DNA of 35,349 nucleotides. Origin: Eubacteriales bacterium (lineage in GTDB: Bacteria; Bacillota; Clostridia; Christensenellales; Aristaeellaceae). The notes under the pieces were generated by a model. It made no database searches and was not told the DNA's origin. It saw only the letters and a program-made list of their open reading frames with translations. Of this stretch, positions 1-35,349 are shown piece after piece. Position 1 is the first letter of the stretch. Every line of letters starts with the position of its first letter. The translations under genes were made by a program, and so were the position numbers. The stretch lies in the NCBI GenBank assembly GCA_031555975.1, contig JAVBTW010000276.1, positions 1-35,349 of the forward strand, read 5' to 3'.

Positions 1-91
1 GCGCGCCGCTCGTGACTCCCGGTGCGCGCGCCGCGCGTGGATGTACCCCCCCCGCTGCAGCGGACGCCCCGATTCGGAACCGTCGCCGCCC

Positions 92-133
92 GGGGGGGAG
101 ATCCTTCAACTCGCTGCGCTCGCTCAGGATGAC
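92..133 (-). repeat. Dispersed palindromic repeat, copy A (one arm, reverse orientation)
   Basis: The reverse complement reads GTCATCCTGAGCGAGCGCAGCGAGTTGAAGGATCTCCCCCC. This matches the core shared with copies at 12349, 14301 and 21243. It lies just 3' of the PBP stop codon. Confidence 0.7.
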
Positions 134-168
134 ATCGTGGCGCGTGTTGATTCACCAGTGGTATTTCC

Positions 169-2823
169 TTATCCCACGTACTTGTTCACCAATTGCATCA
201 GCTGTTTGCCATACTTGTTCATGGCGGTCTGGCTCTGCTCGTCGATGGCCTTCTGGACGTAATCGCGGATCTTGACCATCTGCTTCATGGCGGAATCGTC
301 CAGTTGGTTGTCATTGATGAGCTCGTTGGCACGGTCGATCTGGACCTGTGCCTTTGCAATGGTCTCAGCGAGCTTCTGCTCGGCTGTGGTCGTGGTCGCG
401 ACTTTTCCTGTGCTGGACTTACAGGTCTTGCAAACGCCAACCTCCGCCGCGCCCTTGTCGGTAGACGCGCCCTTGAACCACTCGCGCACGGTCTTGATGT
501 CCGCAAACCGGAGCGGATGCCCTTCCGGCAGATAGATCGTGCCATACGTCGAGGTGTGCTTGCAATACTGACCCGGCGCTTTTTTGGAAACGGAGCACAG
601 CCGAATGGTCCTGTGCATGTTGCACGGCTGGCTGGGCTCGGTGCCCTTGAGGTAGTAGTCACGCGTGGTGCCGTAGCCGTTCACATCCCGGCCGCAGGCT
701 GCGGTCGGCTTCATGCCGCTGACCGCGCACGCGCTGGCCGCCACCAGACCCATTTCCTCGGCAGACGCGGTGGTGATCCTGCGGTTCTTGGTGTAGCCCA
801 GCTGGTTGTGCGCCTTGCTCATCACCGCTGCCCACAGCGGCGCCGCATAGTTGCCGCCGGTGGCGGACGAGATCAGGGGCTTGTAGTTGTCATGGCCGAT
901 CCAGACCGCGCCTGCCAGATAGCCGGTCATGCCGCCGAATGTGACGCCGCATGAGTCGGAGTTGGTGCCCGTCTTGCCCGCTACATCAAACCCGCCAAAG
1001 TTGGCCCGGTCGCCTGTGCCGTCACTCTTTTTCACGCAACCGCGCAGCACGCTGACCAGCATCCATGCGGTCGAGGGCTTGAACACCTGGCGACGGATCT
1101 GAACCATCTGCTGGTCCATGTACAAATTGCCGCCGCTGTCCACAACCTTCGTAAACGCATACGGTTCCAAATACAGGCCGGTGTTGGCGATGGCCCCAAA
1201 CGCGCCCGAAAGCTCGATCACGCTGACGCTCGAAAGGCCCAGCGCCAGTCCGGCCGGCGTGGCGGAGATGTGCTCGGGTCTGATGCCCAGATTTCTCAGG
1301 TACATGACGGAATTCTCGACGCCCACATAGTTGACCAATGCCTGTGCACAGGCGGTGTTGTGGGATTTATTGATGGCCTTGCGCATGCTCTCCACGCCCG
1401 TGAAGCTGCTGTCGCTGCCGCCAAAGTTGTTCGGGTAGCCCTTGCCGCCGCCGTCGTCCCAACCCTCGATGCGGATTGGTGCGTTGATGACGGGCGTACC
1501 GGGCGAATACCCAAGGTCAAACGCGGGACCATACACGGAAAGCGGCTTGATGGTGGAACCCACGGGCATGCCGCCGGACGTAATGGGCGGGTTTGCCCGG
1601 TTGAGCTGCAACCTGGCGGTGGGCTCACTGCGTCCGCCAACAATGGCTTTCAGCTCTCCTGTCCGCCAATCCACAATGGCGACAGCCGCCTGGGGTTGTC
1701 GCACGGACAGGTATTCGCCGTTGCCAAGGCTGGCCTTGTAGGTCTTGTCCGCGCTGTTGCGCGTGGCGGGATAGTTGCCCCAATTGGTGATCACGGACTG
1801 GATGCCGCGCTGCATCTCTTTGTCCAGGGAAGTGAAAATTCTGTAACCTCCGGTCATCAGTTTCTGCTGCATGGCGCTGCGGTTCGCGGAGTTGTCCGCC
1901 AGGCCCTCTTTGTGCAGCATCTTGGTGACCACGTCATAGACCGCATACTCCACATAATACGCGTCATCGTACATCTGTTGCTTGTACTGGCTCTCCTCCA
2001 TGACGACCAGCTCATCCGCCAGCGCCGCCTGGTATTCCGCGTCCGTGATCAGGCCCTGCTCGTACATCAGACCCAGAACGTGGTCGACGCCTTTGTTCAG
2101 GTCCGGCGCGGTCTTGCGGGTGTAGTAGGCCGACCGGGGATTGTAGCGGTAGGGATTGCGGATCAGGCGCGCGATGCAGGCGCTCTCGCGCAGCGTCAAC
2201 TGGTTGAGTTCCTTGCCGAAATAGTCCTTCGCTGCAACCTTGACGCCGTAGTTGTTGCCGCCCAGGTAGATGACATTGAGGTACTCGATCAGGATGTCTT
2301 GCTTGGTGATCTTCTTTTCCAACTCCAACGCCAGATATGCTTCTTGCATCTTGCGCTTGTAGTTCTGATCAGCGGTCAGCATGGTCTGTTTGATGAGCTG
2401 CTGGGTGATGGTCGATCCGCCCTGAGAAGTGGAGTTCAGCAGATTCGACACGAACGCGCCGAAAATGCGGCGCACGTCCACGCCGTTGTGGGACAGAAAC
2501 CGCTGATCCTCCACGGCGACGACTGCATTGACGAGGTTCCTCGGGATCTCGTCGATGGTGGCTTCGATGCGGTTTTCGCTGCCGCGATAGTCCGTGATCA
2601 ATGTGCCCTGTCCATCGTAGATGTAGCTGGTCTTGGCGGACTTGTCAAACGCCGTCAGGTCCAGCGGCGGCGCCGTCTCTACCCATGCCTTGGCGATGCC
2701 AACGACCACGCCTGTGCCTGTGATGCCCAACAGCAGGATCACAAAGAACAGCAGCTTGGCCGTGGTCATCATCACAGACAGCAAAAAGTTGCTGTCCGAG
2801 GTGCGCGTTCGAAAAATACCCAT
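169..2823 (-). CDS. Class A penicillin-binding protein (GT51 transglycosylase + transpeptidase) with a C-terminal extension of about 200 aa
   Basis: GT51 motifs EDQRFLSHNGVD, GGSTITQQL and RKMQEAYLALELE are present. Transpeptidase motifs STIKP, SHN and KTGT are present. The start was trimmed from the 2916 ORF to the ATG at 2823, preceded by GGAGGacaaatct. Confidence 0.93.
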   Translation of the reverse strand: MGIFRTRTSDSNFLLSVMMTTAKLLFFVILLLGITGTGVVVGIAKAWVETAPPLDLTAFDKSAKTSYIYDGQGTLITDYRGSENRIEATIDEIPRNLVNAVVAVEDQRFLSHNGVDVRRIFGAFVSNLLNSTSQGGSTITQQLIKQTMLTADQNYKRKMQEAYLALELEKKITKQDILIEYLNVIYLGGNNYGVKVAAKDYFGKELNQLTLRESACIARLIRNPYRYNPRSAYYTRKTAPDLNKGVDHVLGLMYEQGLITDAEYQAALADELVVMEESQYKQQMYDDAYYVEYAVYDVVTKMLHKEGLADNSANRSAMQQKLMTGGYRIFTSLDKEMQRGIQSVITNWGNYPATRNSADKTYKASLGNGEYLSVRQPQAAVAIVDWRTGELKAIVGGRSEPTARLQLNRANPPITSGGMPVGSTIKPLSVYGPAFDLGYSPGTPVINAPIRIEGWDDGGGKGYPNNFGGSDSSFTGVESMRKAINKSHNTACAQALVNYVGVENSVMYLRNLGIRPEHISATPAGLALGLSSVSVIELSGAFGAIANTGLYLEPYAFTKVVDSGGNLYMDQQMVQIRRQVFKPSTAWMLVSVLRGCVKKSDGTGDRANFGGFDVAGKTGTNSDSCGVTFGGMTGYLAGAVWIGHDNYKPLISSATGGNYAAPLWAAVMSKAHNQLGYTKNRRITTASAEEMGLVAASACAVSGMKPTAACGRDVNGYGTTRDYYLKGTEPSQPCNMHRTIRLCSVSKKAPGQYCKHTSTYGTIYLPEGHPLRFADIKTVREWFKGASTDKGAAEVGVCKTCKSSTGKVATTTTAEQKLAETIAKAQVQIDRANELINDNQLDDSAMKQMVKIRDYVQKAIDEQSQTAMNKYGKQLMQLVNKYVG

Positions 2824-3067
2824 AGATTTGTCCTCCGTATGTCGGGGCGTTGCCGGTCTCGCGGCGAAATGTACACGAAATTGTGGAGTTTCATTATAAC
2901 ATACATCGACGCCCATTTCAGCCTCTGTCGCGCGGATTTTAGATTAAATCCGGGCTCCATCGAATACGATGAATCGTGATGGCGAAATGGACGCGGTGTA
3001 TCCTGCGAAGGCAACGGTCCGCTTATGGGAACGGACTGTTGTAAATTTAGACGGAGAGGGTGCGCGA

Positions 3068-3733
3068 ATGGTTGCACAGTTTCGGAACTTGGGTTGGGCA
3101 AAGAAGATGGCAATCGTGCTTTGCGCGATTGTCATCCTGGGGATGGGCTTGTTCTTTTACGGCGTGGCAAACCTGAATCCGATCATGATCTCCATGGCCG
3201 AGGCGCGCGGGCGGCAGCTCGCGGTGGAGGCCATCAACAAGGCCGTTCGCGAGGTGATGCAGTCGGGCATCGGGTACAAGGACCTGGTTCAGGTGACGCA
3301 GGATAAGCAGGGCCGGGTCACCATGATCCAGGCCAATACTTTGCTGATGAACGACATCGCCAGCCGCGCCGCGCTGCAGGTGCAGCGCAACCTGCAGGCC
3401 CTGGGCAACGAAGGCGTGGAACTGCCGCTGGGCTCGGCGCTGGGCATCGGGCTGTTCTCGGGATCAGGTCCCCGGATTCGCGTGAGTGTCGTGCCGGTGG
3501 GCTCGGTGGCGACGCGGTTTTCGACCGCATTTGAGTCTGCAGGCATCAATCAGACGCGACACCAGATCTCGCTGATGACCAACACGCAGGTACGGATCGT
3601 CATCCCCACGGGCGCGGATACCGTGCAGGTGGAGGCCAGCGTACCCGTGGCGGAGTCGATCATCGTGGGCGAGGTGCCGCAGACATACCTCAACGCGACG
3701 AGCATGGAGCAGATGCTGGATTTGGTGCCGTAA
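3068..3733 (+). CDS. yunB: Sporulation protein YunB
   Basis: It has an N-terminal TM helix followed by a YunB-family body (GRVTMIQANTLLMN...GPRIRVSVVPVGSV...INQTRHQI...VAESIIVGEVP). The start was moved to the ATG at 3068, after GGAGAGGG. Confidence 0.85.
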   Translation: MVAQFRNLGWAKKMAIVLCAIVILGMGLFFYGVANLNPIMISMAEARGRQLAVEAINKAVREVMQSGIGYKDLVQVTQDKQGRVTMIQANTLLMNDIASRAALQVQRNLQALGNEGVELPLGSALGIGLFSGSGPRIRVSVVPVGSVATRFSTAFESAGINQTRHQISLMTNTQVRIVIPTGADTVQVEASVPVAESIIVGEVPQTYLNATSMEQMLDLVP

Positions 3734-3820
3734 TCGACGGCAGCCAGCCTGAGCGCGGTCTCTCGCGGCGACAAATCGATGGTGCTGTGTGATGCAAGGC
3801 AGCGCTGCGCCCATCGGGTA

Positions 3821-4606
3821 TCAGGCGATCCCGAACAACTTCATCCCATTCACGGTCGTTGCCCGGGCCAACGCCTCAAGCGGTATGCCCCGAATCTCGG
3901 CGACCTTCTCCGCCGTGTAGCGCACGAAGGCGGGTTCATTCCGCTTCCCGCGCATTGGCACAGGCGCCCTGTACGGACAATCCGTTTCGATCATCAGCCT
4001 GTCCAGCGGGCAGTTTTCCGCCACCTCCACCAGCTTCGGCGCGTTTTTGAACGTCACCGTGCCGCTGAGGGAGATCGAGAAGCCCATCTTCAGATACGCC
4101 TTTGCGCTTTCCCAGCTGCCGGTGTAGCAATGCATGACGCCGCGCGGCAAGGTGTGTTGTTCGTATCTTTTGATCAGCATCTCCGTCGCCTCGCCGTGAG
4201 CCTCCCGGATATGCAGAATGGCAGGCAGGTTCAGCTCGTAGGCCAGCTGCAGCTGCGCATCGAACGCGGCCTGCTGCTCCGCTCGGGGGGACAGGTCATA
4301 GTGATAATCCAGCCCAATTTCGCCCAGCGCGACCACGCGGTGCTGAGCGAGCCAGCCTTTCAGTCTTTCTGCCCGGTCCGGAGTCCACCTGCTGGCGTCG
4401 TGTGGATGGACCCCGCACGCGGCGTACAGAAAATCGTGTTCCTGGGCCAGCCTGATGGCGGGCAGCGGATCCGTGGCGCCGTCGCCTACCACCAGAGCCA
4501 GCTTCACACCCGCATCCAGCATGCGCTGGATGGTCTCAGCCTGATCCGCCTCGAACCGCTCATCGGTCAGATGACAGTGTGTGTCGAACAGTCTCAAATC
4601 GCTCAT
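3821..4606 (-). CDS. tatD: TatD-family metal-dependent hydrolase/DNase (YabD-like)
   Basis: It has the LFDTHCHL N-terminus and the TatD His/Asp/Glu pattern (HIREAH, HCYTGS, ETDCPY). Its start lies 1 nt after the metG stop, matching the metS-yabD synteny known from Bacillus. Confidence 0.9.
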   Translation of the reverse strand: MSDLRLFDTHCHLTDERFEADQAETIQRMLDAGVKLALVVGDGATDPLPAIRLAQEHDFLYAACGVHPHDASRWTPDRAERLKGWLAQHRVVALGEIGLDYHYDLSPRAEQQAAFDAQLQLAYELNLPAILHIREAHGEATEMLIKRYEQHTLPRGVMHCYTGSWESAKAYLKMGFSISLSGTVTFKNAPKLVEVAENCPLDRLMIETDCPYRAPVPMRGKRNEPAFVRYTAEKVAEIRGIPLEALARATTVNGMKLFGIA

Positions 4607-4607
4607 T

Positions 4608-6605
4608 TTATCCGATCTCCGAACCCGGCTTGATTTCGCCGTCTACGGTCAGCAGTTTCAGATTGCCTTCGTCGTCCGAGGCGCACAGCAGCATGCCTTC
4701 GCTCATGACGCCGCGCATCTTGCGCGGAGCCAAATTGGCGACCAGCACAACCGTCTTGCCCACGATGTCCTCCGGCGCATACCACTGCGCGATGCCACTG
4801 AGCACGGTGCGGGTCTCTCCGCCCACATCCAGGGTCTCCTTGAGCAGCTTATCGGACTTTTCCACGCGCTCGCAGGCCACGACTTTGGCGGTCAGCAACC
4901 GCACCTTGGCAAAGTCGTCGATCGTGATGTAGTCAGCTGCAGTGCCTTCGCCCGCGGTCAGGATGACTCCGGGAACGGGCGCGGGCTTCGCCGCTTGTTC
5001 CGGCTCCGGCTTGCGTTCGGCGCTGGGTGTGGCCGCACCGCCTTCCAGCGCCTCCAGTTCCTTCGGAATATCGATGCGCGGGAACAGGGCCTCTCCCTTT
5101 TTCACCGTCGTGCCCGGCACGAGTCCGCCGAACTTCGCGATGGAATCCCACGTTTTTTTTGCCGCATCCTCAATGCCCAGTTGGGCGAAGATGCGCTCGG
5201 GCGTCCTGGGCATGGTGGGGGCGATGCACACCGCGATGGCGCGCACACACTCGGCCAGGTAGTACATGACGGTCTGGAGCCTGGGCTTTCCTTCTTCGCT
5301 CTTGCCCAGAATCCAGGGCTGGGTCTGGTCGATGTACCGGTTGCAGTCCGAAACCAGTTTCCAGATCTCACCCAGCGCCAGTGAGAATTGCAGCTCGTTC
5401 ATGTGCGTTTCCACCAGTGCGCCAAGTCCTTCGAATCGGGCGCGAAGCGCATCCTCCAGCGCCGTGGGCGCACCGGGTTCCGGCACGACGCCGCCGAAGT
5501 ACTTTTCGATCATGGCCACGGTGCGGCTGACCAGGTTACCCAGGTCGTTTGCCAGGTCGCTGTTCATGCGGGTGAACATGGACTCGGTCGAGAACCTGCC
5601 GTCCGCGCCGAACGGCATCTCCCTCATGAGGAAATAGCGGATGGCGTCTGAGCCGTAACGGCCGCACAGCACCACCGGGTCCACGCCGTTGCCCTTTGAC
5701 TTGCCCATCTTGTCGCCGTCTACGCCCACCAGCCAGCCGTGGCCGAACACCTGCTTGGGCAGCGGCAGGCCCAGCGCGTGCAGCATGATCGGCCAGTAGA
5801 TCGTGTGGAACCGCACGATCTCCTTGCCAACCAGGTGAATGTCGGCGGGCCAGTATTTTTGGTACAGCGAATCATTGTCAGAGCCGTAGCCCAGCGCCGT
5901 GATGTAGTTGCTCAGCGCATCGATCCACACGTACACAACATGGCCGGGGTCAAAGTCCACCGGTACGCCCCACTTGAACGATGTACGGCTGACACACAGG
6001 TCCTGGAGCCCCGGGCGCAGAAAGTTTTGCAGCATTTCGTTTGCGCGGCTCGGCGGCTGGATGAAGTCGGGATGGGTCTCGATGTATTCGATCAGCCAGT
6101 CCTGGTACTTGCTCATCCGGAAGAAGTAGCTCTCCTCTTTGGCGGGCTGCACAGGCCGTCCGCAATCGGGACAGTTGCCGTCCTTCAGCTGGCTCTGGGT
6201 CCAGAACGACTCGCAAGGCGTACAATACAGCCCTTCATACTCGCTCTTGTAGATGTCGCCCTGGTCGTAAAACTGCTTGAAGATCTTCTGCACCACCTTT
6301 TCGTGGCGCGGTTCTGTGGTGCGGATGAAGTCGTCGTACTCGATGTCCATGATCGTCCACAGGTCCTTGATGCCAGCCACGATCTCATCCACGAATTCGA
6401 TGGGCTGTTTGCCCGCCTCCTTGGCCCTGGTCTCGATCTTCTGCCCATGCTCGTCGGTGCCGGTCAGAAAATAGGTGTCGTAGCCGGTCTGCTTTTTGAA
6501 CCGGGCCATCGTGTCTGCGGCTACGGTGCAGTAGCCGTTGCCCAAGTGCAGCTTGTTTGAGGGGTAGTAGATCGGGGTCGTGATGTAGAATGTGCCTTTG
6601 CTCAT
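4608..6605 (-). CDS. metG: Methionine--tRNA ligase with C-terminal tRNA-binding (EMAP/Trbp111-like) domain
   Basis: A class I HIGH-type motif ([11 protein letters not shown]) and a KMSKS-type motif (KMGKSKGN) are present, as is a CPDCG zinc knuckle. The C-terminus has a [11 protein letters not shown]...GMLL OB-fold. The RBS is GGGAGGAG. Confidence 0.95.
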
Positions 6606-6625
6606 GGGGCTGTCTCCTCCCTTTC

Positions 6626-6910
6626 TGTGTGCGGGGAACGAAAAAACGCCGCCCGCAAGCCGTCTTGCGAGGGGCGTCCATATGAACGCGGTACCACCCT
6701 GCTTCTCCCGGTCGTGAGCCGGGACTCATGGCCAACCACCATTGGCCGCGCCTGTAACGGGACAACCCGTCCAAAGCTCAACCCGCATGCGCGGATTCAC
6801 TTTGGAAGCTCAGGAACCATGTTCACGGAGGGTGTTCGTCGCCGACTCGCACCTTGTCCGGCTCTCTGCTGGGCGAAACCGCATCCGCTACTCTTTCCAT
6901 CAATGCCATT
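6626..6910 (-). promoter_or_regulatory. T-box riboswitch leader of metG (Met specifier)
   Basis: On the minus strand I see a GA/K-turn region (GATGGAAAGAGTA), an AGAGAG bulge and a GGTGCGAG distal-loop motif. The specifier loop is GAACAUGG, with AUG at 6818-6820. The canonical T-box core GGGTGGTACCGCG is at 6687-6699 and is followed immediately by a terminator hairpin. Confidence 0.85.
6641..6679 (-). terminator. Intrinsic terminator of the T-box expression platform
   Basis: The minus strand reads GGACGCCCCTCGCAAGacggCTTGCGGGCGGCG followed by TTTTTT. Its 5' arm is positioned to be competed by the T-box antiterminator. Confidence 0.8.
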
Positions 6911-6916
6911 GCAGCT

Positions 6917-6945
6917 ATTATAGGGAGTGGAAGCGGGATTGTCAA
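6917..6945 (-). promoter_or_regulatory. Sigma-A type promoter for the metG T-box leader
   Basis: The minus strand has TTGACA (6940-6945), a 17-nt spacer and TATAAT (6917-6922). Both hexamers match consensus. Confidence 0.8.
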
Positions 6946-6967
6946 GCCCCAATTCGCATGATATAAT
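6939..6967 (+). promoter_or_regulatory. Sigma-A type promoter for the XRE/S24-ispE operon
   Basis: The plus strand has TTGTCA (6939-6944), a 17-nt spacer and TATAAT (6962-6967). Its -35 overlaps the -35 of the divergent metG promoter. Confidence 0.7.
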
Positions 6968-7004
6968 GGCGTGGATATTGAATGCATCCAGGAGGTCACA
7001 AACC

Positions 7005-7739
7005 ATGAGCCGCCTAGGCGATACGATCAAACAAGCGCGCCTCGCATCCAAATTGACCGAAAAGGCGCTGGGCAAGAAATCCGGGTTTTCCGAATCGTTC
7101 ATCAAAGAGATCGAGATGGGGACGCGCATCGTATCCGACGAGCAAGCGCAGCGCATCCTGAAGCTGCTCGGCGTGAAAAACCCTGTTTCCACCGAGCTGG
7201 AGGTGGCGGCCGAGCCTGCAGTTCAGCTCAGGCCCAAGCCGCGCCCCTACATCATGCCCATTCCGGCCGAACAGAAGCCCGAAGAGCCCGCAGCGTCCAT
7301 GGCCTACACCACCGCCACAGAGCAGGAGGCCGTGGCCTCAGACGCGTGGCTGGATGCGCTGTCGGGCATCGTCAAGCGAGTTCCGGTGATGGGTGAGGAC
7401 GGCATGGTGATCGACCATGTGCCGGTGCCGATCGTCTCAGGAAAGATCGAGGGCGGCCAGCCGGACAAAGTGATGTATTATCGCTGTCCCGACGACAGTT
7501 TGCGCGGCTACCGCGTCCATGCGGGCGACTTGCTGTTGGTGGTACCGGAGACAGGCGTCATCGACGATGACATCATGCTGGTGCAGTACAGGGGCAGCAG
7601 AATCGCGCGAAAGCTGGTCAAGCAGGACGGAAACAAAGTGCTGATGCAATCCTTTGACCGGGAATACGCGGGCGAGCGCGTGGACAGGCGTGAGATCGTG
7701 GTCATCGGCAAGTGCGTCAAATTGGAGCGCCGGCTGTGA
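7005..7739 (+). CDS. XRE-family HTH repressor fused to a LexA/CI-like S24 peptidase domain
   Basis: The N-terminus is an XRE HTH (IKQARLASKLTEKALGKKSGFSESFIKEIEMG). A Pro/Ala-rich linker follows. The C-terminus aligns to the LexA core: PIVSGKIEGGQP vs PLVGRVAAGEP, DDSL vs GMSM, GDLLLV, and ARKLVKQDGNKVLMQS vs VKRLKKQGNKVELL. The start is the ATG at 7005, after AGGAGG. Confidence 0.8.
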   Translation: MSRLGDTIKQARLASKLTEKALGKKSGFSESFIKEIEMGTRIVSDEQAQRILKLLGVKNPVSTELEVAAEPAVQLRPKPRPYIMPIPAEQKPEEPAASMAYTTATEQEAVASDAWLDALSGIVKRVPVMGEDGMVIDHVPVPIVSGKIEGGQPDKVMYYRCPDDSLRGYRVHAGDLLLVVPETGVIDDDIMLVQYRGSRIARKLVKQDGNKVLMQSFDREYAGERVDRREIVVIGKCVKLERRL

Positions 7740-8551
7740 AGCGAATCTGTGCGTACGCCAAGATCAACTGGGCGCTGAACATCCTGGGAACGCGCCCGGA
7801 CGGCTATCACGAAATGGACATGCTGATGCAAAGAATTTCTCTTTGCGATACGTTGACGGTTGCCTCATCTGACGAACTGCGGTTTGATGGCGGCGAGGAC
7901 AATTTGGTGATGCGCGCTGCCCGGGCGCTGTGCGCCCACGCGGGCGTCGCCTTTGGCGCGGAGATCGGGCTGACAAAGTGCATCCCCGAGCGGGCGGGCT
8001 TGGGCGGCGGCAGCGCGGACGCGGCAGCGACGCTGCAGGCGCTCAATGAGCTGTGGGCATTGGGGTTGTCCGGCGAAACCCTGGCCCAAATCGGCCTCGG
8101 CTTGGGCGCAGATGTGCCCTTCTGCCTGGCGAGTGGCGCGGCGAGGGCGCGGGGCGTCGGCGAGGCACTGGAAAGGGTGGAGATCGGACAGCGGTACGAT
8201 TTGGTAATCCTGCATCCCGGCGGCGGACTGTCCACGCCCGCCATGTTTCGGCTGTGGGATCAGGAAAAAGCGCATGCGCGCCCGGCAGACATCGAGGCGA
8301 CCCTGGTGGCCCTGCAAACGCAAGATTTTGCGCTGCTCAACCGGGCGTCACGGAACATGCTGACCGCGGTCGCCGTTCAGTCGCTGCCGGAGATCGAGGG
8401 CGCAATGCGGACGTTGGCGGAGCACGGCGCAAAGTTTGCGGCCATGTCGGGCAGTGGGTCTGCGGTTTTTGGGCTGTTCGACTCGGCAACGGAGGCGGAC
8501 AGCGTTGCAAGCAGGATCCGGGGTGCGATCAGGGCCTGGACAATGGAATAG
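7736..8551 (+). CDS. ispE: 4-diphosphocytidyl-2-C-methyl-D-erythritol kinase
   Basis: It has AKINWALNILGTRPDGYHEMD and the GHMP kinase loop PERAGLGGGSADAAA. The likely GTG start at 7736 overlaps the upstream TGA (GTGA). The ATG at 7712 is an alternative start. Confidence 0.9.
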   Translation: MKRICAYAKINWALNILGTRPDGYHEMDMLMQRISLCDTLTVASSDELRFDGGEDNLVMRAARALCAHAGVAFGAEIGLTKCIPERAGLGGGSADAAATLQALNELWALGLSGETLAQIGLGLGADVPFCLASGAARARGVGEALERVEIGQRYDLVILHPGGGLSTPAMFRLWDQEKAHARPADIEATLVALQTQDFALLNRASRNMLTAVAVQSLPEIEGAMRTLAEHGAKFAAMSGSGSAVFGLFDSATEADSVASRIRGAIRAWTME

Positions 8552-8656
8552 GCGCCCATCACTTCATGTGACTTTTGCCAGGCATCCTTGTATAAATCAG
8601 GCTGAATTGGCCGAATCTAACAGCGTACATGCTCTCGAACGAGGAGGATATGACGC

Positions 8657-9190
8657 GTGAAGGTTCGGTTTTTTTGTGCGCTGCTCGCACTGGTGTTGTT
8701 TGTCCATGTGCCCGCAAGGGCGGATGTGCGTCGGCATTTTGCGGAACAGGCGCTGGTGCGGCTTCAGATTGTGGCCGCGAGCAACGATCCCATCGACCAG
8801 GCAACAAAGCTGCGCGTGCGCGACGCGGTACGCGCTGTGGCCATTCCATTGGTAGCGGAAGCGGATTCCCCAGAGGCCGCGTTTGAGCTGCTTGCCCGCC
8901 ATGAAGCGGAACTGACCCAAGCCGCACGGACCGTGGACAGGACCGCGGTTGCCCGCGCCATCATTACCCACTTCCCCGTGCGCATCTACGGCCAGGTCTG
9001 TGTGCCGCCGGGCAATTACCGTGCGCTGCGCGTGACGCTCGGCCCAGGCCAGGGCCGCAATTGGTGGTGTGTGCTCTATCCTGATCTGTGCGCCACGGAC
9101 GCTGCCCAGGCCTCCGCGCTGCGCTCGGGCAGGCCGGTCAAGTTCTATTCCAGCATCCTCAGATGGCTATCGGGAGGCGCTGACCAATGA
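8657..9190 (+). CDS. spoIIR: Stage II sporulation protein R (pro-sigma-E processing signal)
   Basis: A signal peptide is followed by SpoIIR hallmarks: LRLQIVAASNDPIDQATKLRVRDAV and GQGRNWWCVLYPDLC. The GTG start lies 8 nt after GAGGAGGA. Confidence 0.88.
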   Translation: MKVRFFCALLALVLFVHVPARADVRRHFAEQALVRLQIVAASNDPIDQATKLRVRDAVRAVAIPLVAEADSPEAAFELLARHEAELTQAARTVDRTAVARAIITHFPVRIYGQVCVPPGNYRALRVTLGPGQGRNWWCVLYPDLCATDAAQASALRSGRPVKFYSSILRWLSGGADQ

Positions 9191-9867
9191 AAATCATGCA
9201 TAAGCTGATCGCAATCGGTTTGGTCATTGCGCTGTTGCTCAGCGTACACGCGCTTGCCGCGACGACGCTCGAAGTGGGGTCCAGCGGCGCGGATGTGACC
9301 AAGGTGCAGAAGCGGCTGATCCAATACGATTACATGTCGGGCACAGCCGACGGCAAATACGGCGCCAAGACCCGCGACGCTGTCAAGCTGTTCCAGCGGC
9401 GAAACGGACTCGCAGTGGACGGAAAGGTCGGGCCTGCCACCGCAGCAAAGCTCGGTGTGACGCTGTCAGGCGGATCGCAGACCACCAAAGCCACCGCGGC
9501 GTCCGCGTCAATCACATCCAGTGACCACCGGCTGCTTGCGCGCTTGGTCCACGCGGAGGCGCGGGGCGAACCTTACAAGGGCAAGGTGGCCGTAGCGGCG
9601 GTGGTGCTGAACCGGGTCAAGAGTTCCCAGTTCCCCAACACGATCTCCGGCGTGATCTACCAAAAGAACGCATTCAGCTGTGTCGATGACGGCCAGATCA
9701 ACATGGCCCCAGATGACGAATCTATCCGCGCCGCCCGCGATGCCATGAACGGCTGGGACCCCACCGGCGGATGCCTATACTTTTACAACCCGAAGGCCAC
9801 CAACGACAAGTGGATCCGTACCCGCACGACAAAGACCGTCATCGGCAACCATCATTTTTGTCTGTAA
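9187..9867 (+). CDS. sleB: Spore cortex-lytic enzyme SleB-like (PG_binding_1 + Hydrolase_2)
   Basis: It has a signal peptide and a peptidoglycan-binding repeat (GADVTKVQKRL...DGKYGAKTRDAVKLFQRRNGLAVDGKVGPAT). The SleB/CwlJ catalytic domain is present (HAEARGEPYKGKVAVAAVVLNRV...FPNTISGVIYQKNAFS). The ATG overlaps the spoIIR stop (ATGA). Confidence 0.88.
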   Translation: MKIMHKLIAIGLVIALLLSVHALAATTLEVGSSGADVTKVQKRLIQYDYMSGTADGKYGAKTRDAVKLFQRRNGLAVDGKVGPATAAKLGVTLSGGSQTTKATAASASITSSDHRLLARLVHAEARGEPYKGKVAVAAVVLNRVKSSQFPNTISGVIYQKNAFSCVDDGQINMAPDDESIRAARDAMNGWDPTGGCLYFYNPKATNDKWIRTRTTKTVIGNHHFCL

Positions 9868-9882
9868 AGGAGGCCGCCTTTT

Positions 9883-11205
9883 GTGGTCAACGCAAAGAAG
9901 CGCAAGGGCGCACTGCTCACGGCAATGATCGTCCTGGTGGCCGCCTTGCTGCTGCTGGGCACGTTTCAAAACCATCGCGTAAAGGCGCTCACAAACCAGG
10001 TCAACGCGGCCTATGAGAAGTCGCTGTACGAGGCCGTGGCGCTGATGAACGGCATCCAGCTCAACCTGGAAAAGCTGCTGGTCTCGTCCTCCGGCAACGG
10101 TCATGAGGAACAATTGCTCGCCACCATCACGCAACAGTCCGAAGGCGCGCAATCCAACCTGGCAGGGGTGCCGCTGAGCCCGGAGTTGCTGACCGGCGCC
10201 ATGAAGTTTGTCAACCAGATGGGCGATTACGGAAAGGCGCTGGGCAAGCAAATCGCGGACGGTGGCAAGCTGGGCGAGAAGGACATCCAGCAGTTGATCA
10301 GCATGCACGACGCCTGCGTGGAACTGAATCTGGGCCTGTTTGACATCCTCGGGCAATATGAGCGCGGCGAGCTGGGTTTTGACGTGCCCGACAACCTGCA
10401 GGTCGCGGCGAAGGACATATCCACTCAGACCGAGCCCATGGTGGACTATCCGGTGCTGCTGTACGACGGGCCGTTCAGCGACGCCGACCGGACCAGCGCG
10501 GCGCTCTCGGGCGACCCTGTGGATCAAGCCACCGCGCAACAGATGCTGATCGACTTCGTGGGCGCTGACCGGGTGAAAAAGGCCAGCTTCACGGGCGAAT
10601 CGACCATCATGGACAAGTGTTTTGAGTTCGAACTGGACACCACCGACGGACTGCTGACCTGCGGCGTAACCCAGCGCGGCGGCCACGTGCTGTACATCCT
10701 GCCGGAGCAAGGCGTAGAAAACGCGAGCTTGACCCAGGGCGAGTGCATCGACCGCGCGCTGCAGTTCCTGGGATCGAGGAGCTATAGCGAGCTGGAAGTC
10801 AGCTACTGGCGTCAATTGGGCGGTCTGCTGACGGTCAACTTCGCAGCGTCCCAGGACAGCGTACTGCTGTATCCCGATCTGATCAAAGTGCAGGTCTCCA
10901 TGCAGAGCGGCATGGTTGTGGGCCTGGATGCGTCAAGCTACCTGAAAAACCACCGCAAGCGCTACCTCGCAGAGCCCCAGTTTACCAGCGTCATGGCGCT
11001 GGACAGCCTGGGCGCGGTGCTGACCCCCGACCGCATCCGCCGCTGCGTCATCCCGCTGGATTCCGGCGGCGAAGCGCAATGCTGGGAGATCACAGCCCAC
11101 ATGGAGGGCGGGAACCAGTACCTGGTGTATAAGGACGTCATCACAGGGGAGGAGCTGCAAATCCTGCGGATCATGGTGGAGGACGACGGGGTGTTGGCGC
11201 AGTAG
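9883..11205 (+). CDS. ypeB: Germination protein YpeB (SleB partner, PepSY-domain protein)
   Basis: It sits immediately downstream of sleB, the conserved sleB-ypeB pairing. It has an N-terminal TM anchor, YpeB-like length and C-terminal PepSY-like repeats. The GTG start is preceded by AGGAGG. Confidence 0.8.
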   Translation: MVNAKKRKGALLTAMIVLVAALLLLGTFQNHRVKALTNQVNAAYEKSLYEAVALMNGIQLNLEKLLVSSSGNGHEEQLLATITQQSEGAQSNLAGVPLSPELLTGAMKFVNQMGDYGKALGKQIADGGKLGEKDIQQLISMHDACVELNLGLFDILGQYERGELGFDVPDNLQVAAKDISTQTEPMVDYPVLLYDGPFSDADRTSAALSGDPVDQATAQQMLIDFVGADRVKKASFTGESTIMDKCFEFELDTTDGLLTCGVTQRGGHVLYILPEQGVENASLTQGECIDRALQFLGSRSYSELEVSYWRQLGGLLTVNFAASQDSVLLYPDLIKVQVSMQSGMVVGLDASSYLKNHRKRYLAEPQFTSVMALDSLGAVLTPDRIRRCVIPLDSGGEAQCWEITAHMEGGNQYLVYKDVITGEELQILRIMVEDDGVLAQ

Positions 11206-11265
11206 GCGATCAGGGGCACACCCAGAAAGGTGCGCGCATCCCGCATCCCGGCCAGGTCCTCCTGA

Positions 11266-11315
11266 GCAAAGCGAAGGATCTTCCTCGACATCGGCAGGAA
11301 GATCCTTCGCTTTGC
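11266..11315. repeat. Dispersed palindromic repeat, copy B (perfect 20-bp hairpin between convergent ypeB and degV)
   Basis: GCAAAGCGAAGGATCTTCCT, a 10-nt loop, then AGGAAGATCCTTCGCTTTGC. It shares the AGCGAAGGATC core with the other copies. There is no flanking T-tract on either strand. Confidence 0.75.
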
Positions 11316-11365
11316 GCTGAGTAACCTCATGTGAGACAGATGGCGAACACGCCGCCCACCCATGG

Positions 11366-12196
11366 TCAGTATGCAATCACAATCCCGCCGTCGCTGGCGT
11401 AGACGCTTGACAGCCCGCTGGCCTCGAAGATCACCACATCCTTGAATGTGTACTTCGCCTCGATCCGCGCCTTTAAATCCAGCGCCACGTCCAGCGCGTT
11501 CACATGGGAAATGCCCAGTACGCGGTCGCGCAGGTCGTGCTTGGTGTCGCCGATCATGTCAATCAGGCGGGCAAACGCTTTGGCCTTGCCGCGCACCAAC
11601 GCTTTCAGCTCAATCTTGCCGCGGCCGTCCTCGCCCATGATGGGGCAAATTTTCAGCGCCTTGAGCGCAAACCCCTCAATCGGCTTGACGCGTCCGTTGG
11701 CGACCAGGGTGTCCAGCGAGTTCAGCACAAACAGGGTGCGCAGACTTTCGATGTATTTGTTCACCTGCTCTGTGATGCTCTGCACGGACAGGTTTTCCGC
11801 GACGAGCTGCTGCAGCTTCATCAGCACCAGCGTCTCCCCCGCGCTGGCGGATTCGCTGTCAAAAACATGTATGTCGCACGCACCCTTGAGCTTCTCCATG
11901 AGCTGGTCTCGGGCTGCGATGGCGGCGGCGTGGGCGCCGCTGAGCTGGGAGGAGATGGTGACGATGAACGCCTTGGTCGCACCCTCCAGCGCGCCTAAAA
12001 AGTCACCCGGAGCGGGGCAGGATGTGCGGATCGACTTGGCCAAAAAGCCGATCTTGTTCAGTTGTGAAGTGACCTGGTCGGCGTTGTCCACGTAGGCGTG
12101 ACCATCGATATCGACGGTAAACGGAATGCGCGTAACGCTCGTGGCTGCTGGCGTTTGATGGTCGACGCAGCTATCGACCAGTATCCGGTAATCCAT
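11366..12196 (-). CDS. degV: DegV-family fatty-acid-binding protein
   Basis: It has the DegV N-terminus (ILVDSCVD), TSCPAPGDF, a SSQLSG-type motif, and family-typical length and architecture. Confidence 0.88.
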   Translation of the reverse strand: MDYRILVDSCVDHQTPAATSVTRIPFTVDIDGHAYVDNADQVTSQLNKIGFLAKSIRTSCPAPGDFLGALEGATKAFIVTISSQLSGAHAAAIAARDQLMEKLKGACDIHVFDSESASAGETLVLMKLQQLVAENLSVQSITEQVNKYIESLRTLFVLNSLDTLVANGRVKPIEGFALKALKICPIMGEDGRGKIELKALVRGKAKAFARLIDMIGDTKHDLRDRVLGISHVNALDVALDLKARIEAKYTFKDVVIFEASGLSSVYASDGGIVIAY

Positions 12197-12348
12197 TGGC
12201 GGACATCCTTTCGAATGGGCTCGATTGTACAGTCTGTCTTTCCTTTAGTATAACACGCTTTGCGCCCTCAGTCGCGCATTTGGCGCGAAGTGTTGTAAAG
12301 TTGTCATAATCATCCCTGTGGCGTCCGCCCTCGCGGTGTCCACGCACT

Positions 12349-12406
12349 GTCATCCTGAGCGCAGCGAAGAATCGCCCCCACTCTTAGGAGGATCCTTCGC
12401 TGCGCT
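12349..12406. repeat. Dispersed palindromic repeat, copy C (both arms)
   Basis: GTCATCCTGAGCGCAGCGAAGAATCGCCCCC...GGAGGATCCTTCGCTGCGCTC. The arms are complementary with one mismatch. It lies 3' of the ABC exporter gene. Confidence 0.8.
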
Positions 12407-12443
12407 CGTGCCGGTCGGGACGGCGGATGCGTTAATCAACGCG

Positions 12444-14174
12444 CTAAACTGTCTCCCAATACAAATTGCGATAGGCGCCATCCTGTTGAATCAGCGCTTC
12501 GTGGGTGCCCTGTTGCTCGATACCGTTTTCGGTCAGGACCAGGATCCGGTCCGCGCCTTTCACCGTAGACAACCTGTGCGCGATCACCAGCGTTGTCCGA
12601 TCGCGGCTCAGCGTCTCCAGCGTTTGCTTGACTGCCTGCTCCGATTCGCTGTCCAGCGCGCTGGTGGCCTCATCAAAAATCAGCACCTTGGGATCCTTTA
12701 AGAACACGCGCGCAATTGACAACCGCTGGCGCTGGCCGCCGGAGAGTTTGATGCCGCGCTGGCCGATGTCGGTGTCATAGCCGTCCGGAAGACCCATGAT
12801 GAACTGGTGCGCGTTGGCCTTCATGGCGGCGTCGATCACTTCATCGTCTGTGGCATCCTCCTTGCCATATCGGATGTTTTCCTTGATGGTCCCCGCGAAT
12901 AGGTACACATCCTGGTGCACGACGCCGATGTGCCGCCTGAGCGAGTCCAGCGTGATGTCTCGCACGTCCTGACCGTCCAGCGTCACCTTGCCCTCGGTCA
13001 CGTCATAAAACCTTGGCACCAGCGAACACAGCGTGGTCTTTCCGACGCCGCTGGACCCCACCAGCGCCACATAGCCGCCGGCGGCGACAGCGAAATTGAT
13101 CCCCTTGAGCACGTGGGCCTGCTTGTCCTTGTATCGAAACGAGACGCCGTGAAACGCGACATCACCCTGTACGCGAGAGAGCGCCTTTGCACCCTTCTTG
13201 TCGGTGATGTCCGGCTTCATGTCAAGCAGCTCCATCAGCCGCTCAAAGCTGGTCAGACCGTCCTGGAACTGCTCGGTCATCCACATCAGCTTCAGGATGG
13301 GTTGGGACAGATAGCCACAGTAGAGCAAAAAACCGACCAGGTCCGGCAGTGTCATCTGGCCTTGATAGATCAGTACCGCGCCATACACAGCCACGCCGAT
13401 GGTCATCAATTGCGCCAGCGCCTCCACGGCGCCATACACCACCGCCTCGATTCGGTACCACTGGCGGCGGCTTTCGAGAAACTTCTCGTTTTCCGCGTCG
13501 AACTTCTTCTGCTCGGCGGCCTCGCCCGCAAACGACTGCACCACGCGGATGCCCGCCAGACTGTCCTCCACTTGTGCGTTGATGTCGGCGATATGCTGCT
13601 TGTTGAGCTTCAAAATGCGGCGCATGATCCGGCTGCCCAAAACGGTGATCAGGGTCATGACCGTGACAAAGCCCACCAGGCACAGTGTGAGCTGCCAGTT
13701 GATGCCTGCCAGCACGACAAACGCGCCGACGAACTTCACGCAGGAGATCACATAGTCCTCCGGTCCGTGATGATAGAACTCGGCCAGCGAAACGGTATCG
13801 TTGGTCAAGCGGCTCATGAGCTGGCCCGTCTTGTGGTCGTCGTAAAAAGAAAAGCAGAGCCGCTCCAGGTGGCCGAACAGCGCTTTGCGCAGGTCGCGCT
13901 CAATCTTCGCGCCCATGTAGTGGCCCAGATAATCCACAACATAGAAACAAAGCCAGCCGATGACGCCCAGGACAGCCAGCCAAGCACCTGTGACCAGGAT
14001 GTCTCGCAGCGCGGTCGGCAATGTGGACGCAAGCAGCTCGCCGGTAATCCGGCGTACGCCGATGGGGATGATCAGCGCGATCGCGGCGGATGCCAGCGCG
14101 CACGCCATGTCCAGGGCGAACAAGCCCCTGTAGGGCTTATAGTATGAAATAAACCGCTTGAGGTTTGCGTTCAA
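12444..14174 (-). CDS. ABC exporter, fused permease/ATPase (MsbA/multidrug type)
   Basis: It has six predicted TM segments, then Walker A GSSGVGKTT, signature LSGGQRQR, Walker B LIFDEATSALD and an H-loop IAHRL. The TTG start follows AAAGGAAGGA. Confidence 0.9.
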   Translation of the reverse strand: MNANLKRFISYYKPYRGLFALDMACALASAAIALIIPIGVRRITGELLASTLPTALRDILVTGAWLAVLGVIGWLCFYVVDYLGHYMGAKIERDLRKALFGHLERLCFSFYDDHKTGQLMSRLTNDTVSLAEFYHHGPEDYVISCVKFVGAFVVLAGINWQLTLCLVGFVTVMTLITVLGSRIMRRILKLNKQHIADINAQVEDSLAGIRVVQSFAGEAAEQKKFDAENEKFLESRRQWYRIEAVVYGAVEALAQLMTIGVAVYGAVLIYQGQMTLPDLVGFLLYCGYLSQPILKLMWMTEQFQDGLTSFERLMELLDMKPDITDKKGAKALSRVQGDVAFHGVSFRYKDKQAHVLKGINFAVAAGGYVALVGSSGVGKTTLCSLVPRFYDVTEGKVTLDGQDVRDITLDSLRRHIGVVHQDVYLFAGTIKENIRYGKEDATDDEVIDAAMKANAHQFIMGLPDGYDTDIGQRGIKLSGGQRQRLSIARVFLKDPKVLIFDEATSALDSESEQAVKQTLETLSRDRTTLVIAHRLSTVKGADRILVLTENGIEQQGTHEALIQQDGAYRNLYWETV

Positions 14175-14300
14175 TCAGAGTCCTTCCTTTCGATGATGGA
14201 ATAGAGATGGCGAAGTTCATGGTGTTTTTCATGGTGCAAACCTCCTCTGATGTGATCGACAGGTGACTCGCGGGCAGAAAGGCCATCCGCCACCATCCGC

Positions 14301-14384
14301 GTCATCCTGAGCGCAGCGAAGGACCTCCCCCGCTCGCGGGCTACATCCCGCACAAAAGGGATCCTTCGTTCCGCGCAGGATAAC
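14301..14384. repeat. Dispersed palindromic repeat, copy D (both arms, long loop)
   Basis: GTCATCCTGAGCGCAGCGAAGGACCTCCCCC...GGGATCCTTCGTTCCGCGCAGGATAAC. It sits between the hybrid kinase stop and the ABC exporter start. Confidence 0.8.
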
Positions 14385-14434
14385 ACAGTGGCTCCGCGAT
14401 GATTCTACCATCATTGGCGCTCCCCGCGCAACCC

Positions 14435-17400
14435 CTATTGCACGGATTCCGCCTTGTTCGTGACCTTGACGAGCCGCTTGTTCAGCTCCGCCATCAGTTG
14501 CGGCATGTCCAGCGGCTTGGCCACATGGGCGTCCATGCCTGCGTCCAGGCAGCGCTCCACGTCCTCGCGGAACGCGTTGGCGGTCATCGCCACAATGGGT
14601 ACGCGCTTGGCCCAGGGCATGGGCAACGCGCGTATGCGGCGCGTGGCCTCCAGTCCGTCCATGACCGGCATTTGAATGTCCATCAAAATCATATCGTACT
14701 TTTCGGGGTCCCGCTCGAACTTCCAGACGGCCTGCTCACCGTTTTCCGCCTCGTCAAAGGCGATCTCCGTGTAAGACAGCATGCTGGTCACGATCTCGCG
14801 ATTGATCTCCACATCCTCCACCAGCAACACGGAAAGCCCCGCAAACCGTTTCGGATCCTCATCGAGACCGCGCTGCTCACCCTGGCTCATGCCCACCGCA
14901 AACATATTGTTGATGCACTGCGCCACTTGCGACGGAAACAGCGGTTTGGGGATGAAGCTCGAAACGCCTGCCGTCAGCGCGCCTTCTGAAATTTCGCTCC
15001 ATTCGGTCACGGAAACCATGATGATGACCGGATGCAGCGCCTGCATTCTGCGGATCTCCCGCGTCAGCTCAATCCCGTCCATGCCGGGCATCTGGTAGTC
15101 AACAAAAATCAAGTCGTAAGGCGGCTCCGCGGCCTCAATCAACCGCAGCGCTTCATCGCCGGAGGCGGCCACATCGCACACCTCACCCAACTGGCTCATG
15201 ACGTGGCGGCAGTACTCCAGCGCGTCATCGCTGTCGTCCACGGCCAGGATGCGCAGTCCGCTGTGGTTGAGCTGGTCGGCGCTGTCGGCGAGCTTTGCGC
15301 TTGACGGACCAAAAACAGCGGTGAACGAGAACGTGCTTCCCTGCCCCGGCGCGCTCCGGACCCAGATTTGGCCGCCCATCAACTCCACGATGCGCTTGCT
15401 GATCGCAAGGCCCAGACCGGTGCCTCCGAACTTGCGGCTGATGCCGCCGTCTGCCTGCTCAAATGAACGGAAAAGCCGCGATTGTTGCTCGTCCGAGATG
15501 CCAATGCCCGTGTCCGAAACGTCCAAGTGCAACACAATCCGCTGTTCGTCTTGCTGCTTTACGCCCGCATGGAGCGTGATTTGTCCACCCTCGGGCGTGA
15601 ACTTGGACGCGTTGGTCAGCAAGTTTGTGAGCACTTGAGCAAGTCTTTGTTCGTCACCGAACAGCGCGGGCGGGATACCGTCATCCACGCTGAGCGCCAG
15701 CACTTGGTGCTTTTCCTCGGTGCGGAAAATGATCACGTTGACGACCGATTCCAGCACTTTTTCGAAGTTGAAATCGATGAAACTCAACTCGAACTTGTTG
15801 GCCTCGATCTTGGACATGTCCAGGATATCGTTGATGACGCCCAACAAGTGCTTGGACGCGCCTTCGATTTTGTTTAGACAGTACTCGCGCCGCTCCCAGC
15901 TTTGCGACATCTTACCTATGTTGGTCATACCGATGATGGCGTTCATGGGTGTGCGCATTTCGTGGCTCATGCGGCTGAGAAACTCAGACTTGGCCTGACT
16001 GGTTTGCTCGGCGATCTCCTTTGCCTCCGTCAGATCCTTTTCCAGCTGGCGCGTTTCGGTGATGTCCACCGCGATGGCGCCCATGCCGCCATTTTTGCCA
16101 TCCAGTTTGAAACCAAAGAACTGCATCAGCCTGTACTGGCCGTCCTTTCGTCGCATAAACAGCTCGAAAACATACCGCCCCTGCGCGTTGATCTGGGGCA
16201 CGATCTCACCATAGATCGCGTTCATGTCCGATTCGTCATACAGCAACCCAAACCCGCCCGCCATCAGCTCATCCACGGTGTAACCGGTGATGCGCTCGGC
16301 AGCGGGGTTGAAATAATCGCATTCGCCCCGGTCGTTGATCAGCGAAATGTACTGCGGCGCGGACTCAATGGTGCCCGACAGCCGAATCAGCTTATCCTCA
16401 GCCTCTTTGATGTCCGTGATGTCCACGGAGTGCTGCAGATGCACACGCCTGCCATGGGTCCAGTCAATCAGCTTGTCGGTGTTTCGATAATAGCGGCCTG
16501 TGACGGTGTTGTGCTCCTCCCACAAAACCACGGCTTCCGGGTCCTGGCGAAGTTTTTTCACCGGACAGAAGTCACACTCGCCGCTGAAGTCCTCCTGCAG
16601 CACGCGCCAGCAAACCTGGCCCTTTGCCTGCTTCGACAACCCAAAATGCCGCTGCATCTTGTCGTTGATGAACAGGATCTCGCTGGTGTCCGGATCGGTG
16701 ACATACAGGTAGGCGTCCATGCTGTTGAGGATGGTCTGCAGCGTGTCTATGGACATCTTGTCACGCTCTTGAAGCTGGCGGGTTTTTTCCAGGCGCGCCA
16801 CCATGTCATTCACGGACATGCCCAGCACACGCAACTCTGTCGTGCCGCCATACTTGTCCATATCCAGTGGCGCGTCGGCGGACACCGCCTGCACGTCCGC
16901 TGCCATGACGCGGGTTGGCGTGATGACCAGCCGGTTGATCAGAAAAAACATCAAGGACAGCGCCCCTAGCAACAGCCCCATCAAAACCAGCGAGGTGAGC
17001 ACAACCATGCGCTGCCCCTCGTGAAAGATCGTCCTGGGATAGGTCATGGTCAGGACGATGGGATTGCCAAGAATGTCGTCCATTTGCTTGGATACGGACA
17101 GATGGTCCGCACCGCTGCGCACGACGTACGGCTCTGCGCCGATGTCGCTGCTCGCCGCGCGGATGTCCAGCTTCAGCATCGGCAGACCCGTGACCGCCCT
17201 CACAAAGTCCTGAGTAAACCGAAGCGCAAATGTGAATGTGCCCACCGGCGGCGCCAAACGCAAATTGTCTGAAATGGGCAATGTACACAGCAGATAGGGT
17301 TCGCCCTCATAGAGCAGCAATCCGGCGTACCGGTGTTCATGGCTGCGGATGCGCTCATCCTGTCCATACCGCGCCAGCGCCTTCTCCGCCACCTGCGTCA

Positions 17401-17848
17401 GCCTCGTCGTGAACCCCAGCGGCAACACCGCGCCCTGGCCCGACGCGAAATCATAGCCCATGGTGTACAAGTCGCGCCCTTTCAGATCCTTCAGGACGAC
17501 GTAGTCGTAGGTATAGTCCTTCAACATCGCATAATCGGTCATGTTGCTCTTGAGGTACTGGCTGTTTTGGTTGATGACATAATTGCGCGCGTCGTCCCAA
17601 CTGGCCATGGCCAAAGTGTTCGTCTGAAGGTTGTCCTCCACACGATTCAGTGTCGTCAGCAAAGTTTCGGACAACTCGTCCACATGCAGCAGCTCGGTCT
17701 GACGCATCACGCCCTGCATATACGTAAGAAACACGAAAAACACGATGATGAATACCAGTGTAAGCGCGAACGCTGCCATCATCGCGAGCATGGACCGCAT
17801 CGACTTCTGCCGCCTTTTCAATTCCCCTCTCAGCCTCCAGACGCCCAT
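14435..17848 (-). CDS. Hybrid sensor histidine kinase: extracytoplasmic sensor, HAMP, 2 PAS, HisKA, HATPase, 2 receiver domains
   Basis: A TM-bounded N-terminal sensor region is followed by PAS-like segments. The H-box is SHEMRTPMNAIIGM and the N/G boxes are LLTNASKFTPEGG, DTGIGI and GGTGLGLAISK. REC1 is ILAVDD...FVDYQMPGMDG and REC2 is VLLVEDVEINR...LMDIQMPVMDG. The exact start codon is uncertain. Confidence 0.9.
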   Translation of the reverse strand: MGVWRLRGELKRRQKSMRSMLAMMAAFALTLVFIIVFFVFLTYMQGVMRQTELLHVDELSETLLTTLNRVEDNLQTNTLAMASWDDARNYVINQNSQYLKSNMTDYAMLKDYTYDYVVLKDLKGRDLYTMGYDFASGQGAVLPLGFTTRLTQVAEKALARYGQDERIRSHEHRYAGLLLYEGEPYLLCTLPISDNLRLAPPVGTFTFALRFTQDFVRAVTGLPMLKLDIRAASSDIGAEPYVVRSGADHLSVSKQMDDILGNPIVLTMTYPRTIFHEGQRMVVLTSLVLMGLLLGALSLMFFLINRLVITPTRVMAADVQAVSADAPLDMDKYGGTTELRVLGMSVNDMVARLEKTRQLQERDKMSIDTLQTILNSMDAYLYVTDPDTSEILFINDKMQRHFGLSKQAKGQVCWRVLQEDFSGECDFCPVKKLRQDPEAVVLWEEHNTVTGRYYRNTDKLIDWTHGRRVHLQHSVDITDIKEAEDKLIRLSGTIESAPQYISLINDRGECDYFNPAAERITGYTVDELMAGGFGLLYDESDMNAIYGEIVPQINAQGRYVFELFMRRKDGQYRLMQFFGFKLDGKNGGMGAIAVDITETRQLEKDLTEAKEIAEQTSQAKSEFLSRMSHEMRTPMNAIIGMTNIGKMSQSWERREYCLNKIEGASKHLLGVINDILDMSKIEANKFELSFIDFNFEKVLESVVNVIIFRTEEKHQVLALSVDDGIPPALFGDEQRLAQVLTNLLTNASKFTPEGGQITLHAGVKQQDEQRIVLHLDVSDTGIGISDEQQSRLFRSFEQADGGISRKFGGTGLGLAISKRIVELMGGQIWVRSAPGQGSTFSFTAVFGPSSAKLADSADQLNHSGLRILAVDDSDDALEYCRHVMSQLGEVCDVAASGDEALRLIEAAEPPYDLIFVDYQMPGMDGIELTREIRRMQALHPVIIMVSVTEWSEISEGALTAGVSSFIPKPLFPSQVAQCINNMFAVGMSQGEQRGLDEDPKRFAGLSVLLVEDVEINREIVTSMLSYTEIAFDEAENGEQAVWKFERDPEKYDMILMDIQMPVMDGLEATRRIRALPMPWAKRVPIVAMTANAFREDVERCLDAGMDAHVAKPLDMPQLMAELNKRLVKVTNKAESVQ

Positions 17849-17897
17849 CCGCTTGTGAGCCTCATTAAAACCGCATCAGTATGCATTCTCTTTGATC

Positions 17898-17926
17898 ATT
17901 ATACCGCGAAGTCGGTTACATAACAA
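17898..17926 (-). promoter_or_regulatory. Candidate sigma-A promoter for the hybrid kinase gene
   Basis: The minus strand has TTGTTA (17921-17926), a 17-nt spacer and TATAAT (17898-17903), about 50 nt upstream of the ORF start. Confidence 0.55.
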
Positions 17927-18004
17927 TCACATTTTTGGCCGAAATCAGAAATTTGTGGCAAAAAAGCGACATTGTAATGCGTTTTGACGTGGATGGTCAC
18001 CAGT

Positions 18005-18087
18005 GCAGCGCAAAGTGTATGAAAGGATCTCCCCACCCACATGCGGCCTTTTAACACAAAGGGGCGCGGCGTTGGCGGAGAGATCCT
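18005..18087. repeat. Dispersed palindromic repeat, copy G (degenerate; arms AGGATCTCCCC / GGAGAGATCCT)
   Basis: GCAGCGCAAAG..GAAAGGATCTCCCC resembles the family core with an insertion. The complementary arm is at 18077-18087. It lies 3' of the beta-galactosidase gene. Confidence 0.5.
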
Positions 18088-18146
18088 GGACACCATGCTC
18101 ACTTAGTTAGACTGGACCGGGCGATGTCCGCACAGGCAAATCCCAT

Positions 18147-21143
<2,997 letters not shown>

Positions 21144-21242
21144 TCACTGCCGATATTATACACTGTTTGGCAAGGAAGATCAATGACCTCCGCGTTTCGC
21201 CGCAGGGCCTTCTCATGCGTTCAGCCGAACCCCCCCGTGTCG

Positions 21243-21275
21243 TGTCATCCTGAGCGCCAGCAAAGGACCTCCCCC
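21243..21275 (+). repeat. Dispersed palindromic repeat, copy E (single arm)
   Basis: GTCATCCTGAGCGCCAGCAAAGGACCTCCCCC, in the divergent lacZ/aldo-keto reductase intergenic region. Confidence 0.7.
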
Positions 21276-21405
21276 GCCTTCAGGCGACGTCTGTTACATG
21301 ATAGTGCACCCACTAAAGTGGAAAGTCGCTTCGCTGGCGCTCGTGATGACAGGGTGGCTTCGATGTGCTATAATGATCCTACCATTCATGAGGAGGGTCA
21401 CCATC

Positions 21406-22545
21406 ATGGAATACAAAAAACTCGGCCGCACCCACTTCGACATCTCCGTCGTAGGTCTCGGCTGTGAACACCTGGAGAACAAGCCCTTCCAAGTCGTTGA
21501 TGAGGTCCTCAAATCCGCACTCGATGGCGGCATCAACTACATGGACATGTTCATGGCGGACCCTGTCGTGCGCACACACATCGGCAACTCGCTCAAGGGC
21601 CGACGCGACCAGATCATGATCCAAGGCATGGTCGGCGCGGTGGTCGGTCCTGACGGCCCCACCATTCCCTCTCGAGATACGACCAAAACCGCGGCCTACT
21701 TCGACGAGATGCTCAAACTGCTGCAGACGGATTACATCGACACTGCGTCGATCTTCTTTGTGGACACAGAAGAACAGTTAAACAAGGTCCTCGCACCGGG
21801 CGGGCAGCTGGAACTGGCACAAAGACTGCAGCAGCAAGGCAAGGCGCGGTTCATCGGCATGTCCAGCCATGTGGCGAGTGTGGCGGCGCGCGCAATTGAA
21901 ACAGGCTCGATCGATGTGCTGATGTTCCCGGTCAATCCCGCGTTCGATATGCTTTCGGATGTGGACAACATTGATGCGCTGTTCAGCCCGGATACCTACA
22001 AAGCACAGCTTGGGCAGGGACCGAGCGCGGACCGGGCGCGGCTTTACAGGGCGTGTGACGCGCACGGCACGGCGATCGTGAGCATGAAGACTTACGCCGC
22101 GGGCTGGCTCCTGGGCGACAACAGCCCCGCGGGCGTGAGGCTGACGCCGGCGCAGTGCATTCATTACGCACTGTCGCGGCCATCCGTTGTGTCGGCGCTG
22201 ATCGGCTGCAAGACGCGGAGCGAGGTGGAAGCGGCGCTTACCTACCTGACCGCAACGCCGAAGGAACGGGATTTCTCCATCTTGAGCCAGTCAAGACAGT
22301 GTGACATGGACGGAAAGTGCATGTACTGCAATCATTGCCTGCCCTGTCCAAGCCATATTGACGTGGCCGCCACGACGCGCGCGCTGGATTTGCTCCCGGA
22401 CGCGCCGGACGCCGCGCGGGCGCAGTATGCGGCGCTTCCGGCGAAGGCGAGCACGTGCATCGCCTGCGGAAGCTGTGTGAGAGAGTGCCCCTTCCACGTA
22501 GACATCATCGGCAACATGAGGAGAGCGGCGGAAGCGTTCGAGTAA
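21406..22545 (+). CDS. Aldo/keto reductase fused to a C-terminal 2x[4Fe-4S] ferredoxin-like domain
   Basis: The AKR N-terminus is MEYKKLGRTHFDISVVGLGCEHL, with a further ...RFIGMSSH motif. Two Cys clusters are present: CMYCNHCLPCP and CIACGSCVRECP. The start is the ATG at 21406, after GGAGGG. Confidence 0.85.
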   Translation: MEYKKLGRTHFDISVVGLGCEHLENKPFQVVDEVLKSALDGGINYMDMFMADPVVRTHIGNSLKGRRDQIMIQGMVGAVVGPDGPTIPSRDTTKTAAYFDEMLKLLQTDYIDTASIFFVDTEEQLNKVLAPGGQLELAQRLQQQGKARFIGMSSHVASVAARAIETGSIDVLMFPVNPAFDMLSDVDNIDALFSPDTYKAQLGQGPSADRARLYRACDAHGTAIVSMKTYAAGWLLGDNSPAGVRLTPAQCIHYALSRPSVVSALIGCKTRSEVEAALTYLTATPKERDFSILSQSRQCDMDGKCMYCNHCLPCPSHIDVAATTRALDLLPDAPDAARAQYAALPAKASTCIACGSCVRECPFHVDIIGNMRRAAEAFE

Positions 22546-22608
22546 ATACCGCCCGCCGTCACAGCAACTGCAGTCCCTGCGCAAGCCCGACTTTTTACCA
22601 TCCGCACA

Positions 22609-22638
22609 TTGACAAGGCCACACCGGCTATGCTATAAT
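22609..22638 (+). promoter_or_regulatory. Sigma-A promoter for tRNA-Lys
   Basis: TTGACA (22609-22614), an 18-nt spacer and TATAAT (22633-22638), about 30 nt upstream of the tRNA 5' end. Confidence 0.75.
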
Positions 22639-22669
22639 TGGTTCGTTGCCCATCTTTCGGGCTACGCAC

Positions 22670-22745
22670 GATCCATTAGCTCAGTCGGTAGAGCATCTGA
22701 CTTTTAATCAGAGGGTCCGGGGTTCGAGTCCCCGATGGATCACCA
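22670..22745 (+). tRNA. tRNA-Lys (anticodon UUU), CCA encoded
   Basis: It folds by hand into a 76-nt cloverleaf. The acceptor stem is GATCCAT/ATGGATC, the D arm GCTC-AGTCGGTA-GAGC and the anticodon arm TCTGA-CTTTTAA-TCAGA. The T arm is CGGGG-TTCGAGT-CCCCG, with discriminator A and CCA. Confidence 0.95.
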
Positions 22746-22747
22746 CA

Positions 22748-22794
22748 AACACCGCCCGGATCCCTTGCGTTTGCTGGGTTCGGGCGGTGTTTTA
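22748..22794 (+). terminator. Intrinsic terminator after tRNA-Lys (possibly bidirectional, also 3' of spo0A)
   Basis: AACACCGCCCG, a 22-nt loop, CGGGCGGTGTT, then TTAT. On the minus strand the same hairpin is followed by TTTGTGG. Confidence 0.75.
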
Positions 22795-22866
22795 TAGCGG
22801 CTCTTTTTTGGGTTTCCATGTCGTTGTCCTGCGCTTTATGATCGCTTCTCTGAGGCATGCGATGGC

Positions 22867-23640
22867 TTAGGCTGTTTTCGAGAGGCGCACCTTGTCGGCC
22901 ACCAGGGCGATGAATTCGCCATTGCTCGGCTTTCGCGCCGCTTCGTGATGGGGGATGCCCAACAATGACCTGAAATTCTCCAGGTTGTTTCGTTGCCAGG
23001 TGATGGATATCGCATGTCTGATCGAGCGCTCTACCTTGGACGACGTCGTACCAAATGCTTGCGCCACTGTCGGGTACAGTTCCTTCGTTATATAATGAAT
23101 CGTCTCCCAATTGTCCGCCACCAAGCGCACTGCTTCCTTTAAGTAGTCATAACCCTGCACATGAGACGGGACGCCGATCCCGAGAAACAATTCGTTTATC
23201 CGCTCAACAATCCCACGTTCACAGCTGGGCTGCACCGCATGCATCCAGCCGCTTCGCTCCGCTGATTCGCCCATGTGCAGCATACACACGCGCTGATGCA
23301 GCACCTCGTAATCAAACGGTTTCAACATATAAAAGCTCGCGCCCAAGTCCATCGCGCGCGCGATGCAATCGTCCTTTCCCATGGCGCTCAGCACGATCAC
23401 GCGCGGTCGCTCACCCGGCAAGCCCAACAACTTTTCGAGATAACAGAACCCATCGTGGATCGGCATCACCAGGTCCAGCACCACAACGTCTGGATGCTGA
23501 CGCAGCGTCACCTCAAACGCTTCCGCGCCATTTGATGCAGTGCCCACCACCTTCACACCGTCCTTGCGCTGAAAGTAGTCCGACATGCTCTTACGGATCC
23601 CTTCGTTGTCGTCGCAGATCAACATCTTGATCGTGTCCAT
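22867..23640 (-). CDS. spo0A: Sporulation master response regulator Spo0A
   Basis: The receiver domain has ICDDNEG, VVVLDLVMPIHDG and a LSAMG-type motif. The Spo0A-specific C-terminal domain is present: GVPSHVQGYDYLKEAV, ITKELYPTVAQAFGTTSSKVERSIRHAI and KPSNGEFIALVADK. The start was trimmed to the ATG at 23640, after AAAGGGGGG. Confidence 0.95.
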   Translation of the reverse strand: MDTIKMLICDDNEGIRKSMSDYFQRKDGVKVVGTASNGAEAFEVTLRQHPDVVVLDLVMPIHDGFCYLEKLLGLPGERPRVIVLSAMGKDDCIARAMDLGASFYMLKPFDYEVLHQRVCMLHMGESAERSGWMHAVQPSCERGIVERINELFLGIGVPSHVQGYDYLKEAVRLVADNWETIHYITKELYPTVAQAFGTTSSKVERSIRHAISITWQRNNLENFRSLLGIPHHEAARKPSNGEFIALVADKVRLSKTA

Positions 23641-23680
23641 GGCCAGTCCCCCCTTTGATACATGCCGCGAACCACACGCG

Positions 23681-23687
23681 TTCGCCA
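23681..23687 (-). promoter_or_regulatory. 0A-box match (TGGCGAA) at the predicted spo0A transcription start
   Basis: The minus strand reads TGGCGAA, which fits TGNCGAA. It begins 3 nt downstream of the extended -10 element. Confidence 0.5.
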
Positions 23688-23689
23688 CG

Positions 23690-23698
23690 ATTATAGCA
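23690..23698 (-). promoter_or_regulatory. Extended -10 promoter element (TGcTATAAT) proximal to spo0A
   Basis: The minus strand reads TGCTATAAT, about 50 nt upstream of the spo0A ATG. The -35 is weak (TTTCAT at a 17-nt spacing). Confidence 0.6.
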
Positions 23699-23807
23699 TG
23701 CAGGTCTCAAAAATGAAACCGTCATTTTATTAAGATGATACGCACCCAGCACAGTGCGGCAACATATTGACCGACTGAGTTCTCTATGTACCATATCTAT
23801 ACCGATT

Positions 23808-23824
23808 TGACGAACATTGTCGAA
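23808..23824 (+). promoter_or_regulatory. Tandem direct 0A boxes (TGACGAA and TGTCGAA) with starts 10 bp apart
   Basis: The plus strand reads TGACGAAcatTGTCGAA. Both boxes fit TGNCGAA and the second is the perfect consensus. The 10-bp phasing fits head-to-tail Spo0A dimer sites. Confidence 0.55.
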
Positions 23825-23894
23825 TCTTGCTGTATGTGTTCGATCAGAACTGGCACGGTTTTGGACACAATACCAGGAAATTGGCATTTCTACG

Positions 23895-23928
23895 TTGACT
23901 TCCTGATTTGGCGGGACTATAATAGTCC
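23895..23928 (+). promoter_or_regulatory. Near-consensus sigma-A promoter for the tandem kinase-like genes, with a 15-bp palindrome over the -10
   Basis: TTGACT (23895-23900), a 17-nt spacer and TATAAT (23918-23923). GGACTATaATAGTCC (23914-23928) is a perfect 7+7 inverted repeat centred on the -10. The predicted 5' UTR is about 150 nt. Confidence 0.7.
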
Positions 23929-23982
23929 AGATTCATTATGACACCTGCACGGTGCGATAAATGTTAATTTTAACAAACAAAT

Positions 23983-23989
23983 TTCGACA
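23983..23989 (-). promoter_or_regulatory. 0A-box match (TGTCGAA, minus strand) inside the predicted 5' UTR of the kinase-like operon
   Basis: The plus strand TTCGACA is the reverse complement of the perfect TGTCGAA box. Confidence 0.45.
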
Positions 23990-24083
23990 CTGAATTATTA
24001 CGCGTGTGCACACCCGTGAAAGAAATGATGGACTCCCCGCCCAATCCTGCATTGAACGGTCCTACAAAGGAACAGGTGGATAA

Positions 24084-25406
24084 ATGCATACAAACACAGT
24101 CGTTTCCGGTCCCATAGGTCCCATCTGGACCTGCGCCGTGGTCATCGCTTCGTATGTCAACATGCTCTTGATTGCGAAGCTGATTTCGCATGTCTATCAT
24201 GAGCCCATCAGCATCAAGCGCCGACTGGCCTTCGCAGCGCTGGCGGGTGGGCTTTCCGCCAGCACCTGGGCCTTCGGCGCGGGCCTGTTTGGTAGCCTGC
24301 CGCTGTCCAATCTGGCCCACTTCGCGCTCAGCACCGTGAATCCTCTGCTGGCGATGGCTTACTACTACATCGCCTCCAGAGTCCTGCACTTGCCCGCCGT
24401 GCACTCGATCCGAATGATGGGCCATATCTATCTGCTGGACATGCTCGTCATCGCCATAAGCCGCTTTGCAGTCAGGATCCTTTCCGGCCCGAACGCGGAC
24501 CATATGACGCTCGTCACGCTCGACAAGCTTGCCTCCCTCGCAGTGCTGTCGCTGGTCTATCTCTGTGTGCGTATCTATCAACGCGCATCGGGCTTTCACA
24601 TCAGCCTCAGCGACAAGGCCAGCCCCAACGTCCATCGCGAACTGCTCCTGTACATGATCCGCACCTCTTTCGCCTACATCGTCGCAGTCGTCGTACCGTT
24701 GTGCCTCGCCAATCCGCTGACTGTACAACGGTTGCTCATCATCATCTTTGCGCTATTGCTGCTGCTGGACATCCAAATCGACCTGCGGCGCGCCATGGCG
24801 TTGCGGTTGGAGAACAAGAAGGCGCACATCAATGCTCTGACCGCCGCGATGGAAGAGTTTTCGCAGGTCAAGCATGACTTTTTTAACATTTTACAGACCT
24901 ACCAGGGGTACATCTCCATGGGCGATTTGGATCAGCTGAAGCGCTATCATGCCACGCTCGCCAACTACACCTTGAAGGCTGACAATCGCATGGCGCTCAC
25001 CGCACGCGCGGAGGAACACCCTCAACTGGTCCAACTGTTGACCAAGCGCGCGGAACTGGCCGAGCATCGCGGTGTGCGGTTGTACATTGACATACAGGTC
25101 GATTTGCAGCATCTGCTCTTGGCCCCAGAGGAATTGTGCAAAGTCGCAGCACTCCTGCTGGACAACGCGATCGACGAGGCGTCTCAATCCCCTATGCGCC
25201 ATGTGTTTTTTTCCATTGAGGCCAAACCTCATGACGAACGCCTTTTGACGGTCTCCCACAGCACCACGAGTCCGAACGAACATAGTCCAGCCCTCATCCA
25301 TGTGCGTCACATTCTGGCCAAACACACCAACTGCGCGTTTCACACCGCGTATTACGACAGCGAGTTTTCCACATACCTGGGCATTTGCCCGCCGTTCACC
25401 GCCTAG
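24084..25406 (+). CDS. Polytopic membrane sensor-kinase-like protein P1: Spo0B/AgrC-type DHp with H-box His, GHKL domain lacking the ATP-lid G-box
   Basis: It has 6-7 predicted TM helices, then LRLENKKAHINAL. The H-box is VKHDFFNILQTYQGY, with the His codon at 24873-24875. The N-box is LLLDNAIDEA. Relative to its paralog, 15 residues are missing where the F/G-box (ERPGVSSKPGHMGQGL) should be. Confidence 0.8.
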   Translation: MHTNTVVSGPIGPIWTCAVVIASYVNMLLIAKLISHVYHEPISIKRRLAFAALAGGLSASTWAFGAGLFGSLPLSNLAHFALSTVNPLLAMAYYYIASRVLHLPAVHSIRMMGHIYLLDMLVIAISRFAVRILSGPNADHMTLVTLDKLASLAVLSLVYLCVRIYQRASGFHISLSDKASPNVHRELLLYMIRTSFAYIVAVVVPLCLANPLTVQRLLIIIFALLLLLDIQIDLRRAMALRLENKKAHINALTAAMEEFSQVKHDFFNILQTYQGYISMGDLDQLKRYHATLANYTLKADNRMALTARAEEHPQLVQLLTKRAELAEHRGVRLYIDIQVDLQHLLLAPEELCKVAALLLDNAIDEASQSPMRHVFFSIEAKPHDERLLTVSHSTTSPNEHSPALIHVRHILAKHTNCAFHTAYYDSEFSTYLGICPPFTA

Positions 25407-25415
25407 CGGAGAAAG

Positions 25416-26768
25416 TTGAGCATCATGTACCTAAACATCGCCTACTCGAGCGCCATGCGGCTCATCTCGATGAGCGTATCATTCATCAACGTGTACTTGT
25501 TGATGTACTTGATCGCAAAACTGATCGAGGACATCTATTTTACACAGTTCCCTGTCAAACGAAAGCTGCTGTTTGCGCTTCTTTCTGGCACTGTTTTGAA
25601 TGATGCTTGGCGCTTCGGTCTGAGCGCGCTCTCGCCACTCGCCAAAACACTCTTGTCCGCCGACAACCCGGTCTTTGCACTGCTGTTTTATTTGATCGGT
25701 ATTCTCGTGCTCAACCTGCCATCGCGCCATGCAGGGCGGCTGATGGGGCATGCGTTCCTGTATTACATAATTACAAGTGTTTTTTGCCGCCTGGTCGCGT
25801 CACTGCTCTTCATACAACAGCCCGGACCCCGCAACCATCTGATGGATGCGGTCCAGCAACTGACCGCCACAGCCATCATGGTGATGATGAGTGCGATCAC
25901 TGTGCGCTGGCTGCGCCTGATTGGGTACAGCGCAAGTCTGGCGGACCAAGTGCCCGACAAACCTCGGCGCGGCCTGTTGATTTATACGCTGAACGCGACA
26001 TTTGTGTTTGTGTTGTGTACATGGGTGCCTGAGACCACGGAGAACCAGGCGGTGGCCAACGCGCTTTTGATGATCACCTTTGTGTTGCTGTTTTTGTTTG
26101 GCGTACAGTTGGAAATCAAGGATGCCATTGCCGTGCGCCTGGAAAACAAAAACGTACACAGCAACGCGCTCAGGAACACGATTGAAGAGTTTTCCGGCAT
26201 CAAGCGCAACTTTCACTCCATCCTGCAGGGCTATCAGCGGCACCTGAGCAAAGGGGATCTGGAAGGACTGCGCCAGTATCATGACGCGCTCATGGATCAG
26301 ACCGTGCGCGCGGACGGCGAGATGCAGCTCAGCCGCCGCATGGAAGAAAACCCGGCGCTGGTCGCGCTGCTCATCAACAAAGCCGAGGCCGCAAAGCAGA
26401 AGGATCTGCGGCTGCGCCTAGACATCCAGACCAGCCTTTGTGGACTCGCCATCAGCAACCTGGACCTGTGCCGCGTCGTTGCATGCCTGCTCGACAACGC
26501 CCTCGAAGCCGCGCAGGAATCGGACCAGCGTCTGATCCACTTCTCCATCGAATACAAGCCCGCAGGTGGGCGGCTGATCATCCTTTCCAACAGCACGGGC
26601 CACCCGGTGGACGTGCGCGACATCGAACGGCCAGGCGTCTCCAGCAAGCCCGGACACATGGGCCAGGGACTGCCCTCGGTAAGAAAGACCTTGGCGAAAT
26701 ACGAAAACTGTACGCTGCACACCTCATACTACGACGGCGGCTTCTTCGCCTACCTCGCCATCGGCTGA
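25416..26768 (+). CDS. Polytopic membrane sensor-kinase-like protein P2: paralog with intact GHKL N- and G-boxes but non-canonical H-box
   Basis: It starts 9 nt after P1, in the same architecture. The H-box position reads IKRNFHSILQGYQRH: Arg (26205-26207) replaces the canonical His and a His lies 3 residues later (26214-26216). The N-box is CLLDNALEAA and the ATP-lid is PGVSSKPGHMGQGLPSV (26652-26672). The start is either the TTG at 25416 or the ATG at 25425. Confidence 0.8.
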   Translation: MSIMYLNIAYSSAMRLISMSVSFINVYLLMYLIAKLIEDIYFTQFPVKRKLLFALLSGTVLNDAWRFGLSALSPLAKTLLSADNPVFALLFYLIGILVLNLPSRHAGRLMGHAFLYYIITSVFCRLVASLLFIQQPGPRNHLMDAVQQLTATAIMVMMSAITVRWLRLIGYSASLADQVPDKPRRGLLIYTLNATFVFVLCTWVPETTENQAVANALLMITFVLLFLFGVQLEIKDAIAVRLENKNVHSNALRNTIEEFSGIKRNFHSILQGYQRHLSKGDLEGLRQYHDALMDQTVRADGEMQLSRRMEENPALVALLINKAEAAKQKDLRLRLDIQTSLCGLAISNLDLCRVVACLLDNALEAAQESDQRLIHFSIEYKPAGGRLIILSNSTGHPVDVRDIERPGVSSKPGHMGQGLPSVRKTLAKYENCTLHTSYYDGGFFAYLAIG

Positions 26769-26842
26769 TGCCAATGCGAGCTCAGCCCTCCATTGAAGGC
26801 CCGCCTCCTCCCTCTGAGGCGAAGGGGGAGACATTGCGTCCA

Positions 26843-26888
26843 CAAAAAAGGAGGCCCGCGGAGGGATCGCTCCCCCTTCGGACCTCCT
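26843..26888 (-). terminator. Intrinsic terminator of the ireB-ruvX-DUF1292 operon
   Basis: The minus-strand RNA reads AGGAGGUCCG...CGGGCCUCCU, a 10 bp stem including one G-U pair, followed by UUUUUU. On the plus strand the stem has a C-A mismatch and no U tail. Confidence 0.8.
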
Positions 26889-26911
26889 GCATGCGCAGGA
26901 CGCTTTCACTG

Positions 26912-27229
26912 CTATTCGTCTTCGTCTTCAGCGCGCTCTAACTCCTCTTCGTCCGCTTCGGCGATCTCCAAGTACCGCTCAAAGATCCGCTCGAGCAATT
27001 CCTCGTCCTCGACGCCGACGTACACGTCATCGTCTTCATGCTCTCCGTCCTGAATCTCCAAAATGACGACTTCATCCTCGCCGATCCCTTCGATGTCGTC
27101 AATCGGCGCCAGCAGCACGTACTGCTTTCCTTCAAATTCCAGCGTCATCAGATGCTCGAACTTGACCGGCTTGCCCTCTTCGTCCACCAGTTCCACGATG
27201 CTATTCTCGTCCACCATGTACCCATCCAT
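26912..27229 (-). CDS. DUF1292 family protein (YrzB-like), acidic C-terminus
   Basis: VELVDEEGKPVKFEHLMTLEFEGKQYVLLAPIDD...VVILEI is typical of DUF1292. The synteny downstream of ruvX is conserved. Confidence 0.85.
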   Translation of the reverse strand: MDGYMVDENSIVELVDEEGKPVKFEHLMTLEFEGKQYVLLAPIDDIEGIGEDEVVILEIQDGEHEDDDVYVGVEDEELLERIFERYLEIAEADEEELERAEDEDE

Positions 27230-27255
27230 GATTGCTGTCCTCCACCATCTATCAT

Positions 27256-27681
27256 CTACAATCTCGACAGCCCGCCGCCGTCAATAAAGACTTGCAGTAT
27301 CAGCCCCGCGGCCATCTTGTCGATGACGTCCTTGCGCTTGCCTCGCCGTACGTCCGCCTCAATCAGCACCTTCCGCGCGCTCGCGGTTGTCAACCGCTCG
27401 TCTTGGTAGATCACGCGGTATCCTTCGTCAGAAAGCCGGTCTCCAACTGAACGCACACGCGCGGCCTGAAACCCCTCGCTGCCGTCCATGTTCCGCGGCA
27501 GGCCGCAGACAATCGCCGCCACGCCGTATTGGGCCGCCAACTCGCGAACCCGGGCCAAGTCCTTTTCCACACCGCGGGACTCAATCGTCTCAACCCCCTG
27601 GGCAGTGATCCCCAGCAGGTCAGAAACCGCCACGCCAATCCGGCGCTCACCCACGTCCAGGCACAATGCGCGCTTCGTCAT
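27256..27681 (-). CDS. ruvX: Putative pre-16S rRNA nuclease / Holliday junction resolvase-like YqgF
   Basis: It has [17 protein letters not shown] and [11 protein letters not shown], and family-typical length. The ATG overlaps the ireB stop (ATGA). Confidence 0.9.
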
Positions 27682-27944
27682 CGTTTCTCGTGCATCTCGA
27701 TGTAGAACCGCACCAGTTCCTCCAGGATCTCGTCCCGCTCAAGCCGCCGAATAAGCGACCGCGCGTTGTTGAAGCTGGTGATGTACGTCGGATCACCCGA
27801 CACGATGTAGCCCACGATCTGCATGATCGGGTCGTGGCCCTTGGCTTTCAGCGATTGGTAGACCGACAGAATGATGTCCTCCGCCGATCCTGATAGGTCG
27901 GTTGGGAGGTTAAACTTGCTGGTCTCCGTGAGTCTGCCGTTCAT
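27678..27944 (-). CDS. ireB: IreB-family regulatory phosphoprotein (DUF965/YrzL)
   Basis: [53 protein letters not shown] matches the family. The start was moved to the ATG at 27944, whereas the track ORF begins at a TTG at 27962. Confidence 0.88.
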
Positions 27945-27994
27945 GATGCCACCGCCCTTCAAGCCTGCTGTATAATCATACGGATACCATTATA

Positions 27995-29053
27995 CTACAG
28001 TTCAGGGGATTTTTCAACCATCGACCAGACGCGCAGGCAAATTCGTGCAATCAGCAGCACTGGGATCGCAAAAAACATGCCGCCTATGCCAAACAACCCG
28101 CTACCTACGGTGATGGCAACCAGCACCAAAGGCGGACTCAGCCCCGTGACGCCACCCATCACCCGTGGACTGATCAGAAACCCATCCAGCTGCTGCACCA
28201 CGAACACGACCGATACAGTCATCAGCGCCATATAAAGCCCCTTCGACATCGCCATCAAAACGGCAGGGATCGCCCCGATCAACGGCCCGAAATAGGGGAT
28301 CACGTTAAACAGACCGATCACCATCCCCATCAGCACGGCCGACGGCGCCCCAATCAACAGCAGTCCAATCGAGGCCAGCACGCCCACGATCATCGCGATT
28401 GTCAATTGGCCCTTCAGGTATTGGCGCAGCTCCCGCACGACGCTCGCAATCATCTTCATCGCTGTGCCGCGCGCGGCCATCGGTATGAACAGCTCCATCG
28501 TGAGCAGCAAACTATCCTTATAAAGCAGAAAGTAAAACGCCAGCATCAGTGAAAACCCGAACGCGCTGATCCGGCCGATCATCCCGCCGGCAAATGCCGT
28601 CGTACCTGACAAAAGACCCGTCAGCCCCGTCGTCAGCCAAGACCAGTCAATCTGCGATGGATCAATCAGCGGCAATTGACGCGCCGCCAAAAAATCGTTC
28701 AGCGCTTCGAGCAACGACTTTAGCTGGATTACCGTGCCGGCCATCACCGAGCTCAGTTCCTTCAGTTGCCCAATCAACGGCGGCAGCAACAGCACCACCA
28801 CCAGTGCCAAAAACGCAATCACCAGCGCGAACCCCAGCGCCACCTGCGCACCGCGTGATCGCACACCCCATCTTCCGATCAGCGCGGTCAGCGGTTCCAG
28901 GATAAACGCCATCACCAGCCCCGTCAGCAGCACCGAGCACACGCCCAACAGTTGGCCGCCATACCGAACACAAATAAGGACCGCCGCCAAACTGAACAGT
29001 GCGATCCGCGCGTTTCGTCCGTTGAGCCTGAATCGGTTGTCCACCATATGCAC
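27995..29053 (-). CDS. AI-2E family transporter (PerM/YtvI-like permease)
   Basis: It is an 8-TM protein with the family signature GLFNVIPYFGPLIGAIPAVL. Confidence 0.85.
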   Translation of the reverse strand: MHMVDNRFRLNGRNARIALFSLAAVLICVRYGGQLLGVCSVLLTGLVMAFILEPLTALIGRWGVRSRGAQVALGFALVIAFLALVVVLLLPPLIGQLKELSSVMAGTVIQLKSLLEALNDFLAARQLPLIDPSQIDWSWLTTGLTGLLSGTTAFAGGMIGRISAFGFSLMLAFYFLLYKDSLLLTMELFIPMAARGTAMKMIASVVRELRQYLKGQLTIAMIVGVLASIGLLLIGAPSAVLMGMVIGLFNVIPYFGPLIGAIPAVLMAMSKGLYMALMTVSVVFVVQQLDGFLISPRVMGGVTGLSPPLVLVAITVGSGLFGIGGMFFAIPVLLIARICLRVWSMVEKSPEL

Positions 29054-29128
29054 CGCCTCACGCGCATAGGATGCCCTGAAACGGGCACAAAAAACCCGAG
29101 GCCGGTGTACGCCTTTCCTCAGTCCACC

Positions 29129-29170
29129 GCAGCGAAGGATCTTCCTCTACGATCAATACAGGAAGATCCC
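29129..29170. repeat. Dispersed palindromic repeat, copy F (short hairpin)
   Basis: GCAGCGAAGGATCTTCCT, a 13-nt loop, then AGGAAGATCC. The arm sequence is the same as in copy B. Confidence 0.7.
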
Positions 29171-29212
29171 TCACGGAACTCATTTAGCCGCTCTGCTAGC
29201 CGGTGCGTACGC

Positions 29213-29377
29213 TTACTTCACGATCTCGCTCGCCTTCTTCATCGCCGCATCCTTTGCCATCGTCGCCACCTTCGCCACTCGCATTTTCTGCTGCGTGTTC
29301 ATCGCTCCGTATGCCCACAGCGCGCCCGCGCCCATCAGCATGCCTGCAGCGACGCCTTTGATCACACCATTCGCCAT
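29213..29377 (-). CDS. Unannotated 54-aa small membrane protein (Gly-zipper TM + amphipathic Lys/Ala helix, YtxH-like)
   Basis: It is absent from the ORF track because it is under 60 aa. Hand translation gives MANGVIKGVAAGMLMGAGALWAYGAMNTQQKMRVAKVATMAKDAAMKKASEIVK. GGAGGGGA lies 7 nt upstream, and the ATG is 3 nt after the stop of the PRC-barrel gene. Confidence 0.6.
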   Translation of the reverse strand: MANGVIKGVAAGMLMGAGALWAYGAMNTQQKMRVAKVATMAKDAAMKKASEIVK

Positions 29378-29380
29378 TCG

Positions 29381-29818
29381 TCAGTCCCCTCCCTTCTCCT
29401 CGTCGAAAATCACATCTCCACTGTCCGTTTGAACCCGATATTGCCGGATCCAGCGCCTGCCCGTCAGTATGTCGTCGATGTACCCAAGGCTCAGCAGCAG
29501 CGCATCAACCTGGCCCGTCCGCTCGTCAATCATCGCGCCGGCCACCGCGCCGCGCGTTCCGCCGTCCGTCGATAGCGCCCGCCGCCTCAGCGGTGCGGCC
29601 TGTCCCGATCGCTTTCCCGGCGTGTGCGTGATGATCGACACCTCACCCATCAGCTCCACATCGCCCGCTGGGATGAAACGGCTCCCACGGATGCCGCAGT
29701 CCACAACCACCCCGGACATGCACGTCAGGTCCTCGCTCAGCTCCACACCGGACGCCCGCCCAATGCGTTTGCCCGCGCAGATCACCGGTAGGCCCACCAG
29801 ATTTCGCAAATCCTTCAT
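29381..29818 (-). CDS. PRC-barrel domain protein (YlmC/YmxH-like, apparently two barrels)
   Basis: LVGLPVICAGKRIGRASGVELSEDL...VVVDCG resembles the YlmC/YmxH PRC barrel. A second similar segment is GAVAGAMIDERTGQVDALLL. The start was trimmed to the ATG at 29818, after GGGAGGTGG. Confidence 0.7.
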   Translation of the reverse strand: MKDLRNLVGLPVICAGKRIGRASGVELSEDLTCMSGVVVDCGIRGSRFIPAGDVELMGEVSIITHTPGKRSGQAAPLRRRALSTDGGTRGAVAGAMIDERTGQVDALLLSLGYIDDILTGRRWIRQYRVQTDSGDVIFDEEKGGD

Positions 29819-29965
29819 CGACAACCACCTCCCAGCCGCACAGAAAAATCCGGCACACTTTAGCTTGCGCAGCATGCCGGACAGATAGACTGGCAGATAT
29901 TGAAACACATAACCGCGGCGTGGCCCCGACGACGCTCGGTGCGCATTCCGTAAACCATTGGCGTT

Positions 29966-30889
29966 TTATGCATCAACGTCCAGATCGTCGCCGCCAAGCC
30001 GGCGCACCCATGCCACGAACCTCGGCTCCGGGGCCGTGGTGAACCTCATCATCTCGCCCGTCTCCGGATGCAAAAAACCCAACCTGTACGCGCACAAAAG
30101 CTGCCCGCCGACCACCTCCACCGGCGCCTTCTTCGGTCCGTATAGCGGGTCGCCCGCCACCGGATGACCAATAGACGCCATGTGCACCCGAATTTGATGT
30201 GTGCGGCCCGTCGTGAGCCTGCATTCCACCAGACACGCGCCCCGCAGCCGCTGCAGCACCCGCCAGTGCGTGCCCGCCTCGCGCCCGCCCTGAACGACCG
30301 CCATCTTCTTCCGGTCTTTTGGACTTCGCCCAATCGGGGCGTCCACAAACCCCTCATCGTCCTTGAGGTTGCCCAAGACCACCGCCAAGTACGCCCGTTC
30401 CAAGCTGTGCGCCTTGATCTGATCCGCCAGCGCGGCATGGCTCCTGTCGTTCTTCGCGACCAGCAACAGCCCGCTTGTGTCCTTGTCGATGCGATGCACG
30501 ATCCCGGGCCGAATTTCACCGCCGATGCCCGACAACCCATCCAAATGATACAGCAGCGCGTTCACCAGCGTCCCGTCGTGATTGCCCGCAGCCGGATGCA
30601 CCACCATGCCGCTCGGCTTTTCGATCACCGCCAGGTCGCGGTCCTCATACACGATCCTCAGGTCCAACGGTTGCGCCTCCATGTGTGACTCGCGCGGCAT
30701 CGGTTTTGTAAACTCCAGCGCCTGTCCGGCGCGCAGCGCAAAACCCGCCTTCGTCTCCGCGCGTCCGTTCACACTGGCCTCACCCGCCTTGATGTACTGC
30801 GCGGCTTGGGAGCGCGTCATATCCATGGCCTCCGACAGGAACACGTCCAGCCGCCTGCCCTCGTCCGCCGGCCCGATCGTCCACAGCAC
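29966..30889 (-). CDS. rluD: RluA-family 23S rRNA pseudouridine synthase (RluD type) with N-terminal S4 domain
   Basis: It has an S4 domain (RLDVFLSE...SRSQAAQYIKAGEASVNG), the catalytic HRIDKDTSGLLLVAKN and the HQIRVH motif. It starts with GTG. Confidence 0.92.
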   Translation of the reverse strand: MLWTIGPADEGRRLDVFLSEAMDMTRSQAAQYIKAGEASVNGRAETKAGFALRAGQALEFTKPMPRESHMEAQPLDLRIVYEDRDLAVIEKPSGMVVHPAAGNHDGTLVNALLYHLDGLSGIGGEIRPGIVHRIDKDTSGLLLVAKNDRSHAALADQIKAHSLERAYLAVVLGNLKDDEGFVDAPIGRSPKDRKKMAVVQGGREAGTHWRVLQRLRGACLVECRLTTGRTHQIRVHMASIGHPVAGDPLYGPKKAPVEVVGGQLLCAYRLGFLHPETGEMMRFTTAPEPRFVAWVRRLGGDDLDVDA

Positions 30890-30890
30890 A

Positions 30891-31352
30891 TCAAGCCCTC
30901 CCTTTATCCGCCCGCAAGATGCCGATCACCGCCATGACCGCGCCGCACACCACAAACACATCCGCCAGGTTGAACACGGCGAAACTGACGAACACCGGCT
31001 CCAGGTAGTCGATCACCTTGCCATACGCGATGCGGTCATACAGGTTGCCCAATCCCCCGCCCAGCACCGTCGCCAGCGCGAGCCATGTCAGCTTGTCCGC
31101 ATGGTTCGCCCGGATCAAATACAGCAGCAGGCCCAGCATGATCAGCCCAGTCAGCCCGATCAACAGCACCGAGTTCCCCGCGAACAACGAAAACGCTGCG
31201 CCGTCGTTCTCGATGTACCGGAGCCGCAGCACACCTGGGATCAGCTCCATATATCCGCCCGGCCGGTGCGCAAGGTCCTGCGCCGCCCAGATCTTTAACG
31301 CCCGGTCCAGAAAAAAGAAGATCGGCACCATCATCAGCCACCGCTTTTTCAT
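30891..31352 (-). CDS. lspA: Lipoprotein signal peptidase II
   Basis: It has 4 TM helices, NDGAAFS and VFNLADVFV motifs, and the lspA-rluD synteny. Confidence 0.92.
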   Translation of the reverse strand: MKKRWLMMVPIFFFLDRALKIWAAQDLAHRPGGYMELIPGVLRLRYIENDGAAFSLFAGNSVLLIGLTGLIMLGLLLYLIRANHADKLTWLALATVLGGGLGNLYDRIAYGKVIDYLEPVFVSFAVFNLADVFVVCGAVMAVIGILRADKGRA

Positions 31353-31364
31353 GCGTGTCCTCCA

Positions 31365-31646
31365 CTATTTCATTCGCGCCTTCACCACGTTGACCACCTC
31401 GGCCAGAAAATCGCCGATCACCGGTATGTTATAAGCGATCACCTGCTGCAACACCACGATCACAACCGCCGACAGCAGCGTAAAGCCGATCGCGCTGCCA
31501 AGCCCGCGGGCAAGCCCAATCAGCAGATTGTTCCAGAACAGCTTTCGCTTGTCCCTCACATAATCAAGGTACTCCGCCAGCTCCATCCGCTCAAAATTTT
31601 CGAGCAGTTGTTCAAGCTGCGCAACTGTCTTTTCTTTCACGGACAT
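31365..31646 (-). CDS. DUF5665 family small membrane protein
   Basis: AEYLDYVRDKRKLFWNNLLIGLARGLGSAIGFTLLSAVV...NIPVIGDFLAEVV matches the family. The track ORF (to 31826) was trimmed to the ATG at 31646, after GGAGGTG. Confidence 0.8.
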   Translation of the reverse strand: MSVKEKTVAQLEQLLENFERMELAEYLDYVRDKRKLFWNNLLIGLARGLGSAIGFTLLSAVVIVVLQQVIAYNIPVIGDFLAEVVNVVKARMK

Positions 31647-31728
31647 GAACACACCTCCGCCATATAGAGGGAAGTATGCCCAAGAGAGGGCCAATCGATT
31701 GATCGCGCACATCGTTCGTCCAGCAACA

Positions 31729-31754
31729 AGGCTGCCCCATTTCTGAGGCAGCCT
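31729..31754 (-). terminator. Weak candidate terminator after divIVA
   Basis: The minus strand reads AGGCTGCC, a 10-nt loop, GGCAGCCT, then TGTTGCT. The stem is short and the U-tract is interrupted. Confidence 0.35.
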
Positions 31755-31776
31755 CACACAGCTCTCGATGTGCTTC

Positions 31777-32346
31777 CTAATCGGCCTTTTTGTCCGCTTC
31801 GGGCTTGACTTCTTCCTCATCCACATTGATGGCGGCCATTTGGTCCTTCACCATGCGCAGGAATCGGCCCTTGTAGTCCTCGTGCGCCTTTTTCAGCGAT
31901 TCCAGCTCCACGCGCGCATTCTGGGCGGCAGTGGTGGCTTCGGTTGCGATTTTGCGCGCTTGGTCCTCTGCACCGGACACCAGATCTTTGGCCTTGACGC
32001 GGGCCTCGGCGACGGTGTTGTCGGCGATGCGCTGGGCGGAGAGCAGGGTCTCGCGCAGCGTGGCCTCGAGGTTGCGGAAATAGCTGGGCTCATCCACGGG
32101 CACCTGATCGACGGCCTTGACGGGCGCCTGATAGGCTTCTTGGACCGGCACGGCCACGACTTGGGACTCAGCGGTGGGCTGAGCAGTGTGTGCCTCGGCC
32201 AACTGGTCCATCAGGGACCGGTTTTCGCGAATCAGCTCTTCCATCTGGTCGGCGATCTCGTCGAGGAAATCGTCCACCTCGTCCTCATGATAGCCGTGCT
32301 TTTGCTTGCTAAATTCTTTCTCGCGGATGTCCTTCACGGTGATCAT
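31777..32346 (-). CDS. divIVA: Cell-division/polarity protein DivIVA
   Basis: It has the N-terminal lipid-binding domain MITVKDIREKEFSKQKHGYHEDEVDDFLDEI followed by coiled coil. It lies in the ylmH-divIVA synteny. Confidence 0.93.
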   Translation of the reverse strand: MITVKDIREKEFSKQKHGYHEDEVDDFLDEIADQMEELIRENRSLMDQLAEAHTAQPTAESQVVAVPVQEAYQAPVKAVDQVPVDEPSYFRNLEATLRETLLSAQRIADNTVAEARVKAKDLVSGAEDQARKIATEATTAAQNARVELESLKKAHEDYKGRFLRMVKDQMAAINVDEEEVKPEADKKAD

Positions 32347-32524
32347 CTGTCAAACTCTCCTTCTATGCAAAAACTGCGTTTGTCCATTGGACGCACGGAC
32401 GCGCCATTTCGTCGCATCATCCACGCGGACAGCATTGTCCGATTCGTGTGTAATTCGAGACGCCAGACGCGGAGTCCTGCTTTTTAACAAAAATTCAACG
32501 GGGACATGGGCAGCAAGCGCACAC

Positions 32525-33265
32525 TCATCCACCGTATCGAAACACCACCGCGCCGACGCGGCCTTTTTTGGTCTCCCCTTGCACCTCCATGAGCTTCAGC
32601 CGCCCATGCCCGCGCACGGACACCAAATCGCCCCGCTCCAACTTCCGGTCGCCCTTCAGGCACACCAGATGATTGAGCTTGACCATGCCGCGCGCAATCA
32701 GCGCTTGGGCATCGGCGCGGCTCAGATCGTAGCCCTCGGCCACCAGCGCATCCAACCGCATCGACGCAAGCGTGACCCGAAACTGGCGTCCCACGGGCTC
32801 GGCCACTTGCGCTGCAGTGAGGTCCACTTCGCATACGGACAGCTTGGACCGGCCGGCGCTGTCCAGGTTCGCGGTCACATATGGCGACACCTCGGAGAGC
32901 AGAAACAAATATGCACAGTCCGCGCTCATCTGAATGTCGCCCATGGTGCTGCGCTCCACTCCCAGTCCCATCAGCGCGCCCAGCACATCCCGATGGCCCG
33001 GCGCACCGTATTTGGGGTTCCATCCGATCCGCAGACACGCCACCGGCCATTCGCATGCCGCCACATCCCCATCGCCAGAAAACCCGGCGACGCGCCGCTC
33101 GGCCTCGTCATACCCGCCGAACGCAAAGAAAGAGGCGCCAGCCTCGCGGGCAGCCGCCTGGGCGAAGGGCAGCTCCGCAGGGTCCAAAAACCGCGAAAAG
33201 CGCGGCTCCCCGGTTCTCAGGGAGGCGCGCGCGATGTCCAGCATTCGCCGCTGTAACGCTTCCAT
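32525..33265 (-). CDS. ylmH: YlmH-family RNA-binding protein (S4 domain)
   Basis: It has an RFLDPAE-type N-terminus and a C-terminal S4 fold (RLDALVAEGYDLSRADAQALIARGMVKLN). It sits between yggT and divIVA. Confidence 0.85.
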   Translation of the reverse strand: MEALQRRMLDIARASLRTGEPRFSRFLDPAELPFAQAAAREAGASFFAFGGYDEAERRVAGFSGDGDVAACEWPVACLRIGWNPKYGAPGHRDVLGALMGLGVERSTMGDIQMSADCAYLFLLSEVSPYVTANLDSAGRSKLSVCEVDLTAAQVAEPVGRQFRVTLASMRLDALVAEGYDLSRADAQALIARGMVKLNHLVCLKGDRKLERGDLVSVRGHGRLKLMEVQGETKKGRVGAVVFRYGG

Positions 33266-33268
33266 GGT

Positions 33269-33574
33269 CTATGCGAACAATGATAGGACGAACGGATACA
33301 GGAACCGCCACATCAGCGAATCCACGATCTGCAGCGCGATCAACGCAAACCAGGCGCTCAGGTCAATCCGCAGCCCGATCTTGTACATCAGCTTCATCGA
33401 GATCGACTTAAACGGCGCGACAAACGGCCAAACCAGGTTGCGCAGAAAAGTATAGACCTTGCTCGACGGCATCAGAATCCAACTGCACAGGCAATAGGCA
33501 AGGATCGCATAGTCGATCACCCGCAGAAAGATGGAGATGCCCCGAAAGAGATTTGTGATCAGTTGGTATGGCAA
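33269..33574 (-). CDS. yggT: YggT/YlmG family membrane protein
   Basis: It has a YggT-like sequence and size (VIDYAILAYCLCSW...). The track ORF was trimmed to the TTG at 33574, 6 nt after GGAGGGA. Confidence 0.8.
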   Translation of the reverse strand: MPYQLITNLFRGISIFLRVIDYAILAYCLCSWILMPSSKVYTFLRNLVWPFVAPFKSISMKLMYKIGLRIDLSAWFALIALQIVDSLMWRFLYPFVLSLFA

Positions 33575-33588
33575 TGTGGCTCCCTCCG

Positions 33589-34443
33589 TCAATACCGTTC
33601 GTCGCTGCTCGACTCCACCGTCACGCTGTTCGGCGCGATCAGATAGGTCTTGTCCGAAGCCTTGCGCAGTGTCGCGTTCAGCGCGAACGCGGCCCCGCAA
33701 AGCGTGTCAATCCCGCGCTGAATCAGCCGCTCGTCCATGTCTTCCAAATTGAGCAGCACCGTTTTGTTGTCCAACAGCGCCGTGATCACCTCGCGGCACT
33801 CTTCCAATTGATGCAAATAAAAGATCATCGTTTCCGCGCGCCCCGAGCCTTCGCGCAACCGGACCACGTTGTCTCGCACCGGCTCTTCCCGCGGCTCCGG
33901 CATGCGCGGCGCATTATCCCGCCCCGCGCTCCTCTGCGGCGGATAGTCGTCATACCTGGGTGCGGCTTGCCGAGGCTGCTGATAATTGCGCGGCTGATAA
34001 CCGTCGCGGGGCTGGTAGCTGTCGCGCGCATAGTCCGCCTGGCGATAGCTGTCCTGGCGCTGCGGTCCCCTGTCATATTCGTTTTGACGCCGCATCGCCG
34101 CGCCGCTGGACCTGGACCCGTTGTAGGCGGGTTCACGGCTCGGTTGGCGGTAATCGCGCTGTGGCGGATAGTCGTCATAACGCGTCTGGCTCTGGTACCG
34201 GGACGACGAAGGAGAACCCTGGTACCGGTCGTCGTAGCCGCGGCTTGCCTGCGGATAGCGCGGCTCGTCAAACTCCTGGCCACGCACGGGCCGGGCATTC
34301 GTCTGGCTGCGACGCGCGGGTGGGTTGTACGTCGAGGCACCCTGCGGGCGGCCATCGTCGTAAACGTTGCCCTGGTCCTCAGACTCGTCCACCAACCCAA
34401 TGAAGTTCAGCAAGCGATTAAAGCGGCTATTGTTTCGCGCCAT
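33589..34443 (-). CDS. sepF: Cell division protein SepF with an expanded low-complexity linker
   Basis: The N-terminus is an amphipathic membrane-targeting helix (FNRLLNFIGL). The C-terminal SepF core is MIFYLHQLEECREVITALLDNKTVLLNLEDMDERLIQRGIDTLCGAAFALNATL. About 180 aa of Arg/Tyr/Asp/Pro/Gln-rich linker lie in between. Confidence 0.88.
   Translation of the reverse strand: MARNNSRFNRLLNFIGLVDESEDQGNVYDDGRPQGASTYNPPARRSQTNARPVRGQEFDEPRYPQASRGYDDRYQGSPSSSRYQSQTRYDDYPPQRDYRQPSREPAYNGSRSSGAAMRRQNEYDRGPQRQDSYRQADYARDSYQPRDGYQPRNYQQPRQAAPRYDDYPPQRSAGRDNAPRMPEPREEPVRDNVVRLREGSGRAETMIFYLHQLEECREVITALLDNKTVLLNLEDMDERLIQRGIDTLCGAAFALNATLRKASDKTYLIAPNSVTVESSSDERY
33931..33957 (-). repeat. In-frame repeat unit RYDDYPPQR (copy 2) in the SepF linker
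   Basis: The minus strand reads AGGTATGACGACTATCCGCCGCAGAGG. Its TATGACGACTATCCGCCNCAG core matches the unit at 34156-34182. Confidence 0.85.
34156..34182 (-). repeat. In-frame repeat unit RYDDYPPQR (copy 1) in the SepF linker
   Basis: The minus strand reads CGTTATGACGACTATCCGCCACAGCGC. Confidence 0.85.
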
Positions 34444-34486
34444 GCGGTTTGACCCTCCTAATTAACTGTCGTCGGCATTGTGTAAT

Positions 34487-35170
34487 CTACCGCGAGCCAA
34501 AGATCGATGAGCCCACGCGCACCATTGTCGCGCCTTCATCGGCGGCCACCTGGTAGTCGCCCGACATGCCCATCGACAGGCATTCCATTTCTACACCGGT
34601 TATGTCCAAATCTCGCAATCGGTCAAACCATTCGCGCATCCTGCGAAAATGGGGCCTGACCCGCTCCGGGTCGTGCTCAAGCGGCATGATCGCCATCAAA
34701 CCCGACACCCGAAGTCCGTCCATCCGCGCACATTCCAGGACCAGCCGCATCAGCCCGTCTTCCAAAACACCGCTCTTTTGTGGCTCTTGCGCGATGTTCA
34801 CCTGGACCAGCACCGGCATCCGAAAAGCCAGTCCTTGCGCCCGCCGGTCGATCTCACGCGCCAGCTCAATCCTGTCCAGTGATTGAATCATCGCGGCGCG
34901 GTCTATGATGTATTTTACTTTATTCGTCTGCAATTGTCCAATCATATGCAGCCGAAATTGTGGATTTAACGCTGGCAATTTCTGCATGGCTTCCTGAACA
35001 CGGTTCTCGCCGATGTCCAGAATGCCGCATTCACGAGCCATGTTGACGGTCTCCGCGTCCACCGTCTTGGTGACCGCGCACAGCGTCACCGCTCGGCCCC
35101 ACTTCGCTTCCGCCGACGCAAGGTTTGCGCGCACGGCCTCCACATTGGCCCTCAGGCGCTCTGGCGTCAT
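34487..35170 (-). CDS. yggS: YggS/YlmE family pyridoxal-phosphate homeostasis protein
   Basis: It has LCAVTKTV (the PLP lysine), GENRVQE and HMIGQLQTNKVKY motifs. The start was trimmed to the ATG at 35170, which overlaps the upstream stop (ATGA). Confidence 0.9.
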   Translation of the reverse strand: MTPERLRANVEAVRANLASAEAKWGRAVTLCAVTKTVDAETVNMARECGILDIGENRVQEAMQKLPALNPQFRLHMIGQLQTNKVKYIIDRAAMIQSLDRIELAREIDRRAQGLAFRMPVLVQVNIAQEPQKSGVLEDGLMRLVLECARMDGLRVSGLMAIMPLEHDPERVRPHFRRMREWFDRLRDLDITGVEMECLSMGMSGDYQVAADEGATMVRVGSSIFGSR

Positions 35171-35349
35171 TGCAACAGCACCACCTGTCCCAGCCTCAGC
35201 GTCCCCTCGACCATGGGCTCGATCAACGAGTAGTTGGGTTCCCGCTTTAGCACTTCGACCTGCACCGGTGTCGCGCCCGCCGCATCCTTGAGCCACACGA
35301 CCGTCTGACCATTCTGCTCTGAAATCGCGCTGCTGGGCACGGTGAACCC
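35167..35349 (-). CDS. 3' end of an upstream gene (60 aa visible), function unassigned
   Basis: This open frame runs off the window edge: GFTVPSSAISEQNGQTVVWLKDAAGATPVQVEVLKREPNYSLIEPMVEGTLRLGQVVLLQ*. It resembles the C-terminal beta-domain of HlyD/membrane-fusion-type proteins, but the visible part is too short to call. It is translationally coupled to yggS. Confidence 0.5.
   Translation of the reverse strand, partial: GFTVPSSAISEQNGQTVVWLKDAAGATPVQVEVLKREPNYSLIEPMVEGTLRLGQVVLLQ

What the first reader, a model, noticed from the sequence alone, without database searches (positions are those of the whole stretch)
23641..24083. Shared spo0A / kinase-pair control region with four 0A boxes and an operator-like palindrome over a consensus -10
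This 443-bp intergenic region is visibly more AT-rich than the rest of the window. It contains an extended -10 (TGcTATAAT) for spo0A, with a TGGCGAA box at the predicted start site. A tandem pair TGACGAA-n3-TGTCGAA is phased 10 bp apart. A further TGTCGAA lies on the other strand, inside the predicted 150-nt leader of the P1-P2 operon. With 6 fixed bases, roughly 0.2 matches would be expected by chance on both strands of 443 bp, assuming equal base frequencies. Four are present. The P1-P2 promoter (TTGACT-17-TATAAT) has a perfect 7+7 palindrome GGACTATaATAGTCC centred on its -10, which looks like a repressor operator. Inference: Spo0A~P autoregulates spo0A and also regulates its candidate kinase pair, giving a feedback loop. 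A second unknown dimeric regulator may gate the kinase promoter.
Basis: partly seen in the sequence, partly recalled or inferred. Interest (0 to 1): 0.62.

Follow-up and report, generated by a model that had tools for sequence, protein, structure and literature searches.

The report
Spo0A-paralogue control region, one conserved operator
The DNA between a second copy of the sporulation master regulator Spo0A and its two neighbouring kinase genes holds two conserved promoters and one conserved double Spo0A binding site, so self-regulation is likely; the other two "boxes" and the palindrome look like chance.

Summary
Four TGNCGAA boxes in 443 bp is about 8 times the rate in this genome's AT-rich DNA.

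Two orthologous loci were compared: a same-genus MAG and a Logan contig. Only the tandem pair at 23808-23824 is conserved (TGACGAA or TCGCGAA, 3 bp, TGTCGAA). It is the most conserved 17 bp of the whole spacer (15/17 invariant; P about 0.0002 by shuffling). A perfect tandem of this form occurs only once in the 2.68-Mb assembly.

Both predicted promoters are also conserved: TGnTATAAT for spo0A and TTGACT-17/18-TATAAT for the kinases.

The box at the predicted spo0A start, the box in the kinase leader and the 7+7 palindrome are not conserved. The palindrome is unique in the genome and matches the chance extreme among 147 TATAATA sites.

The "spo0A" is a long-branch paralogue. The genus has up to four Spo0A-family genes. 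This one travels with the two AgrC-like kinases as a three-gene cassette.

Verdict: this is a real shared control region with one probable Spo0A operator, a known mechanism in an unusual setting. The scan has noted 0A boxes upstream of another Spo0A paralogue before, on other DNA.

The parts
22867..23640 (-). Spo0A-family response regulator, 'a-type' paralogue, 257 aa. It has a REC domain with an intact DD...D...S...K set and a Spo0A_C domain. Its recognition helix reads SKVERSIRHAIS.
   Evidence: TIGR02875 256.8 bits against a cut-off of 200. PF00072 plus PF08769. Gapless alignment to 1FC3/1LQ1. Long-branch clade in the tree.
23641..24083 (.). AT-rich (44.7% GC) divergent control region of the spo0A / P1-P2 cassette.
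   Evidence: Aligned with two orthologous regions in alignment A1.
23690..23698 (-). Extended -10 TGCTATAAT for spo0A. A weak -35-like TTTCAT/GTTTCA lies at 23713-23719. The predicted start is near 23683, giving a leader of about 43 nt.
   Evidence: Conserved as TGnTATAAT in all three loci. 148 of the 518 TATAAT sites in the genome carry TGn. The transcript start is not mapped.
23681..23687 (-). TGGCGAA box at the predicted spo0A start. It is specific to this window and is probably chance.
   Evidence: Present. Absent from G001 and L035.
23760..23769 (.). CAACATATTG, a perfect palindrome CAATATATTG in L035 and CAATATATCG (one mismatch) in G001. It is a conserved island of unknown role about 80 bp upstream of the predicted spo0A start.
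   Evidence: The same core lies upstream of nrdD on C266.
23808..23824 (+). Tandem 0A operator TGACGAA-CAT-TGTCGAA. It is the probable binding site for a Spo0A~P dimer.
   Evidence: It is the only perfect TGNCGAA-N3-TGNCGAA in 2.68 Mb. It is the most conserved 17-bp window of the spacer, 15/17 invariant, shuffle P 0.0002. TGTCGAA is invariant and the partner box is TCGCGAA in both relatives. Its distance to the spo0A -10 is fixed at 121-122 bp.
23895..23923 (+). P1-P2 promoter TTGACT-17-TATAAT, 11 of 12 consensus positions. The predicted start is near 23930.
   Evidence: Both hexamers are invariant in the three loci, with a spacer of 17/17/18.
23914..23928 (.). Perfect 7+7 palindrome GGACTATaATAGTCC over the -10. 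It is most likely a chance extension of the self-complementary TATAATA.
   Evidence: Unique in the genome. Arm matches are 5/7 in L035 and 3/7 in G001. The arm-length distribution of 147 TATAATA sites predicts about 0.6 sites with arms of 7 or more.
23983..23989 (-). TGTCGAA in the P1-P2 leader. It is specific to this window. The leader itself is poorly conserved, roughly 150, 130 and 95 nt long in the three loci.
   Evidence: No Rfam match.
24084..25406 (+). P1, a polytopic AgrC/HPK10-like kinase paralogue. The H-box KHDFFNILQ is intact. The ATP-lid/G2 segment is deleted.
   Evidence: PF14689 at 24.4 bits, below the cut-off. 49% identity to the G001 orthologue. Motif table.
25416..26768 (+). 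P2, a paralogue of P1 (37% identity). The GHKL domain is intact with G2 GHMGQGL. The H-box is degenerate (KRNFHSILQ). The true start is probably the ATG at 25425.
   Evidence: PF14501 at 44.3 bits..

Best explanation
The 443-bp spacer is the shared control region of a three-gene cassette. The cassette is a Spo0A paralogue transcribed leftwards and two AgrC-like kinase paralogues (P1, P2) transcribed rightwards.

Shown by sequence and comparison:
- Two near-consensus sigma-A-type promoters are conserved: an extended -10 for spo0A and TTGACT-17-TATAAT for P1-P2.
- One tandem 0A operator (a partner box, 3 bp, then TGTCGAA) is conserved and is the most constrained element of the spacer.

Inferred:
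- A phosphorylated Spo0A-family dimer binds the tandem site. This could be the cassette's own protein or another paralogue with the same E-R..R-H recognition helix.
- Binding modulates transcription of the paralogue's own gene, giving autoregulation.
- The site may secondarily affect the divergent kinase operon.
- The sign of the effect and the way a site about 133 bp upstream of the predicted spo0A start acts are unknown.

The TGGCGAA at the spo0A start, the TGTCGAA in the kinase leader and the 7+7 palindrome over the kinase -10 are most likely chance features of this one genome.
For: - Motifs are present at the stated coordinates.
- Gene identity: TIGR02875 256.8 bits against a cut-off of 200, with REC plus Spo0A_C domains. 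The recognition helix aligns without gaps to 1FC3/1LQ1, with E, R, R and H identical.
- The cassette and its divergent layout are conserved in G001 and in Logan contig L035, and homology stops at the cassette ends.
- In the alignment of the three spacers (about 50% pairwise identity), the top-ranked 17-bp window is AACATTGTCGAATCTTG, with 15/17 invariant and P(max >= 15) = 0.0002. The kinase -10 and -35 rank next.
- The perfect tandem is unique in the genome.
- The distance from the box to the spo0A -10 is 122/121/122 bp.
- The sister Spo0A locus has no kinases but carries TGTCGAt-N5-TGTCGAA at the same distance and orientation.
- The motif is in use in this organism. The only other AT-rich cluster of 4 or more boxes is the spoIIGA-sigE upstream region, with four perfect TGTCGAA.
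- TGTCGAA ranks 46th of 630 same-composition heptamers in AT-rich DNA.
- Box density upstream of Spo0A-family genes in the sampled loci (mostly Christensenellales) is 2.4/kb, against 0.76/kb for the G000 genome as a whole.
- Literature: Spo0A autoregulates through 0A boxes in B. subtilis (PMC12090719). It binds its own upstream DNA with high affinity in C. difficile, where G2, C4 and G5 are the contact bases (PMC3485338). Footprinted sites are a consensus box plus an imperfect box 3 bp away, including one between divergent promoters (PMC2731898).
Against: - Only three orthologous spacers exist in the public data that were searched, and two of them are close kin of each other.
- In both relatives the partner box is TCGCGAA, which changes the contact base G2.
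- The site lies about 133 bp upstream of the predicted spo0A start and about 114 bp upstream of the predicted P1-P2 start. This is further than classical Spo0A activation or repression sites.
- No conserved promoter closer to the site was found.
- It is unknown which of the up to four paralogues binds.
- The assembly is 79.5% complete and lacks the genus's canonical-looking copy.
Confidence: 0.6

Rival explanations
1. All four boxes are functional Spo0A sites that autoregulate spo0A and control the kinase operon. The 7+7 palindrome is the operator of a second, dimeric repressor that gates the kinase promoter.
For: Four boxes in 443 bp is rare in this genome. Only 8 places reach 4, and only two of them are AT-rich. 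The palindrome is perfect and unique. A consensus promoter would plausibly need a repressor. L035 keeps 5 of the 7 arm pairs.
Against: Two of the four boxes are missing from both orthologous spacers. The palindrome arms drop to 3/7 in G001, while the promoter hexamers beside them stay invariant. There is no second copy within 1 mismatch in the genome, so no regulon is visible. Among 147 TATAATA sites the arm lengths decay about 3- to 4-fold per step, so one 7-arm site is expected by chance.
Confidence: 0.1
2. The conserved tandem site acts mainly on the kinase operon, either as an upstream activator or as a roadblock-free enhancer. Spo0A~P would then set the level of its own kinases, and spo0A itself would be constitutive.
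For: The boxes point in the direction of P1-P2. Three of nine other loci of this kinase family have a co-oriented perfect TGTCGAA within 450 bp upstream, including G000:C15. A consensus 0A box between divergent phage promoters affects both (PMC2731898).
Against: The distance to the kinase -35 shifts by 7-8 bp between loci (70/62/63), while the distance to the spo0A -10 is fixed. The kinase-less sister locus keeps the boxes. An 11/12 consensus promoter should not need an activator. The 3-of-9 count is only borderline (my binomial estimate, P about 0.01-0.08).
Confidence: 0.2
3. The conserved block is not a Spo0A site. It would instead be the target of another regulator, or part of an unrecognised promoter, and its match to the 0A consensus would be coincidental.
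For: The partner box lacks G2 in two of the three loci. The site sits unusually far from both predicted starts. Direct CGAA repeats with 10-bp phasing could suit other response regulators.
Against: A 12-position perfect match is expected about 5e-5 times in 443 bp (my estimate at equal base frequencies), and this one is unique in the genome. It lies next to a gene for a protein with a conserved 0A-recognition helix. The same heptamer decorates the spoIIGA-sigE upstream region. It is not a Cheo/LexA box, because the right half does not match. No sigma-H-like -35/-10 was seen by eye on the spo0A strand.
Confidence: 0.1

Closest known systems
Bacillus subtilis spo0A promoter region (Pv/Ps with 0A1-0A4 boxes; PMC12090719)
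   Same: The Spo0A-family gene is preceded by 0A boxes that would create direct transcriptional feedback. The core motif is TGTCGAA.
   Different: Only one conserved tandem site is seen here, not four. There is no sigma-H-type second promoter. The site lies upstream of the single predicted promoter rather than between two promoters. The gene is a paralogue outside the spoIVB-spo0A context.
Clostridioides difficile spo0A upstream region, bound by the Spo0A DNA-binding domain (PMC3485338)
   Same: It is a clostridial Spo0A with conserved DNA-contact residues and a perfect TGTCGAA within about 200-300 bp of its own start codon.
   Different: Binding is shown there by EMSA. Here it is only inferred. 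C. difficile has a single spo0A with no adjacent kinases.
Spo0A sites of phages phi29/Nf: a consensus plus an imperfect 0A box 3 bp apart, one between the divergent A2b/A3 promoters (PMC2731898)
   Same: The site has the same architecture, 7 + 3 + 7 bp with one perfect and one imperfect box, and the same setting between divergently oriented promoters.
   Different: The phage sites overlap or abut the core promoters and repress them. This site is 60-120 bp from either core promoter.
Orphan sporulation histidine kinases of Clostridia that phosphorylate Spo0A directly (PMC6136694, PMC11210211)
   Same: They are candidate membrane kinases feeding a Spo0A-family regulator.
   Different: All verified sporulation kinases are orphans, and many (not all) carry N-terminal PAS domains (PMC6136694). 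P1/P2 are AgrC/HPK10-like (SPOB_a / HATPase_c_5), genetically linked to the regulator, and complementary in their motif losses.

Membership tests
Spo0A (NCBIfam TIGR02875 equivalog) | Whole-protein score above the curated cut-off, with REC plus Spo0A_C domain architecture. | tested here: met
   256.8 bits against a cut-off of 200. PF00072 79.7 bits and PF08769 119.5 bits.
Spo0A (NCBIfam TIGR02875 equivalog) | Conserved recognition helix (S-x-V-E-R-x-I-R-H-A-I) of the 0A-box-binding domain. | tested here: met
   SKVERSIRHAIS aligns without gaps to SRVERAIRHAIE of 1FC3/1LQ1. Which residues contact bases comes from the literature (PMC3485338 and its ref. 13) and was not checked on a structure here.
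Spo0A (NCBIfam TIGR02875 equivalog) | Orthology to the lineage's principal spo0A: tree position following the species, and the spoIVB-spo0A gene order. | tested here: not met
   The gene forms a long-branch clade (stem 1.35) separate from the same-genus b-type copies. spoIVB lies next to a different, highly diverged paralogue on C84. The b-type scores higher, 286-297 bits.
0A-box operator (Spo0A~P dimer site) | Match to the TGTCGAA core, with a second (im)perfect box 3 bp away in direct repeat. | tested here: met
   TGACGAA-CAT-TGTCGAA at 23808-23824. It is the only perfect tandem in the genome. The architecture is as footprinted in PMC2731898.
0A-box operator (Spo0A~P dimer site) | Evolutionary conservation beyond the surrounding spacer. 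| tested here: met
   Met for the tandem, with 15/17 invariant columns and shuffle P 0.0002. Not met for the boxes at 23681 and 23983.
0A-box operator (Spo0A~P dimer site) | Binding by Spo0A and an effect on transcription. | not testable with these tools
   This needs EMSA or footprinting and reporter assays.
Sigma-A-type promoters (extended -10; -35/-10) | Hexamer match, spacing and conservation. | tested here: met
   TGCTATAAT and TTGACT-17-TATAAT. Both are conserved in the three loci.
Sigma-A-type promoters (extended -10; -35/-10) | Transcript 5' ends at the predicted positions. | not testable with these tools
Repressor operator (inverted repeat over a promoter) | Perfect inverted repeat overlapping the core promoter. 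| tested here: met
   GGACTATaATAGTCC at 23914-23928.
Repressor operator (inverted repeat over a promoter) | Conservation in orthologous promoters, recurrence elsewhere in the genome, and excess over chance. | tested here: not met
   Arm matches are 5/7 and 3/7 in the orthologues. There is no other copy within 1 mismatch. About 0.6 such sites are expected among 147 TATAATA sites, and 1 is seen.
AgrC/HPK10-type histidine kinase (P1, P2) | A GHKL HATPase_c_5 domain plus an H-box histidine in a SPOB_a-type helical domain, both in one protein. | tested here: not met
   P2 has HATPase_c_5 at 44.3 bits, but its H-box His is replaced (KRNFHS). P1 has the His (KHDFFN), but SPOB_a scores 24.4 bits, below the 28.1 cut-off, and the G2 lid is deleted. 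Each half is present, but in different proteins.

The most novel reading that the evidence does not exclude
The three genes and their spacer form a portable, self-contained 'second Spo0A' signalling cassette. A split histidine kinase (P1 donates the histidine, P2 supplies the ATPase) phosphorylates a dedicated Spo0A paralogue. The paralogue then binds the conserved tandem 0A operator in its own control region and also reaches the host's 0A-box regulon, for example spoIIGA-sigE. This would be the first Spo0A-family regulator with a genetically linked cognate kinase.
Probability: 0.3. Interest if true: 0.65.

Novelty: new variant of a known kind. Interest (0 to 1): 0.4.

Why it matters
Spo0A feedback through 0A boxes is textbook biology, so the operator itself is not surprising. 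The setting is unusual.

Verified sporulation kinases are all unlinked orphans (PMC6136694). This is why the question of which kinase feeds Spo0A remains hard to answer in most Clostridia. Here a Spo0A-family regulator travels with two candidate kinases and a compact, conserved control region. That gives a small, defined system of three genes and one 17-bp operator. With it, kinase-to-Spo0A specificity and feedback could be tested directly in an uncultured gut lineage (Christensenellales) that carries up to four Spo0A paralogues.

The check also shows that the eye-catching palindrome and half of the boxes should not be pursued.

Tried and rejected
- Rfam scan of 23300-24400 at E <= 1. No match, so there is no known riboswitch or leader.
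- A regulon for the palindrome. There is no other copy in the genome within 1 mismatch. The nearest is a 2-mismatch -10-like site on C112.
- More orthologous spacers. The 5.8-billion-protein search found only two proteins above 51% identity, so footprinting rests on three loci plus one sister.
- Additional promoters next to the tandem site. The candidates from the scan (TTGACC-16-TACCAT on +, TTGCCG-16-TATCAT on -, and the antisense GTGTCA-17-TATAGT inside the palindrome) are not conserved in G001 or L035.
- A sigma-H-type promoter on the spo0A strand. No AGGA...GAAT pattern was seen by eye.
- The conserved block as a Cheo/LexA box (CGAAC-N4-GTTCG). The right half does not match.
- CAATATATTG as an NrdR box. 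The core matches the nrdD upstream site on C266, but only a single, flank-poor copy is present here. It is left as a note.
- Flanking repeats or mobility genes around the cassette. None were found. The neighbours are core genes, DUF1292-ruvX-ireB by my reading of the translation of the sequence.
- Looking for the canonical-type (b) spo0A in this assembly. It is absent, but the assembly is only 79.5% complete.

Full report
**What is there**

The window is a whole 35.3-kb contig (C33) of a 2.68-Mb, 347-contig, 79.5%-complete MAG. Named relatives of its Spo0A place it among the Christensenellales, class Clostridia. One same-order genome has the contig length of Maliibacterium massiliense.

It encodes a 257-aa protein. 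It passes the Spo0A equivalog model (TIGR02875, 256.8 bits against a cut-off of 200) and has REC plus Spo0A_C domains.

Two paralogous polytopic proteins are transcribed divergently: P1 (24084-25406) and P2 (25416-26768), 37% identical to each other. Both resemble AgrC. P2 matches HATPase_c_5. P1 matches only SPOB_a, below the cut-off.

**Checking the observation**

The spacer has 44.7% GC against 59-60%.

The genome's own rate is 0.76/kb, or 0.34 per 443 bp, and 0.48 per AT-rich 443-bp window. Four boxes is still unusual. Only eight places in the assembly reach four, and only two of them are AT-rich.

The second AT-rich place is informative. It is the upstream region of spoIIGA-sigE, with four perfect TGTCGAA. 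spoIIG is the classical Spo0A-activated operon.

TGTCGAA is modestly over-represented in AT-rich DNA relative to equal-composition heptamers. It occurs 22 times against a median of 9, ranking 46th of 630.

**Comparative test**

The huge protein search found only two close relatives of this Spo0A (79% and 76% identity). Everything else is at or below 51%. Both relatives were recovered with their DNA: G001:C32 (L031) and a Logan contig (L035).

Both carry the same layout of P2, P1, spacer and spo0A. Similarity to the window stops exactly at 22867 and 26768. The three genes therefore form a cassette sitting in three different neighbourhoods.

The three spacers are about 50% identical pairwise, so conservation is informative. 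Ranking all 17-bp windows by invariant columns gives this order:
- First is AACATTGTCGAATCTTG, with 15/17 invariant. In 5000 shuffles the maximum reached 15 with P = 0.0002.
- Second is the kinase -10 with the following AGATT, at 14/17.
- Third is the kinase -35, at 12/17.
- Next come the -35/UP region and the extended -10 of spo0A, and a CAAyATATTG palindrome.

TGTCGAA at 23818 is invariant. Its partner 3 bp upstream is TGACGAA here and TCGCGAA in both relatives. The TGGCGAA at the predicted spo0A start and the TGTCGAA in the kinase leader are absent from both relatives. Two boxes against 0.48 expected is within chance (my Poisson estimate, P about 0.08).

A perfect TGNCGAA-N3-TGNCGAA occurs once in the whole assembly, at this site.

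**Which promoter does the site serve?**

The distance from the spo0A -10 to the box is 122/121/122 bp in the three loci. The distance from the box to the kinase -35 is 70/62/63 bp.

The sister Spo0A in the tree (51% identity, GCA_031548365) has no adjacent kinases. It nevertheless has TGTCGAt-N5-TGTCGAA at the same distance (-187) and orientation relative to spo0A.

Both observations tie the site to spo0A. The site lies about 133 bp upstream of the predicted spo0A start and about 114 bp upstream of the predicted kinase start, which is far for direct contact with RNA polymerase. The extra promoter candidates nearer to it are not conserved. The mechanism and the sign of regulation therefore remain inferred.

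Three of nine other loci of this kinase family have a co-oriented perfect TGTCGAA upstream. This is only suggestive.

**The palindrome**

TATAATA is self-complementary, so three of the seven arm pairs come for free. Among the 147 TATAATA sites of the genome the perfect-arm lengths are 3:111, 4:24, 5:8, 6:3 and 7:1. This is a roughly 3- to 4-fold decay per step and predicts about 0.6 sites with arms of 7 or more. The observed one is that extreme.

The palindrome has no second copy in the genome. It is degraded to 5/7 and 3/7 arm pairs in the orthologues, while the adjacent promoter hexamers are invariant. The operator reading is therefore not supported.

**The gene is a paralogue**

A tree of 53 Spo0A-family sequences from 41 related genomes shows up to four types in this genus.
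- The b-type has short branches, follows the species tree and scores 286-297 bits.
- The window's a-type has a stem length of 1.35 and is found only in G000, G001 and L035.
- The c-type scores 189 bits, below the cut-off.
- The d-type scores 119 bits, and its recognition helix is altered to DRLAHGVRRAIE.

Unexpectedly, it is the d-type that sits directly downstream of spoIVB.

G001 has all four types. G000's assembly shows only a and d, which may reflect its incompleteness.

The a-type keeps the acceptor residues and the E-R..R-H recognition helix, and aligns without gaps to 1FC3/1LQ1. It should therefore recognise 0A boxes, as should the b and c types. Which paralogue occupies the tandem site cannot be decided here. 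Multiple spo0A paralogues are rare but recorded in Clostridiales (bioRxiv 10.1101/2022.02.25.481979).

**The kinases**

The P1/P2 family is expanded in this genus and often occurs as tandem pairs. One member lies next to the b-type spo0A of G002. This adds context support for a functional link to Spo0A.

In all three cassettes P1 keeps the H-box but has a deleted or degenerate G2 lid. P2 keeps the G2 box but has a degenerate H-box.

Verified sporulation kinases are all orphans (PMC6136694). A linked pair would therefore be a new arrangement.

**Comparison with what is known**

- Spo0A autoregulation through 0A boxes is established in B. subtilis (PMC12090719).
- Binding upstream of spo0A is shown in C. 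difficile, with G2, C4 and G5 as contact bases (PMC3485338).
- Footprinted Spo0A sites consist of a consensus box plus an imperfect box 3 bp away, and one such site lies between divergent phage promoters (PMC2731898).
- The conserved element here matches that architecture exactly.
- This scan has previously noted 0A boxes in the divergent control region of another Spo0A-like paralogue on other DNA (e1-1404540). I did not test that.

**Verdict**

Probably real:
- the shared control region
- its two promoters
- one tandem Spo0A operator that probably mediates autoregulation of a Spo0A paralogue

Probably chance:
- the box at 23681
- the box at 23983
- the palindrome over the kinase -10

This is a new variant of a known kind, of moderate interest. 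The interest lies mainly in the linked regulator-kinase cassette.

Noticed in passing
G000:C84:17503-19633 (L034/L059); also G001:C108 and G002:C58: spoIVB is followed directly by a highly diverged Spo0A-like gene, the d-type. It scores 119 bits on TIGR02875, its first acidic pair reads SD instead of DD, and its recognition helix is DRLAHGVRRAIE. The ancestral spoIVB-spo0A slot therefore holds the least Spo0A-like paralogue.
   Followed up: partly
window 22867-26768 compared with L031 and L035: spo0A-P1-P2 behaves as a three-gene cassette. Similarity to the two orthologous loci ends exactly at the cassette borders and the flanking genes differ in all three genomes. No repeats or mobility genes were seen at the borders.
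   Followed up: partly
window 24084-26768 (P1, P2) and orthologues in L031 and L035: P1 and P2 show complementary motif loss in all three cassettes. P1 has an intact H-box but a deleted or degenerate G2/ATP lid. P2 has an intact G2 box but a degenerate H-box (His lost in 2 of 3). Other tandem pairs of the family are mostly intact in both motifs; one (Ka of the G001:C119 pair) also has a degenerate ATP lid.
   Followed up: partly
G000:C124:2351-2948 (L057): The spoIIGA-sigE upstream region carries four perfect TGTCGAA boxes. Its TATAAT is preceded by a TTGCTG about 23 nt upstream. From memory, this recalls the over-long spacer of the B. subtilis spoIIG promoter.
   Followed up: partly
window 23760-23769; G000:C266:75-84: A conserved CAAyATATTG palindrome lies about 80 bp upstream of the predicted spo0A start in all three cassettes. 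The same CAATATATTG core lies upstream of nrdD on C266, where it looks like an NrdR box. Its meaning here is unknown.
   Followed up: partly
G002:C114:6904-9233 (L033 2911-5237): In a same-genus genome, a P2-like kinase (35% identity) lies convergent to the canonical-type (b) spo0A. This is a second, independent adjacency of this kinase family to a Spo0A gene.
   Followed up: partly
G000:C15:2381-2437 (L058): Another member of the kinase family in this genome has a TATAAT and, about 40 bp downstream of it, a perfect TGTCGAA in its AT-rich upstream region. This would be a repression-type position if the promoter is real.
   Followed up: no
window 26912-27962: Downstream of P2 there is a hairpin, then minus-strand core genes read by eye as DUF1292, ruvX (yqgF) and ireB. 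The cassette therefore sits in ordinary chromosomal context.
   Followed up: no

Follow-up and report, generated by a model that had tools for sequence, protein, structure and literature searches.

Complementary loss of catalytic motifs in two paralogous AgrC-type membrane kinases encoded beside spo0A

It is an open question how Spo0A is activated in species other than a few models. The answers known so far are the phosphorelay and single orphan kinases of the HisKA type. Here we ask what two paralogous, kinase-like membrane proteins, each of them defective in a different catalytic motif, are good for in the immediate neighbourhood of a spo0A gene. The locus lies on contig JAVBTW010000276.1 of Eubacteriales bacterium (assembly GCA_031555975.1); the whole stretch of 35,349 nt that was analysed is called the window.

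The two genes, P1 and P2, are adjacent reading frames of 440 and 450 aa in a common frame, 9 nt apart by their annotated starts, just as the initial annotation of this DNA had described them. For P2, the ATG at 25425 (447 aa) is the probable start and matches those of its orthologs; the spacing would then be 18 nt. The two proteins align end to end with 37% identity (E 3e-95) and a single 15-residue gap in P1. The juxtamembrane segment described as LRLENK is found in both, in the versions LRLENK and VRLENK. Their transcription is divergent from spo0A. The latter had been recognised as the neighbour from the letters alone and is bona fide by its equivalog score (Table 1). The ORF list lets it begin at a GTG at 23688, but the ATG further downstream at 23640 (257 aa) is the probable start; from MDTIKML onward the product can be aligned with orthologs of 259 aa, and none of the receiver residues DD, D56 and K107 varies in this alignment.

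Table 1. Positions of genes, motifs and intergenic elements in the window
Feature	Position	Strand	Evidence or remark
spo0A	22867..23640	-	TIGR02875 equivalog, 256.5 bits (cut-off 200); Pfam Response_reg and Spo0A_C
TGNCGAA match	23808-23814	+	
Spo0A-box-like heptamer TGTCGAA	23818..23824	+	inside block CGAACwTTGTCGAATyTTG, conserved in three genomes
Sigma-70-type promoter TTGACT-17 nt-TATAAT, toward P1-P2	23895..23923	+	11/12 consensus matches
TGNCGAA match	23983-23989	-	
P1, AgrC-type membrane kinase paralog, His-bearing, catalytically degenerate	24084..25406	+	ORF, alignments, AlphaFold2 model
P1 H-box KHDFFNILQ	24870-24896	+	His264 codon 24873-24875
P1 N-box LLDNAIDEA	25155-25181	+	
P1 VSHST replacing family ITNST	25251-25265	+	conserved Asn of strand lost
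P1 deletion of ATP lid/G-box	about 25265/25266, after codon 394	+	
P2, AgrC-type membrane kinase paralog, His-less, catalytically intact	25416..26768 (likely ATG 25425)	+	ORF, alignments, AlphaFold2 model
P2 H-box position KRNFHSILQ	26202-26228	+	Arg codon 26205-26207
P2 N-box LLDNALEAA	26487-26513	+	
P2 LSNST	26583-26597	+	
P2 G-box/lid PGVSSKPGHMGQGL	26631-26672	+	

By sequence searches and by Foldseek alike, AgrC of Staphylococcus aureus (PDB 6E52, 6E95 and 4BXI), a quorum-sensing histidine kinase of the HPK10 type, is the best match of both proteins. Their AlphaFold2 models (pLDDT 78 for P1, 77 for P2) comprise seven helices, in P1 at about residues 11-235, of which the last one is continuous with DHp helix 1; an AgrC-like catalytic (CA) domain follows. 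The GHKL fold is present in both, the TM-scores against the AgrC structure 4BXI being 0.79 for P2 and 0.75 for P1. The NCBIfam AgrC model yields 25-36 bits for the pair against a cut-off of 500, and the membrane domain has no match in Pfam. What P1 and P2 share with AgrC is the polytopic membrane sensor, the continuous helix leading to the DHp hairpin, the (R/K)HD H-box of P1, for which P2 has Arg in the His column, and the HATPase_c_5-type CA domain, with N-box and G-box in P2 and with fold and N-box only in P1. They differ from AgrC in that either paralog lacks one of the two things needed for catalysis, and in that the adjoining regulator is Spo0A. A standard Agr module is rejected, since AgrB and LytTR domains are absent, as had been noted before, from the window ORFs of at least 130 aa; a very small AgrD-like ORF would fall below this size and may still be present.

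That P1 keeps the phosphoacceptor His and has no ATP lid and G-box, and that P2 keeps N- and G-boxes with Arg at the His position, is confirmed as far as sequence motifs can tell. The Pfam assignments are complementary: P1 matches SPOB_a only (24.4 bits, below the cut-off of 28.1) and none of the HATPase models, P2 matches HATPase_c_5 only (44.3 bits, cut-off 22). In direct alignments with Staphylococcus aureus AgrC (PDB 6E52), His264 of P1 and Arg264 of P2 both fall on the histidine of the AgrC 'RHD', and the family alignment places the phosphoacceptor in the same column. The alignment of P2 with AgrC extends through the AgrC G-box (GRGLGL); that of P1 ends past the N-box. The H-box of P1 with its His codon, the aberrant sequence at the aligned position of P2 and the two N-boxes had all been read correctly at the outset. 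The P2 lid and G-box PGVSSKPGHMGQGL had been assigned to 26652-26672 and actually begin at 26631. Window P1 lacks the lid, the G-box and the Asn of ITNST; its N-box is intact despite the loss of lid and G-box. The 15-residue block said to be absent from P1 is indeed absent from the window protein; in the orthologs the segment is kept and the G-box is degraded. The deletion is specific to window P1 and, as a mark of the P1 lineage, is ruled out.

Two related genomes, L001 (GCA_031555755.1) and L002, have the same arrangement of P1-P2 divergent from spo0A. The G-box of P1 is degraded in all three. The orthologs in L001 and L002 read KTGL or KAGL for GxGL, and they might still bind ATP, since lid segment and N-box are kept. 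The H-box of P2 has decayed differently in each genome (KRNF in the window, KNGL in L001, EHSF in L002): the Asp is lost throughout, the His is Arg in the window, Asn in L001 and preserved in L002. Such an order of decay would be expected if the P2 His had become useless with the death of the P1 CA domain, which implies trans-phosphorylation. All domains of both proteins are under purifying selection, with dN/dS ranging from 0.17 to 0.44. Between L001 and L002, dN/dS is 0.34 for P1 (CA 0.33, DHp 0.18) and 0.25 for P2 (CA 0.22, DHp 0.17). P1 evolves faster: the window and L001 share 48% identity in P1 and 65% in P2.

The pattern is not confined to these three genomes and is met with again in related uncultured gut Clostridia. 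The family comprises 134 near-full-length representatives, nearly all sequences being derived from metagenome assemblies; 19 of the 134 are His-less with an intact CA domain, and 18 have an intact His and a degenerate CA domain. A His-degenerate member is found at 12 loci, and at 11 of them the adjacent gene is a CA-degenerate, His-bearing paralog; at L057 the flanks available contain no complementary partner. The gaps between partner genes range from -20 to +58 nt, with overlapping genes in L003, L058, L061 and L144. The same motif split between partners is seen in L039, L058-L061, L143 and L144. In the His-less members the entire HDFYNILQTY motif decays, whereas their partners keep it nearly unchanged.

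A Spo0A-family gene is present at nine of the 12 loci with a His-degenerate member, as against none of 50 family loci without one. The window, L001, L002, L039 and L058 have a bona fide spo0A, and L058-L061 and L144 have a Spo0A paralog; the available flanks of L003, L057 and L143 contain no Spo0A gene. The co-occurrence that the initial annotation proposed to look for is preserved in L001 and L002, and pairing and Spo0A linkage recur in other arrangements at L039, L058-L061 and L144. Fisher's test gives p 1.5e-7, computed with 8/12, L060 not being counted, and overstates the support, the loci being phylogenetically non-independent and ascertained in different ways. The Spo0A-family gene of L060 is unmatched by phmmer and scores 124 bits on TIGR02875. 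In bootstrapped NJ trees on Kimura distances, the P1 and P2 clades of the window lineage are mutual sisters (99/100), so that this pair arose by its own duplication; P2 groups with the large His-less clade in 0 of 100 bootstraps. Thirteen His-less representatives of less than 50% mutual identity form one clade. A metagenome scan with the His-less alignment and the pattern L[LI][DN]NAIEAA was uninformative on the pairing question: most of the matches listed were AgrC-like kinases of the ordinary kind, from assemblies of the human gut, with two true family members among them (L063, L064), both complete and without Spo0A.

The best reading, probable though far from certain, is a membrane sensor kinase of the AgrC type (HPK10-like) that has been split naturally, with P1 as one half, P2 as the other and Spo0A as the protein it feeds. 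This supports the interpretation given in the initial annotation: of the three refuting conditions named there that computation could check, neither a phosphoacceptor register at +3, nor a functional lid in window P1, nor an absence of co-occurrence and spo0A linkage was observed. The complementary loss of motifs makes sense only with trans phosphorylation between the two proteins, a mode reported for AgrC dimers (George Cisar et al. 2009, cited in PMC6066662). Judged by their motifs, ATP binding and phosphoacceptor reside on separate proteins, as Amin, Porter and Soyer (2013) define a split kinase. P1 and P2, which have both kept the seven-helix sensor and the DHp hairpin, would form a heterodimer via a DHp four-helix bundle; adjacency or overlap of the partner genes and the near-equal counts of the two classes lend indirect support to such a complex. 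The CA domain of P2 would bind ATP and phosphorylate His264 of P1 in trans, and P1~P, in response to a putative signal, would pass the phosphoryl group on to Spo0A, the product of the divergent gene, at Asp56. Free or unstimulated P1, having kept the H-D-x-x-N motif, may be a Spo0A~P phosphatase. The window lineage may have come only part of the way to obligate complementarity, considering the P2 His of L002 and the lids of the P1 orthologs. The intact N-box of window P1 is a further point against the split. It is conceivable, if somewhat doubtful, that a whole clade of AgrC-like seven-helix kinases of uncultured gut Clostridia has evolved obligate two-gene heterodimers, with at least two independent origins, dedicated to Spo0A or a hitherto overlooked Spo0A paralog, and that such a pair forms a two-input, switch-like gate of sporulation; the gate is suggested by the diverged sensor domains of the subunits and by a phosphatase function that the His-bearing subunit may have in addition. 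This would be a third architecture of sporulation initiation besides the phosphorelay and the single orphan kinases.

The roles could also be distributed differently. P1 might be a membrane-anchored, Spo0B-like phosphotransferase or a Spo0A~P phosphatase, receiving its phosphate from a receiver domain that another kinase has charged, and P2 a pseudokinase-type regulator or a protein with another target. Spo0B carries its His on a helical hairpin, and its GHKL-like domain is incapable of ATP binding. P1, and P1 only, mirrors this design with its His-bearing helical domain, the weak SPOB_a hit being its sole Pfam match, and its lidless GHKL fold; its place upstream of Spo0A would also be the same. 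A hybrid kinase with two receiver domains is encoded in the window, 5 kb from P1-P2. Elsewhere (L008, L023-L025, L029, L030), CA-degenerate, His-bearing members lie beside complete kinases and a single-domain receiver, a layout that resembles a chain from kinase via Spo0F-like receiver to Spo0B-like protein and that speaks for a relay more than for a heterodimer. Anchoring in the membrane is known for Spo0B-TM of Paenibacillus and is compatible with transfer to Spo0A (PMC12826061). However, single-domain receivers adjoining P1-P2 are absent from the window, L001, L002 and L039. Foldseek and sequence searches group P1 with AgrC, and no Spo0B structure is among its best 50 Foldseek matches. The phosphodonor of Spo0B is Spo0F rather than an ATP-binding paralog, and where P1 has a seven-helix sensor, Spo0B has a simple membrane anchor or none. 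Its usual neighbours, obg-rplU-rpmA (PMC6136694), were not found around the pair in the window. A Spo0B-like P1 also leaves unexplained why the N- and G-boxes of P2 are perfect under purifying selection when precisely its His motif is lost, and why the two classes are so regularly adjacent. We regard such a P1 as unlikely. The premise that Clostridia lack Spo0F and Spo0B is, in any case, only partly true, candidates being present in 17-18 of 30 spore-forming Clostridia (PMC6136694).

P2 might, alternatively, be an autonomous kinase that uses another residue, P1 and P2 then being independent inputs to Spo0A. Histidines are indeed close to the P2 H-box (at +3 and, in QRHL, at +12), every family member, His-less or not, has a Tyr-His in DHp helix 2 at the place of the Tyr-Phe of AgrC, and P2 of L002 retains the canonical His. 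Of these candidates, the +3 His, which had been considered a possible normal phosphoacceptor, is ruled out by the AgrC register at Arg and by the Tyr that replaces it in both orthologs. The +12 His is clade-specific and not kept in the large His-less clade, and the decay of HDFYNILQTY in His-less members places the differential constraint on the H-box and not on helix 2. With P2 acting on its own, the dead CA domain of P1 would be left without a phosphodonor, and we consider this very improbable. It is scarcely credible at all that P1 and P2 are decaying duplicates under relaxed selection with coincidental losses, or artefacts of assembly or annotation. The faster evolution of P1 and the metagenomic origin of the sequences may be quoted in favour; against it stand the full-length ORFs of P1 and P2 in every genome examined, the low dN/dS in every domain, the conserved promoter and the same complementary pattern in independent assemblies and deep clades, that of the 13 His-less representatives being one.

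The split heterodimeric kinase, our preferred reading, has precedents of various kinds; AgrC-type kinases and split kinases as such are already known. When EnvZ, NtrB or AgrC mutants are complemented in the laboratory, a His-less subunit with a live CA domain phosphorylates a subunit with a dead one. P1-P2 would be the natural counterpart of this classic His-minus/G-box-minus complementation, which works with engineered mutants of one gene, whereas P1 and P2 are two natural, diverged and evolutionarily maintained genes. EnvZ domain splitting and the trans mode of AgrC are mentioned in PMC3591291 and PMC6066662, respectively. In the CheA3/CheA4 pair of Rhodobacter sphaeroides, ATP binding and the phosphorylatable His are located on different proteins, neither of which autophosphorylates alone; the His-bearing partner doubles as phosphatase, and an ultrasensitive or bistable output has been proposed (PMC3591291). 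The motifs of P1 and P2 are divided likewise. The CheA proteins, however, are soluble chemotaxis kinases without whole domains; P1 and P2 are full-length membrane sensors with degenerated motifs, and the mechanism presumed for them is a DHp heterodimer. In Mycobacterium tuberculosis, Shrivastava et al. reportedly found an ATP-binding domain in the sensor kinase HK1 and the His domain in HK2. The genes of HK1 (Rv0600c) and HK2 (Rv0601c) are adjacent and belong to one response regulator, TcrA (PMC3544749). There a HisKA-type kinase is split at the level of domains, without duplicated sensor domains or a link to sporulation. Clostridial orphan sporulation kinases and phosphotransfer proteins, of which a genome contains several paralogs, are presumed to be direct inputs to Spo0A; they differ from P1 and P2 in being of the HisKA type and encoded away from spo0A, and the words 'heterodimer', 'pseudokinase' and 'AgrC' do not occur in the review concerned (PMC11210211). 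We found neither a published split-pair design for sporulation control nor any report of a natural pair of kinases, heterodimeric or degenerate, with a link to Spo0A; with incomplete coverage, this is weak evidence of novelty.

The window locus and at least eight related ones point to a split heterodimeric membrane kinase encoded beside its own regulator. P1, P2 and Spo0A would make up a directly testable three-protein system of sporulation initiation in uncultured Oscillospirales-like Clostridia. L002, L001 and the window might then be seen as natural intermediates on the way from a duplicated homodimeric kinase to an obligate heterodimer by complementary loss. The theory of split kinases predicts an ultrasensitive or bistable output (PMC3591291), a behaviour needed by a sporulation switch. 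The operons with Spo0A paralogs suggest a wider repertoire of Spo0A-type regulators than has been assumed.

The 395-bp region between spo0A and P1 contains hints to regulation. Both hexamers of the sigma-70-type promoter are unchanged between the window, L001 and L002, although the intergenic DNA around them is poorly conserved; P1-P2 would be transcribed from this one promoter. The pattern TGNCGAA is matched three times in the region versus 0.82 times per kb across the window; 29 matches in the window versus 25 expected mean no enrichment. What stands out is just the local cluster, and its conservation: in all three genomes the exact TGTCGAA is found unaltered at the same place of the alignment. 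Lying upstream of the promoter, this Spo0A-box-like element could serve spo0A, P1-P2 or both, and it suggests a possible feedback.

P1 and P2 lie 9 nt apart and share one reading frame. BLASTP aligns them end to end with 37% identity (E 3e-95), the sole gap being 15 residues in P1. The initial annotation had described just this: tandem ORFs with these coordinates, lengths and spacing, alignable apart from a block missing from P1. The divergent gene is a bona fide spo0A. The Pfam calls for the two proteins complement each other. P2 matches HATPase_c_5 alone (44.3 bits), P1 the Spo0B-type helical His domain (SPOB_a) alone. Of the domains first assigned to the pair, the ATP-binding domain of P2 is thereby confirmed, SPOB_a is seen in P1 only below the gathering score (24.4 bits), and HATPase_c_5 is not found in P1.

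The phosphoacceptor register follows from AgrC of S. aureus. The family profile matches the AgrC kinase module (PDB 6E52) with E 9e-21; KHDFYNILQTY of the family is aligned onto RHDYVNILTTL of AgrC, and GvSSKxGHxGxGL onto SFSTKGEGRGLGL. In single-sequence alignments, His264 of P1 occupies the AgrC His column and the alignment stops past the N-box; P2 has an Arg in this column and its alignment runs through the G-box. The proposed register, His in P1 and Arg in P2, agrees with these alignments. The His at +3 in P2 is ruled out as a shifted phosphoacceptor, because both P2 orthologs (loci L001 and L002) carry Tyr there. Elsewhere in the DHp, the helical hairpin with the phosphoacceptor His, a Tyr-His pair of helix 2 (Y288-H289 in P1) is invariant in a 14-sequence alignment (A1) of complete, CA-degenerate (catalytic, ATP-binding domain) and P2-type members, the aligned P2 residues included. 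It is retained in at least 90% of a large His-less clade (alignment A4), whereas AgrC has Tyr-Phe. A further His, at +12 relative to the H-box (QRHL), is peculiar to the P2 clade.

AlphaFold2 models of P1 and P2 (pLDDT 78 and 77, respectively) each predict seven membrane helices, in line with the six to seven first counted; the last one runs on into DHp helix 1, and the hairpin and an alpha/beta domain follow. Foldseek ranks AgrC structures highest for both: 6E95/6E52 and 4BXI, its ATP-binding domain (TM-score 0.75 with P1 and 0.79 with P2); Spo0B is absent from the top matches. P1 and P2 share fold and motifs with AgrC, yet their locus is not an Agr module; as had been noted, the window ORFs contain no LytTR or AgrB domain. 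P1 is like Spo0B in working design, but no homolog of it by sequence, structure or neighbourhood.

Among 5.8 billion proteins, only two close relatives were found for P1 (47-49% identity) and two for P2 (63-64%). Both pairs, L001 on a millipede-gut MAG contig (GCA_031555755.1) and L002 on a contig from a Logan assembly, have the identical layout, spo0A being divergent from a P1-like and then a P2-like gene; the co-occurrence and the spo0A linkage thus hold in relatives. Since the lid segment persists in both P1 orthologs, the 15-residue deletion is specific to the window; in the orthologs GxGL is replaced by KTGL or KAGL. The window P1 has also exchanged the conserved Asn of ITNST for His. At the P2 H-box the window has KRNF, L001 has KNGL and L002 has EHSF. 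The acidic residue following the His is gone in all three genomes, and the His was lost twice, each time to a different residue. We read this as an order of events in which the catalytic domain of P1 may have failed first and the His motif of P2, no longer phosphorylatable, then drifted. Such an order is expected only if the catalytic domain of P2 phosphorylates the His of P1 in trans. In both proteins, conservation is highest in the DHp (67-86% identity among orthologs).

The best-supported reading, which we consider fairly probable, is that of a natural split kinase. P1 and P2 would heterodimerise via their conserved DHp hairpins, P2 would bind ATP and phosphorylate His264 of P1 in trans, and P1~P would hand the phosphate to Spo0A. 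Trans-autophosphorylation has been reported for AgrC (George Cisar et al. 2009, as cited in PMC6066662), and CheA3/CheA4 are established split kinases, in which the His-bearing half is at the same time the phosphatase and for whose design a switch-like output was predicted (PMC3591291). P1 retains H-D-x-x-N, the motif used for phosphatase-competent HisKA proteins (PMC3591291); by analogy, we infer that it may have the same meaning in P1's family. Judged by its motifs, the pair qualifies as a split kinase. What sets it apart from those already known is that two full-length membrane sensors, paralogous to each other, make up the halves, that the split came about by motif decay instead of domain loss, that it is coupled to Spo0A-family regulators, and that it apparently has more than one origin.

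Other readings have to be weighed against a split kinase. P1 could work independently of P2, either relaying phosphate in the manner of Spo0B or acting as a phosphatase. Other CA-dead members speak for such a role: at L008, L023-L025, L029 and L030, loci of the wider family, a His-intact, G-box-less member comes right after a single-domain receiver of 130-150 aa and beside complete paralogous kinases, which resembles the sequence kinase, Spo0F-like receiver, membrane-bound Spo0B-like phosphotransferase. We nevertheless think it rather unlikely for P1, as it leaves unexplained why the ATP-binding motifs of a His-less partner are selectively maintained. Autophosphorylation of P2 on another residue would give a meaning to the otherwise unexplained Tyr-His of helix 2, but the differential constraint is at the H-box, not at helix 2, and we regard this reading as quite improbable. 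Decay or artefact is hardly credible, being contradicted by the intact ORFs, the recurrence across independent assemblies and the dN/dS ratios. Between L001 and L002, the latter are 0.17-0.44 across every domain of P1 and P2 (0.33 for the degenerate catalytic domain of P1, 0.17 for the His-less DHp of P2); neither gene is decaying.

Searched exhaustively with the family profile, 1.84 billion representatives yielded 293 family proteins at E<1e-30, and the 134 near-full-length sequences within the best 150 were classified by motif. Complete members (87 of 134) combine KHDFYNILQTY, LLDNAIEAA and G(V)SSKxGHxGxGL; in 19 the His is missing but the catalytic motifs are intact, 18 retain the His and have a degenerate N- or G-box, and 5 have kept the His and lost the following Asp. 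Cluster look-ups gave no database name for any family member. When 185,579 species genomes were scanned, all 50 loci with the family H-box pattern (L007-L056) belonged to one millipede-hindgut MAG set (JAVB... accessions, EPI_MAG/GLO_MAG; PMC10823672); further members come from assemblies in Logan or ENA. It looks as if the family is either strongly tied to its niche or under-sampled.

Every family member in all fetched loci was classified for pairing. Twelve distinct loci contain a His-degenerate member, i.e., one without the His or without the following Asp, and in 11 of them the gene next to it encodes a His-intact, CA-degenerate paralog. Intergenic gaps within complementary pairs range from -20 to +58 nt, the genes overlapping in L003, L058, L061 and L144. 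A neighbouring Spo0A-family gene is present at 9 of the 12 loci, the ninth (L060) confirmed by NCBIfam, versus 0 of 50 loci lacking a His-degenerate member; the Fisher p of 1.5e-7 was computed with 8/12 and is inflated by shared ancestry and uneven locus ascertainment. The Spo0A paralogs among these genes score 124-142 bits on TIGR02875, under the cut-off of 200 (that of L144 is a Spo0A_C fragment), and retain every catalytic residue of the receiver. A Spo0A paralog that has a split kinase of its own does not seem to have been described before, and no comparable arrangement was found in searchable reviews of clostridial sporulation kinases. Beside the operons of Spo0A paralog and split kinase, a small DUF6514 gene (about 100 aa) is found repeatedly, and immediately upstream of the L059 operon lies a hybrid kinase that contains an Hpt domain. 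In another locus, L005, a 130-aa receiver sits between two complete family kinases, which adjoin an RR-HD-GYP-type regulator and CspB-like germination proteases.

In neighbour-joining trees, the P1 and P2 clades of the window lineage are sisters in 99 of 100 bootstraps with the whole alignment and in 88 of 100 with either the membrane or the cytoplasmic half; in none of them (0/100) does P2 group with the large His-less clade. Complementary splitting beside spo0A thus appears to have arisen at least twice, as judged from simple-distance trees and with old gene conversion between tandem copies being possible.

Coordinates and layout of the features discussed (window positions, or locus:positions)
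Feature	Position	Strand	Remarks
P1	24084-25406	+	440-aa ORF
P2	25416-26768	+	450-aa ORF
Helix-2 Tyr-His of P1	24945-24950
spo0A	22867-23640/23688	-	TIGR02875 256.5 bits (cut-off 200); Response_reg and Spo0A_C
GATTATA(A/G)CA block	23689-23700	-	conserved in three genomes; minus strand reads TATAAT just upstream of spo0A ATG 23640
Spo0A-box-like heptamer TGTCGAA	23818-23824		inside invariant block, three genomes
Promoter TTGACT-17-TATAAT	23895-23923		facing P1; invariant in three genomes
yunB, spoIIR, sleB, ypeB	2969-3733, 8657-9190, 9187-9867, 9883-11205		sporulation/germination genes
Large hybrid sensor kinase	14435-17848	-	CHASE4, PAS, HisKA, HATPase_c, two receiver domains
Operon of divergent Spo0A paralog, His-less gene, CA-dead gene	L058:63-4488; L059:4232-7766; L060:1975-5546; L061:4218-7734; L144:1-3170		in L058 directly followed by bona fide spo0A (273 bits)
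L039			His-less gene, then CA-dead gene, convergent with bona fide spo0A (254 bits)
L143			CA-dead gene, then His-less gene
L003			CA-dead gene, then member with His but following Asp lost
L057			single His-less gene
His-intact, G-box-less members	L008:4114-7287; L023, L025, L030: about 4100-8800; L024:5743-8910; L029:5821-8799
DUF6514 gene	L059:3941-4219; L061:7863-8165; L062:3053-3355
Receiver and two complete kinases	L005:4604-9207

Two blocks between spo0A and P1 are invariant across the window, L001 and L002. The GATTATA(A/G)CA block is probably the -10 element of spo0A, and with this putative element in that place, the GTG at 23688 is an improbable start. The remaining window genes are those of a spore former plus housekeeping genes, e.g., a ylmE-sepF-divIVA cluster; from yunB, spoIIR, sleB and ypeB it follows that the source organism is a spore former. 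Usually, spo0A is linked to spoIVB; in the window, spoIVB is not upstream of it. The hybrid sensor kinase is 5 kb from spo0A. Such a kinase requires a downstream His-bearing acceptor, and P1 could, in principle, serve as one.
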